From: Eremomyces bilateralis CBS 781.70
Taxonomy: Eukaryota
Strand: one strand, 5' to 3'
Length of the DNA: 64,000 nucleotides
Assembly (NCBI GenBank): GCA_010015585.1
Contig: ML975159.1
Positions 1 to 64,000 of this stretch are shown here, in pieces. The notes under the pieces are model-generated. The model did no database searches. It was not told where the DNA came from and was given only the letters and a program-made list of their open reading frames with translations. Positions within the stretch are counted from its first letter, which is position 1; each line of letters opens with the position of its first letter. A program made the position numbers and the translations under genes.

Positions 1-612
1 ATGCTAACCGAGTTCTCTACAATAAAGATTTCCACGGAGAACTCATAAACCCGAAGGAACTCTAAAGCGAACCTGTCTTTACGTCCAGAATCGACTGCTG
101 AAATGCGATATTCTGGTGCCATGGGGGCTGTAGATGGCTGCTGCGAATTCGCCGAATCTTGCCACCCGAGCAGTTGTCTGCTTAAGGTTGCTAGCTGCGA
201 TTGAGCTGGCTCCACATTGGATATTAATGTATGAAGTATGAACCAACTCGATTAATAATGGAAGTGTGCATGATTACGCGTATAGGCCGGCGAGTTCCGC
301 CTCTTACGGGCGATTCTCATAGATGTATCTAGAGAGTGAAGAATCTAGGATGTTCTTAGAATGCCCTGGATTGCTGTACACCTAGGCAAGGGAAGTGGAT
401 GATAGGGAAGTTCAGTTGAAGACATAGGATCTCCCAGTTGTGTAGCTCGCAGCGGTTTAGAATTCAAAGCTTGCAATCTATAGCATTGATGGTAGTGATA
501 CAAACGCGAAATATTATTCTAGGAAGACAATTTTGTACTCTATTTTACCGCCGCATCCCTTTTGTCCTTTTCCTTGCCCAGGTGCTTCGAAAACGCCTGG
601 CAAAATGCACTC

Positions 613-2563
613 TTACTTCGCCGCGAACTGGCTCTTCGCTCGCAACGTGGCTCCGTAGAAATAAAGGATATACACTCCAGCAGCACACCCAACGGTCAGC
701 CCCGCCAACAACGAGACGCCGCGATCGATGCCCAGGTTATGGTACAGCGGGCTGGAGAAATGGATCGACCCCGCCGCGAGCGACGACCGGGCGAGGTCGT
801 TCCCCGCGAACAGCGATGCGGCGTACTGGGGGTAGGAAAAGGGGAGGTACACGAAGATGCACTGGATGATGATGAGGATTCCGGCGGTGAATATTCCGAC
901 GCCGATGACGGAAACGACCCAGTGGATGGAAGGGGAGGAGGTCCACGCTGAATGTGGGAGTTAGCGGATTCTAACGGACGGATGGGAGGTGGGACTTACC
1001 GAAGATGAAAAGGCCGGCGGGAACGAGGAAAGCGGAGAAGAGCCCGGGGATTAGACGGTGTTCGGGGGCACCGAGGCCGTTCTTGAGGATTTCGGGCTCG
1101 ACGAACCAGTATATGTAGGACCAGTAGACGATGAGGGCGACAAGGGTACCGATGGGGATGGAGAGGAATACAAGGCCCGTCTGGCCTTGATTGAAGCCAT
1201 ACATTCCCATGTATACCAGCGGAAAGGACTCGAAGAACGAGTAGTAGATACCGTAGATGAGTGCAGTGTAGACCGCAGTAAATGCAATGCTAGGGTCCAG
1301 TAGCATGAGCTGCATCGGTCGCCAAAGGCTCTCTATGACGATATCGTTCACGGTCATTTTCGCTTGGTCAATCTCGCCCTGGCTTTTCAGCCGGTTCTCT
1401 CCCGTTAGAGCGCGGATCCGATCCGCACGCCGGAAGAGGATGTTGGGGGTGGAGGTCTCGGGGAGGAAGAGGAACATGGCCAGACAGATGGGCCCTGCCA
1501 GCCAGAGTAACTCCCACTGGGTCCATCGCCAGCCCTTGACCGGGACACTGAAGCCCCCGATGATGGGACCGAGAGAAGGACCGCATGTGGCTATCAAGGA
1601 CCACAAAGAAATTACATACGGCATCTTCATGAAAGAGAACATGTCTTGTAAACTGGCGCCGCCTGTCGCGAGGCAGGGAGACCCGAAAAAGCCTTGGAAG
1701 AACCGTGCGGCGATGAGTCCGGAGAAGTTGCGGGTGAGGGCAGCGGGGATGAGCATGAGGACGAAGATCAGGAAACTGACCATGTACGGCGGGTTACGAC
1801 CAACGGAGGGCATCTCGCTGATTGGGGAGAATATCATGGGACCGATTCCGTAGGCGAGGACGTACATCGACAGGCCCAGTGACACTTTTTGAACGGAGAC
1901 ATCGAATTCTTCGATGACGCCATTGTAACTGGCCGTGAATATAGAGCTGCCCTGTAAATGAAATTAGGAATTGCACATAGCGATCTAGATATGGTCGGGT
2001 GGACCCACCATATATACTGCAAGCGTATAGAGATAGATAATACTTGCGACGAACATCTTCTTCTTGAGGCTCCAATTCTGCGGATTTGCAGGATCATCTG
2101 TCGTATACCAGTCGACGAGGATAGCCCCATCCGACGTGCGCTCCGGCACGATATCTCGGGTCGGCCCTCGCTCCATCGTGGCCTTGGTGATTTGGTGCTC
2201 CAGTTCGGCGCGTGTGTGAGATCTTCCAGGCGCTTCTCGCGTGCTCACCCTACTGAGCGAACTCTGGATCCGGCCAAGGGGCACTGAATGCTCGCCATTG
2301 AGAATTGAAGCGGTATCGGTCTTCTCGAGATCCGAATCTGTTGGAGGTTCGACTTCTTCGCTTGCTAGTTTGTCTTCAGGTTGCGGGGCCTTCTCGTTGT
2401 CGAGAGTGGACTCCGGTTCGATTGGTGTTTTAGAGGTGAACGCTGTGTCGTATGATTCTGGCAATATATAATCTGCGCGCTCTTCTGGGTATTGGAGAAC
2501 TCTGTTCTTGGTAAGGTAGCGTATGATTTGCCCAATAGGGGCGTCTCTGATGAGGTCGCTCAT
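613..2563 (-). CDS. MFS drug:H+ antiporter (DHA1 family, Flr1/Caf5/Mdr1-like), 3 exons
   Basis: Starts MSDLIRDAPIGQIIRY. Contains VDWYTTDDPANPQNWSLKKK, SPISEMPSVGRNPPY, RFFQGFFGSPCLATGGAS and YAASLFAGNDLARS. GT-AG introns near 2004-1954 and 999-948. Confidence 0.92.
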
Positions 2564-3947
2564 CGTTTGTTAGTCCCTTGTGAATGTTTCGCAATCGACC
2601 AAGTTTTTTCGAGCTAGATGAAAGTGAAACTAGAAGGCAAAAAACGCAGAGACTTGATCGGGATTCGATAGAGATTGGCTGCAAGACTCTTTAAAAACGA
2701 ATCGAACCTTGAAGGCCTGCTAGGGGATATATATCGCCAAATCAGGGTGCCTAACGAGAGGACAGTAGATGACCAAATAACGACAGAACTTAGACCGGCG
2801 ACGAGTGTCATGATATATAGATTTTGCATGTAGTGGAACCGATATGAGATAACCGATACCTGAATAGAGCAGGAATGATTTCCAACCGTCCAACTACTCA
2901 CCGAATGCGGTAGAGTACAAGGGAGAGGTTGAAGGCCCGCTTAGGAATGCCTCATCATCGTGACAATACGAGACGCTTATGAATCATACGCAGTTATTAA
3001 TTGGGAGAACCAATCATAGGAAGAATAGCCAGGCATAAATGGATCCTTAATGGGCCCGAAAAAGAAAATGGGAATGCGAAACTAGATATTGCTCGATTGC
3101 TTCATATCGGGACGAATGTCGCAGGAGATTCCACGGCTTGGCGAGGATGACAAAATGCGCACTGAGGTAGGGATGTTCAGTACTCCGTACAGGTAGTTAT
3201 CGTATTTGGCTGAAGGTCAATGTTTTGATATGTAAAGGAGCTAATGAGTTAATCCCGCCTCAAATCCTAAAATCCGAGCACATTTGTCCGTCGACTCCAT
3301 CATGAATCAGCGGCATGGTTGAAGGATGTCCAAGGATGTCGTTATGTACTTGATGTAAGCCGGATTTTGCACCACTTCGGGGAATGACGTCATGCACCAC
3401 CGGAGTTAGCGTGCGGTTGAACGGTGTTAGCGTTGTAAATCCACGACACATGGGGGCAAATTGTATTTATGGTGGACATTCGGGATTAAATAAACTGTAG
3501 ACGAAGATGACAGTCATTCCGGGGGGGATTGGTGACCGACTAATAGGGTCCACAGGTGGTAAGGCTGGTGAGGCTGGAAAGTAACATTTCTTAGGCATTT
3601 GAAGGAGCTCGAAGAGCGGCGAGACCTTTATCCAACAAATAACTTTCATTTTTGCATGGCATGGTGCATGGTATCGTGGTAATCTAGCCGCGGAGGATGT
3701 TGAAGTCTTCGGGGGGGATGGAAAGGAGACGAAAAGGAGACCTCGACCGGCATCACGTGGAGAGGCTAAGTGTCACTCACGTGAGAGCACCCCTTAGTCA
3801 TCTCCAATGCCTTGGCATGCACCAGCTCCAACGTCCAACTTCCCTTTTGGCGTATCATGAGCGCAATTGTACTCGTGCCATTGTTTATCCTTTTCCATTT
3901 ATTCCCATTCCAGAGTTTCTTCTCAGTCGTCAAAGCTCTCTAGCACA

Positions 3948-5661
3948 ATGAGCGCCGCAACTAAGGCGCAGTCTCAGCGGATCTTCGAGAAGCTACGCGC
4001 CAAACCGGCCAACAGGGTGAGCCCTCCTTCTGGCGATGTGGCATACATTTTGGAAGCACCAGTCACTGATCGCTGTTGTAGGTTTGCTTCGATTGCGGCA
4101 CCAAAAATCCAACATGGACTTCGGTTCCCCTCGCCATTTACCTCTGTCTGGACTGCTCTGCGAATCACCGGAATCTCGGTGTGCACATCTCCTTTGTGCG
4201 GTCGACCAATCTTGATAGTAAGGATCGACAATAAGGATTGCGTCCATCCGATACTGACACCCATCTAGTATGGCAGTGGGATCAGCTGAGGCTGATGAAA
4301 GTTGGTGGGAACGAATCAGCCACGAGATACTTCCAAACTCATGGAGGCTCCGCCGCCCTTGCAAGCAAAGATTCAAAGACGAAGTACACGTCGAATACGG
4401 CGACGAAATACAAAGAGGAACTCAAACGGAGAGCAGAGGCAGATGAGAGACAGTACGTTCCATGCTTTGGATATACTATGAGATTCTAACATATCTCAGA
4501 AACCCTGGCGAAGTCGAAATCAATGACGCTGTTAATCCGAACTCCGGCACCAGCACTCCAGCCGGAGAACCCGACGACGACTTCTTCTCCTCCTGGGACA
4601 AACCCACCATCAAACGGCCTAGCAACCCGCCTTCACGAACCGGTACCCCTGTTGGAACCAGCCGCACTGCCTCTCCATATCTCAACCCCAATGCCAACGG
4701 AAACGGTGCCACTCGTCCCAAATCACCCCTTGCAACTCCTGACTCCGCCACACAATCTCCTCGCCCTCAACCCGTCACATCCGCCGCGATCCGGAAATCT
4801 ACCACCACAAGCGGCACGACGACACGAAAGAGCACGGTCCTCGGCGGGAAGAAGAAGCTCGGGGCCAAGAAAATCGCCCCGAGCGAAGCTCTCGACTTCG
4901 AAGAAGCAGAGAAGAAAGCCAAGGAGGACGCCGAGCGGATCGCAAAGCTCGGCTACGATCCCGACGAGGAGACTCCCCCCATCCCGTCCAGCGCGGCGAC
5001 CGCAACCCCATCAACTATCCTTAGCCCCACACCCGTAAGCCCCACCCCGACCGGCGGCTTCGGCACCACCGCCAAGCCCCGCGACCGTGCCAGCAACGAT
5101 ATGGACCGCCTCGGCATGGGCGTCACGCGCCTCGGCTTCGGACAAGTCGGCGCAGGCCCCTCCAGCGCCGCCGCCCCCAAGAAACCGGGCTTCGGCTTCG
5201 GCGCCGTCGCCAAGCCCAGCGCCACCACCGCGAACGACGAAACCTACGCACGCCAGAAATTCGGCGTGCAAAAGGGCATCTCGTCAGACGAGTTCTTCGG
5301 GCGCAACGCGTTCGATCCGTCGGCGCAGGCGGAGGCGAAAGGGCGGCTGCAGGGGTTCGAGGGTGCGACGAGCATCTCGTCGAACGCGTACTTCGGGCGG
5401 CCGGAAGAGGATATGGAGGAGGATGGGGAGTATGGTGACCTGGAGTCAGCAGCGAAGGATTTCGTGCGGAAGTTCGGTATGACGGCGGGGGATGACTTGG
5501 ATAATTTGACGGCGTTGGTGGGTGAGGGAGCGAAGCAGTTGCAAGGTATGTATCTATAATCGTATACCGCGCTTCGCGTAGTTTGGGGATCGGGGGTGTT
5601 TTTTCGGTTCGTCTTGGCTAATCGGTCAATAGGCGCGATTAGGGACTATCTGAATGGTTAG
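3948..5661 (+). CDS. GLO3: ADP-ribosylation factor GTPase-activating protein (Glo3/ArfGAP2-3 type), multi-exon
   Basis: [23 protein letters not shown], then spliced [44 protein letters not shown] zinc finger and [17 protein letters not shown]. Glo3 motifs [10 protein letters not shown] and [11 protein letters not shown]. Last exon GAIRDYLNG* ends at 5661. Confidence 0.93.
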
Positions 5662-7099
5662 GTAGGTCTGACGATGCACAACTCGTCTTCAATGAATGGT
5701 CGATGAATATCATGAGACGGTCCAGTGGCTCAGCTAGCAGTATGTTCAATTGCTATTCCCGGCGCGTTTCTTGCTCGGTTGGTGTCGGATAGCATTAGCA
5801 ATACCTAGGAAAATGCGCATATTTTCAAAGCCACCGGTGCACCCCCTTCTGCAATTTCTCGTCTAACACCTACGTACACCCACTTTCCCCCGCGATATGG
5901 GCCGCCCTTCGCCATCGCCAGGCCCTTAACGTCTCACCTGTCTCTCACTGTCCTTGATACTTCCTCCCATCTCCTTGACTCCATTCCGAGAATCGTCTTC
6001 GTCCACTTCTCCATATTAACCCCCTCTTCCCTCCCCCTATTCTCATACACCTACGCCTTGCTCCACCCCGTCCCCACCTCCCACTTCCACCTACGTGCAT
6101 CTACTCTTCCACATGGACTACCTCCTGGTCTGCGACAATACGCGCACGGATACCACATGTGCGCTGTTTTGCCCACAACTAGGCTTGATGGGGCACAGAT
6201 AGTTATAAGTACGTCCAGTGACATGATCGAGCTCTTCACCAACTACCGTCGCCTCGGGGTTTCCTTTGAAGACATGTTGCCAGAGCTTTGAGGATTGCTT
6301 GTATCACAGAGATTGTTCGGTCTACTGGGTGTTGTGTGTGTATGCAGAGCTGACTGCGCCACCTAGAATATGGCCATGATTGCCTAACTTCTGTTAAGTA
6401 CGGGCTTTAGCAACTCAGCTGAACCCTCATGGCGCTTTTAGCATTCATATCGAAGATAGGGGACATGGAAAGGAGAATTAATGCAGGTGATGAAGGTGAA
6501 TTGTTAGGTAGCCACATGACTTGACAGGACTCCTGCAGGCACCGAACCTGAAGGCCTCCGTCCTTCCGCCACCCCGGCGGGGCCGGAAAAAGTCAGACGG
6601 TGGAAGTATGTCTTACTAACTTATCGTATTGTAAGGCCTTGGAAACTAAGCTTCACATGGATAACTACCGTATGTACGGCTCAACCGCTCGTCTCACGCA
6701 GTCTCTCTCTCAGTTCCCCTCTCCCCAAGCCACTCACCATACATCAAAGCAGATTCACGGGGAAATCGATCGTGTATTGATTTCCTAGCCCAGAGGTCAA
6801 TAACTTCGAGCAAGGTGGTTCTGCGAGACGAAAGTGGTCATACAAAATGCATTCTAGAGCACCAAGATGGAAACTCACAACATCATGCTCCATCAGTGAT
6901 GCATGGATAAATAGTTGAATACCGACATTCTAGAATTACTCCATCTAATTTCCTTAATACCCTTTTGCCAACTATCGTCGTTCACTCAGGGGTTCTCGTA
7001 ACGCGGTCTGTGAGCCCCTACCACACGTATTCCATCGTCCTCCAGAATTATTATCACATTCCTCAGGCATAATGAACTCTGCCCAATCAGACATTCAAA

Positions 7100-7600
7100 A
7101 TGCTGTCCCAGACGGCAACTTCTGCTGCTCCAGTAGCGGCTTCTGGTACGCCTCTCACATCCCCACAATCCACAAAACCCCACTGACCCATCACCCGGCG
7201 GCAACACCCCCGACTACTGTGGCAGCGGCTGCCAGCCCGACTACGGCGACTGGGCCAGCCCAAGCGTCTCAGCAATAGCGCGACCCCGACGGCCAGCGGG
7301 GCGTCACCTCGAACGGGCGATGTGGTCCGGGCAACAATAGCTAGATGTGTCTCCGGAACTCCACTCCCGGCCCGGGGGGGTTTTGGTTGTAGTATCGATA
7401 GCTGGTGGTAAGTAGCCATCATCTCTCTTTTTGGCTCTTCTGGCTCGCTCGTCCACTCTGGACGCGGATATAGGGAGTCCACGCACTACTGTGGACGGTA
7501 CTGACCCGCGTGATCGAAACCAGCGGTTCAACCGATGTATACTGCGGCATGGGATGCCAGCCGCTCTACGGCATCTGCGGCACCAGTTTCAGCGAACCAC
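7100..7600 (+). pseudogene. Decayed tandem hevein/CBM18 chitin-binding domain gene
   Basis: Spliced reading gives PDGNFCCSSSGFC/GNTPDYCGSGCQPDYGD and NGRCGPGNNS*MC...FGCSIDSWC/GSTDVYCGMGCQPLYGIC. Lesions: in-frame TAG (7342-7344), frameshifts, and first intron acceptor reading cgg instead of cag. Confidence 0.72.
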
Positions 7601-8188
7601 GCGTCAAGCACCCATGGCGACGGACATTACACAACAACGATGACATTCTGCTCTAGTAGTAGCAGCGCCAGTGGCGCCCAACACATGGCGGTCCGGGAGG
7701 TCATCCGCCTTTGTTCACTGGGGCGGTGAACCTTGGCTCGCAACCAGTGACGATGAGTATGAAACAGTTTTACCTTGGCTCCAAGCGACTCAACACCTCA
7801 AGTCGATCGTGCACCGTGATACCGGCGGACCACCCCTTTGAAACTGTATCTCGAACCCACTGTATTGAACTTTGTTGCATGGTACCTACCCATCCTAATG
7901 ATGCTATCCGCTTTCCCCTTCCCATGAAAACGAGTGAGACCCAAATTCGCGCAAATGCCGCCCTCCCGTGACGAAGATGTAGACGAAATCCATTCCCGTG
8001 TCCCCGCTATGGCCTCGAAAAGAAAAGATGTAAGTGGCGTAATCCATGCATGCTGTAGTTATGCTCAAGTGCTCGTTGAAAAGCCCACAGCCACTGCGGT
8101 AGCGGATTGGAGTGGATCTCCGGATACCTGCTGAAAGGTAGATATCGTGACCCGATGGCCATCGCCCGCTTTCGCGAATCCCACAGCC

Positions 8189-9819
8189 TTAATTCCCAAA
8201 GAGGAGATGAATCGCGTGCTCCACGCTCCCATCACAGGCCTCCAACGCATGCAGCGCCTCCGCCCTCGAGAACCCAAGCGTTATCAACTGCTGCACCGCA
8301 GTTTCGGCGAAGTTCGGTGAACTAGCCGTCGACACAGGGGTGTTGGACGACGATCCGGACGACTGTGCCGTGGCGCCGAGCACCTGGCCGTGCCCTCGGA
8401 AGTTCGTGTCGGGTGGCGCGTCGGTGGACGATTCCGGCGCGCCGACAGCCTGCGCGGACGCCGACGCCGAAACTTCCCCCGCCGGGCGCACAGCGCCGCT
8501 CTTCGCACCAATCTCCGTGCCATTCGGGCCGGGGACGGTCGGCTCGGCAGCCTCGGTCCCGAACTGCGGGATCTCGCCCTCGGGTAAGAACGGCACCTCA
8601 GTGTTCTCCAGCACGAGCATGCCGCGCTTCAGATCGATGCACGCCTGGTACCGCTTCAGCATGTCGAGGCCGAACAGCAGATCAACGTCTTTGCCTTCCA
8701 TGACGGTGAAGGCGCATGGCATGACGACGTTTCCGATCTTGATCTCGGCGGAGTGCACACGGCCGAGGATGCGGGCGGTGCCGACGCCTTTCGCGATACC
8801 GGAGTAGCGGCGGTCGATGAGGCGCATGATGCCGCAGGCTTCGGCGCAGGAGGGGGACATGATTGTGGCTTGGGCGCCGGAGTCGACGAAGGCTTTGACA
8901 GGGTGGTTGTTGACGGAGGCTTGAATGTAGAGCATGGTGACGCGGGCAAAGACTGGGGAGGTTAGTTGGTCGAAACGAAGCATAGATGGATAATAGGAAG
9001 TAGGTTACCTTCAGGGTTATGTTCGTAGGCATGTTGTAAGTTCTCAATCACTCGCTCCTGTCGGATGATCTCCTCGATCTTCATCTGCGCGTCAATGTTG
9101 AACGGATCCTCATTGAGAAGCTGAAGTTGCGCCTGGCGCTCCCTTTCTCGCTCTTCCTCCTCTCCCGCCATCTGTAACCACATATCTCGGAATTGGACCG
9201 GGTCGTTGATCGCGTTGACAAGGTCGGGTCTCGCCTCGCGGATCTGCGCCAATTGCGTGGGATTTGCCAAGAGCCCTAACCGTTGCCTCTCAATCTCGTG
9301 CGCTGCCGGTTCTCTTCGTCGACGTCCTACTTGCCCCATTTGTCCACCTCCTACTCTTTGCTGCCGCTGTGCCTGGTTCGTCGCGGTCTCCGGCCCGCTT
9401 ACGAGCATTGCGAGCATCTCGCCATCTTTGATCCCGGCCTGTTCGAGGGTCTTCGTATCCGGACTCAACGTCTGTCCATTATGGAAGAACTGCTGCGATG
9501 ATGCGGGGAAGTTGGTCTCGGCCTGAACGGAGGCTTTCAGGTCCGCCACGGTCAGCTCTAGCGGCAGGTCGAGTGTCAAGAGATCCGAGTCCGTGGACTC
9601 ATTGGGAGCTTGTATGCTTATAGTGATGCGAGGCCTGTATTAACATAGGGATTAAGGCCGACGCGGCCACCCCACTAGTCAGTATTTCTGAAGTCGCACA
9701 AGTGACGGATCTGGCGAGGGACATATCCACCGTTCCTGATGGTTGGAGGACCGGAACGGTGGGAAGGACTACTCGAACTGTTCTCGACTGAGGGGGACGA
9801 AGGAAGGGAAAACTCACAT
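8189..9819 (-). CDS. DDI1: DNA damage-inducible protein 1 (UBL - retroviral-like aspartyl protease - UBA)
   Basis: UBL domain ([22 protein letters not shown]), protease motif [32 protein letters not shown] and a C-terminal UBA. The ATG appears split by an intron (AT at 9819-9818, G at 9634). Confidence 0.93.
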
Positions 9820-10991
9820 TGCGAAAGTGGCGTTCCTTGCGTTTTATGCAGGTGTTTCTGAAAAGGTGCAAGAATGTTACGCGGGAAAGCGGAGTTCGAG
9901 AACGGGGCTCGTGGCTAGTGAGACTTCGCGTGGTGGTCCGGGTTTCGCAGGATGGACCGGCGCAAGGGAGGGGATATATGCGGTAGGTTGGAAGAAGAAC
10001 AATCCGGGATGACGGTGGATGTTCGCCCGTGGATCGCGTTGGAAACTGGTGGATGCAGATGGAAGTGGAAGATGGGGATGCGGCGGCCTCGAAGCCTGGT
10101 GGGTTATTAATCAAGCGGAGGGGGGAGGAATCCACGATTGAAATAGCGAAAGAGCGGACAGCGTGAGGGTTTGGCTCGCTATGGCAACAATGAGAGGATG
10201 CAGTGATGCTGGAGCGAAGGGCCTGCTACAAGCCGTGGTATGCGTGAAAGCACAACACATGCGGCGAGGGAGGACTCCAATGACGAAGCGGGATGGGATG
10301 GTACACGTAGGGATTGGAGCCTCAGCGCGGGGTGCAGCAGGGAGTTGGGGGACAGATGGATCGGATTTCCGCTTCGGGGGAGGAGAAAGGGGGAAGCTTG
10401 ATTTAAATGATAAGTAGGAAACTAGGGAAGATCCTAAATTCATTAAACGTGTATATATTACCATGTGAACATGTCCAAACTCGTATCCAAATATGGCATG
10501 ACGTTGACAGCCGAAGGAACTGGAGCTGCGATTTAGAGGTAGTGAACCTGAGGCTTCAAGGCGACGATGGGGTTGCCTCTTGGTGTGTCTTGTAACCTTG
10601 CGGCCTCATCCCATCTTCAGGCATCACTGTATTACATAATCTCTGCAATTGACACCTCGGGCAGCAAGCCTCCAAGGGATCCACCAGACATTCGGATTTC
10701 ATATCGATGACATGCGAAGTCGACGGATTCCATTCACCTTGAAATCTTCATATTCCATGGACGGGGGACTTTCTCAGGTCAGCAATGTGAATTTGGAAAA
10801 CCATCCCTATTCCATCCCTTGGTGAATCCTTTTGCACGGCCCTGCTGTCATTCCCCACTTCAATTCGTTCATTGATTAGCCCGTCCAGCTCATTGTTGAT
10901 TCACTTCCCCTCCATGCCCAGCTCATTCACCTTCGTACAGCTTAGTATTACCCAAGTCAGCCTCTAGGCGGCTCAATCCTGCATATCTAGG

Positions 10992-12769
10992 ATGCTGCGC
11001 AACAATCCAGATGATCCAGATAAGACTGTCGATGCTTCGGATCACAGTCTCACATTAGAGCATCCACCCAACACCGCACATGAGATAGGCTCTCCCCTCG
11101 AACGTGAGTCGGAAGCGGATTCGGGCGAGGATGCCGTGACCGATGACGGCGATGAAGATTTCGAAGGTAACTATTATTGGTTCCATCCTTGCATGTCCTG
11201 ACTTCCCACCAAATCGTGCCCAAATCCAACCAATTCCACGCATCGTGTAGCAGCTGACCAGCATGCAGACGTCGATACCGAATCGGACCACGATGGTCAC
11301 CAACGTGGTTTAAAATGCAATCTGGCTCCATGGGCATTAGCCTTGCATCCCTACGTACAAGCGTTAACTCTGTCCGACATTGAGAGCTGCGTGAAGCTGG
11401 AAGAGGCAGCCTTCCCACCGACTGAACGGTGCAGTAGAGAGAAAGTATGCCGCCCTATAAAAGTCTCCTTTCGCTCCTCCCGCCACTTCCGTACCTTTGA
11501 CTCGTCTTGTCATTTTTTGAAACCTTTTTTTGAAACCGTTTTTTCGTTTCTTTTGGAATTCTTCATTCGAAGTTAGTTGCCCGAGTCTACCGCCATATCA
11601 ATCAGCCCGGCATCAGGTTGTTTCACCGCATTCCCGTGGACTCTCGTCACACCATCCCTTGCCGCTTTCCATGGTCCTGCGGCGGCATTTCATATGCCAA
11701 CTTGGCAGACCTAGTCGAATTCAACAGCTACACCGAAAGCAAACCCGGAGAAGAAATGGAGTGGTGTCGTTTTGGCGTTAAACGGAACTCTATAGTTTGT
11801 CCGTATTTCTTTTGATTCTGGAGTAGCGTATGGACATGGCACTGAACTGACATGGAAATGCTAGTTTGAGTACCGACTCACGAAAGCCGGAAACATTTGC
11901 TTAGGACTCTTCAGTTCCTCTACTCTGACTACCATTGACGATCCTCCAATCACCTTCGAGACATCACGACCGGCCGATTCTTTCCATCCGGCACGCACGT
12001 CCGTCCTTATTGGCCACGTAATCGCAACGAAAACCTGCAATGACACCATCCATGACGAAGACATGGCCATTGACCTCGACTGGCAACGCCGCTCCACCAG
12101 CAACGTGCCGTCGTCCCACCACCCAGGTAACGCAAATGGCACCACGCCTGTAACCGAGACCGACCACGCGACAAACCCTGCAACCGATGCATCGGGCACA
12201 AGCGAGGGCGATCAAGCTGCGGTTCCCGACCAACCAAAAGCCATCGGGCATCAAGAACTCGGTCGCACCGTCGCCATCCATAGCTTATCGATCCTACCCC
12301 AGTACCAACGTGGAAGGCTCGGGGAGATGCTTCTCGGGGCGTACTGCCAGCGCATCGAGAGCAGCGGCCTGGCGGATCGGATTGCCTTGCTTACTTACGA
12401 TCGACTGGTCGACTTCTATGTGAGGCAAGGGTTTCACAATTGTGGGCCGAGTAAGGCGACATTTGGCGGGCAGGCGTGGAATGATCTGGTACGGAATCCC
12501 ACCAATTTGCGTCCATCTTCTTATCAGCAATATTTCATGTTCTGTTCACCCATGCCAGTAAATTCGAACCTTGCATTCTCCTGGATGCTGACGCTATGCA
12601 GGTCAAGCCCCTCCGATCCCAAAACGACGACTCCGAAGACGAGGATGATGAAGATGAGGATGACGACCACATGTTTGAAATCGACGAAGACGGCCACCTC
12701 CGCCTTGACACTCGAAGACCGAACCAGTCGCCCTCGCAAGGGTATTCATCTAATTCCGTGGAGGTCTAG
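10992..12769 (+). CDS. GNAT N-acetyltransferase (polyamine acetyltransferase Paa1/AANAT-like), 4 exons
   Basis: LHPYVQALTLSDIESCVKLEEAAFPPTERCSREK / FEYRLTKAGNICLGLF, GHQELGRTVAIHSLSILPQYQRGRLG, LVDFYVRQGF, GGQAWNDL, acidic tail. Start codon is uncertain. Confidence 0.85.
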
Positions 12770-13492
12770 GTGCTGTTGGTAGTGGTTTGATATGACCCTG
12801 AGCGATGCAGGACATACCGTCTCAATCCCACGAGTGTCATCACATCGTAGCGGAGGGGGTTGCCGCCAGTGTCAGCAAATCCGTCCGGACAGGTATTCAG
12901 CGAGTCAAGCGATACGGACAAGTTGCTCAAGCTCCAGAACATTCGCTGGGCATTGCTCAACCACCCGATCCCTTTTAACCCCTTACGTGAATGGGTAGAG
13001 TATTCTTACCGCAGAACCGTGGATGCGCCGGTACTTTTGTGGTCATGGGAGAGTATGGTACCGATTCTCACGCGACGGATCGACGCAAAACGTTTTACGG
13101 TGGTCCTATTCAACAACGGACTAGATACTAGCATGAATATATTGGGAGATTTGGCCGTTTTACTATCGGGTGCACAGCAAACTCGAGGCATCACTGACTT
13201 GTATATATTGCTATCAATATGGTTGCATACGTGCCGTGATGAGAAGCAAATGAAAAGGTTGATTCCGTCATCCGTCTCGTTTCGTCGTTCGTTGAGGATC
13301 TTGGTCTCATTGGAATAGTAGTAGTCCAATATGATCAATCTGCTGCTATTACAGAGCATTTCGTCCATAAATGCACGCCCCAAATCCTAAAGAAGTAAAT
13401 CCCCTTTTCCTGATTAGAGATTCATTCCAAAACTCCCGCAAGAAGCCAATGAAATCAACCTAAAACCATACTGCCTTCGTCCCTCCCCCAAT

Positions 13493-14337
13493 CTACACCC
13501 ACCTCCTCATCGCCACCACATTCCCCCCAATATCCGACCCCGCAAACCCCCACCACCCCCAATGCCTCAGCATACACCCCCCCACTAACCCCTTCTTCAC
13601 CACCCCAGGAATCGGCGGTCAATTCCCCCACATCCCCTCCTCCCACTCCCGATCCATATGCAGCACCAAAAATACAAACACATCCGTCCACCCCGCCCGC
13701 GTCACGCTTCGCTTCCCCCACTGCTCGGACGCCCGCCCCTCACCCGCCTCCGGATCTCCCGCCCCCTCTGTCGACAGCGCCGCGATCGTCGCGATCTCCG
13801 CGTGGAAGTGTTCTTGAAACAGCGCGCGGAACGCGTCCATTTTCGCGCGGAGGGTGGCGCCCGAGAAGGACGCGGGGTAGCGTGCGGTGGTAGCAAGATA
13901 GTCCGCCATATCCACGACGCCAGCGACGAACGCCTTGTGTTCATCGCGGTCGCGTCGAAGTAGCCGGGTTTGCCGAGGAGGGACTCGACGGCGGGGAAGA
14001 GGTCGGATTCCTCGGCGTCGTGGTGGGAGATGACGAGGGCAGTCCAGGCGGTGGCGTAGCCGATGAAGGGGGCGTGGTGGGTGCGGGGGAGGGAGGGGGC
14101 TTGGTTGTAGATGCTGTTGAAGCCGCGGAGGATGGCGTTGTGGAGGAGGGCCATGTGCGAGGCACCGGTGGTGAAGATGTCGTTCTGGGTGGGGTTAGTG
14201 GACGGGAGGTGATAGGGGGTGGTTCTTAGGCAGGATGGATGGATTGGGGGATAGCATACCCTTTTCGTCTCATACTGAGGAGTATGCACAAGTGGAATGG
14301 GGGACTCGACCCACAATTTATCCACTGGGCCAGGCAT
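13493..14337 (-). pseudogene. Hemerythrin/HHE cation-binding domain protein, disrupted
   Basis: MALLHNAILRGFNSIYNQAP, HHDAEESDLFP, (D)EHKAF, EHFHAEI, HMDREWEEGMWGN*PPIP. One-base frameshift near 13948 and in-frame TGA at 13619-13621 where W is expected. Confidence 0.8.
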
Positions 14338-15391
14338 GGCTTTTCGATCTTTTGGCTGGTAGTTGAAGTATATCCCGAAAATCAGCGCAATGGTGATCGG
14401 AATCCTAAAGGCGAGGAGCGAGTACCATATGACTTGGGCATTTATAGACGCAATTCAATTGGATTTTCCAAACTACTTCGACCCCAACTTCGCAGGCGTC
14501 TTCCAAGCTCTTGATTTTCAGATTAATCATCAATCCGACAGCTACACCCCATCTGCTGAAGCTTTTGATACGGGATTGGTAAGTTGGGATGCATGCAATA
14601 GGTGTCAAGTCCAGACAACGACATTTCTAGGCAACATCATTCCATGCATGCGATGCTATCAACCCCAAATGCTCATTGTTGATTCATTCTCATCAAGCCA
14701 CATTCGAAACACACCTAATTTCGAGATGATATCTCGTGGTGATCAACTCACGCCATGCCTTGGAGTTCGTAATCGCGGTGCGTCTGATTGGATGAGATCT
14801 GTCAGGAGTCTCGGCTTAGACTCCAAACCATTGGCAGTGATCGAGATCTCTAAGTTTTCGAACCACATCGTTTTGTCGACATGTCCCTTGGTTCCATCCT
14901 GATTTAAGGGTGGTTTCATGGTGGCTTGGTTGATGAATACTTCTCTGTTTTTGATGGTATTGATGATCTATAGCAGCCGGATCCGCTCGTCCAGGGGTAG
15001 AGCTCTAGGGATCTGTTCGAACCCTTAATGGTTAAATTAATGTCAATTCCGTCTTAGGCAGGCCCGGCAGGTAATCAGTCAATCCGTAGTACCACCTTTA
15101 TATATCACTCATCTCGCATTATAATTTACGGAACCAGAACCAAGTTTCGGCTCGCTAAGTACGGCTCGATATAATTAGAAAGAGGCAAGACCAAGCGGGA
15201 GAGGACAAACGAGAATTTTAGAAAGAGGGTAAATGGGTTCCTTCTTCGAGAGGGTAGAACAAGAAAAGATCCGGTTCCCATTCCATGCTTCTCATTCACA
15301 CAACAACGTGCGCTTCCCAGAACTCTTCTTAAACATGGTGATGGCGTCTATGGAGCTGCTCATCCATGCATGGCAATGAGAAATCCACAGC

Positions 15392-17674
15392 TCAATGCTC
15401 ACAGAAGCTGTACGAATGCTGCTGCCATCCCGCTTCGGCCGTCTTGACAAACGCACTGCGAGCCTCCATGAGCTTGATTCGGTGCTCCTTCGCTTCTTCC
15501 AACCCCATAGGTATTGTTTCTGCGTCGACGTGGAAATATTCGCGCACCATTTCCATCAGCTCCGGGGGGAGTGTCCCCGTAGATGTTGCGGGTATGTTTG
15601 CGTCCAGGCCCTTGTCTTTCATTAGAGCCACGAGCTCAGCTGGGAGCTTGGACAAGGCTGCATCGCGAGCTTCCGTCGTGTTTCCGACGATGGAGTCCAG
15701 CCACCAGTCCATTTGCTGCGGAGGGACGTTGGCAGTCGAAATGATGCGCTGAGTGGGGTCGATGAGCCAGAGTGCAATGAACCGTCGGTGACCGGGTTTA
15801 GTTGGGTCCTCCAAACGGAAAGGGGAAACTCGATGTTGGCTGTTCCCAGGGGTCAGTGGTTCGGATTTTGACAAATGAAAATTATGGGTGAAAGATGCCT
15901 ACTCACAAGACGTTTGGGAACGCAAGCAATCTCCCTTGGCGCGTCTCAACATTGCCATAATTCTGCAGACAAGGGGAGCTGCTTCCACCGAGACCAGTTC
16001 CATATACCTGTTCCAACCAATGGTAGGCGTCCTGTCCTACGCTAATTTCGTCGTTCATATAGGCTGATGTCTGCATGCGGAACGAGAGGTTGCTGGCCGA
16101 GATGTTCTCGCTATCAAGGTAGTAGAGCGCCGTAGCGCAAATATGTTCGTTCATCTGCCCTTCAATCTAGGGTGAGTATCAGCAAGAATCCATTCTCCTG
16201 GGGGTTTTGATTGTGAGGCGGAACTCACATGCCATCCACCCGCTGGAAATTCAGGCTTGTCAGGCGTGAGTTCAATGGAAGCCATCTTGACAATGACTTG
16301 AAGGCCGGACTTTGCAAACTTCTCTGCAAGGCATTTTCCTGGTGCTGGCGCATAATCGACATCTTCAAACGAAGCATCGGGAATGACCGGTTTACGCAAC
16401 AACTCCCACTTTTTCTGGATCTCGTCGTCCCACTCAGGATCGTATTCGTATCGTCTTCCTACTTCCCCCCAGTTTACCTCTACCTCGGCGACTTCTAGCG
16501 AATCTGATGGGTCCCAATTCTCTTCGTTCTCGTCACTGCAGTAGGTAAGTACATGACATAACCTGCTGGCTTGAACTAAAGTGGAAGGACTGCTTACTCT
16601 GGGTTGTCAGGGTATGGAAACCGGGGCTTGAGTCGTCCAGCACCGTCTCTCTTTTCATAATCGGCAGCAAGAGCGAGGCATTGGTCCCAGGCTGGAAGTG
16701 CGGTCTCAATCAGTTTCTCGATTGTGCTGTAGATCTCCGGGTACCTGTTTGGGTGGAGGTTGTTGATGTAGCTGGTAAATTTGACCGCGCCGTCCTCTTG
16801 AAAAGCAACATTCGCAGGCAGCCACTGGAATGTGTCGGACCAATACTGAGGCGGCACCTTTCCAGATCCAACACCATAACGGGATCTATCTCGCTGTGGG
16901 TCAGGGCTCCAATCATCCTTTGGGATGATGTTGCCTTTACCCGCCCATTTTGCGATAGCGTCAACAACACCAACAACTTCCTCTTTCAAACCTCTGCTGC
17001 GACCGTAGACCAAGGGATACATCGACGGGTGCACCAGATTCTGGACCATGTCGTTGGAATTGGGATGCCAGTCAGGTGCCGATGCCTGATCCTTTCTAAG
17101 CGTCTCGAAAGCCCTATATAGAGCCTCGTGTAGCTCAGACGAAACGATCTTGTCTGATTTCGCCACAGACGCGCATGCATCGAGTGTAGGGATAAGGCCT
17201 GATTTTTCGTAGTACCTGGCTTTGCTTCGGAGTTCTTCGACGCACTTTGGAGTTCAGAATCAGGGCATAGCCTAAGATATGAAGCATGGAACATACGCAA
17301 TCGAAAGTATTCGTTGTCATAATGCCTTTCAAGGGCTCCACATAATCGGAAATCAGGTTGTCCCGCACACTGAGGTTGCCGTCCGCATCCCAGTATTGAG
17401 ACTTGTCACTGATTGCTAGCTTGCAGAATTGCTCATCGGGAATGGCCAGCGCCTCGTCGCGCCATTTTGACACAATTTCATCATCAAAGACTTTCTTTTG
17501 CCAGTCTTCTTTGTCGGTGAGGCGATCCATGATGCTCATCATAGCGAGCTCTCGGATCGGAAGCATGTTAGAGTCGGCCCCCCAACAGCCACCATGGGCA
17601 CCGATGGGATAGTGGCCATAGTTCTCTTGGGGGTCGTACCGCAATGGAAGACCGAGTCCTGGATAGTCTGACAT
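15392..17674 (-). CDS. DUF4246 family protein, multi-exon
   Basis: RELAMMSIMDRLTDKEDWQKKVFDDEIVSKW, DWHPNSNDMVQNLVHPSMYPLVYGRS, FQWLPANV, YINNLHP, GLQVIVKMASIELTPDKPEFPAGGWH, NEHICATALYYLDSENI, GRLLAFPN, KPGHRRFIALWLIDP, FCEH*. Confidence 0.88.
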
Positions 17675-18599
17675 GGCCGATAGACTGCGAATAGGCGACG
17701 TGTTTGCTAGGCTCCTTCGAGATCGTGGTCTTTGACAGACAAGGGCCGACGGCGAAAAATCGAGACGATCGAATTGGAGCGCGTCTGGGTTTTACGGAAA
17801 GAGAAGCCCAACAGCCCTCTTCTAGTTATCTGTGTTGACATACGCGCATTGTCGTGCCGTATTTATACAGTGCACGTAGACCAGGCTCGCAGCAACCCAT
17901 GCTGGGTTCAGGAGTCCATTAGATATGCAATACTACGCTACCTGATCTGCTTAACGATGGGTGACTCCGTTACAGGCAGCGCTCCAGGCAGCGCTCCAAT
18001 AATGAATTTGTTCAATATGAATGAGAGACGTTGGTGTGTTGTTGTGACGGGGCCAGCTGCTGGTCAGCGTCTCTGGATACTGCCTATCCGCGGCCCGCGC
18101 CCCTGGTTCGTCGCTGACTGCCTGGATCATCCTCGGTTTAGAGGACGCTACCAGATGAGTCAGCGACGTACCAGGAGCTAGGGCTCGACATCCTCATAAA
18201 GTCTTCATGAAATCTAACCCGATTTGGCCCTAGCGCTCATAAAAGGCCTCATAAATACTAGCCTAATTAGGTATAGCATTACCTAAATGTTAGTGCCTGA
18301 GGCACTAACGTAGGCATTTGGGGATCCTACCTGTTCTTATATAGCTCTTTCTAGCTGTATAAGTCTTGTAATCGACACCTTCATCGCTCAAATGACCAAA
18401 CCATAACAGGAATGGACGTGTATGTATCTAGCTTCAATCTTCATGAAGGAGAAGAGCTGGATGACTCAGCATGATGACTCAGCAGTGCACGGGCCTACTA
18501 CTGGTACGTTCCTTGAGCCTCATCATTAAACCATCATTTAATTTCAAATGAGCTCATTTGGATTGCCCTACCAGGAGCAGGGATAATCACCCCCGGAAC

Positions 18600-19200
18600 A
18601 TAAATCGTCTTCATTATGGATACTTGCACAGACAGCTTTTCGGCCTCATCCCACCGACCTCCCACTAACGTAGTAGAGCAATGTATCAAAATAGATTTAT
18701 TATGTGTCTGGCAATCGAGAGACACGGCCGCAGAAAAAGATTGCCAGGCTACCACAGGAGGTATGTGTCAGTAGGCCGTGTGAGGGAATCCGCGAAGGGG
18801 ATTCGCCAAGTCTCCCTGACAACCAACGAAACAAAACAAACCGCCATATGGATAACTATACCTCTACGGCAGACAATTAGATAGAGTTGTCTATTTCGCC
18901 AATCCTCCATACGCTGCAGCTGACGTGTCGCATTGTTATAATCCATTCTATATTCTAGACAGCGATGTTTTATAACGGGAAATGCTATTTCTGTAATGGA
19001 AGTATGGAACCCACTTGGCCTTTGACAATGTCCTCCAACTGTTTAGCCCAAAGAGAATCGATGTCCTCTACCGACTGCCGGTGGTGAACGATGTCTATGA
19101 TATCCCTCCAACTACCCCGTTACTATTGTTTAATAAAGCTCCTCTAGTACCCTGGTTGGAGTCGCCATGTTCTTCTGTTTGCTTTCATTGGCACGGGTCC
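18600..19200 (-). pseudogene. Highly decayed NACHT/TPR NLR-like fragments
   Basis: GRWDEAEKLSVQV (18620-18660) resembles fungal NLR TPR repeats. EEHGDSNQGTRGALL...ILFGLN (19040-19180) resembles the CxxGTR..LL...IFWLNG segment before a NACHT P-loop. No open frame links them. Confidence 0.3.
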
Positions 19201-19779
19201 CTCAATCCCTACCCTTGTGGGTAGCAAACGGCCATGACGCGGCTTGACGATTGTAGACGTTTGCTTAGGGAGCATAAAATCCGTCTCGATGCACGATCCA
19301 TTTTCATTTCCATCATGCGTATTTCTCTACAGTAAAAGTCTTCGTTGACTCCTGAAATAATATACTCCGCAAGGAAGTGTTCAATACAAGCGAGCAGTCA
19401 AACCTAACCACGAAACACCCGTGAGCCAGGACATCGGGTTGAAACATGTCCTCTAGGTCGTCCAGTTACTACAGATTAGTTTTTCTATCGGAATTTCATA
19501 TAATTAGGGCGTTGTGGAGATATCTGTAATTGAAGTGATTTGGTTTGGCTAGGGCTGACCGCTCGCTTGTGTTGACCACTCGCTGGTGGAGTACGTAATG
19601 TTCATATACTAATAGTTCTGAGTCTTGCTGTTTCCCTCTGCGTTATGCTGTCAGTTATTTGTTTGAGTATTTGTTCCGTGCAAAGGGACTTCGAGGTCAA
19701 CTCGTGACGTCTAGAAGAGATCATTCCTGTAGAAAATTATAATCGTCTTTAATTCATGGGAGAAGGAGCAGCTGCTTTA

Positions 19780-20110
19780 TGCTGCTAATCGAAGGAGCAC
19801 GAATTGAATTACTTCCCTCGACATTCAGATATAAGTGATATTCACGAGGACTAGCGTCGAGTCAAACTGATGCTCTATCACCCTTTTCGTTGTGTGGATG
19901 ATCTGCTCCGGCCTGAGCCTGATGATCCTCTCTTTACGTCCTATTCTGCAGTATATTCTGCATCTTGCGTTAATGACCAACATAACCATCTATTGACCAC
20001 CATGATCCTCTTGTTCTTGCTGATGAGGACGAGTTTGAAGAAGGCGCTAATAGTGAGGAGGAATAGCAGGGTAGCTGAAATGAACTCGCCAGTCAAAGAG
20101 GTATGATATA
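19780..20110 (+). mobile_element. Helitron Rep/helicase relic
   Basis: Frameshifted translation LNYFPRHS...HED*RRVKLMLYHPFRCVDDLL followed by an acidic stretch. This matches the NYFPRY...EDxCRVKLMLHHPF linker I recall from fungal Helitron proteins. Confidence 0.55.
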
Positions 20111-20229
20111 ACTGGCATTCAACGACGGCTCATGCCTTCCCCCTAACACGGACCGATATGATAAGGGCTTATGGCACTCTATTCAATGCCCTTATTCATC
20201 CCGGCAAACTCCTTGCTTCAGCCCATTCT

Positions 20230-20460
20230 TCCTCATCTTTCTACATCTACAATACTAAACACAGTTCAGATTTGACTGAATCAGTGGAACCTCGCTGATA
20301 CAACCATCCTATCCTTGTCATCATCTTTCCATGCCTACAAAACTAAACCTAACTCAGACTGGACTGGATTAGTGGGAAACTCTCTACCACACTCATCTCC
20401 TCTATACCCCCATCTACGATACTAAACTCAGATCAGCTTTAACTGAACCATCAACGGACT
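20230..20460 (+). repeat. Three degenerate ~85-bp tandem units
   Basis: Core catctacaatactaaacacagttcagatttgactgaa / gcctacaaaactaaacctaactcagactggactgga / catctacgatactaaactcagatcagctttaactgaa recurs near 20245, 20332 and 20411. Confidence 0.55.
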
Positions 20461-23402
20461 TCATATTTCTGCCAACCAAGAACAATTGAAATGGCAACAC
20501 CCGGCAACACCTTCTTCAACGCCTTCGCAGCCAACGGCCGGGCACAACCGGCTGTCTAGCTACTTCTGGACAATATCAACGCCGCTATGGACATGCTCCA
20601 CGAGCGAACCGGGTAGAAAGACTTTTATGGGCCCAACGATACTGTAGATAGCGAAGCAAGGCAACTTCACTACCTACGAAGTCGCCTGCTTCACTTTTGC
20701 CATGGAAGAGCAGGACTGTAGGGGAATTCGGCCGTTAAGTCAACCGTGAAAATGGGCCAATGTTTGCAAGCGACAGTTTGCAAATGAGCGAAGAGCAATA
20801 TCGCCAGTTTAGCAACCAGACATTAACGCCTTTATCGAAGAATGGGTCATCGGTGGAATGAGTGAGCAAGAGCTTGGACATGGATATTCCGTGTCGGATT
20901 CGGGTGAAGAACTCAGGGAATGCACTCAACTCGAATTTGGACTTCTCATGCGAAGCTCTTCTTTTTCAGCATGCAATAATTTGTCTTCCACCTCTCTATG
21001 GTCTACAGCCGCCTCCATATCTCTACGGTAACCACCCACCCCCTTAACCTCCCAATGGCCCTGGGCATAGTGCAGTTCTAGATTGGATTTGACATAGTCA
21101 GATACCATATAAGGATAGTACTTTCCTGCCTGCTGACTATCTTCCTTCGTTTCTGAGTGCCCTTCGTTCTTCAAGTTCTAGCTGTTTGCGATTATTTCTA
21201 CTAGACGGTAGTCGATTCCTCTTACTCGTCAATTAGTTGGGCCTTTCTTTTCCTCTCTTTCTGCTAGACCGCGGTTGGACTTCTCGCTCGACGCTGGCAT
21301 GGTTAGCGCACTAGTCTACACCAGAGGCTAGCTAAGATTTAAAAACTTGCTATCAGACCGCTCAATATCTCGGATGGATCTTCTTCCACCCTTCAAAGCT
21401 GCTGATGGCAGCAATCAGATAACCATGAAGTCGTTCGCGCGGGGGAAGTACCAACACCTACTGCACAGCGGGGAGATGCGGACTAGCGGAGTGAACCCAC
21501 GACGTGCTCTGCGCGCTGCTACGGCTGTATCGTCTCCTTCTCCTGTGCCGACTGTGCCCTCGAGTCCTCCCGCGCCCCCTGCACCCGCGATCGCGTCCTT
21601 GCCTCCCGCGTCCATCCCTACCTCCGATCCTGCCGGCGACGTCGTTGTACCGGAAGACAATGAGGGTGAAGATGAACCAGACACTTCTGGGTAGAAAAGG
21701 TGCAGTCTTTTGGCAGAAATTTGGGCTCTTATGTTGTCTCTAGGTTGCCTCTTGTGTGCGTCTCCCAAAGGGTGCCGATGATCTTCAACAATAATGGACC
21801 GCAGCGGTTCCGAGCCACTCCTTCTGCCCTGCGGGATAAACTCTTGATGGGGAATGAAAATATGTGGAGAGACCACCTAACAACCAGTGTGTCGTACGGA
21901 GTTGACTACAGGTACTTTCTCAACGAACGGGCTCGGATCAAGCTCGGGCTCTGGACATGTTTTTCCAGCAACTGACAACGGCAAGCACACCGTCTTGTCC
22001 CACGAATTTTTCGAATACTTACTTAGAGGATCCTATGCCGGCCGAGCAGCCGGAGGAATGATCTGCCATAGGCAAAATATTTGCGGAATACGGGGGGTGT
22101 TGAACCATTTGATGACCCCGAATTTGGATCTGAGCCTGACCCCGATCCTGAGCCAGAACAGCCGACAGAGCGTTGTGGTGTCGGACGGATCAATGACTGG
22201 GTACAATGAGAACCACATTAATCATTCGGATACCTCCAAGGAACCCGATGATATTGACGAATAAGAGCGGGATGTGCTCGACTCGCCGCCGCATGACCAA
22301 AACCTCCCTCCCATTTCGAAATTCGAACTTCATTTCCACTCTTCATCCATCACTCACTGCTTTGAACATGGCGTTCATAGGGCCTAAGTACCACTCTAGA
22401 CTCAATGCCGAAGGGGTGGTAGTGCGATCCACTCCTCAGTTCAGGAGCCTTACGCGAGTTCAAAGCTAGTGTGAAAAAGGACATGGCCGAGACATCCCAC
22501 AAGTGCCGAGATATGGACGAGAGGCGCGGCAATGCAGAAGCGGATCATTGATTGGACAAAAGCGCAAGAAGGATATTGACAGCGGAGATAATGAGCCTCT
22601 GGCTAAGCGAGGTGGCATGGAGGAAATCTCCAGACTCCACCACAACCAAGAGTAAGGGTATCAACGTGATTGACGAAATCCTGGATGATGAAGATATGAA
22701 TAATAATCAAGATCTTGAGGAAGAGATCAGAGATCAATGCACATCAATCTAATTCTCGGATGGTGCGCACGACCAAATCTCGCCTATGGGGTAGAAGTTG
22801 GTACAGGTAACTACCGGTAGTTAATAATGTCAAACATGCAACAATTCCAATGAGTCGAGAACTTGAGATGGATGGAGTGGTGATAGAGTTATATGCTAAC
22901 CGAATGGGGAAGTGCAGCGCAGCATGGACCCTCTTGTATTCCTACCCCCACGCTTCCCCCACATGCGCCACATCCCCGCTCTGCCGCTCGGGATACACGC
23001 TTTCTCTATTGTTCATGATGCCTGCCAAACTTGACTCGATTTTGAAGTTTATGGCTTTGAGCAGGAAGAGTGAACGTATATACCGTGTTTAGAATGTGAT
23101 TGGGACCTTTCTGGTATGTGGTACGCTTCCGCTGTTGTCCCATTACCCCGCATATGGCACGATTCCCTGCGGTGGACCGTGGAACGCGGTTCAGCTCTCA
23201 CGGGAGTCTATATACTTCCTACGTTGCCCCGAGGCTGATATATATAGGCTGTGGATAGCAAAAGAATCTCTCTTTCCTATCGTCGCCGGCCGGCTAAAGG
23301 CATAAACCAACATCCGCATTCGACGACAACCGCATTCATCGTTCCTCCGTCCCTTTGTCTCGTTTTAGCTATCGAACAACAGAGTAGCCCCTGATTTCCA
23401 CC

Positions 23403-26195
23403 ATGGTTACCTCCATTCCCCGAGTGAGATCGTCTACCCGACGCGTATCGATCGACTATACCAGATATCCCCATGCGTACCGTTATGCGTCATGGTGCGC
23501 GGCTGGATACAGTCCAACCTGCACCGACCGCCGTCCAGGGGAATCAAGCAGGTCCTCCAACTCCAAATCGACCACATATCAGGGCCATCCGACCTACCCC
23601 GCATCAAGTACTCCTCGGCTTCGACGATGCGAGACCCGGTCCTTCCATGGTTGGGGCGGAAGACGATGGCCGCCGGAAGACCATGACGCGCGATATGAAA
23701 GGCTGCGGGAGGAGATGAGTCGGCGGCGGAAGCACATGATGAAGGAACACAGTGACGCTATCGAGCAGTTGAAGAAGAGGATCCAGGAAGATCCGTATGA
23801 TGCTCTGTTCGGATGGAGTAATCGTGTGCGGAGAGGCGAGAACAGACAGCCGAATTCCAAAGAGAAGGACCAGGCGCAGGCGGCTGCGGAGTTGAGGGAT
23901 GGGTCGGATATGGTTGGGGAGCAGAAGGTGGAGGTGATTATTGAGCCGGGGACGATCGAGTTGAGAAGTGCGGAGTTTGAATATGACCCGATCTCGAACC
24001 GGATGGTAGCGAAGGAGGCGCAGAATCTCCAGATGGAGGTTGATGAGCCGGTATCGGAAGCAAAGAGTATCGGAACCGAGCTACCACCGGAAACCATCGA
24101 CGTCGATGCTACTACGTCGAAACCGGTATTGCTAAAGGATGAGCCGCTAGCTGAAGAAGAGCTTGCGTCAAGACCGATCGAAGGGATAGTGGCGCCAATC
24201 TCCCCAGAAGAGATAAAGGCTCCAGAGAAACCCGAACCCCGACTTAACATGCCCGAGGACGATCTTGACTTTCTCCAATCCAGCGATGTCCGTGCATCCA
24301 TGAGCTTGGCTAGCGAAGCCAACTACCGCAGCGATGCGGAGAGGGAACAAGAACGCCTCGAGCTAAAGGATGACTATAGAGAGTTGCAACAGACTACCAC
24401 GAACGAAGAGGTTACTCGCCCGACCCTTCCCAGTGCTCCGACTGCCACCACCATTCCGCAGCCATTGGAGACCTCGCTCGACCGCGTGAACACCGACGCC
24501 GTATCTACCCAGCGCATCAAACGCTTAGATCGAATCTTGAAGCATTTGGACATCATGACCTCCGACATGTTCAGGCAGCAGAAGCACATCGATTCCATGC
24601 AGCGTGCCATGGATGGTGATCGGCCGCAAGTGACCCTCGAACAGATTGGCCTTGGAGAGCGGGGTTCGGCTGAGAAGGCGGAAGTCTCTGAAGCGGGAAA
24701 GAGAAAATCGCACAGGGCGGCACTGTTGAATACATCACTCGAGGAGGAAGTCGACCACGTCAAGGCTGCGATGGCAAAGCTTGAGCAGCGAGCGGAACTC
24801 TCTGTAAACGAGCCGTCGCAGACACCAGAGGTCGATACTCTAGATCCTAACGTAGTAACTCAACAGAAATCCGTGGTCACCGAAGATGGTATGCTCGAGA
24901 ACCAGATACGGACCATATATGAGGGCGAATATGGACTCATCGCGTCCGACGAGCCACAGAAGTTGGCGGCCTCGGAATCTGCACCATTCGAGCTTGACCA
25001 CGAGACGAAAGGGACCCTTCAAGACCTCGTCGGGCGAGCTTCGCAAATCGAAGCAAGGCTTGACGCCCTATTCAACGCCGTTAAACTGGTCCCAATCAGT
25101 CAGGACTCCGAAGCCGAAACAACTTCTAGCCTTGACGCCCTTGCTCAGAGAGTCTCAGCCGTGGATTCAAGGCTCGGCAGCATCATCTCCGCCATTGACC
25201 AACTGACTGCGGAGGCTGAGCACGACCAGAGCCTTGATGGCCTCGTTCAGAGAGTTTCAGCGGTAGACTCACGGATTGATGGCATCATCTCTGCTATTGA
25301 CCAGTTGACGGCGGAGTCTGAGCACGAGAAGAGCCTTGATGGCATCGTTCATAGAGTTTCAGCAGTAGACTCACGGCTCGATGGCATCATCTCTGCTATT
25401 GACCAACTTCCAGCGAAGGTTGAGCAAGGAAAGGCCCCGATCTCCACCAGCCCCGACCCTCACACGAAAGCAGCCCTCGACGACATCACCGAGCGGCTCT
25501 TTCAACTCACCACCAAAATCGACACCGTCTCCTCATCCATCACCCATCTCCAATCAATCAACCACGACGCCAACAGCGACACCAACCAGCTCGCCACCCA
25601 AACCGAAGCCACCCTTCAACATCTCAACGCCCTCATCAACGATCTCGACACCCGCTTCGCCACCCTCGCCGCCACCATCTCGGAGCGTCCCTCCCAGCAA
25701 AACTCGGATCCATCCGCTGCACCGACCACTGCCACTGAGACCGCGGCCCGCCTCCAGGACTTCGTCACCCAACTCGAAGCCATGGACATCAACTTCCGGA
25801 AATTCCGCTGGCATGACCTTTCGCGCTTCGTTGAGATCCGCGAGCAGTTGATCGCGCTGAACTCGGTGGTGAACCCGGAGTCGAAAGGGGAGAGGGGGGG
25901 TCAAGGGGACAGGGGTAGGCCGTTTCGGTTGGAGGGAGGGTGGAGAATTAAGGTGTTGTTAGCGTTGATGGGGGCGGCGACGGTGGGGAATTTGGTGGTG
26001 ACGAAGAGGGGGTTGGAGGGGCAGTGGAGGGGGTTGGAAGCGGAGAGGAGGTTGGCGGGGTTGGAGGAGATGGTTATGGGGAATGGGAGGGGGGCGGAGT
26101 TGGAGTTGGTACCGGTGAGACCGTCGGGGAAGGATATTGTGCGGACTGGGCAGCAGGCTGAGAGTTCGGGGGGTTCGTGGTTTTGGTCGAGATGA
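23403..26195 (+). CDS. Uncharacterised fungal coiled-coil protein (930 aa) with C-terminal hydrophobic segment
   Basis: Long single ORF with an Arg/Ser-rich N-terminus. Motifs DPYDALFGWS, FEYDPISNRMV and DDLDFLQSSDVRAS resemble a conserved Pezizomycotina hypothetical protein. Internal 34-aa repeats. Confidence 0.8.
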   Translation: MVTSIPRVRSSTRRVSIDYTRYPHAYRYASWCAAGYSPTCTDRRPGESSRSSNSKSTTYQGHPTYPASSTPRLRRCETRSFHGWGGRRWPPEDHDARYERLREEMSRRRKHMMKEHSDAIEQLKKRIQEDPYDALFGWSNRVRRGENRQPNSKEKDQAQAAAELRDGSDMVGEQKVEVIIEPGTIELRSAEFEYDPISNRMVAKEAQNLQMEVDEPVSEAKSIGTELPPETIDVDATTSKPVLLKDEPLAEEELASRPIEGIVAPISPEEIKAPEKPEPRLNMPEDDLDFLQSSDVRASMSLASEANYRSDAEREQERLELKDDYRELQQTTTNEEVTRPTLPSAPTATTIPQPLETSLDRVNTDAVSTQRIKRLDRILKHLDIMTSDMFRQQKHIDSMQRAMDGDRPQVTLEQIGLGERGSAEKAEVSEAGKRKSHRAALLNTSLEEEVDHVKAAMAKLEQRAELSVNEPSQTPEVDTLDPNVVTQQKSVVTEDGMLENQIRTIYEGEYGLIASDEPQKLAASESAPFELDHETKGTLQDLVGRASQIEARLDALFNAVKLVPISQDSEAETTSSLDALAQRVSAVDSRLGSIISAIDQLTAEAEHDQSLDGLVQRVSAVDSRIDGIISAIDQLTAESEHEKSLDGIVHRVSAVDSRLDGIISAIDQLPAKVEQGKAPISTSPDPHTKAALDDITERLFQLTTKIDTVSSSITHLQSINHDANSDTNQLATQTEATLQHLNALINDLDTRFATLAATISERPSQQNSDPSAAPTTATETAARLQDFVTQLEAMDINFRKFRWHDLSRFVEIREQLIALNSVVNPESKGERGGQGDRGRPFRLEGGWRIKVLLALMGAATVGNLVVTKRGLEGQWRGLEAERRLAGLEEMVMGNGRGAELELVPVRPSGKDIVRTGQQAESSGGSWFWSR
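25128..25410 (+). repeat. Intragenic 102-bp tandem repeat x ~2.8 (34 aa)
   Basis: Units start at 25128, 25230 and 25332: SLDALAQRVSAVDSRLGSIISAIDQL / SLDGLVQRVSAVDSRIDGIISAIDQL / SLDGIVHRVSAVDSRLDGIISAIDQL. Confidence 0.92.
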
Positions 26196-26404
26196 CGTAG
26201 GATGATTGGTTGCGGATCGATGGGTTTTTATAGTGGTAGTAGTCCTTGATTTTGGTCGTTCGGGGGTTTTGTATTTGGTATGCGATATCTCCGCTACAGG
26301 AATCATCTTCTCGATATCCTTCAAATAGCCACTCTTCTCACGTATTCGATAGCCACTCCACAATGCATAGAACAACGCTCCTCCGCACGGAACCTCTTCC
26401 CCCT

Positions 26405-28138
26405 CTACACCCGATAAATCGCATCCAAAACCTTCACACACTCCCCCATCTCCCTCGCATCATGCACTCTCACCACATCCGCCCCACCCACCACCGCTCC
26501 CGCCACCGCTCCCGCCGTCCCCCACCCCCGCTCCTTCGCCTCCCCCACCCCCGTCAACTTCCCAATAAACCCCTTCCGACTCGCCCCCACCAACCACGGT
26601 AACCCCTCTAGCCCCGGCCATCCCCGTAGCTCCCCCAGTCGCCGCAGCAGCTCGAGATTCTGCTCGCCCGTTTTCGCGAACCCGATGCCCGGGTCGAGTA
26701 TTATCCGCCAGCGGCGAATGCCGGCGGATTCCGCGGCGTGGACGCGCTCGAGCAGCTCGGACGCGACGGTGGGGATTAGGCCATGGGGGTAGTGCGTGAG
26801 GGAGTTCATCGTGTCCGGGGTACCGCGGGTGTGCGTGATGACGAAGGTCGCGCCATGCCGCGCGGTGACGTTCAGGATCTCCGGATCTAGCAACCCGCCG
26901 CTAATGTCGTTGACGATGGTGGCGCCGGCGCGAAGGGCGGCATCGGCGACGGGGGCGCGGTAGGTGTCGACGCTGATGGCGGGGACGTGGAGGGAGCGGG
27001 CGAGGGCGATGGCGGGGAGGACGCGGGCGGATTCGGCGGCGGCGGGGATGGAGGGGGCGTGTGGGCGGGAGGATTGGCCGCCGATGTCGAGGATGTGGGT
27101 GTGGGGGAGGAGGCGTGAGATGGTGGATTGGAGGGAAGCAGAGGTGTGGAAGCCGCCGTCGGAGAACGAGTCCGGAGTGAGGTTGAGGATGGTCATTATG
27201 AGGGTTTTTCGGGCGGGGTGCAGAGCAGTGATGGGAGGGAGAGACGGAGCGAGGGGGGTTAGTGTGGTTAGAGGGGGATCGGAGGGTGGTAAGCGGGTGA
27301 GATTTTCTACCACGGTGCCCACTGATCGTTCCAATGGGATATTGAATTCGGGGATGAGTCTATTGCGGTTACTTAGTATTCTTCGAGGCATTGAAAGTAC
27401 TTACTCAGACATTGGTCGCAGTACAAATTCCCGTTCGAGCATCAGAGGATGTGGGATCTGGAGCCTTTCGTGTTGATACGGCATCTCTCCATATAGCAAG
27501 ACATCCAAATCTATGCATCGCGGGCCTTTGTCTATGACCTTCACTCTTCCCATTGCATTTTCAATAGCTTGGAGTTTATCAAGCAATTCAATGGGTGACA
27601 ATCGTGTCTCTACCTACGCGGTTTTAGTCTCTCGATATCTGACCATCTCCTTCGGGATACCTACCTCACATGCGCCATTCACAAAGTTATTCTGGTCAGA
27701 CACATACATCGCCTCAGTCTCCCATAAGCTGCTCGTCCTTAGGATTTTAATCGTCCCATCTGAGTCCATCTCTTTGCATGCTTCCTCGATCATGGCAATA
27801 CGGTCTCCCATATTGCTTCCGAGGGCGATATACGCTCGGACGGGTTCCCGCATACCTGCAGCGTCTAATTGCGGACTCGAATGAAAATTTTCACGCGAAC
27901 CGAAGTTCTTTCCCATCTTCAACGCGGCAATATATCCACACCTCTCTTGGTGTTTGTGGACGTGTCGGAGACGACGCGCCTGTTCTTGACCAGGGATTTT
28001 TTTTGGATTCGAAATTTCCAACTCTTCAAAGGTTGCCCAAGCACGGAGTGGCCTTCTTGCATTCCCTTGTAGGATTTTAAATAGGTTGGTTTGGCCAAAG
28101 CCAGAATTGATGATCCGCCTCCTTGAAAGAGCCAACAT
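26405..28138 (-). CDS. FOL1: Folate synthesis protein, bifunctional HPPK-DHPS
   Basis: HPPK: AYIALGSNMGDR, KGPRCIDLDVLLY, IPHPLMLEREFVLRP. DHPS: IMTILNLTPDSFSDGG, DIGGQSSRP, ILDPGIGFAK, GASRKGFIG, VRVHD. Basic N-terminal presequence-like leader. Confidence 0.93.
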
Positions 28139-28884
28139 CGGTCAGCGAAACGAACTCCGATATAGGACAGCGACGCGCTCCGGAGTGGACCGGATTCACC
28201 CCAATGGCTCCAATGATGTCAACCCTTGATGTTTTGCCCAATGCTCTTGCGTAGGAGTGCTTCCGAATGGATATATCTCTTTTCGGCCCTAATTATGCTT
28301 CCCGACCACCTGTGTTTAGACTTTAGAGACTCCAGCACTGTCCCAACGGTATTGATCTCCTGAACCACAACTAGGGTTAGTGACTTCGATTCCGAGAAAC
28401 AATGGGCGTTGATCTAGTTCGGATTTATGCTAGCCATATTCAATGGCATTCGAGAAGAAGTTATTCCACGGTCAACAAAAAAGCATTGGAAGATTCAAAT
28501 GTGATGGTGATGTCAACGGAAAACTGTGGGGCGTTGGTTGAGGCTCCAATTGATGACAGGGGGGAGGAGGAACGACTTCATATGGACATCGGTTGACGTT
28601 TAATACTTATACTCTAACCATACCACCACTTAAGACACTATTTCGATTTGGTATGCTTTTCTTGTTCATAAGCAGCATTAAACATAAACGGACATATATC
28701 CACGGATTCATAAACTAAACAGGAACCCCGAAAGCCCCCGAACCTCTCTCTCCGCACCAGACTTCCGACCCCCTCATGGCCTACAGATTGGTCCTCTGGC
28801 TACAGGAGAAGGCATAACAGACACCCAACTCTATATCACACCGTCGAAGACCCCAATGGTTCCTCCGGGTCCATCATCCTCACC

Positions 28885-30654
28885 ATGCCTCGCTTCCGCA
28901 TCCGCCGCCGCAAACCCCGCATCACCACCACCTTCAAATTCCTCTCCGCCGCCCTCGTCCTCATCTTCTACTTCGTCTTCATGTCCTTCAAAACCCCCAC
29001 CCCACACCACAGGATGCATCTTCCGAAAGTCAAGACCCCACCGATTCAATTCGGCCACGCGGTGAAATATAGCATCTCTCCCGACCCCGAAAAGCTCCGG
29101 CGCACTCGCGACGCCATGCAGCACACCTGGTACGCATACCGCAACCATGCGTGGGGCCACGACGGTATCAAGCCCGTGAGCGGGAAGCCAGACGACTCGC
29201 GGAACGGGTGGGGCGCGTTCATCGTGGACAGCAGCACGACGCTGGCGCTGATGGACCTGTGGAGCGAGCTGAAGCTGAACATCCAACACATCCTGCGCAT
29301 CGACTTCACCCAGGCGATCGGCCTCGTCGACCCGTTCGAGACCACCATCCGCTACCTCGGCGGCATGCTCTCCCTAATCGAGATGAGCGACGCCGGCCTC
29401 ATCCCCGAGAAGGTCATCGACCAAGACGAGCGCGACCAGCTCCTCGCCCAGGCCGTCACCCTCGCGGAGAAGCTGGGTCCCGCGTTCGATACTCCGACGG
29501 GGCTGCCGTGGCCGCGCGTGGACTTCAAGCGGAACATCGGGACATGGGTACCGGACCCGGGCAGCGATCACGACAAGGACCATGAGAAGGACCCGAACAA
29601 GCCGCCCTCCGACCCACCGAGCATCGGCCCCGCGAGAGCGGGCACGAATATCCTCGAATACCACACGCTCAGCAAGTTGACGGGGGACGCGACGTACATC
29701 AACAACGCGACACGTGCATGGACGTCGCTAGTATGGCCGAAGAAGGAGGAGCGGATGCGGGGGCTCGTCGAGGGGCCGATCAACATCCTCACCGGCAAAG
29801 TGACGAAGCCGCACGCGAACTGGGACGGCGGCCACGACTCGTTCTACGAATACCTCCTCAAAGCCAGCCTCCTGATCCCCTCGAACCGGCACACCGCGCA
29901 CTACCAAAAGCGCTTCCACCAGGCCGCCACCTCCCTCCGCGAGCACCTCACCTCCCGCTCCGCCTACGAAATCACCCCCGACATCCACCTCACGCAACAT
30001 CTCTTCCTCGGCAAGCGCCTCGGCCCCCACCTCCTCAACGAGCAATCCCACCTCGCCTGCTTTGCCCCAGCCACCCTCCTCCTCGCCACCGCCCACCTCC
30101 GCCGCCCCGACCTCCGCCCCCTCGCCCGCGCCCTCCTCGAATCCTGCCACCACCTCGCTACTTCCACCCCTAGCAACCTCCCCCCCGAGCTCGCCCGCTG
30201 GATGCCCGCCACCCCGCCGTACGAAAACGCGAGCTTCGCCCCGGAGTCCTCCGCAGAGTGGGCGCAGTTGTCGAAACACGCCTTCTGGGCGCCCGACCCG
30301 GCGTACCACCTCCGTCCGGAGTACTTCGAGAGCTTGTTCGTCGCGTACCGCGTCACGGGCGAGGCGCGGTATCGCGACTGGGCATGGGAGGCGTTCGAGG
30401 CGATCGATCGGCGGTGTCGGGCGCGGTATGGGTATGCGGGGTTGGTGGATGTGATGGCGGCGGGGACGGAGACGAAGACGGGGGAGGGGAAGGGGGATGG
30501 GGAGAAAAATTCGGGGCGGATCGATCTACAGGAGAGTTGGTGGGCAGCGGAGACGGTGAAGTATGCATTTTTGATCTTTGGAAGTGGGGGGATGGGGGGG
30601 TTGGATGAGTGGGTGTTTAGTACGGAGGGACATTTGTTTCGGCGGCCGGGGTGA
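28885..30654 (+). CDS. GH47 class I alpha-1,2-mannosidase, type II membrane protein
   Basis: N-terminal TM helix, AWGHDGIKPVS, NGWGAFIVDSSTTL, FETTIRYLGGMLS, DSFYEYLLK, HLACF, LRPEYFES, ESWWAAETVKY, FSTEGH. Confidence 0.93.
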   Translation: MPRFRIRRRKPRITTTFKFLSAALVLIFYFVFMSFKTPTPHHRMHLPKVKTPPIQFGHAVKYSISPDPEKLRRTRDAMQHTWYAYRNHAWGHDGIKPVSGKPDDSRNGWGAFIVDSSTTLALMDLWSELKLNIQHILRIDFTQAIGLVDPFETTIRYLGGMLSLIEMSDAGLIPEKVIDQDERDQLLAQAVTLAEKLGPAFDTPTGLPWPRVDFKRNIGTWVPDPGSDHDKDHEKDPNKPPSDPPSIGPARAGTNILEYHTLSKLTGDATYINNATRAWTSLVWPKKEERMRGLVEGPINILTGKVTKPHANWDGGHDSFYEYLLKASLLIPSNRHTAHYQKRFHQAATSLREHLTSRSAYEITPDIHLTQHLFLGKRLGPHLLNEQSHLACFAPATLLLATAHLRRPDLRPLARALLESCHHLATSTPSNLPPELARWMPATPPYENASFAPESSAEWAQLSKHAFWAPDPAYHLRPEYFESLFVAYRVTGEARYRDWAWEAFEAIDRRCRARYGYAGLVDVMAAGTETKTGEGKGDGEKNSGRIDLQESWWAAETVKYAFLIFGSGGMGGLDEWVFSTEGHLFRRPG

Positions 30655-31240
30655 AGGGGTTAGGTGATTTTCTCTTGATACTCTGCATTTGGCGGAGGGA
30701 TGGTGTTTTGATAGGAGGGTGTGGATAAGATAGGCATGGGGCATTGTTCCTGGATATCGGGATGGTATTGTTCATACTATGGCGTTGGGGATTACACGAT
30801 ACCAGTAACTACTGTTCAGACTAGCTATGTATCCAAAACTATCGTATTCTTTGCTAACATGCTTGTACGTTGCTCCCCCTGGCTGTTTTAAGCATCATAC
30901 ACAATTCACACAAAAATCCAACGTCAATGTCATGTTCTCAAACCCTCCAGCCAGAGGTTAAATTCATGACAAATACGCTTTTCCAGTCAACTCAACAAAG
31001 GCTAAGAGTCCGGAGTAGAGAGAATATCTCTCTTCGAGGCCTTACTATTATTCCTCACATTTGGCAAAGATAGGAAGCCGCTAATCCTATACGACCCAAC
31101 CCCTGGAATATTCCACCTCCAATCATCATCAATATGATCATACAACTGACGCTCGAGGAAATCGCCCATCAATCATGCCCCCGAACCCAGGCTCGTCACT
31201 AACGGACCATCACATCGCTAACAAATACCAACGCTCAAAT

Positions 31241-32633
31241 CTACAACTTCCCCTTGCCCACGATGTACGCGTTGCCCTTGTTCATCCAGACAACGGCGTC
31301 CTTGACCAGCTCGTCCACAATGATCTTGGCCGGCTTCTTGTCGTTGACGACGGCGGCCGCCTTGCCCATCAGGAACGGACGGACGTTGTCCAGCGTGTCG
31401 TCGTCGATGTCGTCGCCCATCGTCTCCATGTCGTACTCGACCGGGATCTTGCCGCTCTGGGTGAGCGTCTTGATCTCGGCAGCGCGGTTCTCCTCCCAGT
31501 TGGAGATGTAGGGGTTGTTGCGGACGCGGAGAGGTCGGCCCTAGAAACAAATATTAATACCTGTATTCGAAAGATTTGGGACATGAGCGAGGCACTTACG
31601 GTGAAGATAATGGTGCGAATGTTATCGTCGAACCCGGAAGTTCGGACGGCCTCCTGGTGAGCTTTCGGTGCACCCGCCTCGTCGGCAAGGATAAACCGCG
31701 TGCCAACCCAGACAGCGCTGGCGCCCAACATCAACGCAGCCGCGACCGACTGTCCGCTGAAGATCCCACCGGCGGCGATGATCTGCACGGGCTGGCCGGT
31801 CATGGGGGATTTATGGCCCTTGACAAGCTCCGCAACGGTGGGGATGAGGACGGTGGTGGGGACGTCGCCGGTGTGGCCGCCACCCTCACCACCCTGGGCG
31901 CAGATGAGGTCGACGCCGAGCTCGAGGCACTTCTTGACGTGCTTGGGGTGACCGATCATGTTCATGTAGAGGATTCCGGCCTTGTGGAGCTTCTCGACGA
32001 CGTGCTTGGGGGGGACACCGACGGCGGAGACGAAGAGTCTGGCGCCGGATTCAATGGTGATGTCGATGAGTTCGTCAAGCTTGCCCTTGGTGTAGTCGTA
32101 GCTGTAGAAGGAAATTGTCAGTCTACGTTCATCGTACTTTCAATCGGTTTTGGCAACTCCATATCCGGTTGGACCACGGGAATTGCCGAATTCTAGGCTT
32201 TTCGAGGACTTACTTCGTCTTCCTGGCATTGCCACCAACCTGCGGCAACAACAAATCCACACCGAACGGAGCGTTCTTGTCATTCAAGAATCCCTTCAAC
32301 TCGGCAATCTGCTCCCGCAGCATGTCGGGGGTGTAGCCGACACCTCCAATAACCCCCAGACCACCGGCATTGGTGACAGCGGCAGCGAGCTTGGGACCGG
32401 CAGCCACGTTCATACCAGCCAGCAGAACTGGATGGTTGATCTTCAAGAGATCGGTGGTGACGGTTCGGATTTGCTCTGGAGGGTATTGTTAGCGATGTCC
32501 TGTACAACTCCATGGTTCTGAAGGGATAGGTGGTATGATTGTGGTAGAATCGTGCTAGTTGATCGTATCCAAGGGGCATGTGATAACCACACTGCGGGGA
32601 AGACTGGTTCAAAGACTTACGTGGGCTGGCCAT
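31241..32633 (-). CDS. Nitronate monooxygenase (2-nitropropane dioxygenase family), multi-exon
   Basis: KINHPVLLAGMNVAAGPKLAAAVTNAGGLGVIGG, CAQGGEGGGHTG, IAAGGI, GASAVWVGTRF, RPFLMGKAAAVV. Confidence 0.92.
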
Positions 32634-35600
32634 TGTGAAGGATGTGGAAGTATCGATGATACTGGTAAGGGGGAGATGGTTGATGTGAGGAGTTGTATAG
32701 GAGGAAAAGGAGATGTAGAAGACAGATAGATGTGATAGATGTGAGTATCAGATGGTAAGAGAAAGAAAAGGTGCGGAGTCTCGAGGAATTAAAAGGCCAG
32801 GGAAGGGGCCGAAATGGACAAGGAAAGGACGATGGATCAGTGCCCATACCGAGGCTCGTGTCCAGCGCGTCATTCGTGCCATTGATCCCTATCACCTTAG
32901 TCCCGCTAGTGCCGCATCTCCCCGCTCTTTCCCCATATTACCCGACAATTGCACGTGAAAGTCTCGCAAAGCTGCCAACACGTGAGGGGCAAACGCCTCC
33001 CCACAAAGCTCGCGTTGGCCACTGTGAGCCGCCGGAGTTGACAAGCGCGGCGATGTTTCATTCCGACTCGCACTACAACGCGCCTCGGCCTGGTAAACTG
33101 GTCGTATACTCCGATACGGTCGGGACGCCGAAGAGACTAATAAGTACCGTTTCCCGCGTTGATTGCGGGCTAGCTACTTTGGGGGGCGTGTGCGATGGAG
33201 ATACCGAACGGCCAGATCGCGAAATGGAAGTTCCTCCGCAGGAGAGAGTGGTGCTGTGGTCGGTGAGAGGACATTCCGCCATCCTCCATAGCTTCGAAAC
33301 AACCGAGAGGACAAGTCACTCAAATATCGAAGGTATGAACCGAGTCTCCGAACTTCGAAAACAGACTTGGGGAACACGTCCTTTCTTCAACATTCCAGGA
33401 AGCCATCCGTTAGCCTTGGAGCAGTCAAACGGTGATCCGGTTTCGGGGGTCTTATTCTTCTCATAAGTGGTGACATGATCGACATCTAGCCTCATCCTCG
33501 AGTTCGGTGGCTCCAAAACGCGGTAGTAAACAGAAACCCATTGTCCTCCATCGGGAGACGTAGCAAGTTGCTACAACAATACCTAGGATGGAAGCTAAAG
33601 GTTGTCGAGAGGAATGCGACAGGTAGGAATCGCCTGAAATACATTTCCTCCGACTATTACATATGATTCGGTTGAAGTCTTGGTCTTGATTGTCGTGCTG
33701 GGGCTTCTTTTGTGAACTCATGCACTTCATAGCAAGTATTCGTGGTTTCATATCCATTTTCTGTTCAATATGATAGTTGACAGGCAAGCAAGGGAACTCG
33801 ATATTCACCGCGCTTTAGGATGCCGATATGCTCTCCGAGCCGCTGTGAGGGAATGCAAGATTTCACGCTCTCGTAGGAGAGAGGATTAGCTTGCAATAAA
33901 ATACTCTCGTGTCGACCTCGTTCGAGGATTCGCGAGCGGAGCTGGTCGACGGAGATCAGCCCATATGGACTCAATGCGGAAATCAACCGACCAAGTCCGG
34001 CGTTTCTCAACAGCTATGGAATTTAGGAACGTCTCTCGGTGCCTTTTGTCGTGGAAGGGTTGGAAGCATGACGGAGATGAAGTCGGAGGCCCGCCGATTG
34101 GAATCCGCCACCTGTTGCTAGAATTATCGAAATCTGTGTATTCAATGCTGCCTGATCCTAAGTAGCCTACATAGAAACCTCCCCTCTACGTGAAGTCCAT
34201 TTAAGAGCCTCTTCCGACAGTCCACTACTTTCGGAAAGTATTGTTTCTTGGCATGGTCCCATATGAGGTGCGCTTCTTTGTAATGTAATAGATGGACTAA
34301 AGTAACCAAGATCACGATAGATGACCCCCTTGCGGAACTCCTCATCATGGATTTTGGCCTTGCAGTCGTATTCAACCAGTCTGGCAGGTCTTTCTTACCC
34401 TTATGGTCGGGTCAATTCACGATGCCCATTACGGCTTGGTTGATCCCGTCCGAGCCAATTCCGTCGTCACAAGCCTCACGGATCATAGCCCAAGTTCCAA
34501 GGCGCCATTTAGCTACGTAGAGACCCTGTACTAGTGTTGAGTAAACTAGGTAAGTAGTTGAATATGGAAATACTTACCATTGTTCCCCTACCAAGGTCTG
34601 CAACCGCCGCTCGCTCGACGGGGCCCCTACCGCAGCTATTATCGGACACAACTCCGAAGAAAGAGGCTACCGCTTGACTAAACACCTAGACATTCCATTC
34701 TCCTTAGTTTCAGGCTTTAGCCTTCACGGTTCACCTAGAATTCGCGACATTTTTCATAGAGGAGTGGGCTAGTGAGCTGGGCACGCACGGCACGATACAA
34801 GGACCGTGACGCCATTGAGGGTGGAATCTAGTGGAATCGGCGACGACGGTCTCGAGAATGCGATATAGTACGCGCTGGCAAAAGTACTGGAAATTGTCCT
34901 TGAGACCGGTATTTTGCTCGACATCTTTCTTTTTAGATACTCGCTTGCCGGAAACGGTAGCCTGCATATTCCTCTTGATGTAAAGGAGAAATACTCCGTA
35001 GAGCAGAGGGAAGAAAATGATATAGAGGTCGAAGGTCATCACCACCACCCCAGTCTCTTCAATATCCTTCCCCGCGTCTGGCCTTCATCCATCTGACGAA
35101 GGTTGGTTCGCGACTGCTATAAATCGCTTTGTGGTATTTTCCAATCAGTTCAAAGAACCGTCATCTATTTAATATAAGGCTCTCGTTATCCAGCTCCCAA
35201 CATCTACCGCGATTGTCAAACGATAGGTATTGGATGAGGGCCCGCTCTGCTCGCTGACTTCCATTGGTGTGCTTGGGTTGCTTTCATTACCGCTTGTCTT
35301 TAGGTGCTGTGTTTGGCGTATGCGCCGCGCCATGGGCTTTGATAGAGCGTGTCGAGGACTTTAGACAGGTAAATCAGTAATGGCCGGAAGACTATAATTC
35401 GTGTAAGTAGGAATATGAACGCGTTGAATCGAACTCTGCGTCCCAAGGACGATGAAAATAGAACTGAAGTTCGAGAGAGCGGTTTCTCAAGTTGCACAAT
35501 CTCTACGGTGTACTGTCACTCTGTTAGCCCAGCCGACAGCCACAGCCGCTTTTGCTTTTTTTCCTTCATCAGACGGGATGACCGTGCGACAAGTCTGCAT

Positions 35601-36250
35601 AACTATACTCTGTAAAGTGTAGTTATTAACTCCAAGAATCCTCAGTTAACTTATTCCTCGGGGTATTCCTCAGGGTTAGGACAGCATCAAAGAGTCGTTC
35701 ATCATATATCTGTGGTGGATCGATTCCGGATTGTTTTTCGTTTACACTCTAAATCCAGGTATTGTCAGTGAGCATAAGACATGTTGGCAGAGGGATGTCC
35801 CACCAAGTACTGACACTTGGCAGACTTCGGCCACAAAGCCACAAGGCTCATTTTACTGAGATCCTGCACGTGACGTCCCCCCTGAACTGGATGCACTGGA
35901 GATGCTTATTCGATGTGCGAAAGTCGAGTAAAGCGCATAAGGTGTGAATAGAAAGTGGATATCTTCTCTATGAACTATGGGATGCATGTTGGTTGGACAT
36001 GCTTCGAGCTGCCAACCATTGAATCCACGATTACATATCTGCATTGGTGATAGAAGAACAAGGGGTGGGAGTCGTAGCAGTGGTTCCCTAGATTCTCAAA
36101 GAGCCAGCGGGTATTTGGCTTCAATCCCTGACACTGAAGAGCTTCAATCGTAAAGTATGTTGTTAAATTGAATCCTCCACTGATTATACACCCGAGTGGT
36201 GCTGAATTCCAGCTCCTTTTTTATAGTATATGATAATTCCCCAACCCTGA

Positions 36251-38733
36251 TCACTGAACGGTCAAAATCGCCGGGCCCGTCAAGTTCGCGCTCGAGGTGC
36301 CCATGTTGATCTCAAACTCACCAGCCTCGACCACATACTGCATCTTGATGTTCCACAGACCCAATTCCTCTACCTTCACCGGGATCTCCACTTCCAGAGA
36401 CTCGCCCGCCTTGATCATCACCTTCTTGAACCCCTTGAGCACCTTGTTCGGCACAGTGATGCTGGCGATGAGATCGCTCACGTACAACTGGACCACTTCC
36501 TGACCATCCCTGCCACTGGCATTCGTCACCGTCACCTTTGCGGTCACGGTATCCCCCTTCTTCGCCGTCTCCTGCGACAGTGTGACGTTCGAGTACACAA
36601 ATGTCGAATAGCTCTTGCCGTAGCCGAACTCGTACAACGGCACCGGCGTCCCCAGAACATACTGATGTCCAAACTCTAGTTCACCAGTCGTCTCATTCAG
36701 CCCTCCGGCCTCCAGCGACCGCCCACTGTTCAGATAATCATAGAAAATCGGCAAGCTCCCGACATCGGTCGGAATGCCCACGCTCAACTTTCCACTGGGG
36801 TTCACGTCCCCGAACAGCACGTCCGCCAACGCATTACCACCCTCTTCTCCAGGGTAGAACTGCTGCACCAGCGCAGCCGCCTTCTTGCTAATCCACGGCT
36901 CGGTGACCGGCTTCCCTGACGAAAACACTACAACCGTCGGCGTATCCGTCTCCAAAATCGCACGCACAAGCGCCGCCTGCGCACCCACAAGGTTCAGCGA
37001 GTTCACGTCAACGTGCTCGCCGGTCGTGGCGTTCAGACCTGCCCAGAGCTCGTTCTGGTCGCGCGACCAGGTGCCGACGACAACGACGGCGATGTCGGCG
37101 GCGCTGGCGACGGAGGCGGCGGCGGGGATGGCCGATTCGTCGTTGGACCAGCGCTCACAACCTTTGGCGTAGGTGACGGTGCCGGTGGAGGCGGATTGGA
37201 TGCCGGCGAGGGGGGTGATGCCGCGGTATTGGGAGAGGTGGACAACGTAATCGCCATACTGGGGAGGGAAGGTTAGCGAAGATGCTCGGGTGGGGTCAGT
37301 GGAGGTACTTACGTTCATGAAACCGTCGGCCATGGGACCGATGACGGCGATGTTTGCGTCCTTTTTGAGAGGGAGGAGGTTGTTGTTGTTCTCAAGCAGA
37401 ACGATGGACTCGGCGTCCAACTCTCGTGCAAGCTTGATATGTTCCGGTGTATGAATCAACTTTGAGGTCTTGTTTGCTGGGGCAGCGAGATATGGGTTCT
37501 CGAACAGGCCCATGGCGAACTTCGCTCGGAGGACGCGCGAGACGGCAGTGTCCACAGTCTTGATATCCAACTCCTTGGACTCGATGAGCGCAGGGATGGT
37601 CTTGAAATTGAAGGATCCGCCACCCATCTCGACGTCATTGCCGGCTGGTAGAACATACTTCGTCACGGCCTCCGAATCGATTGGGTCTGATCGGCACATC
37701 TTGAAGGCGTTGCAGAGACGGTCCGTGCCGCCAGCGTCGGACATGACGAAGTACTGGTAGCCCCATTCTTCGCGGAGGATCTATTCGAGAGCGTTGGTTC
37801 AGCACCACGAGCATATGAGAGCAGATGTTTAATGTCACTCACCTCAGTCATCAGATGATGGTCCATCACTGCCGGGATCCCATCGTATGAATCGTATGCA
37901 CTCATCACCGAGTATGCACCGCCATCCATAATGGTCCTCTTGAACGGCGGCAACCACGTGGTCCGCATCTCCCGCTCACCTCCATGTACCGGCCCCGTAT
38001 TCAATCCCTGTTCCGGCATGCTAAATCCGGCGAAATGCTTCACCATTGCGCTGACATTACCGGCTTGCAGCCCCTTGACATAGGAGTATCCCATCTCTCC
38101 AGATAGATGCACATCCTCGCCGAATGTCTCTTCAACACGCCCGAAGCGTAGCTCCCGAGCAAGGTCGACCACCGGAGCAAAGATCTGGTTGACGCCGAGC
38201 GCGAGCGACTCCTGCGCGATTGCGTAAGCCATCTTCTCGACGAGGTCGGGGTTGAACGAGCAAGCATATGCGATGGGGCTGTTGAAGATCGTGGCATTCT
38301 CGATCAGGAACCCGTGGATGCCTTCCGATTGCACGAAGGCTGGGATCCCGAGGGTGGTGTTGTGCAGAAGGTAATCCTGTCCCTTCTTGACGTTCTCGGC
38401 GATCCATTGCTGCGGAACGGGATAGCCGACGTAGAAGGAACCGGACTTGGAGGCCATGGAGTCGATGAGGCCGGAAACGTTGAAGGCATTGGTGGTGCTG
38501 TTCATCCAGTTGCCAACATCGCCTTGCATGAGTTGAGACACCTTGTCGGAGAGGGTCATGCGGGAAAGGAGGTCCTTGACGCGAGATTCGACATCTGCGG
38601 TAGGGTCCTTGTAAACCACACCATTCGAAGGGTTAGGTTTCCCATGGCCAGGTTGGTTCCCGTGACCACGATCATCGGCTGCCAACACTGATGAACTGGC
38701 AAGGAGAGAAAGGAGGAAGTGTCGTAGAGCCAT
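36251..38733 (-). CDS. Secreted GH3 glycosidase, resembling isoprimeverose-producing oligoxyloglucan hydrolase (IpeA subfamily)
   Basis: Signal peptide MALRHFLLSLLASSSVLA. SQLMQGD, FYVGYPVP, DLARELRFGRVEETFGED, KHFAGF, nucleophile region VMSDAGG, WSRDQNELWAGLNATTGEHVD, C-terminal Fn3-like domain. GH3 is secure; the IpeA subfamily call rests on recalled similarity. Confidence 0.9.
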
Positions 38734-40047
38734 CGTATCGACTGTGCCCCGTAGGCTTCAATTCAGACTTTGGCACTGCTCAAGAACGAGATACCATCAG
38801 CACCATCATCCTGAAGAGGTGCATCCGCCATGTTTATATCCTTTCCAAGGGCAAATTACTAGTTTCCGAGTAACCGGAGTGGAATTACACACATCAGTAA
38901 TGACGTCCTGATGCCAGATGAAACCATGTACCTGCATCTTGGATTTCCTAGCTCTTCCTTCATGGAGACAATTTCATCCCGCCCTACCTCTATTCAATAT
39001 CAGATCGACATATTGAAGCTCGGCGGTCCTCTGCTGACAAGGTCATGGCAGAATGTTCCTGGCCCTTTCCCCGGCATTTTTCCAATTTCCGGGACCCCAG
39101 ATTGAGCCATCATTACAGCCGGCAGGGCATCGTGAACTCTTCATAACCATTTAGCCAAAAGGCAATAGCAATTTACGATGATATCGCTGGCCGGGAGATT
39201 GACATGCGATGAGATGAAATCTCTGGAAATGAGAAGGTTGAAAAAAGCGTCGAAGGTGGCGTAGTAAGACCGAACCATCCCTTGGCGCAGCGCGATGATT
39301 GAGCCGGACGAGGAAATGGCGCCCTCTCGCCTCTCAGCATCCTGGCGATGCTCGCTTGATGGGTGACCCATCCTGCGATTCATTCATTAGGATTTCATCC
39401 ATGCCCCTTGTTCTTCCGCAACTCCACACTCCAACTACTAGGGATAATTTCGGGGATATTTAGGCTAAACGGGATGCACCATGCACCCCGCGACACTGTG
39501 TTTACGCTGACATGACTCCGATCTGGATGCAGCCGATGGTCAAAAATTTGATAGGATCCCATGACAATGAGGAGATGATTCGTCCCCACTTCCTCCGTTA
39601 TCAACGGGCGTTGGCGCGCCATCCCCTTCCTCGGAGCTCTCTATAGCATTTTTGCCGGGACCCGCGCCGGACGCTAGATAGTAGATGAGCTGGCGCCATG
39701 GACTAGATTGCTGACGCCAGTGAGGAAGCTTAAAAGAGCTAGGATGATGGGAAGGATATTCTTCCACGGTTCCACCCCAGATCAGACGTCGGTCTAGCCA
39801 CAAAAATGGGTAAATTCAAAAATGGATATGGGGCTCCATGGGGTGAGCAGAATATCGGAACCGCTACTGGCACGTGGAATGGGGATGAAATGGTTTCTCG
39901 GGAAAGACTGGAGAGTTTGGGACTCGTTGGTCTAGTCTTTATATACCTTGCGACATCCCCAAAGTTTCGCATGGCAAGCTGAACGTCTTGAGTGTGCTGG
40001 AATCTGGAGAACCTTACCAGTGCAGATCAATCCATCAGGTCGCAATC

Positions 40048-41813
40048 ATGGGCAAGTTTTTCATGATCTCGCTCGCGATCTTCGCGGCCACAGGGTATGT
40101 ATCCAACATCCACTCGAGGAGCGTCAGGTCAAACTAACGTTCCCCAGATCCTTCCTGTTCGGCTACGACAGTGGTGTCATGACCGACGTGATCCAATCTC
40201 CCCATTTCCTCACCTACTTCAACACCAGCAAGACCTCTCCCATCATTGGTGCCATCAATTCTACCTTCTCCGGTGGTGCCGTGTTTGGATCCCTCATGGG
40301 AGGGTTCACGATGGATCGGCTCGGCCGAAAATGGACAATCATGATCGGAGCTATGATCTGTTTTGTTGGTGCTATCCTGCAGGCGGCGGCCGTCCACCTC
40401 GCGATGATGTTGGTGGGTAGAATTATGGCGGGATGGGCTGTCGGGTTGATGAGCATGAGTGTACCGGTCTACCAGAGCGAGTGCGCGCATCCAAAGATTC
40501 GAGGTACGGGACACTTGAGGATGATGAGAAATCACCGACTGATTTGACTAGGTCTGGTTGTTGGTATGGCACAACAGATGATAGGAGTCGGTTTCATCGT
40601 CTCGACTTGGATCGGATACGGTGCTGCACATGTTCCGGCGACGAACGCCTTCTCATGGCGGTTTCCCCTGGCTTTCCAGACGGTGCCTTGTGTGATCCTG
40701 CTGATCGGTCTGCCGTTCTTCCCGGAATCACCGCGTCACTTGATGGAGCATGGCGAGGAAGATGAGGCAATGAGAGTGGTATGTATCCTGCGAAAGCCTC
40801 TGCCACCGAACCCAGCTGACGTTCGTCAAAGCTCAACAAGCTGCACTACGACGGGACCAATCAGGAATGGATCCAATCCGAATTCGAAGAGATCCGAAGC
40901 ACTATTAGTGCCGAAAAGGCCATCACTGCTCCTGGATGGTTGGTTATGTTCAAGGTTCCTCAGTGGAGAAACCGTCTGCTTCAGGCGACACTGGTTCAAG
41001 TGTTCACTCAGATGACAGGGTATGTTCTCCCAGCGTACACTTCCCGAAGCTCCGCTAATAGCCCTAGTATCAACGTCATTGGTTATTACCAGACCATCAT
41101 GTACGAATTCCTTGGCATCACTGGTCAGAGGAACTTGCTCGTAACAGGTATCTACAACTGCGTTGGACCTTTCGCCAGTAAGTCCCCTTCAGTCGGTCAT
41201 TTGGAAACAATACTTACACCTTGTAGATTTGATCTTCATCGTCTTTATCCTGGACCGTCTCGGCCGACGAATTCCCCTCCTGGTCGGTACCGTCGCCATC
41301 ACCATCGCCCTCATCTGCGAAGCGGCCATCAACTCCCAGATCCCCCAACCCGTCGACGGAGAAGTCATCGAGGCACATTCGGGCGACGGCAAATCGATCG
41401 CTGGCGTCTTCTTCATCTTCTGCGTCACCGTCATCTTCTCGGGGTCCTTCGGCTCCATCTCCTGGGTCTACATGAGTGAGATCATGCCCATGCAAATCCG
41501 TGGCCGCGGCAGTGCCTTCGCCACCGGAATTGGCAACTGGCTGGTTAGCACCATCTGGAGTCAAGTGTCTCCCATCGGTCTCGGTGCGATTACCTGGAAG
41601 TACTACTTCATCTTCATCGCGTTCAACATCCTGATTACATTCCCCACCATCTATTTCACATTCAAGGAGACGAAGCAGATGTCGTTGGAGGAGATCGATC
41701 TGCTGTTCGGTGGAAGGGCGCTCGGCACACTTCCAGAGGATCTGGATAAGGATGTGGTGAGGGATGGATCGGTGACGTTCGTGGCAGAGAAGGAGACTAA
41801 GTTGGAGGCGTAG
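40048..41813 (+). CDS. MFS sugar porter (SP family), multi-exon
   Basis: MGKFFMISLAIFAATG/SFLFGYDSGV, DRLGRK, GRIMAGWAVG, PVYQSECAHPKIRG, PESPR, QMTG/INVIGYY, DRLGRR, SWVYMSEIMPMQIRGRG, KETKQMSLEEID. Confidence 0.93.
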
Positions 41814-42450
41814 TCTTGCATGCTTTAATCGATTGTTCAGTTGAAGGGGCGTCGATAGTCCGGAGGGAGTTTACCACGGTTTTGAAATCCCAAATATATT
41901 AATCCCAAAAATGGGTGTCATTTCTGAACTCCAAGTACTCTTGTATCCCGGATTCCCCCTTTTCAAGAACGGTAGACTTCTTCAGCATTTGTACCCTTCA
42001 TAATTCTTGCCGACGCAGCGCCTTCTCAACTTTGAGCTACCTAAACGTCGTTGGTAACATGTTGTATAAAGATTCGAATGCTCCAGGGTGGAAACGGTTT
42101 GATCCTAGCCAGGGCAAACATCTTTGCAGGAAGTGGACTAGCATTTTCAAAACTCAAAAACGCCACCAAGTTAAGAATAGTAGATCGGGAACATAAATAA
42201 ATTAGTTGTCCGGTCCCATGGTTTAGACATGAGACTGGCTCCCAAACAATGGCGACCACAGAAGACAGAAACTTTCAGGGGCTGACCTAGAGCGATGTAC
42301 CTCTAGCCATATAGCATTTCTGGAAGCGATATTAAAGAATAAAACCGCAACTGCTCGGAATTAAATCCACCGATGGAATTATCTCGAGAGCCCAGCAGCA
42401 ACAAACATCCTGCCAAAAAAAGGACGGCCCAACAAAAAGCAAAAGAAATG

Positions 42451-42530
42451 TGCACCAGCCGTGACTCGAACACGGTCCCCAAGCAGGCTTCCAATGGGAA
42501 GCTTGGATTCTACCCTTAAACTACTGGTGC
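42451..42530 (-). tRNA. tRNA-Gly(CCC) with 9-nt intron
   Basis: Acceptor stem GCACCAG/CTGGTGC+A. Anticodon arm CAAGC-TTCCCA[TTGGAAGCC]T-GCTTG. T arm CCGTG-TTCGAGT-CACGG. T-rich Pol III terminator downstream. Confidence 0.93.
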
Positions 42531-42748
42531 TGTTCTTACTATGTTAAACTTGTATAACTAATAAACATATTTTATTTTATCAAGAACAGGAAACCCCACC
42601 ATCATATTAAAACCGTCTTTCCAACTTACATCAAACAGTACTCAACCATAGGTTGCCTTTACTCCGAGCGACAACCACATCCCAATTGCAGCGCACATTC
42701 GGCCTTAATACCCACCCCTACTCGAACAAATTATCCAAACACCGCAAA

Positions 42749-43174
42749 ATGACCTCAATCACCCACCAACCAACCATCCACACCTACCACTGCCTCTGTA
42801 CCCAACTCCTCCTCGCAACCCCCCACCCCCTCCCCACCTACCCTCGGCGCGCGCCCCCCTCCCTTGACCGCGCCTACATCCTCCCTCTCTCTCCCTCCTC
42901 ACCAACAACCGACCACCCCACGACATCCCTCGCCCTCCCCGACACCACACCGCAAATCATCCGCCGCGCCGACGGGTTCGAGAGGCGCTATTGGCAGCGC
43001 TGTGGGCGGTGTCGGTTGGTGGTGGGGTATTTTCTAGGTCGGGCGCAGGGGGATGCGGAAGGGGAGAGGGGGGTGGGGGCTGAGGGGCCGTGGGGGGAGG
43101 TGTTGTATGTGTTCCCGGGGGGGTTGGTGGGGACGGAAGAGATGGTGGGAGGGGGGGAGGGGGTGGTGCGGTGA
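42749..43174 (+). CDS. STEEP1/CXorf56 (UPF0428)-like small protein
   Basis: IHTYHCLCTQLLLA, PRRAPPSLDRAYILP, IRRADGFERRYWQRCGRCRLVVGY. Confidence 0.78.
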   Translation: MTSITHQPTIHTYHCLCTQLLLATPHPLPTYPRRAPPSLDRAYILPLSPSSPTTDHPTTSLALPDTTPQIIRRADGFERRYWQRCGRCRLVVGYFLGRAQGDAEGERGVGAEGPWGEVLYVFPGGLVGTEEMVGGGEGVVR

Positions 43175-43939
43175 AGTATGAATGGGTTTGGGAGTGAAGG
43201 GAGATGTGGATAGATGAATGGACGGAGTTCACAATTGGCGTGCTTTACAGCACAATTACGATGCAGGGGGCGAGTCCTCTAGAGGTCAGCAATCCATCAC
43301 CCACGCAAAGATCGCAGCTAATATCCAGTATAGGAGTCCAAAATCGCTATATACCTAAGCAGGGATGAACCGGCTGTCCAGCCAATCCGATACTAGCTAT
43401 TGTCCCGACTCCACCCGATCTATGCCTATGACGAGAAATCCGACGTGCCGTTGAGGGCACGCTCATAAGGGTATCATCCGGACGAGGGTCTCCCGTCCCC
43501 TAATGCCATGGTTCCCGGTCAGCCTATCTGACATCCCCCCATCCGTCCTTCCTTCCCCCCCTTTATTTTTTATTTTCTCTCTCTAAATCATGACTGCATG
43601 GGGAATCGGCTGGGGATCTGTTGAAAATCGTCGCTCATAATCGGTGGTTTTGTGGCTCCGTACGTCGCCATGAGATGATAAGTGTGCAGGTGGGGTTGAA
43701 GCCCATGCGCGAGGGGAATTAACTGGAGGATATGAAAATGCTGGAGCCGAGACGCCGGTGGATGCTAGGTGGAGGTGTTGAAAGAGTTGGGTTATCGGCG
43801 AGGAAGTTGATTGTATTTTGAGGGTAGGTAGGGTGGAGGAGTAGCTCTTGAATGAGCGGAGAGGGAATTCGAAGAAGTGATGGACAGGTTTAAGGGATAG
43901 ATAGGGTTATAGAGAATGGATGAAAGAGAGGAGAAATGT

Positions 43940-46043
43940 TTAACGCACGCCGTTCGCCAGCGCCGGAGGATGGCCGTTGGGTTGCCCCTTCACATCCCCG
44001 TTGGTCAACGTGTCCGAGACGCCGTCAACCGTAGCGATTCCCTTATCGACGGCATGAATCAACTTTTCCATATCTTGAAGTCCCAGGCCGTCGAAGAGGG
44101 GGAAGATGCCCTCGGTCTTGCGGAAGTCGTTGTGGACTATGAAGTGTTAGGTACGGGCAGTGGAGGGAACGAGAGGCTGGGAGAGTGGGGGCCTACCGAT
44201 ATTCACCAGATAGTACGTGTCCATCATGTCCTCGATCACGTAGCGCGACTGGTTCGTGGCGGAATAGCAATTCGCCCAATCCTGTCCAAGCCGGTAGAAT
44301 TCATCTTTCCACGCCAGGAAACTGACCGTCTCGACAATGGTCGGCTGCACGATTTCTTTGCCGGGGAAGACGCCCCAGGTGACCGCGTTCGGCCCATCAC
44401 CCGGCGCATTCGTCTTCAGCTCCCCGGCTTTGTTGACGGCGTAGTAGGTCATGTCGGGATTCCGCTCGATGCGCGTGATCAGCTCGCTAATCATCTCCGG
44501 CGAGACAAAACTCTCGAGGTACGCTTTCTGGAAGACGTAGCCGTTCCGCGGTCCCCAGCCGTAGACAGGATGCGTCGACTTCTCACCATCGACGGGCGGC
44601 TGCGAATTGATGGTGAAGATGCCACGGGTGTTCAGGTCGACGAGTTCTCCTCGCAGAACGTCCGACTCCAGGGACAGCGGATTTTCACTCCACGGCAGAT
44701 GATCGAGCTTGCCCTGCATGTACTTCACGAACAGGTTCGAGATATCCCGGATGGTGGACGGTTCGCCCCAGAGCTTGACGTTCGCCTCATTGGTGCCCTT
44801 CAGGCCGATGCCGTAGGCGTCCAGCTCGCCGAACGCGGGGGAGCGGGAGTCGCCCCAGCGGCCGTTGGGAAATTCATCCCAGTCTTGCGTGCGGACGACA
44901 TAGGATCGGTTGCGATTGCGCCAGAAGATGGGGCGGACGTTTTCTTCGCGGCGTTTGAGGCCTTTGGAGGGGCGCCAGGGGAGGGGTTTCTCAAGAGGGC
45001 TCTCGAGGTCGGGAACGAGGTTGAGGTCTTCTAGGACCATGCGGGTAGCCTGGGCGAGGTTCATGGTATAGCTAGATGATGTTAGTATGATTTTGGCAGG
45101 ATGAAGGGTTCCCATACAAATGCAGGTGGTTGATGCCGCCAGCCAGAAGACGTTTGCACATTTCCACAATCAACTCCCGTCCGACGTCTCGGACAGCAGC
45201 ATCGTCATTCTTGACTGGCTCCAACGCCTCCATCCACGCCTTTGGTACGTTGCATTCAGTCCAATTCGCTCGGCGGATAAACGCACCGTACGTATGAATC
45301 GGCATGATTCCTGGGATAATAGGCACGGTAATGCCAGCCTCCCGGACTTTCCGTAGCCAGTCGAGGAAAATGTCGGTATCGTAAAACATCTGCGTGATCA
45401 CAAAAGTGCCACCCGCATCGACCTTCTCCTTCAGATGGCGGATGAGTTCGTCCGTGTTCTTGTTGTCGTCGCACCCCTCAGAATAACCCGCCACACCGAT
45501 ATCGAAGTGATCCCCGTATTGGCTCCGGATGTACTTCACCAGGTCCCGCGCATATTGGAATCCGCCTTGCGATGCCACCCACTTTTCGTTCTCTCGGGGC
45601 GGGTCGCCGCGGAGGGCAAGAATGTTCGTGCATCCCGAGTTATAGGCTTCTTTTAGCGCGTCGTCGATTTTTGATTTCTCCATGTCGGTGCACGTGAGGT
45701 GCATGCATGTCTCCAGTCCATACACGGACTGAGCCACCTTGACCATCTCGCAGGTCAACCCTGAGTGTCGCCCACCAGCACCCCATGTGACGTCGATGAA
45801 TGTTGGTCCAAGGTCATGCATGCGATCCATGCCTAAGAACGGTCAGTGGAATGTCGACAGTTAGCTCGTACTAAGGAACCCACGATCATAGAGATTTTGA
45901 ACACCCTATCCAACATGTTAGGTACAGCGAAAATATGATCATGTACCGTGACGTACCTGTGCAGTTTTCGGCGGGAAGAATTCAAACGAAATGGACGGCC
46001 GTCCAGCCTCTTCGGCCGCCCGTAGTCTTTCGGAGATATGCAT
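43940..46043 (-). CDS. MET13: Methylenetetrahydrofolate reductase (Met13-type), multi-exon
   Basis: SFEFFPPKTAQ/GVQNLYD (22-nt microexon), FIDVTWGAGG, TCMHLTCT, NILALRGDPP, ITQMFYD, PIIPGIMPI. Regulatory domain WDEFPNGRWGDSRSPAFG and NAVTWGVFPGKEIVQPT. Confidence 0.93.
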
Positions 46044-47549
46044 TTTGAGAAAGATCCCTCAGCGGCGCCGTCGGTCGTTCGCGGCGAAATTGGAACGTCG
46101 TATATATCAATGCTTGAGTTCTGCGAACTTTGTCAGTTCCTCCGAACTCGGCTTGAACCGCAGCAAAGTAGAACCCACCACGCCAACATATACTGAGGGA
46201 ATACCGAACCCTCCACGGCCCAATGAACGTTTTCCTGCTATTCGAGATAGCGTATGCGAGCCCAGCGGTCTGCCAAATGCCGTTGCATGAACCACCGGCG
46301 CTCGAAATGTCAAACAATAGCAAGGAGGGGGGACGAAAAGGAGCGATATGCGTTAGTTGAAGTACTTAATTCATGTTACGTCTGTGGAGAGGAAAGCTTT
46401 CACGAGAATAGAGGGGCCGGCGATGGCCCAATAAGGAATCGCGCCAGTCAAACCGCACAAGAAACTCCCCGCAATCGCCTGTGGCTCTCATCAGTCATGG
46501 CGTTTTCTTGGTGTGCAACCAATTTGCCGTTCCGTGTCCGCCGCAATTCGGATGCCGTGATGCATGAACCGTTGCCAGCTCTGACATCTTCCGCGGAGTT
46601 TCGATTGTATATGCCGAATTTCCCCCATATAAAATACGATGCGGTGTGAGATTGCATTCAGCCAGGAAGTCTCTTGGATTACGCCGGTTCTTCAGTGAAG
46701 GATCCGGAGCATCCATATTGAACGAGGAATCCTCCAGGTTTTGGTGACGGATAATGAACTTGGTTGTTCTATCTTGAACATGGCTTACGGGATTGAGATC
46801 ATGGATGCTTACCGTGGTTGGCACAGCCTTTCCACCAACGTCGTTGCGCTGCAGAACCATACACCGGGATCCAACTTGCATTCCCGATGCGTCGTATGCT
46901 CGTCAACTACGCAAACAAGATGACTTGTGCCTATCAGGAAGTAGATCAATCTGCATATGTGCCTATGGCAACATTCATGCAGTGAAGCAGCTTCGGGCTT
47001 GGGCTTGGGCTTGAGTTCATGCAATCTACCTCCCTTCATGTCCAATCCCCCACCACGTTTCTGCCCTCATCGCCACAGCAGTTCTAGCCATGCGGTACCT
47101 GTACATCGTTGTACGATGTTGTCATAAACCTCTTCCTTCCCTCATCTGACCGCAATACATCACCTGTCTCTGGAACGATGAGTCTCACTTCTTCCGCTTA
47201 GGTATACCTTAGGCCATATTGGACCGCATCTATTCTCATCGTGGCCTCGTCCCAGATGCTTGAGAACTGATCTCCCGGCGCGGGACGGTCGGATATTTAT
47301 GGAAGTGATGCCGATGGGTCTCGGAAAGGAAGCAGTTCCCGTCCTTCATATTGGAAGAAATTTTGTGGTTAGAAATAGCCCTGTCGGCCATGTGGGAGTT
47401 CCTTCTCTTAAGTTCCAACGGGCAGTGGGCGAATAATACCATGTACCATGGGAGGACCGGATCCAATGTTGGCAGAATATATTCCGATGCACTGTGAAAA
47501 TCTTTTCCTCAAATCCGCTTAATACTCCATTACCCTGGATATTTGCCAT

Positions 47550-47599
47550 CTGGGGATATCTGGGGATCTGGGGTGTTTTCTACCTATCTTGGTCTGGGG
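47550..47599 (+). promoter_or_regulatory. Cluster of four CTGGGG (CreA/Cre1 SYGGRG-type) sites upstream of GH31
   Basis: CTGGGG at 47550, 47560, 47568 and 47594. Confidence 0.45.
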
Positions 47600-47976
47600 A
47601 TAAAGGCGGATGAATTGTATCGTCTCGCAGAACTGCTTTTGTCAATAGATCTCCTTGATATGACGACGATAAGATTCCGGGGTATCCGGCACCCAAGCCG
47701 TTAAATCATCCTCATCAATATTGCTCATTTCTATCGATCAACAGAACAATTGATCCTTTGGTGGTCGACCTACTCTAGCGCTGATGAGATGTTTGGCTCG
47801 ACAGTCGCTCACCACGCGAAGATCGGCGGGCATCGTCCCCTATGTAGCCGTCCTCCGTGCTCGAAATAAATCAGATCGAACGACCGGATATTAGTTATTT
47901 CACTAGTTATGTATTTCCCTATTTAACGATCCAACTTCTAAGCTGACTAGCGATGACACCCAAGAACTCGCTTGGT

Positions 47977-48032
47977 CCCCGGCTAAAGGGTTAATGTCTA
48001 GACCCCCCACCTCCAGTCGCATTTAGCCGGGG
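47977..48032. promoter_or_regulatory. Inverted pair of XlnR/Xyr1-type sites (CGGCTAAA) upstream of GH31
   Basis: CCCCGGCTAAA (47977-47987) and TTTAGCCGGGG (48022-48032) form a perfect 11-bp inverted repeat with a 34-bp spacer, about 200 bp upstream of the ATG. Confidence 0.6.
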
Positions 48033-48235
48033 CGGGGACGTTCCGCGTCGAGAAAACGTAGCCTCAACAGCTGAACAGCACTACGTATTGCAATTGCGGG
48101 TTCAATGGGGATTTCAAGCAAAGGGAACGCGATGGGTCTGGCGTACATAAACCAGCTCATGGCCAGGGACGTGGTAGTTCATGCTGTGTCCTCACTTAGC
48201 GAAACATTGTATGCAAATTGCCTGATTCATTCAAG

Positions 48236-50651
48236 ATGAGGTTCCGCGATGGTACGTGATCCAATTCCTCTGTACAATCCCATTCTAACCCACCGTTCAA
48301 GGCATGTGGCTTACAGCCGCCGATAAAACAATCCAATACGCCGAAGACATCTACTCTATCAACCAATCTGGCGATGAACGGTCTCTGGAGTTACTCTGTC
48401 CGACAAAGCGCATCCGATCTCGTGGTGACACTCTCAACTGTCCCACCGTCACCATCAAGCTCGAGGCGGTTATCGATGGCGTCATCTCCGTCGAAGCAAC
48501 CCATTGGGCCGGCCAACGTCGTCTCGGTCCCGACTTCGAGCTGTTCCCGGATGGCAAGCCGGAATCCGCGGCGAGCATCACCACAGGCGAGAAGGGCACG
48601 GCGTTGACCTCCGGGGGCCTCACCGCCACCGTCAGCCCGGATCCGCATGAGTTTGAGATTCGGTTCAGTGGGCATGATGGGAGGGAGGTGACAAGCCTGT
48701 TGAACAGGAGTGTTGGGTTTGCGTATACCCCCGCGACCGGGAACATGAAGGTCGTCGAGGATATGCGGAAAACGCAGCATTATATGTTCACACAGACAGA
48801 GCTCGGGGTGGGCGAGTCGGTCCATGGACTGGGAGAGAGGTTTGGAGCGTTCAATAAGGTTGGACAGCATGTTGAGGTTTGGAACGAGGATGGGTGAGTT
48901 TATGTTGACGCATGAAATACCCATGGGCGCTGACAATATCAAGTGGCACGTCCTCCGACCAAGCATACAAGAACATCTCCTTCTGGCTCAGCTCCCGCGG
49001 CTACGGTGTCTTCATCGACACTCCTGAACACATCGATCTCGAAATCGGGAGCGAACGAAGCTGCAGAGTGCAGACGGCAGTGGAGTCCCAGCGTCTCAAA
49101 TGGTACCTCATATACGGGCCAACGCCCAAAGAGGTTTTGACCAAATACACCATCCTCACCGGGAAATCCGGCAAAGTCCCCGCCTGGAGCTTCGGACTTT
49201 GGCTCACCACCTCCTTCACCACCAACTACGACGAAGCCACCGTCACCGACTGGCTCAGCCAGATGCAAACCCGCAAGATCCCCCTCGAAGTTTTCCACTA
49301 CGACTGCTTCTGGCTCCGCGCCTTCCACTGGTGCGACTTCGTCTTCTCCAAGGACCACTTCCCCGACCCCAAAGGCTCCATGACGCGCCTCAAGTCCTCC
49401 AAACTCGCCAACAAGGTCTGCGTCTGGATCAACCCCTACCTCGGCCAAGCCTCCCCCGTCTTCGCCGAAGCCGCCGAGAAAGGCTACCTCGTCAAGCGCC
49501 TCAACGGTGACGTCTGGCAATGGGACCTCTGGCAAGCCGGCATGGCCCTCGTTGACTTCACCAACCCGGCCGCCCGCAAATGGTACGTCTCCTGCCTCGA
49601 GCAACTCTTCGACACTGGCGTCGACTGCCTCAAGACCGACTTCGGCGAGCGCATCCCCTCGGCCGACGTCCAGTGGCACGACCCCACCGTCGACCCCAAG
49701 AAAATGCACAACTACTACTCCTTCATGTTCAACCAACTCGCCTACGAGGCCCTCCAGAACCGCTTCGGCGCCGACCAAGCCGTCCTCTTCGCCCGCTCCG
49801 CCACCGCCGGCACCCAGCGCTTTCCCCTCTGTTGGGGCGGTGACTGCGAGTCCACCGCCCCGGCCCTCGCGGAATCCATCCGCGGCGGCCTGTCCATCGG
49901 CCTGTCGGGCTTCTCCTTCTGGTCGTGCGACATCGGTGGGTTCGAGGGCAACCCCGCGCCGTGGATCTACAAGCGGTGGGTGGCGTTCGGACTGTTCTGC
50001 TCACACTCGCGTCTGCACGGGAGCAACTCGTACCGGGTGCCGTGGCTCATCGACGGAGACTCACAGGAGCCGGAGAACGCCACCGACGTGGTGCGGCATT
50101 TCGTGCGGGTGAAGCGGCGGTTGATGCCGTATTTGTTCGCGGAGGCGAAGGAGGCGGCGGAGAATGGATGGCCGATGAGCTTAAGGGCGATGGGCCTGGA
50201 GTTCCCGGAGGATCAGACGGCGTGGTTCTGTGATCGCCAGTTCATGGTAGGGAAGAGCCTGTTGGTGGCGCCGGTGTTCACCGAGGAGGGCGATGTGGAG
50301 TTCTATCTGCCCGAGGGCAAGTGGACGAGCTGGTGGGATGGCCATGTTGAGGTTGGCCCGAAGTGGGTGAAGGAGAAGCACGGGTTCCTGACGCTGCCGG
50401 TGTACGTTCGGGAGCGGTCGGTGTTGGTGCTTGGGAGTGAGGATGAGGCGGAGAAGGGAGAGGGCTTCGGGTATGACTGGGTGAAGCAGGGCGCGGAGGT
50501 GAAGTTATATCACACGCAGGCAGGAGACAGCTTCACGGTTGTTGATCGTGAAGGGAAGGATGTTGTGACGCTGGAGGTTGGCGCTGGTAACACTGTCAGC
50601 GGCCTGGACAAGATCGAAGGAACGTGGTCTTCGACCGTTGCAGTTAGATGA
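48236..50651 (+). CDS. Intracellular GH31 alpha-xylosidase (YicI/AxyA-like), 3 exons
   Basis: MRFRD/GMW start with no signal peptide. GLGERFG, WNEDG/GTSSDQAYKNI, WSFGLWLTTSFTTNYDE, catalytic KTDFGERIP and WGGDC, WSCDIGGFEG, SHSRLHGSNSYRVPW. Confidence 0.93.
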
Positions 50652-50785
50652 GCGACAATAGGTTATGAATTACAATAGACTTTTCATTTATACATTTCAA
50701 ACACTATTCACTCATAGTGATGAATGAGTTCACCCAACCTGTACAATATAATATGCCCATACAAGCATACAGTTGTCCAACACCT

Positions 50786-51825
50786 TCACTGCTTCTTCGC
50801 CTCCCTCTCCCTCTTCCTCAGCGCCCTCTTCCTCACCGCCTCATGCATCGTCTTATTCTGCGCCAACACCACCCCACTCCTCGCCCCTACCAAAGTCTCA
50901 ATCCCCCACTGCATCACCGCATGGCTCCAATATGGCGTCATCTGATACGCCGACCCCTGGCTCCCCCCTGCCCTCCCGATGCTCCGCAACGTCGCGCGCA
51001 CAAACGTCCGCGTGCTCGGCACCATCATCGTCGTCCGCCGCAGCTTCGACATCGCGCTCACCACCAGGTGGCTCTGCACGCACTGCACCGTCACGCCGGC
51101 CGGGGCCAGCTCGGCGCCCAGCGCGGCCGACCACGCTTGAAGGAACGCTTTGCTACCGGAGTAGGTGGCGAGGAGCGGGGTGGGGAAGACGCCGGCGAAC
51201 GACGCCATGGTGAGGATGAGGCCGCGTTTGCGCTGGACCATGGCAGGGGTGAGGGCCTGGGTGACGCGGAGGGTGGCGTGGCAGTTGATGTTGATGATGT
51301 TCTCTAGTTCGTCGCGATCGGTCTCAATGAAGGGGACGGGGATGGAGTGGGATTGGCCGACATTGTTGACGAGGATGGCGACGTCGAGGGGAGCGGCTTG
51401 GGCGGCGAGTGCGCGGTAGTCGGCGTCGGTGGCAGCCGAGAAGTCGATGGCGAGAGTAGCGGTTTGGACATTATAGGTGCGAGCGATGTCGGTGGCCAGG
51501 TCGTCGAGCTTGGATTTGGTACGAGAGACGAGGAAGACGTTGAAGCCGGCTTTGGCGAGCTGGTTGGCGAATTCTTTGCCGATGCCGTCGGAGGCTCCGG
51601 TGATAACTGCCCAGCTGCCTTTGGGTCCGAACGTTCGTAGCTGGAGGTGGTGTTAGCTCATGATGCGTTTCAGAGACCTTTAGAGCTACTCACGGAAGTT
51701 CCTGGGAGGATAAACAGGTCACCTAGCAGGCGAAGGTAGCTCAGAATCTTCGCGGAGATGTACACGAGCCCAATGACCGCGAAGACCTGGATTGCCGGAC
51801 TCGACGCATACTCAATGAAATCCAT
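50786..51825 (-). CDS. IFA38: Very-long-chain 3-oxoacyl-CoA reductase (SDR), 2 exons
   Basis: [61 protein letters not shown], and a basic C-terminus ending KKQ. Confidence 0.92.
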
Positions 51826-52192
51826 TGTCGTTGTATGGTGTCCCGTGTCGGTGACTTGCGATGCTGATGTGAGGATTCCCGTCTATAGTGGGATGATTAA
51901 TTGTTTTAGGCTTTAGCCGGTAAGGGGAAAAGGTGCAAAGCGAGATAGAGTTCTGATGAGATGATCGACGCCGGGTTCCAACCAGGCATAGGACCAGGAT
52001 GTCGGCATGATATTCTCATTCCTCCATGCCTGAATCTAACATCGCCATAGTTCTTATTATTTAAGCCTCTCGTTTATGTCCAATCTTCGGTTTCCATTGA
52101 CTCAATTCGACTCGATTGAGATTACTTCTCCGAACGCGTATATATTGTTGATCAATCTCATCCTGCCGACAGCTTGAGTCCAGCATATCACC

Positions 52193-52715
52193 ATGGACGC
52201 CATCACAGCCTATCTCCCGCAACACGCTGGTTTTCTTCCGAAGTGGCTCTTTTTCGTAAATACTCAATGATCACTCTATTCGTTTTTAGACTACAGTACA
52301 ACTAACCATACAATCACCACCTCAGACCGGCATCATCTCCATCGGCAACAGCATCCAAGCCTACTCCACCCTCGAATTCACCAAACGAGTCTACAACGGC
52401 GCTCCCACAGCCGATGGCAAAGACACCGACAAGAAGCTCTCCGCCGCCAGCCCCGTCACCCCACTCGCCGCGCACCTCTTCGCCACATGGACCTTCACCT
52501 CCGCCATGGTCCGTCTCATCGCAGCGTACCACATCACCACCCCGCCGATCTTCTGGCTAGCGTTCGTGACATATACCATTGCATTTTCGCACTTCGGCGC
52601 GGAGTGGCTCATTTATGGGAACACCAAATTGGGGGCGGGATTGGCGGGGCCGCTGGTGGTGAGCACGAGTACGATCGCTTGGATGTTGTTGACCTGGCAG
52701 GAGTATTTGGGCTAG
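52193..52715 (+). CDS. ERG28: Ergosterol biosynthesis scaffold protein Erg28, 2 exons
   Basis: GFLPKWLFF / ISIGNSIQAY...VTPLAAHLFATWT...AFSHFGAEWLIYG. Confidence 0.9.
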
Positions 52716-52746
52716 CTAGGTCGGGGGGTTAGACTGGTTGATACAG

Positions 52747-54169
<1,423 letters not shown>

Positions 54170-54653
54170 TTACTGCGTGGCTTTTGAACTGATCTCCTTG
54201 TTCTATTGTACAATATGGTATCGCCAACCTCAAGCGTTTTGGTTAAGGTAGGAATGGTTGTGGTAGAAATTTTGATTCAAGAAAGATTAGATTACATCAT
54301 AGGACAAGGGTTTGGTTGCATTAAGAAACTTTTCGTTTCCTATTTTAGCCTAGCATGTTATATACAACGTTCAGGAGCGTCGGGGGATTTCATTCCGATT
54401 CAAACCTTTTTATCGCATCGCTACTTAACAACTTAACTACCCACTAGTTACACATACCGCACACAACATCAGATACACGTCCAGTTAACTTTCACCAACT
54501 TATAATACGATTGTAAACCTTAGATCTCCAATAACATGGACATAGACATGGACCGTGGAGTGCAATAGTCCGCGCCGTTTTGGATACGAGCATCCAAACT
54601 CCCATCCACTCGAATCGAAACCGAGAACAATAGCAATATAATCCTCCAGCACC

Positions 54654-54697
54654 TTGTCACTATTGTCACCATTGTCACCATTGTCACCATTGTCACT
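54654..54697 (+). repeat. 9-bp minisatellite (TTGTCACCA) x5
   Basis: ttgtcacta ttgtcacca ttgtcacca ttgtcacca ttgtcact. Confidence 0.9.
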
Positions 54698-54949
54698 GAC
54701 TACCATGTCCCGATTCCTTCGGCTTCTTTCGATGCGCTGTGGGATCCGATATATGTACAGCTCTCACCTGTTACGCATGCAACCTCGTGCCCTTATGTCT
54801 TTCGCGCCCAAAAAAGAAGACAATATGTTCTTCATTCTCTCGGTTGATTTCTCGCTACGGTCATACCACTCGCAACTTGTCTTCTGTGACGTCCGAAGAG
54901 AAGCTCGAACGCTACTGTGCTGATAACTCCCACTTCATATTCCTTCATC

Positions 54950-55515
54950 TTCGGAATACTTCTCAATTCATCGTATATAGCTACCTGGAACGACAACCAC
55001 TTGTCCGAGTGGACCTAACTACCGTCTCTTCGTGCCCCTAAAGTTTTTCTTGGTGCTCCATGGGACGGCAGTGTTGATTTGTGGGGCTTCGCTCGCGTGG
55101 TACGTCTCCTGACCTTTCCTTTCCTCGTCTACGGTACTCATAAGGAGCAGATATACGAACTCCTTCAGGGCAGAGTGTTGTTCCGAGGTAGTCCTAGTCC
55201 GAAAGGCACCTAGACCGCCGAAGAAGACCAAATAGTTCAAATGATTGAGCTGCTCGGTCCTATCCCTACGTCTATCTGCGTGTCTCAAGCTCACAGCCTT
55301 CCACTGCTTCTAACCTTGATTTCCAGGTAATTTGTTACACATCAAGCAGTTTGCCTCGTTCTCACCGCGAGATCTTCTTACGCATACTACAAACCCCTCT
55401 ATATCGGTAAATGACTACGAACAGTTTAAGGCATTTCTACGAGCTATGCTGCAGTATGAGCCGAGTGAGAGGAAGTTGCCGAAGGAGCTGTTGAAAGAAC
55501 CATAGCTGTCCAACG
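54950..55515 (+). pseudogene. SRPK-like (CMGC) protein kinase C-lobe remnant
   Basis: Frameshifted reading IATWNDNHLSEWT*..SLRAP..FLGAPWD..VDLWG, QIYELLQGRVLFRG, EEDQIVQMIELLGP, FKAFLRAMLQYEPSERKLPKELLKEP*L. Confidence 0.65.
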
Positions 55516-55780
55516 AATGTTCATAATTCGGTACGTAAACTGGAACATCTGATCCTGATGTCGGTCCGTCCCTTGGTTCAGCCACGTATTGTATAATATA
55601 ATAATCCATCCTCCATCAGCAACGACTGTAACTCTAATCGTCAAGGATGAGTAGAGCGCAGAGAGTCACCTCATCATCAATTAATATCGTGTTCATAATT
55701 ACAATTAGCCCATCGTCCCTCGCCACGGCCGAACCAAACTACGCTAGTATCTTGGTCGCCTCTGTGCCGAAATTTGGAGA

Positions 55781-56251
55781 CCTCCGGGGTGGATAAAATT
55801 GAATCGCGTTTCTTGGCAGTTTTCTACACATCACCACCCTCCACCGAAGACAGTCTGTGTAGGCACCTTGCATGCAGTCAATTCGCTCAAAAACAGCATA
55901 ATATTGAAATTAGTATATATTCCTTAATTAGCCAATTACCATAGATCTGTTTTGATGAACTCTCCGCCGCGCTCAACGAGCATCTGGCAGCGCAGCGGCA
56001 TCTCTGCCATTCGCGCCCGAATCTCCTCCATCGTGATCTTTTCCCACTCCTCAATCAAGATCTGTTTGAGCTCGTCCAATGACTCCCATAACCTGCATTT
56101 TATACGCTGTTTAATGAAACCCCAAATTGCCTCAATTAGGTTGAGATCGGGGGATTGCGCTGGGTGCTTCAATCGATGATAGAAGATTGTACAGAGAGTT
56201 GGGGTAGATCGAATGCCAAGAAATGCGATTCAATTTTATCCCCCCCGGAGG
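55781..56251 (-). mobile_element. Non-autonomous Tc1/mariner deletion derivative (~470 bp) with 38-bp TIRs
   Basis: cctccggggtggataaaattgaatcgcgtttcttggca (55781-55818) is the reverse complement of 56214-56251 with 2 mismatches. Interior encodes a DDE_3 C-terminus HPAQSPDLNLIEAIWGFIKQR. Confidence 0.85.
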
Positions 56252-57292
56252 AGAGCTCAAATCAGGCCAACTGTGGTTGACAATAGCACAAATTGGAGTG
56301 CGAAGTCGCCTGTCATACCCGAGGACGACTTGATGAGGGTCTTTATGCTTTCCACGGTGGGGGAAAATGACTGCGGTCGGTCAAGTGACGGTACTCGGGA
56401 TACGGATCCGATTTGTGTGAGATAAATAGCGGTTTCGCTCAATCAGGTGATTAATGCAGCGAAACGGTGGGAAAACCCCGTTAGATTCCAAAAGAGCGTA
56501 GATAGATTGAATTTGATCCTAAAGAGCCGGATCCTACGAAAACAGGCTGTTCTTGCAGCTATTTTATATGGTTTACAATGGTGATCTTTTCCCTAAAAAG
56601 GGAAAGAATAGGGATAGAATCGAATATGGATACGGAATGAAGCCGTGGGGAAACGCCAAGAAACACAGATATTCTGTGACAATTTGTACGGTGGTCCCAT
56701 AGATTTGGCGGCCACAGTTTGTCAACCCGGGCGATCAATGGTTTCCTGGTCCGTATGCTAAAGCACTATACGAGGGGATGGATGTATCTATCGGGTAAAA
56801 CGAGGTTCTAACGCACGTATACCATCCTCGATTTCCACTCAATTCGGTCCCGAGAAAACTTGGGTGTTTGCCTGGGGAATATCCGTGTCACAGGAAAATT
56901 ACCTTAGCTATATCTGCCCTTCTACTAGCTTCCTAGTAGGGGCGTCCCTTTTTGGGGATTTAGCTTAGTTGGTTACATTTGACAATCCGCGCGTATTGCG
57001 CGGGACCATTCCCGGATCCCAATAACCTAAGATGGATGTACATGGGTGTAGGTGCGAGAAAGACACCGAGATTAACAATAAAGCAGCTGGAATCATCGGC
57101 GAACGGGGTACCCTGGAGTTCTAAGTATAATCCTATACTGGTGATCGAAACGGGCAACTTGGTTAGGAAAGCCAAGGCGTGGGACTGCGAGAACGCGAGT
57201 GAGCAGTGTGCAAACTCCTTCGGAGAGCGTGCGAGAAGTCCTCGGTAAGTGTACTCTGTGGCGCTTGGGTCATCCCAAGCAAAAATGGAGTA

Positions 57293-59148
57293 AGTTCAAC
57301 CCCCTGCTTCCTGCGCAACCCCCAAGCTGCGCAGTTCCACCAATTCGCTCAAGAGCAGCATCTTTTATACTACCTACATTGAAAACGCGTTCAATCTACC
57401 AAAACCGTGTACTTTTTAAAATTAATTCCATTTCCTAATATGGCAACTCATGATGAACGAATATCAGGTGCTTTACACGCAATTTCTAGTGGCGAGACCA
57501 ACTCCATCAGAGATACAGCCAGACTGTTTGAAGTTAACGAATCTACCCTCCGCCTTCGCCTTTCCGGCTCAAAATCTCGGTCTATCGCCCAACAGGATGC
57601 CCAACGCCTTACACCGGCTCAGGAGGCCTTTCTGACCGATTGGATCTTGGATTCAGATGCACAAGGATTTGCACCAACCCACGCACGCGTGCGGGAAATG
57701 ACATCGCGAATCCTCGACCTACAGACCGAAGAAACCCCCCTCGGCAAGAATTGGGTTACCGGTTTCCTCCGCCGTAACCCACGCGTTAAACCTTGCTTAG
57801 GCAAGAAGCTCGATGCTGTACGACATAAGGCTTCAACGGAAGAGGTGATCACGCGGTTTTACGAGCACTTTCGTACGGTGGTAGCCGACCATGACGTTTC
57901 CGCAGACGATACATACAATATGGATGAGGTTGGGGTCGGAATTGGTATAGGAGCGAATTCTATTGTGATCGCAGACTCACAGAAGTCCGTTACGACATTG
58001 GTGGGACAGGAGACGCGTGAATGGATATCAATTGTTGAGACAGTCTCTGCGACTGGGCGGGCGCTGAACCCGGCCGTGATCCAGAAAGGCGCTTCCCTCC
58101 AGAGCTCCTGGTTTCCGGAAAACGCGCCAAATTGGTATTACGACGTGTCGCCGAACGGATGGACCTCGAATGAGATCGCTGTAAAGTGGTTGCGCGAGGT
58201 ATTCCTCAAGGAAACCGCGACGAATCGCCAATACCGGATATTGGTACTCGACGGGCATGGGAGCCACGCGACGATCGATTTTCTGTATTTATGCAGGATT
58301 AGCAAGGTGGTGGTAGTCTTCCTACCTCCTCATACCTCCCATATCCTTCAACCGCTGGATCTTGCCTGTTTTTCACCGCTGAAACGATTCTACAAGGCTC
58401 TTCTTCGAAATGCAGCTTATATCGATAACGCGATACCGATTAAGCGCAGGAAATTCATCGTATTATACGCAAAAGCCCGTGACAATAGGCTCTCTCCTCG
58501 TACGATTCGCTCAGGATGGAAAGCTGCAGGTCTCGTCCCATTTAACGTGGAGAAGGGCCTCCAGAACCGGTTCGTTAACCGGTCGGTCCTACCACCGCCG
58601 CCATCACCCTTATCACCCACATCACCGACCCCACGGCCTACCGGGACGCGTCAGACGATACTTTTCTCTACGCCCGTCAAGCCTAAACAGGTTTACAGTA
58701 CCTTAAAGGCAATGTCGGGCAATAATCGCGTGGGCAAAGGCACGCAGAGGATTCTCAGAAAGGCGGCGAAGGCTATCGGCATATTTCAGACCCGCCAGGC
58801 TCTATCTGATGCCAAAATCGCGCATCTAGAAGCTCGCCTAGAGACTGCTCTAGCACCTAAAAGGAAAAAGAAGGTCCAGGTAGACCTGAATGAGCGATTC
58901 GCACGGGTTGAGGAGATCAAGGCTGCTCAGGTCCAGGCCGCGACTGCGGTAGAGGACTACCAACGCAAAAACACGGAAGTTGACCTCGTAAAAAGGTCGA
59001 AGGATCTCTCTACACTTAATTCTACCTCTTGCTTAAACGAATTTCAAATATAATGTACTTTGGTAGAGATATAGAGTCTCAAAGAGGTTTTGCCCAAATG
59101 GTGGAACTGCGCAGCTGGGGGGTTGCGCAGGAAGCAGGGGGTTGAACT
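57293..59148 (+). mobile_element. Intact pogo/Fot1-family DNA transposon (1856 bp)
   Basis: ~50-bp TIRs (agttcaaccccctgcttcctgcgcaaccccc[a/c]agctgcgcagttccacca) with 1 mismatch. TA target-site duplication at 57291-57292 and 59149-59150. Confidence 0.95.
57440..59053 (+). CDS. pogo/Fot1 transposase (HTH_psq, CENP-B HTH, DDE_1)
   Basis: Uninterrupted 537-aa ORF with LGKNWVTGFLRR, YNMDEVG, NGWTSNE, LVLDGHGSH and PPHTSHILQPLD. Confidence 0.93.
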   Translation: MATHDERISGALHAISSGETNSIRDTARLFEVNESTLRLRLSGSKSRSIAQQDAQRLTPAQEAFLTDWILDSDAQGFAPTHARVREMTSRILDLQTEETPLGKNWVTGFLRRNPRVKPCLGKKLDAVRHKASTEEVITRFYEHFRTVVADHDVSADDTYNMDEVGVGIGIGANSIVIADSQKSVTTLVGQETREWISIVETVSATGRALNPAVIQKGASLQSSWFPENAPNWYYDVSPNGWTSNEIAVKWLREVFLKETATNRQYRILVLDGHGSHATIDFLYLCRISKVVVVFLPPHTSHILQPLDLACFSPLKRFYKALLRNAAYIDNAIPIKRRKFIVLYAKARDNRLSPRTIRSGWKAAGLVPFNVEKGLQNRFVNRSVLPPPPSPLSPTSPTPRPTGTRQTILFSTPVKPKQVYSTLKAMSGNNRVGKGTQRILRKAAKAIGIFQTRQALSDAKIAHLEARLETALAPKRKKKVQVDLNERFARVEEIKAAQVQAATAVEDYQRKNTEVDLVKRSKDLSTLNSTSCLNEFQI

Positions 59149-60029
59149 TAGTCTGGATGTTTTCATGATCTCCTCTTGCAGTTGAAGGAATGCTTTTGCT
59201 CCTTCCCCATAAAGCAAGGGCATGTTGACACCAAAGAGTCCCATCAGAAGGTAGGCCATATCTTCAACCTTGGTCGTTGTGCGGTGCGCTGCCCAACTCA
59301 TCCTCTGCGCTATGCAGGACGCACTAAGTTCGCGACCGTAGAGCACATCCACATTTATCTTTGTCACTCTATGGATCTCGTGAACAAGTCGGTTTTTCGT
59401 CCTAGAAGGGACCAGTCTTTGGCAAAGAAGTGGATTTCGCCGGGCGCAATGAGTTCTTGCAAGGTCCAGCCTCTCGTCACCCAGCGGCTTCGAGAGAGAG
59501 ATATTTCGAAATACTCGCTCCCTGGGTGATCCGCCGGATACGCTGGAACATCGGCAAGGTAGGCAACGCACAAGGCTCCTTGCTTGTACCATTGAAACAT
59601 GGAGTTGATGCCTCTGACAGCTCGGCACTGCTGGACTTGTCGATGCAGATGAGATCAACCTAGGCGAACATACCCAGCACGTTCTCTTGATGGGTTAATT
59701 AAACCCTCTCACCAACTGAGCTCCATTCCCTTTGCGCAATACTACGATTTGCCGCCAGACAAAAGTAGAAAAATAATAAAAGCATAGCCATTTCTCGGGG
59801 CATTCCGTATGGATATATATAAGGCTAAGTAGTTATAATTTGCGGTCGAGTCAATCTGGCCGTCGTCCCAAACAGGCCTCACCTGAAGCCCCACCACGCA
59901 AAAGACCGCCTCCGGTTTACCCACGAATTCCTTAAATTCGACTTCTCCCGGACCTACTCTACGGACGAGTGCTCGTATGAGAAGGGGGCGGGCGGTAAGC
60001 AGGTATGGGTATGGCGCCTGTACCACGAA

Positions 60030-60562
60030 GCGTATGAACCGCGAATGATAGAGCCAAAGACGGCAGGGAAGGCGATTTCGCAGATGATTTGGGGCTCAAT
60101 TTCGCGTGATGGGCGATCAGATCTGGTGATCATGGACCGCGACGAAACCTCCGCAAGACAGGGCTATTCCGCGAAATCCTACATCGCTGCATTGGAGGAG
60201 GGACTCCTCCATACGTACGAACCCGGGATATTGTTATCCAGGATAACGCAAAGGTCCATACGGCCAAAATCACCCAAGAATGGCTGGAGACGCACGGCAT
60301 CTGGGTCATAGATTGGCCGGTCAATTCCCCAGACATCAACCCCATTGAACATATGTGGCATCTGTTGAAAACCAAGGTCCTAGAGCTCCACCTTGAATTA
60401 AAGATGATGGGCGCCTAGGAGGAGGCACGGGAGGCCATGAATGCGGCGTTAAAGGAGACGTGGTGGGCGGTCCCTTGGGAGACAATCCGAGATCTGATCG
60501 ACTCAATTCCGCGACGTCTACAGGCAGCAATCAAGGTAAAAGGGTGGCATACGAAATATTAG
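60030..60562 (+). mobile_element. Tc1-like (DDE_3) transposase remnant
   Basis: MIWGSISRDGRSDLVIM, frameshift to IQDNAKVHTA, DWPVNSPDINPIEHMW, internal TAG, ends RRLQAAIKVKGWHTKY*. Confidence 0.85.
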
Positions 60563-61099
60563 ATATTTTCCAATTAAGCAATCAAAAAAGTAGACTGAAT
60601 TTGCGTATGTACGTGTTTTTCAGCGTATCTCAAGATACAGTGTATGGCGATCGAATTTAGTGATTTTCGGGGGTGTGCCCAGAGTCGTGATGACTGCATA
60701 CGATCATTAGGGTCTGAGCGCTTCGGTTTGGATCACAATTCACAAAACTTAATGAGATTGGCGGAACAATCTGATCGGAACGCCTCATCACTTGTGATTC
60801 GACGACATGCTTCGGCAACAGCCATAGTTCGGTCCAACCGACCAGCTTAGCGCCTGCTTAGCGCCAGAGCACGGTCAAATCGCAGACACGAGGCTGAGAC
60901 CGTGGACAGGGCACTGTGGAGTGACCGGAATATACGCAGCCTTGGGCCAGAACTTATAATGGCCTTTCTCTGCCGCTACGGTCGTCGTCCTTGTTCTTCA
61001 AGGGCAACTCAACTCTCGCTTCTTCGTTAACGTAGGCAAACCGCACAACCTGTCATTCCACCCGCCCATCTGCCGGCCTGGCGCGCTTCCCTCCACACC

Positions 61100-64000
61100 A
61101 TGGCATCCCTCAACTCTCTCGACAGCCCCGACTCCTATGCGGTCGCCTGGATCGCAGCTCTTCACATCGAGCGGGCCGCTGCAGAAGCGATATTCGACGA
61201 GGAACATGCGCCCCCAACTGGCTTCGCTAGGCACCCAACCGACGCGAACCGTTATACATGGGGTCGTATGGGAGAGCACAACATCGTTATCGTCTCTCTT
61301 GCCGCCGGAGACTATGGAACCACCTCGGCTACGACTACAGCCTCGAGCCTGCTTGCCTCTCTGCCATCCATCCGTGTTGGTCTTCTGGTCGGCATAGGCG
61401 GCGGCATCGCACGACCGGACGATGACTGCGATATCCGGCTCGGCGATATTGTCGTGAGCCAGCCCGATGGGACCACAGGCGGCGTCTGCCAGTACGACCT
61501 GATCAAGGCAAAACCTGGTGACAGGCGTGAGCGCAAAGGCTTCCTCGGACGGCCTCCGACGGTCCTCCTCAACGCGCTTGCCAGCATCCGGGCCGATCAC
61601 GAGCGAAAAGACTCCAAGGTTCCCTGCTTCCTTCAACAGATGTTAGAGAAGTACCCGAAGATGGGCAAGAGATCCAAGACAAGTCCTGGCTATGCTTACC
61701 AGGGCTTCGACAACGATCGCCTCTTTAAAACTTCTAGTGGCCATGTCTCCGGGCCGGACTGTCGGGGCTGCGACGCGGCTGGCGAGGTTCAACGCGATCC
61801 TCGAGACACCACCGACCCCGATATCCACTACGGGACCATCGCATCCGGTAACACGCTGGTCAAAGACGCCGCTGCGCGCGATCGGATTGTTGCCGACGTC
61901 GGCGAGGATTGTATCTGCTTTGAGATGGAAGCAGCCGGCCTGATGAACCTCTTTCCTTGTCTTGTGATCCGAGGGATCTGCGACTATGCCGATTCCCACA
62001 AGAACGATCGATGGCAACGCTACGCCTCGGCCACCGCCGCTGCGTATGCTAAGGAGCTCCTGGCGTACGTGCCGGTTGCGGAGGTCCAGGAGACCAAGAA
62101 GGCGCTGGAAATGCTTCAATCAGGTTAGTGATCTATATCCTCCGACAGGGCCCTGGCCTGGCGAATAAACACGGAGGAGTAATAATCTCACGTCGAGCAC
62201 ATTCTGACCTGCCTTAGTTGAACAAAAAATCGATAGTATGCAGCAGACCATAGGTGTAGCGAAAATAGCCACTGATTCCATCCAGGCCGACCTTCGTACC
62301 GATAAGATCAAGCGCTGGCTTCGCCCCTCCGATCCGTCTATAAACGCCAACCACGCGCGGGAGCTCCGCCATGAGGGGACAGGTGCGTGGCTCCTAGAAA
62401 ACCCGGCATTCCAGGAGTGGCGCTCGGGGTCGCGTCGACATTTGTGGTTGTATGGTCTCGCGGGATGTGGAAAGACGGTTCTTAGCGCAACTGTGCTGGA
62501 TCATCTCGAGAAGGGAAACGACCGTCTTATCCTCAGCTTCTTCTTTGACTTTGGCGACGCGGAAAAGCAGACTGTGAATGGCATGCTGCGGTCGCTTGCT
62601 TTCCAACTCTACCGAGGCCGCGGTGCCTCTGCAGGTGTTCTTGACGCCTCATTCCAAGCACACCAGGGTGGCCGTGACCAAATTGCGACAAAGGCGCTCT
62701 CGGATGTTTTATTCAAGATTCTCGCAGTCGAGGCGAAGGTCTCTATCGTTCTGGACGCCTTGGACGAGTCGACAACTAGGCGCGAACTACTCCTCTGGAT
62801 CAAGGACGTAGTTTGCAGGCCAGAGCTGGGCCACGTCCAGTTGATTTGTACCGGTCGGCCTGAAGCCGAGTTCCTGCACGACATGCCTTCGTCGATAGGC
62901 GACGAAAACCGCTTAGCACTCGATAAGCAGGCTGTTAACGCCGATATCCGATCGTACGTCGCAGCACAGCTTTCGCAACGACGTGACTTTCAGGACATGC
63001 GCCTGTCACAGGATCTCCTCGAGCTGATCCTCAGTAAGGTTGGCGGGGGCGCCGACGGGATGTAAGTTTTGGCCCAATTCTTCCGTGTCCTGACCGTTTT
63101 TCTGAGATGCATCACAGGTTCAGATGGGCAGCCTGTCAATTAGACAGTCTTGCCAGATGCCCGAGTCCCATGGCTATCAAAATCGCTCTCGATCATCTAC
63201 CGCAGGACCTGAAAGAGACGTACAAGCGAATGCTCTACAGCATCCCGAAAGACCGCAGGAACAGTGCTGTCCGCCTATTACAGTTTCTCGTCCATACCCG
63301 TTGGCCTTTAACGGTGCTGGACGCCATGGAGATTATCGCGACAGACATAGAGAAGGATCCACCGCGTTTCGACGTTGACGGGAGAGTGTTTCGTGAGGAA
63401 GAATTTCTACGGCACTGTCCTAGCCTTATCTCCATCGTTCTTGGGTATAGAGACGGCAGGACCATAAAGGAGTTACATCTTGCCCACTTTTCCGTCAAAG
63501 AGTACCTTCTTGGGGAGAATAAGTTCAAGATTCCGACTGCCAGCATTTCCATCACGAAGACATGCTTGACATATCTTACGGACATCGATGGTAGCCACCA
63601 AAATATCAAACAGGATTTTCCGATGGCAAGATTTGCGGCGAAAGTCTGGACAGGCTTTGCTGCGTTGGCTCAGGTTTCAGAAGATATAGTTCGAGCGACT
63701 AACAGGTTCATAGAAGAGGAAGTGACGTTCCAACGATGGGCTCGCTTGTATCAGGCTGATACGGATTGGGACGCTGACCCAGGTCCTCCACGAGGTTCCA
63801 AGCTCTACTATGCTTGCTTCGTTGGGCTCGTAGCGCCTGCGCGATATCTTATCGGCAAGGGAGCAGATGTCAATGCCCAGGGCGGCGAGTACGGCAACGC
63901 TCTCCAAGCCGCCTCATCAGGAGGCTATCAGGAGATTGCCGCCCTGATCTTAGACAAAGGAGCAGATGTTAATGCCCAGGGCGGCAAGTACGGCAACGCT
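61100..64000 (+). CDS. Fungal NLR: PNP_UDP_1 - NACHT - ankyrin repeats (runs off window)
   Basis: PNP motifs YAVAWIAALHIE, LLVGIGGG, CFEMEAAG, IRGICDYADSHKN. Walker A YGLAGCGKT, Walker B IVLDALDE, GM/FRWAACQLD, LAHFSVKEYL. Ankyrin units GADVNAQGGxYGNA. Introns near 62124-62218 and 63062-63117. Confidence 0.93.
63856..64000 (+). repeat. 99-bp high-identity ankyrin tandem repeats (start of array)
   Basis: ggagcagatgtcaatgcccagggcggcgagtacggcaacgct at 63860 versus ggagcagatgttaatgcccagggcggcaagtacggcaacgct at 63959. Confidence 0.85.

What the first reader, a model, noticed from the sequence alone, without database searches (positions are those of the whole stretch)
36251..50651. Candidate fungal isoprimeverose utilisation cluster: secreted IpeA-like GH3, sugar porter and cytosolic GH31 alpha-xylosidase
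Seen: a signal-peptide GH3 is divergent from a sugar porter, and a signal-less YicI-type GH31 lies 6.4 kb beyond the porter, with tRNA-Gly, STEEP1-like and MET13 in between. Established: Aspergillus oryzae IpeA (GH3) releases isoprimeverose (Xyl-a1,6-Glc) from xyloglucan oligosaccharides, intracellular GH31 AxyA and E. coli YicI cleave it, and Lactobacillus pentosus couples uptake and hydrolysis through XylP/XylQ. From memory, this GH3 resembles IpeA (QLxQGD, FYVGYP, WSRDQxELW). Inference: the three genes form a release-import-cleave pathway, a eukaryotic analogue of xylPQ.
Basis: partly seen in the sequence, partly recalled or inferred. Interest (0 to 1): 0.85.

Follow-up and report, generated by a model that had tools for sequence, protein, structure and literature searches.

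The report
Fungal isoprimeverose release, import, cleavage cluster
A fungus keeps three genes together: a secreted enzyme that cuts a xylose-glucose disaccharide off plant xyloglucan, a sugar transporter, and an intracellular enzyme that splits that disaccharide; the same trio lies side by side in many other fungi, which points to the still unknown fungal transporter for this sugar.

Summary
A secreted-type GH3 (36251-38733, minus strand) lies head-to-head with a sugar porter (40048-41813). A GH31 without a signal peptide (48236-50651) lies 6.4 kb further on. tRNA-Gly(CCC), a STEEP1-like gene and MTHFR lie between. Spliced transcript contigs validate all three gene models.

The GH3 is an IpeA orthologue. 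It is 67% identical to A. oryzae IpeA. It scores 1148 bits against IpeA, versus 442 for the best other solved GH3. Q58, Y89, D300 and E524 are kept. The GH31 is 47% identical and colinear with E. coli YicI, with its catalytic Asp residues kept.

The linkage recurs. Porter, GH3 and GH31 carry consecutive tags or accessions in 7 named species of two classes. They are also adjacent on metagenome contig L010. Pairs are adjacent in Leotiomycetes and Sordariales. Linkage is not universal: 6 of 8 metagenomic GH3 organisms with long flanks lack both partners.

Best reading (0.65): a release-import-cleave pathway. It works like bacterial xylPQ/yicJI but uses a Sugar Porter, not a GPH carrier. The porter's substrate and co-induction remain untested.

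The parts
36251..38733 (-). IpeA-orthologous GH3 (predicted secreted isoprimeverose-producing oligoxyloglucan hydrolase). Exons 38733-37843, 37780-37313 and 37258-36251. The transcript contig runs from 36143, where it has a poly-A-type loose end, to 39176.
38734..40047 (.). Divergent GH3/porter promoter spacer of 1314 bp, with three GGCTAR (XlnR-type) sites at 39151, 39463 and 39794.
   Evidence: Weak: 6% of windows of this size in the 64 kb hold 3 or more sites.
40048..41813 (+). Sugar Porter family MFS transporter, 504 aa by RNA. Exons 40048-40093, 40147-40501, 40550-40777, 40831-41018, 41067-41177 and 41227-41813. Candidate isoprimeverose importer.
42450..42530 (-). tRNA-Gly(CCC) with a 9-nt intron. 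Intervening gene, not part of the pathway.
   Evidence: Rfam found nothing.
42611..43174 (+). STEEP1-domain ORF. Intervening gene, not part of the pathway.
   Evidence: A transcript contig starts near 42620.
44147..45842 (-). Methylenetetrahydrofolate reductase (MET13-type) ORF pieces. RNA shows introns at 44137-44196, 45072-45117, 45832-45882 and 45905-45955. Intervening gene.
46900..48235 (.). Region upstream of the GH31, with GGCTAR sites at 47084, 47981 and 48023. It is transcribed in the RNA contig from 46442.
48236..50651 (+). YicI/AxyA-type GH31 alpha-xylosidase without a signal peptide (predicted cytosolic). Exons 48236-48250, 48301-48892 and 48943-50651.

Best explanation
The three genes are a loosened copy of a conserved three-gene locus of Pezizomycotina for using the xyloglucan building block isoprimeverose (Xyl-alpha-1,6-Glc).

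Step 2 (inferred from gene neighbourhood only): the Sugar Porter encoded head-to-head with the GH3 imports the disaccharide, probably as a proton symporter.

Step 3 (inferred from homology to YicI and from the subfamily shared with AxyA): the signal-less GH31 hydrolyses it in the cytosol to xylose and glucose.

In this genome a tRNA gene, a STEEP1-like gene and MTHFR have come to lie between the porter and the GH31. In related genomes the three genes are immediate neighbours.
For: GH3 is an IpeA orthologue.
- Against solved structures it scores 1148 bits to IpeA (5yot) over residues 41-787. The best non-IpeA structure scores 442 bits.
- It is 67.1% identical to A. oryzae RIB40 IpeA (P0402) over 751 positions.
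- IpeA positions Q58, Y89, D300 and E524 sit in QLIQGD, FYVGYP, TSDAG and TGEHVD. All four are kept in the window protein. The roles of these residues are recalled, not read.

GH31 is YicI-type.
- It scores 757 bits to YicI over the full length; the next structure scores 340 bits.
- It is 47% identical to YicI over 758 positions, starting at residue 1 of both.
- YicI D416, D482 and the C307-F308 pair are kept (roles recalled).
- A. oryzae AxyA is intracellular, belongs to GH31 subfamily 3, and has a Km of 0.2 mM for isoprimeverose (PMC10792220, Discussion read).

Linkage in named genomes.
- Consecutive tags: Malbranchea VTO42DRAFT_4131/4132/4133 (porter, GH3, GH31); Helicocarpus AJ79_02060/61/62.
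- Consecutive accessions in 5 of 5 species checked for the trio: Zopfia, Aaosphaeria, Corynespora, Pseudovirgaria, Lophiotrema.
- Consecutive accessions in 2 of 2 Sordariales checked for porter plus GH31: Podospora appendiculata, Bombardia.
- Further adjacent pairs by tag: Polytolypa and Chlorociboria (GH3-porter); Hymenoscyphus albidus and Thermocarpiscus (porter-GH31); Humicola (GH31-GH3).
- By my reading of the tables, the same contig holds porter and GH3 in 21 of 29 species found in both lists, porter and GH31 in 22 of 25, and GH3 and GH31 in 16 of 20.
- At least two gene orders occur (GH3-porter-GH31 and porter-GH3-GH31), so linkage persists through rearrangement.

Other support.
- Metagenome contig L010 carries GH31, GH3 and porter within 8.1 kb.
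- All three window genes are covered by correctly spliced transcript contigs of one run.
- The porter family is 64-72% identical across fungal classes.
- Its A. niger relative An02g08230 rises from 1.0 to 105 RPKM on straw and falls to 0.8 after glucose (PMC3415456, table row).
Against: - No transport, enzyme or induction data exist for this organism.
- The porter is an ordinary Sugar Porter whose nearest solved relatives are monosaccharide carriers: STP10, GlcP, GLUTs and XylE at 80-143 bits.
- Linkage is not universal. Among 8 distinct metagenomic GH3 organisms with at least 3.7 kb on both sides, 6 have neither partner within reach: L001/2, L003, L014/15, L016/21, L017 and L023/24.
- In Botrytis cinerea the GH3 and the porter relative lie on different chromosomes (tags).
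- None of the 24 Eurotiales porter rows in the tree is shown to be linked.
- In the window itself three unrelated genes separate the porter from the GH31.
- GGCTAR enrichment in the promoters is weak and was looked for after the fact.
Confidence: 0.65

Rival explanations
1. The cluster is real, but the porter carries a monosaccharide (xylose or glucose) or another hemicellulose-derived sugar. Isoprimeverose reaches the cytosolic GH31 through a different carrier, and clustering reflects shared regulation only.
For: The nearest solved relatives are monosaccharide carriers. Automatic names in the family are 'high-affinity glucose transporter' or 'STL1'. The A. niger relative is induced on whole straw, which is not specific to xyloglucan.
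Against: The porter is adjacent to the cytosolic GH31 even where the GH3 is not part of the group: Podospora, Bombardia, Thermocarpiscus, Hymenoscyphus albidus. A cytosolic alpha-xylosidase needs an imported alpha-xyloside. Identity of 64-72% across classes suggests one conserved, specific task.
Confidence: 0.2
2. The porter imports larger xyloglucan oligosaccharides, which are then trimmed inside the cell. The GH3 is not the supplier of its substrate.
For: Some bacteria import large xyloglucan oligosaccharides (abstracts of PMC4780118 and PMC8576529, in the listings). In 20 of 80 bacterial YicI-type loci a GH3 lies within 5 kb.
Against: The GH3 has a signal-peptide-like N-terminus and is an orthologue of the extracellular IpeA. 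No cytosolic beta-glucosidase or beta-galactosidase is in the cluster. AxyA prefers isoprimeverose to oligosaccharides (PMC10792220).
Confidence: 0.06
3. The porter is mainly a sensor (transceptor) that reports isoprimeverose or xylose and so induces hemicellulase genes.
For: Nothing found here. The idea rests on recalled knowledge that some fungal sugar porters have signalling roles.
Against: Nothing in the sequence sets it apart from working carriers. It gives a full-length Sugar_tr match.
Confidence: 0.05
4. The neighbourhood in this window is chance, and the three genes are functionally unrelated.
For: Three unrelated genes lie between the porter and the GH31. Many IpeA-type GH3 loci lack the partners.
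Against: Consecutive accessions or tags for the trio in 7 named species on contigs of up to 4.7 Mb, plus pairs in others. Chance cannot give this.
Confidence: 0.02

Closest known systems
Aspergillus oryzae xyloglucan-oligosaccharide system: IpeA (secreted GH3) and AxyA (intracellular GH31 subfamily 3)
   Same: The GH3 is 67% identical to IpeA, with the catalytic residues and the xylose-subsite residues kept. The GH31 is of the YicI type and lacks a signal peptide, as is described for AxyA.
   Different: None of the A. oryzae papers I could read mentions a transporter or a gene cluster: 0 occurrences of 'transporter' in PMC10792220, PMC11975219 and PMC6325624. Here a porter is physically tied to both enzymes. 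Identity to AxyA itself was not measured.
Lactobacillus pentosus xylP-xylQ and E. coli yicJ-yicI (xyloside carrier plus GH31 alpha-xylosidase)
   Same: The logic is the same: import an alpha-xyloside and split it with a cytosolic YicI-type GH31. In E. coli K-12, yicJ ('putative xyloside transporter') lies 9 bp upstream of yicI on the same strand. The window GH31 is 47% identical to YicI.
   Different: The bacterial carriers belong to the GPH family: Pfam MFS_2 for YicJ. The fungal one belongs to the Sugar Porter family (Sugar_tr) and shows no pairwise similarity to YicJ, E = 2.7. The fungal locus adds a secreted enzyme that makes the disaccharide. Its genes are separate transcription units, not an operon. 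The roles of XylP and XylQ are recalled, not read here.
Fungal carrier-plus-hydrolase pairs for disaccharides, such as LAC12-LAC4 in Kluyveromyces and the MAL loci (recalled)
   Same: A divergently transcribed sugar porter and a glycosidase for one disaccharide.
   Different: The sugar is different (an alpha-xylosyl-glucose). There are three components, with an extracellular producer. No regulator gene was found in the 64 kb.
Trichoderma reesei transporter Tr69957
   Same: A lignocellulose-induced fungal sugar porter that can carry a disaccharide (cellobiose) as well as xylose and mannose (PMC5879799, abstract and passages).
   Different: The paper places it with maltose permeases. Its neighbourhood to GH31 gene 69944 was only my recollection, and neither paper I opened states it. 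Nothing here shows kinship to the window's porter.

Membership tests
IpeA-type GH3 isoprimeverose-producing oligoxyloglucan hydrolase (EC 3.2.1.120) | Three-domain GH3 architecture (N-terminal barrel, C-terminal sandwich, Fn3-like) | tested here: met
   PF00933, PF01915 and PF14310 are all above their cut-offs.
IpeA-type GH3 isoprimeverose-producing oligoxyloglucan hydrolase (EC 3.2.1.120) | Closer to characterised IpeA than to any other characterised GH3 | tested here: met
   1148 bits to 5yot against 442 bits to the best non-IpeA structure. 67.1% identity to A. oryzae RIB40 IpeA.
IpeA-type GH3 isoprimeverose-producing oligoxyloglucan hydrolase (EC 3.2.1.120) | Catalytic nucleophile Asp300 and acid/base Glu524; xylose-subsite residues Gln58 and Tyr89 (roles recalled from the 2019 structure paper, which I could not read) | tested here: met
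   The four positions hold Q, Y, D and E in P0402, and the aligned window residues are identical. The E524A-type mutant entry 7eap differs from 5yot at exactly that Glu.
IpeA-type GH3 isoprimeverose-producing oligoxyloglucan hydrolase (EC 3.2.1.120) | Secretion signal | tested here: inconclusive
   The N-terminus looks like a signal peptide by eye. No predictor was available.
IpeA-type GH3 isoprimeverose-producing oligoxyloglucan hydrolase (EC 3.2.1.120) | Releases isoprimeverose from XXXG-type oligosaccharides | not testable with these tools
   Needs an enzyme assay.
YicI/AxyA-type GH31 alpha-xylosidase (GH31 subfamily 3) | GH31 architecture and best match to YicI over the full length | tested here: met
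   PF13802, PF01055 and PF21365. 757 bits to YicI against 340 bits to the next structure. 47% identity. That YicI belongs to subfamily 3 is recalled; the classification paper was not held.
YicI/AxyA-type GH31 alpha-xylosidase (GH31 subfamily 3) | Catalytic Asp416 and Asp482, and the Cys307-Phe308 pair tied to xyloside specificity (roles recalled) | tested here: met
   KTD, GGD and DCFW are conserved at those YicI positions.
YicI/AxyA-type GH31 alpha-xylosidase (GH31 subfamily 3) | No signal peptide (intracellular) | tested here: met
   The alignment starts at residue 1 of both proteins, with no N-terminal extension.
YicI/AxyA-type GH31 alpha-xylosidase (GH31 subfamily 3) | Direct orthology to A. 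oryzae AxyA | not tested
No A. oryzae protein is among the 120 listed hits.
Sugar Porter family (Pfam Sugar_tr) | Full-length Sugar_tr match | tested here: met
   295 bits, profile positions 2-452 of 452. It aligns to STP10, GlcP, GLUTs and XylE over almost the whole length.
Sugar Porter family (Pfam Sugar_tr) | Twelve membrane helices | tested here: inconclusive
   My crude hydropathy scan gave 10 peaks. No topology predictor was run.
GPH-family xyloside carriers (XylP, YicJ) | Pfam MFS_2 and similarity to YicJ | tested here: not met
   YicJ matches MFS_2 and the window porter does not. BLASTP E = 2.7. So the porter may work like XylP but is not a member.
Conserved catabolic gene cluster | The same genes are neighbours in distant genomes | tested here: met
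   Exceptions.
Conserved catabolic gene cluster | Co-induction by the substrate | not tested
   Only one run was found, of unknown condition. It shows that all three genes are transcribed and spliced, nothing more.

The most novel reading that the evidence does not exclude
This porter family is the first eukaryotic isoprimeverose/proton symporter, a new specificity within the Sugar Porter family. With the IpeA-type GH3 and the YicI-type GH31 it forms an old 'xyloglucan disaccharide utilisation locus', widespread in Pezizomycotina, that has been kept together through rearrangements. The locus may have moved between fungal classes: Onygenales porters nest among Dothideomycete ones, and the Helicocarpus GH31 is 84-87% identical to that of Aspergillus section Nigri. 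Its GH31 shares about 50% identity with bacterial enzymes.
Probability: 0.35. Interest if true: 0.75.

Novelty: new variant of a known kind. Interest (0 to 1): 0.62.

Why it matters
A. oryzae work established an extracellular producer of isoprimeverose (IpeA) and an intracellular enzyme with high affinity for it (AxyA). That implies an importer nobody has named. In the open library, 15 papers hold both 'isoprimeverose' and 'transporter', and none concerns a fungal carrier. Searches also found none.

The conserved neighbourhood singles out one orphan Sugar Porter family as the candidate and makes the question testable with a simple yeast uptake experiment. It also gives a compact three-gene module for engineering yeasts or fungi to use xyloglucan-derived sugars. 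The module may be missed in Aspergillus, where the enzymes were studied, because no Eurotiales porter was shown to be linked to either enzyme here.

Tried and rejected
- No whole genome is held for the window, so paralogues and the rest of the xyloglucan toolkit could not be surveyed.
- Earlier findings of this scan: three look-ups, nothing to show.
- Papers not held: JBC 2016 ipeA paper and the GH31 subfamily paper. The AxyA (2020) and IpeA structure (2019) papers were not looked up; I assumed these subscription-journal papers are not held. Gene identifiers of ipeA and axyA, and residue roles, therefore rest on recall or are missing.
- Lead that T. reesei transporter Tr69957 neighbours GH31 gene 69944: not stated in PMC5879799 or PMC3526510. 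The transporter is described as maltose-permease-like. Dropped.
- One search was a badly framed paper search (any 2 of 5 common terms) and gave nothing useful.
- Rfam found no tRNA at 42450-42530. ARAGORN with introns allowed did.
- RNA evidence: no RNA holder is listed on record. The one run found, X1, is labelled 'RNA?' as a guess. Its contigs are spliced at GT..AG sites on the correct strands and carry a poly-A-type end, so I treat them as transcripts. Its depths cannot rank genes and the growth condition is unknown.
- GGCTAR (XlnR-type) sites: 44 in the window against 42 expected. There are 3 in each of the two promoter regions, and 3 of the 4 sites of locus L010 fall in its two cluster spacers. 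This is suggestive only.
- Pfam over the rest of the window found no further xyloglucan enzyme and no Zn2Cys6 regulator.
- In 80 bacterial YicI-type loci, neither a YicJ-like nor a Sugar Porter gene lies within 5 kb at E below 1e-8.
- No structure prediction or complex prediction was run. Neither would decide the porter's substrate.


Full report
**What is there**

The window is fungal. Its three proteins match, letter for letter after splicing, database proteins that the sources name as from Eremomyces bilateralis CBS 781.70: P0001, P0121 and, except for one intron, P0241.

A single public run (X1, coded; labelled 'RNA?' as a guess) holds contigs 100% alike to the window. These contigs skip short GT..AG or CT..AC stretches on the expected strands and carry a poly-A-type loose end at 36143. 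I therefore read them as transcripts. They fix the gene models:

- GH3: minus strand, exons 38733-37843, 37780-37313 and 37258-36251.
- Porter: plus strand, six exons from 40048 to 41813.
- GH31: plus strand, exons 48236-48250, 48301-48892 and 48943-50651.

The deposited porter model keeps the 48-nt intron at 41019-41066 as 16 extra residues. By RNA the protein has 504 residues.

Between the porter and the GH31 lie three unrelated genes:

- A tRNA-Gly(CCC) with a 9-nt intron at 42450-42530. Rfam found nothing there.
- A STEEP1-domain gene.
- An MTHFR gene.

**The GH3**

It has the GH3 N-terminal, C-terminal and Fn3-like domains. Against all solved structures its best matches are the A. oryzae isoprimeverose-producing enzyme entries, at 1148 bits over residues 41-787. 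The best structure that is not IpeA scores 442 bits. It is 67.1% identical to A. oryzae RIB40 IpeA, P0402, found as a member of a 90% cluster. A Phaeoacremonium enzyme 65% identical to IpeA has been shown to produce isoprimeverose (PMC6325624, passage), so this level of identity is within the range of proven function.

I recalled from the 2019 structure paper, which I could not open, that Asp300 and Glu524 are catalytic and that Gln58 and Tyr89 hold the xylose. In P0402 those positions do hold D, E, Q and Y, inside TSDAG, TGEHVD, QLIQGD and FYVGYP. The window protein keeps all four. The N-terminus looks like a signal peptide by eye; no predictor was run. All 120 listed relatives are 55% or more identical over the query, mostly 63-69%. 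They come from Dothideomycetes, Leotiomycetes, Sordariomycetes, Eurotiomycetes and Lipomyces.

**The GH31**

It has the three GH31 domains. It matches E. coli YicI over its whole length at 757 bits, against 340 bits for the next structure. It is 47% identical to YicI over 758 positions, beginning at residue 1 of both, so there is no signal peptide. YicI Asp416, Asp482 and the Cys307-Phe308 pair (roles recalled) are conserved. Structures of the other alpha-xylosidase types score far lower: MeXyl31 155 bits, CjXyl31A 113 bits, and a 759-residue 'alpha-xylosidase' 82 bits.

PMC10792220 (abstract, introduction and Discussion read) states the following. AxyA has no signal sequence. It belongs to GH31 subfamily 3. 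[quoted passage not shown] That YicI is also in subfamily 3 is my recollection. The identity of the window protein to AxyA itself could not be measured.

**The porter**

It gives a full-length Sugar_tr match. Its nearest solved relatives are monosaccharide carriers at 80-143 bits. The language-model atlas gives only general names such as 'general substrate transporter' and 'STL1'. Nothing in the sequence tells the substrate.

**Linkage elsewhere: the decisive test available**

Locus tags and accession numbers returned with the homologue lists show the three families side by side in other genomes.

- Trio by consecutive tags: Malbranchea cinnamomea VTO42DRAFT_4131 (porter), 4132 (GH3), 4133 (GH31), on a 21-kb contig. 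Helicocarpus griseus AJ79_02060, 02061 and 02062.
- Trio by consecutive GenBank accessions, 5 of 5 species checked: Zopfia rhizophila, Aaosphaeria arxii, Corynespora cassiicola, Pseudovirgaria hyperparasitica and Lophiotrema nucula, on contigs of 1.4 to 4.7 Mb.
- Porter plus GH31, 2 of 2 Sordariales checked: Podospora appendiculata and Bombardia bombarda.
- Adjacent pairs by tag: Polytolypa and Chlorociboria (GH3-porter); Hymenoscyphus albidus and Thermocarpiscus (porter-GH31); Humicola hyalothermophila (GH31-GH3).

I also compared the 'longest contig' column for species that occur in two lists, leaving out the window's own species. This is my own reading of the tables; the column is exact only for single-member clusters. 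Porter and GH3 share a contig in 21 of 29 species, porter and GH31 in 22 of 25, and GH3 and GH31 in 16 of 20.

Gene order differs. It is GH3-porter-GH31 in Zopfia, Pseudovirgaria, Corynespora and Lophiotrema. It is porter-GH3-GH31 in Aaosphaeria, Malbranchea, Helicocarpus and locus L010. Linkage has therefore survived rearrangement. The window has the first order, with three genes inserted.

**Evidence against universality**

A metagenome scan with the GH3 gave 27 loci falling into 19 distinct GH3 sequences. Of 8 organisms with at least 3.7 kb on both sides:

- One has the full trio (L009/L010/L012).
- One has the GH31 only (L007/L011).
- Six have neither partner within up to 10 kb (L001/2, L003, L014/15, L016/21, L017, L023/24). 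Their flanks hold unrelated genes: Sds3, catalase, a non-sugar MFS and others.

In Botrytis cinerea the GH3 and the porter relative carry tags of different chromosomes.

In a FastTree of 114 porter relatives the rows largely follow taxonomy. The tree took 113 of the 120 listed plus 3 cluster members, after dropping lengths outside 430-560; the window row was replaced by the RNA model. All 15 rows linked to both enzymes fall in one half, which holds Dothideomycetes and Onygenales. Linked pairs also occur in the Leotiomycete and Sordariomycete parts. None of the 24 Eurotiales rows is known to be linked. That may be why the cluster is not mentioned in the A. oryzae papers I could read.

**Regulation**

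No condition-resolved data exist for this organism.

- GGCTAR sites (the XlnR-type motif, recalled) number 3 in the GH3-porter spacer and 3 upstream of the GH31. Only 6% of windows of equal size reach 3.
- In L010, 3 of 4 sites lie in the two cluster spacers. This is weak support found after the fact.
- The A. niger relative An02g08230 (65% identical) is strongly induced on straw and repressed by glucose (table rows in PMC3415456 and PMC5598271).
- A. oryzae genes for xyloglucan-oligosaccharide degradation are induced by those oligosaccharides (PMC11975219, passage).

**Mechanism and comparison**

The best reading has three steps: extracellular release of isoprimeverose by the GH3, import by the porter, and cytosolic cleavage by the GH31.

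This works like E. coli yicJ-yicI, which are adjacent, 9 bp apart and on the same strand, and like L. pentosus xylPQ (recalled). But the fungal carrier is not a member of that carrier family. YicJ is MFS_2, the window porter is Sugar_tr, and the two show no pairwise similarity.

The 80 bacterial loci most similar to the fungal GH31 are 45-54% identical to it. None has a YicJ-like or Sugar Porter gene within 5 kb. Twenty have a GH3 of about 30% identity.

**Novelty**

The enzymes are known kinds. The conserved three-gene arrangement, and the candidate carrier, did not appear in any paper found. That library is open-access only, and subscription papers could not be read, including the AxyA and IpeA structure papers and a 2021 review on Aspergillus xyloglucan degradation. 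I rate it a new variant of a known kind. It would not astonish a specialist, but it turns an open question (how isoprimeverose enters fungal cells) into a direct experiment.

Noticed in passing
window 41019-41066: The deposited porter protein (P0241, 520 aa) keeps a 48-nt in-frame intron as 16 extra residues. The transcript contig splices it out, giving 504 aa and restoring the usual TGIN motif of sugar porters.
   Followed up: yes
window 46442-48235: The transcript contig that covers the GH31 starts about 1.8 kb upstream of its ATG with no joint in between. This is either a very long leader or an unannotated overlapping transcript. ORFs there have no Pfam match and none was examined further.
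   Followed up: no
window 53065-53923 (-): A galactose-1-phosphate uridylyltransferase (GAL7-type) gene lies 2.4 kb beyond the GH31, after an SDR gene (50786-51652) and an Erg28 gene. Galactose is a xyloglucan side-chain sugar, but this is probably coincidence.
   Followed up: no
window 57383-59050 (+) and 61031-63997 (+): An uninterrupted 556-aa ORF with Tc5-type HTH and DDE_1 transposase domains, followed by a gene with NACHT/NPHP3_N and ankyrin repeats (NLR-like).
   Followed up: no
window 23388-26192 (+): A 935-aa open frame with no Pfam match at E of 1e-5 or better.
   Followed up: no
proteins P0407, P0139, P0408; porter tree rows P0242, P0264, P0289: The Helicocarpus (Onygenales) GH31 is 84-87% identical to those of Aspergillus section Nigri and sits in their 90% cluster. 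The window protein is 69% identical to the same Aspergillus protein. The Onygenales porters nest among Dothideomycete porters, away from Eurotiales. This suggests possible transfer of the locus or parts of it between classes.
   Followed up: partly
loci L029-L108: Bacterial YicI-type proteins from Actinomycetota, Chloroflexota, Armatimonadota and Bacillota are 45-54% identical to the fungal GH31. In 20 of 80 of these loci a GH3 lies within 5 kb, so the GH31-GH3 association also exists in bacteria.
   Followed up: partly
locus L017 13296-15907: Next to an IpeA-like GH3 lies a second GH3 carrying a PA14 domain (a tandem of GH3 genes), with no porter or GH31 nearby.
   Followed up: no
loci L001, L017, L021: In three unlinked metagenomic organisms the IpeA-like GH3 lies just downstream of an Sds3-like gene. 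This is a different, conserved neighbourhood for the same enzyme.
   Followed up: no

Follow-up and report, generated by a model that had tools for sequence, protein, structure and literature searches.

Xyloglucan is a major hemicellulose. In the yicJ-yicI genes of Escherichia coli and the xylP-xylQ genes of Lactobacillus pentosus, the gene for a cytosolic GH31 alpha-xylosidase lies beside the gene for the carrier of its substrate. The L. pentosus genes form an alpha-xylosidase/xyloside-transporter pair, yicJ ('putative xyloside transporter') directly adjoins yicI in E. coli K-12, and both YicJ and XylP are carriers of the GPH family. Pairs of a permease with a cytosolic glycosidase are also known in fungi, namely the yeast MAL loci, CDT-1/CDT-2 with an intracellular beta-glucosidase in Neurospora crassa, and the lactose permeases of Aspergillus nidulans. 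These systems likewise combine import of a di- or oligosaccharide by members of the Sugar Porter family with cleavage in the cytosol, and their genes are often linked. CDT and LacpA/B have been listed under clade H (PMC5968117).

The xyloglucan pathway of Aspergillus oryzae comprises IpeA, AxyA, AxyB and LacA (Matsuzawa and co-workers; PMC10792220, PMC11975219). IpeA liberates isoprimeverose, and the intracellular AxyA has a Km of 0.20 mM for this disaccharide, which it prefers over larger oligosaccharides including XXXG/XLLG (PMC10792220). Neither of the two papers contains the word 'transport', names a transporter or describes clustering of the genes. In 2013 it was proposed that fungi take up isoprimeverose through a disaccharide transporter and cleave it intracellularly, a scenario called 'unproven' in the same paper (PMC3652757), where the bacterial xylP-xylQ pair is cited as the model. 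No fungal isoprimeverose carrier was named in the literature searched, in agreement with the initial annotation of the locus described here, which knew of no characterised example.

The window, a 64,000 nt stretch of contig ML975159.1 of Eremomyces bilateralis CBS 781.70, contains close relatives of both IpeA and AxyA together with a Sugar Porter (MFS) gene at 40048..41813 (+). The porter gene, identified from a spliced open frame and its Pfam match, runs from an ATG at 40048-40050 to a TAG at 41811-41813 and has six exons (40048-40094, 40148-40503, 40552-40778, 40832-41019, 41068-41177 and 41227-41813), separated by five GT..AG introns of 48-53 nt (40095-40147, 40504-40551, 40779-40831, 41020-41067 and 41178-41226). 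After splicing, the coding sequence of 1,515 nt is open throughout and encodes 504 aa, colinear with all 13 of the orthologues from other species that were compared, and the gene is intact. The protein for this gene in the public database (P0001) is 520 aa long. The difference lies in intron 4 (41020..41067, +), which is 48 nt long, in frame and free of stop codons, ends GTATGT...TAG, and is kept in P0001 as 16 additional residues after ...FTQMTG. These residues are missing from all 13 of the orthologues from other species, and this homology suggests that 41020-41067 is an intron wrongly retained in P0001.

The porter belongs to the Sugar Porter family of the MFS. P0001 matched positions 2-452 of the 452 in the Pfam Sugar_tr profile (PF00083) with an E value of 1.7e-87 and 294.7 bits, above the curated cut-off of 22.3, and two single exons of the porter also matched Sugar_tr (E 2.8e-28 and 6.5e-22). 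The Sugar Porter signatures are the D-R/K-x-G-R-R/K loops, PESPR and a PETK-like motif. In P0001 they are present as DRLGRK, PESPRHL, DRLGRR and KETKQ, and P192-E193-S194-P195-R196, D335, G338-R339 and E473-T474 are invariant across 32 porter orthologues, for which the mean column identity was 64% with every transport motif retained. A crude Kyte-Doolittle scan gave approximately 9-10 clear hydrophobic peaks, with TM2 and TM7 weaker. When P0001 was compared with E. coli YicJ using BLASTP, the best E value was 2.7, which is no detectable homology; the porter may work like the GPH-family xyloside carriers but is not a member of that family. In Peng et al. (2018), the canonical hexose/pentose porters make up clades D, E and F and carry GGxxxGxD in TM1 and QQLxG in TM7 (PMC5968117). 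Both motifs are absent from the porter, which has GSFLFGYD and FTQMTG at those places, and it is not a canonical member of these clades. The automatic names in the ESM Atlas are 'General substrate transporter' and 'Sugar transporter STL1'. These names and the Atlas put the porter close to the 'STL1'-type porters, a neighbourhood that includes pentose and polyol carriers (PMC5968117).

Head-to-head with the porter is a predicted secreted GH3 of isoprimeverose-producing oligoxyloglucan hydrolase type (36251..38733, -), assigned using Pfam and PDB matches, which has two exons separated by an intron at ~37781-37836. It has the Pfam domains Glyco_hydro_3, Glyco_hydro_3_C and Fn3-like, and its N-terminus, MALRHFLLSLLASSSVLAADD, is signal-peptide-like. 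The best matches among solved structures were to A. oryzae IpeA (5YOT/7EAP), with E values of 1.2e-206 (C part) and 6.9e-122 (N part), while the next-best, non-IpeA chains gave 2.9e-79 and 2e-48. The three-domain architecture, the wide margin by which IpeA is nearest and the putative secretion signal all point to an IpeA-type enzyme. A functional isoprimeverose-producing enzyme (IPase) of Phaeoacremonium is just 65% identical to IpeA (PMC6325624).

A GH31 gene was found 6.4 kb from the porter, and hence not directly adjacent to it, at 48236..50651 (+), with exons at 48236-48251, 48302 to ~48894 and ~48945 to 50651. Between them Pfam identified two housekeeping genes, apparently unrelated, one with a STEEP1 domain (42611-43171, +) and the other for MTHFR (44150-45842, -). 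The GH31 product shared 54% identity (299/555; E 4.3e-201) with E. coli YicI, presumably a member of subfamily GH31_3. AxyA has been assigned to the same subfamily (PMC10792220). The N-terminus of the GH31, MRFRDG|MWL, is colinear with that of YicI; P0197 opens MRFRDGMWL, and no signal peptide was found there. On its domains, its identity to YicI and this N-terminus, the protein is predicted to be a cytosolic alpha-xylosidase of the YicI/AxyA type. The predicted difference in topology between secreted GH3 and cytosolic GH31 is conserved among orthologues, a hydrophobic N-terminus being present in 92 of the 113 full-length GH3 models and in none of the 98 for GH31. The initial annotation had recognised all three genes, and each assignment stood: its coordinates for the sugar porter were exact and the PF00083 match is full-length, the GH3 is nearest to IpeA and has a signal-peptide-like N-terminus, and the GH31 is of the YicI/AxyA type without a signal peptide.

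The 1.3-kb bidirectional region that had been described between the GH3 and the porter measures 1,314 bp from ATG to ATG (38734..40047). It includes TATA-like boxes ~100 bp from both ATGs, three GGCTAR cores, nine SYGGRG motifs and, at 39656, a single CGGN8CCG. Palindromes of this last kind are present in both promoters of the window at about chance frequency and are a lead only. Two CGGCTAAA sites, at 47980-47987 (+) and 48022-48029 (-), precede the ATG of GH31 by 210-250 bp, and in a de novo k-mer search CGGCTAAA was the top-enriched 8-mer (11-fold) in the cluster promoters of related loci. Upstream of porters, CGGNTAAW was present 14 times in 14.9 kb, compared with a mean of 2.2 and a maximum of 7 in 200 shuffles, though these promoter counts come from related loci that are not phylogenetically independent. 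The window's own porter promoter (38734-40047) contains 0 copies of CGGNTAAW.

To examine linkage in other fungi, metagenome contigs were scanned using an alignment-based method, yielding 80 loci with relatives of the porter, in which the enzymes were sought by tblastn. A YicI-like GH31 was found in 30 of the 80 loci and an IpeA-like GH3 in 17, with one or the other in 34. The loci collapse to 60 groups at 97% identity, of which 19 were well flanked, with at least 5 kb upstream and at least 2.5 kb downstream. In these non-redundant groups, GH31 was within 10 kb of the porter in 13/19, both enzymes were present in 10/19 and neither in 6/19. The groups with neither enzyme within 10 kb were L022 (Thermoascus-like), L080 and L079 (Helotiales-like), L054 and L029 (Hortaea-like), and L057. 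As a control, the other neighbours of the porter in the window (STEEP1, MTHFR, SDR and GalT) were matched in 0/80 related loci. The association of orthologues with GH3 and GH31, which the initial annotation had proposed as a check, is thus strong and specific, but not universal.

Four gene orders were seen. In one, GH31 and the porter are in tandem, ~500 bp apart and in the same direction; in the second, the porter is divergent from GH3 and convergent with GH31; in the third, GH3 and GH31 are divergent and the porter follows GH31 in the same direction; and in the last, GH31 and GH3 are divergent and the porter follows GH3 in the same direction. These orders fall in separate clades of the tree, so the linkage is not accounted for by general synteny. 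The nearest named proteins of the rearranged loci were from Alternaria (95%), Cenococcum (98%), Chaetomiaceae (89-91%) and a Pseudogymnoascus-like source (83-88%), and the lineages with linkage resemble Pleosporales, Cenococcum, Sordariales and Leotiomycetes. The linkage of permease and cytosolic glycosidase has been kept across distant taxa and through rearrangement. No fourth conserved cluster gene (regulator, beta-galactosidase or fucosidase) was common to the loci beyond lineage-level synteny, and neither cytosolic beta-glucosidase/beta-galactosidase genes nor pentose-catabolic genes were co-conserved in the related loci. Some neighbours recur at the level of lineage: Pleosporales-like loci share an EthD-domain gene, Sordariales-like loci a GMC oxidoreductase and Hortaea-like loci a flavin monooxygenase.

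In named genomes, linkage was assessed by comparing the match tables for porter, GH3 and GH31 by hand, among the matches listed. Consecutive locus tags were found in six genomes. In Malbranchea, the porter, GH3 and GH31 are VTO42DRAFT_4131, 4132 and 4133, respectively, and the others were Helicocarpus (AJ79_02060/02061), Polytolypa (AJ80_03282/03281), Chlorociboria (B7494_g1362/g1361), Thermocarpiscus (VTK56DRAFT_5114/5115) and Hymenoscyphus albidus (HYALB_00000274/275). Among the matches listed, porter and GH31 were on contigs of equal size in 23/26 species, including contigs of 11.6, 21 and 39 kb, and were on different contigs in 3/26, while porter and GH3 were on different contigs in 9/31. 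Botrytis cinerea has its porter (BCIN_07g05910) and its GH3 (BCIN_06g04840) on separate chromosomes, and in Sclerotinia the GH3 adjoins GH31 (SS1G_09366/09367) with the porter elsewhere (SS1G_09710). Trichoderma and Fusarium were among the GH31 matches listed, and were not among the best 120 porter matches.

As the porter is found beside enzymes that make and split isoprimeverose in many distant fungi, no better candidate is available for the long-postulated fungal importer of this disaccharide, and we consider it reasonably likely to be an isoprimeverose:H+ importer supplying the cytosolic alpha-xylosidase. The porter would act at the plasma membrane, probably as a proton symporter, with isoprimeverose (Xyl-alpha-1,6-Glc) as its main cargo. 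Outside the cell, the secreted IpeA-like GH3 would release isoprimeverose from xyloglucan oligosaccharides, the porter would carry it into the cell, and the YicI/AxyA-type GH31 would cleave it in the cytosol to xylose and glucose. The initial annotation had named a candidate isoprimeverose transporter from context, and the conserved linkage supports it. Also in favour are the conserved topology of the two enzymes, the biochemistry of IpeA and AxyA, the high xyloglucan signal and XlnR dependence of the A. niger orthologue described below, the promoter enrichments and the lack of the hexose/pentose motifs. Against it stand the incomplete linkage, the response of the A. niger orthologue to other carbon sources, the STL1-type neighbourhood, the missing CGGNTAAW in the window's porter promoter and the two genes between porter and GH31. 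The substrate, like the direction of transport, the proton coupling and co-regulation with the enzymes, is one that we infer.

The same synteny would also fit a broader importer of alpha-xylosides or xyloglucan oligosaccharides (XXXG-type, small xylosylated glucans), for which isoprimeverose would be just one substrate, or even a minor one, the GH31 serving to trim imported oligomers. AxyA does take non-reducing-end xylose off oligosaccharides (PMC10792220), and the porter pairs more tightly with GH31 (13/19) than with GH3 (10/19). However, AxyA favours isoprimeverose over XXXG/XLLG, the co-clustered GH3 is predicted to be secreted and to yield the disaccharide extracellularly, and cytosolic beta-glucosidase or beta-galactosidase is not co-conserved in the loci, making this reading unlikely.

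Expression of orthologues bears on isoprimeverose import and also on a further possibility, that the porter is a proton symporter for xylose and/or glucose (or another monosaccharide or polyol) that imports extracellular end products under XlnR-type co-regulation. The orthogroup of the porter includes An02g08230 of Aspergillus niger, AN5050 of A. nidulans and Afu3g12170 of A. fumigatus, which are uncharacterised and appear in transcriptome tables only. The signal for An02g08230 was 1298/1408 on xyloglucan compared with 47/47 on glucose, and on xylose it fell from 263/264 to 48/39 in an xlnR deletant (PMC5968117 supplement 4). The response is not xyloglucan-specific, with values of 1456/1663 on galactan, ~1000 on galacturonate and ~500-650 on cellulose, mannan and inulin (PMC5968117 supplement 4). 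This pattern looks partly like general derepression. A second table has columns that we take to be glucose, wheat straw and straw + glucose, and its row for An02g08230 reads 1.0 / 105.4 / 0.8 (PMC3415456). In the A. niger and Sclerotinia tables, the porter orthologues are induced under plant-biomass conditions, but not specifically. A monosaccharide symporter would be in keeping with XlnR dependence on xylose combined with expression on many carbon sources, with the enrichment of CGGNTAAW-type sites upstream of porters and with the STL1-like automatic names. The closest solved structures, STP10 (E 8.8e-41), GlcP and XylE, are likewise monosaccharide symporters, though only distant ones that are uninformative on the substrate of the porter. 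Such a protein would have no reason to remain near a cytosolic alpha-xylosidase while the genes were rearranged independently four times in several classes, pentose-catabolic genes are not co-conserved, and GGxxxGxD and QQLxG are lacking; we regard this reading as quite improbable. The loss of linkage in several lineages and the broad expression in A. niger might suggest that the porter senses xyloglucan breakdown products as a transceptor, or carries an unrelated substrate and is linked without functional meaning. This is very improbable, given that the protein is full-length and conserved with its transport motifs, and that the linkage outlasts rearrangement in four lineages or more, with the other neighbours kept in none of the 80 loci.

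Compared with yicJ-yicI and xylP-xylQ, the fungal set has a carrier from the Sugar Porter family (PF00083) and adds a secreted GH3 that would produce the disaccharide, and it differs from the MAL, CDT and lactose systems in its substrate and in its partner enzymes (GH31 and IpeA-type GH3). We lean slightly towards the wider view that the porter orthogroup is the isoprimeverose:H+ symporter so far missing in fungi, part of an old three-gene module with IpeA and AxyA-type enzymes that makes the disaccharide outside the cell, imports it and splits it inside. In Dothideomycetes, Sordariomycetes, Leotiomycetes and Onygenales at least, this module would have stayed together despite repeated rearrangement, performing the task of XylP/YicJ with an unrelated carrier family.

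Yeast is unable to use the alpha-linked xylose bound in isoprimeverose, which is therefore lost during industrial saccharification (PMC3652757). If the role of the porter is confirmed, the porter and GH31 would together provide a two-gene cassette with which to engineer yeasts that consume isoprimeverose. A specific, widely conserved porter candidate makes isoprimeverose import directly testable, and the finding points to a compact, previously undescribed gene cluster for a xyloglucan disaccharide in filamentous ascomycetes.

The porter gene (40048–41813, + strand) was read from the sequence with ATG at its start and TAG at its end. No frame is open throughout, and the frame changes fall at five short introns (40095–40147, 40504–40551, 40779–40831, 41020–41067 and 41178–41226, all +), which were placed by eye and then verified by script. 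The introns are 48–53 nt, with 5′ ends GTATGT, GTACGG or GTAAGT and 3′ ends CAG or TAG in four and AAG in the fifth. The spliced coding sequence is open (1,515 nt, 504 aa), and two exon translations matched Pfam Sugar_tr (E 2.8e-28 and 6.5e-22). Searching with the last exon recovered P0001, the database protein from the same gene of Eremomyces bilateralis CBS 781.70 (Dothideomycetes), which covers the whole Sugar_tr profile (294.7 bits). P0001 has 520 aa, with intron 4 (48 nt, in frame, stop-free) read through in the public model, and the 16 extra residues fall within the conserved TM7 motif. None of the 13 orthologues aligned from other species has these residues, and we therefore take the 504-aa model, with intron 4 spliced, to be the correct protein.

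The initial annotation had named the porter a candidate isoprimeverose transporter from its gene context. The GH3 and GH31 in that context were correctly identified, but the GH31 lies 6.4 kb from the porter with two housekeeping genes between. The three-domain GH3 (Pfam; 36251–38733, −) has an N-terminus, MALRHFLLSLLASSSVLAADD, that resembles a secretion signal, and its start codon is separated from that of the porter by 1,314 bp. Its best solved relatives are the isoprimeverose-producing IpeA of Aspergillus oryzae (5YOT and 7EAP; E 1.2e-206 and 6.9e-122), the first non-IpeA chains following at E 2.9e-79 and 2e-48. Downstream of the porter are a STEEP1-domain gene, an MTHFR gene on the opposite strand and GH31 (48236–50651, +), with an SDR (50789–51652, −) directly beyond GH31, then Erg28 (52290–52712, +) and galactose-1-phosphate uridylyltransferase (GalT; 53065–53923, −).

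GH31 starts with a 16-nt exon (MRFRDG) followed by MWLTAADK and is colinear with the N-terminus of the Escherichia coli alpha-xylosidase YicI, and thus is without a signal peptide. Identity to YicI is 54% across 555 residues, and YicI presumably belongs to the same GH31 subfamily as AxyA of A. oryzae. PMC10792220 describes AxyA as an intracellular alpha-xylosidase of GH31 subfamily 3 with a Km for isoprimeverose of 0.20 mM. Fungal orthologues of the window GH31 are widespread (7,995 database matches of mixed origin at E≤1e-50), and the high identity to YicI raises the question of a possible old transfer of this subfamily between bacteria and fungi.

Elsewhere in the window, an uninterrupted 556-aa ORF (57383–59050) carrying HTH_psq, HTH_Tnp_Tc5 and DDE_1 domains encodes a transposase of the pogo/Tc5 type, perhaps still intact. 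The gene at 61031–64000, with a PNP_UDP_1-like domain, NACHT/NPHP3_N and then ankyrin repeats continuing past the window edge, is of the fungal NLR type. A 935-aa open frame (23388–26192) was Pfam-negative at E≤0.001, as were the ORFs at 4447–5556 and 32759–33463.

Thirty-two porter orthologues were aligned and metagenome contigs scanned once, giving 253 confirmed porter relatives. The best 80 were kept with up to 10 kb per side and searched by tblastn with the window's neighbour genes. A YicI-like GH31 was found in 30 of these 80 loci (59–68% identity to that of the window, save one 143-aa fragment at 48–49%) and an IpeA-like GH3 in 17 (60–71% identity), with either enzyme in 34. In the control, STEEP1, MTHFR, SDR or GalT genes were found by tblastn in none of the 80; xyloglucan carries galactose, yet the SDR and GalT were among those missing from these loci. 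Many loci were too short to reveal a neighbour and some were duplicates, and collapsing at 97% porter identity left 60 groups. Where at least 1 kb was present on one side, 23 of 45 groups included an enzyme (both in 11, GH31 alone in 10, GH3 alone in 2). In the 19 groups whose flanks reach 5 kb or more upstream and 2.5 kb or more downstream, GH31 was present in 13, GH3 too in 10 of the 13, and neither in six. In a ~36-Mb genome, the chance that a given gene falls no more than 10 kb from a gene with one or two copies would be roughly 1/1000. By the initial annotation, a lack of association of orthologues with GH3 and GH31 genes would have refuted its reading, which survives this test.

The enzyme-free well-flanked groups, with nearest named proteins from Thermoascus (97%), Leptodontidium (97%), Hyaloscypha (90%), Hortaea-like fungi (73–78%) and Bombardia (84%), had unrelated genes as neighbours except in L057, a clusterless, Sordariales-like metagenome locus. 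A single-exon GH3 of 850 aa (18441–20990 of L057) lies 6.7 kb away on the downstream side of the porter orthologue, and tblastn with the IpeA-like queries gave no match to it at a cut-off of E 1e-10.

Named genomes were compared by hand, using database tables of porter, GH31 and GH3 (best 120 clusters in each) with locus tags and the size of the longest contig. All three genes have consecutive tags on one 21-kb contig of Malbranchea cinnamomea (porter VTO42DRAFT_4131, GH3 4132, GH31 4133). Porter and GH3 tags are consecutive in Helicocarpus (AJ79_02060 and 02061), Polytolypa (AJ80_03282 and 03281) and Chlorociboria (B7494_g1362 and g1361), as are porter and GH31 tags in Thermocarpiscus (VTK56DRAFT_5114 and 5115) and Hymenoscyphus albidus (HYALB_00000274 and 275). 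With equal contig size taken as the same contig, which for megabase contigs is no proof of adjacency, porter and GH31 shared a contig in 23 of the 26 species common to both lists of best 120 clusters. These contigs include ones of 11.6, 21 and 39 kb, and the mismatches were Recurvomyces, Hortaea and Botrytis hyacinthi. Porter and GH3 were on an equal-sized contig in 22 of 31 species among the best 120 clusters listed; mismatches included Botrytis cinerea (chromosomes 7 and 6), Sclerotinia, Monilinia, Leptodontidium, Drepanopeziza, Pleomassaria, Plenodomus, Phyllosticta and Aspergillus oleicola. In a Sclerotinia sclerotiorum transcriptome table, SS1G_09366 ('beta-glucosidase'), an IpeA-like match in our GH3 search, adjoins SS1G_09367 ('alpha-xylosidase'), and both are up late in infection with the porter orthologue SS1G_09710 and many other wall-degrading genes (PMC5372324). 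SS1G_09710 lies elsewhere than this pair. IpeA-like GH3s (P0375 and P0399, 64% identity) were also found in Lipomyces, a budding-yeast lineage outside Pezizomycotina.

Four orders of the three genes were found among the metagenome loci. In one, GH31 and then the porter form a same-strand tandem with ~500 bp between; in another, GH3 and the porter diverge and GH31 lies behind the porter in convergent orientation, which is the window's arrangement before its GH31 moved. In the remaining two the enzymes diverge from each other, and the porter sits behind GH31 in one and behind GH3 in the other. Each order corresponds to one clade in a porter tree built from query-anchored sequences, and the nearest named proteins of these clades are from Alternaria and Pyrenophora (93–95%), Cenococcum (98%), Chaetomiaceae (89–91%) and Pseudogymnoascus-like Leotiomycetes (83–88%). 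The tree broadly mirrors the fungal classes, which suggests vertical inheritance of the porter and a linkage maintained through rearrangement.

In a crude Kyte-Doolittle test of full-length database models, a hydrophobic 9-mer was found within the first 28 residues of 92 of 113 GH3 orthologues and none of 98 GH31 orthologues; the window's GH3 fell just below the threshold, although its hydrophobic core is obvious. This puts the producer outside the cell and the consumer inside it, and the disaccharide has to be carried across the membrane between them by some means. Expression of the A. niger orthologue, An02g08230, was taken from duplicate microarrays on 22 carbon sources (PMC5968117, supplement 4). 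Its signal on xyloglucan (1298/1408) was the second highest of the 22, beside galactan (1456/1663), galacturonate (949/1061), cellulose, mannan and inulin (about 500–650), xylose (263/264, and 48/39 in an xlnR deletant), glucose (47/47) and sucrose and maltose (27–36). It is also among the lignocellulose-induced transporters in two other A. niger studies. Expression is XlnR-dependent, and the profile looks like general derepression too.

A de novo k-mer count over 24 cluster promoters (the 23 groups and the window) gave CGGCTAAA as the top 8-mer (8 observed, 0.7 expected). CGGNTAAW, which like GGCTAA we take to be an XlnR/AraR-type site, is present in 11 of the 24 and was counted 14 times over 14.9 kb of sequence upstream of porters (mean 2.2 and maximum 7 in 200 first-order Markov shuffles; 0.14 per kb across all loci), an enrichment that is supportive only, as the loci are inter-related and the background includes coding DNA. 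The window's porter–GH3 spacer contains no CGGNTAAW and three GGCTAR cores only, and two CGGCTAAA sites lie 210–250 bp upstream of its GH31. CGGN8CCG palindromes, of a form typical of zinc-cluster factor sites, are found at 39656–39669 (GH3–porter spacer) and 47687–47700 (upstream of GH31), near chance expectation.

The porter contains the family loops and motifs DRLGRK, PESPRHL, DRLGRR and KETKQ. The Asp of TM1 (FGYD) and the Arg of the IRG motif are invariant, and retention of these two residues, presumably the proton-coupling pair from work on XylE and STP10, suggests symport. GSFLFGYD and FTQMTG are at the positions of GGxxxGxD and QQLxG, motifs of hexose/pentose porter clades in PMC5968117. 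Automatic names and the ESM Atlas place it near 'STL1'-like porters, and its closest, distant solved structures are monosaccharide symporters. The substrate is fixed by neither motifs, names nor structure matches. With the linked enzymes considered, isoprimeverose import is probably the main function. A broader carrier of xylosylated oligosaccharides, which would share the same enzymes, is unlikely. We also doubt that it is a monosaccharide or polyol carrier merely co-regulated with them, with the structure matches and derepressed profile on one side and the recurrent linkage on the other. A sensor, or coincidental linkage, is very improbable.

Import of isoprimeverose by the porter, followed by GH31, would match the permease and cytosolic glycosidase layout of MAL loci and cellodextrin transporters in fungi. 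Bacterial alpha-xylosidase and carrier pairs follow the same logic; yicI of E. coli K-12 lies directly next to yicJ ('putative xyloside transporter'). The porter does not resemble YicJ in sequence (best E 2.7), and would therefore be analogous rather than homologous to it. As the initial annotation had supposed, no fungal isoprimeverose carrier was described in the literature searched, which covered journals other than subscription ones; most A. oryzae work is in the latter, so an identification may already have been published. The word 'transport' is absent from the A. oryzae xyloglucan-pathway papers PMC10792220 and PMC11975219, and Jabbour et al. 2013 give an import scenario for fungi, which they call unproven (PMC3652757). 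The carrier family and the layout of import then splitting are thus both familiar, and what would be new is a substrate without a known fungal carrier and a three-gene module, of which we found no description, that is conserved.
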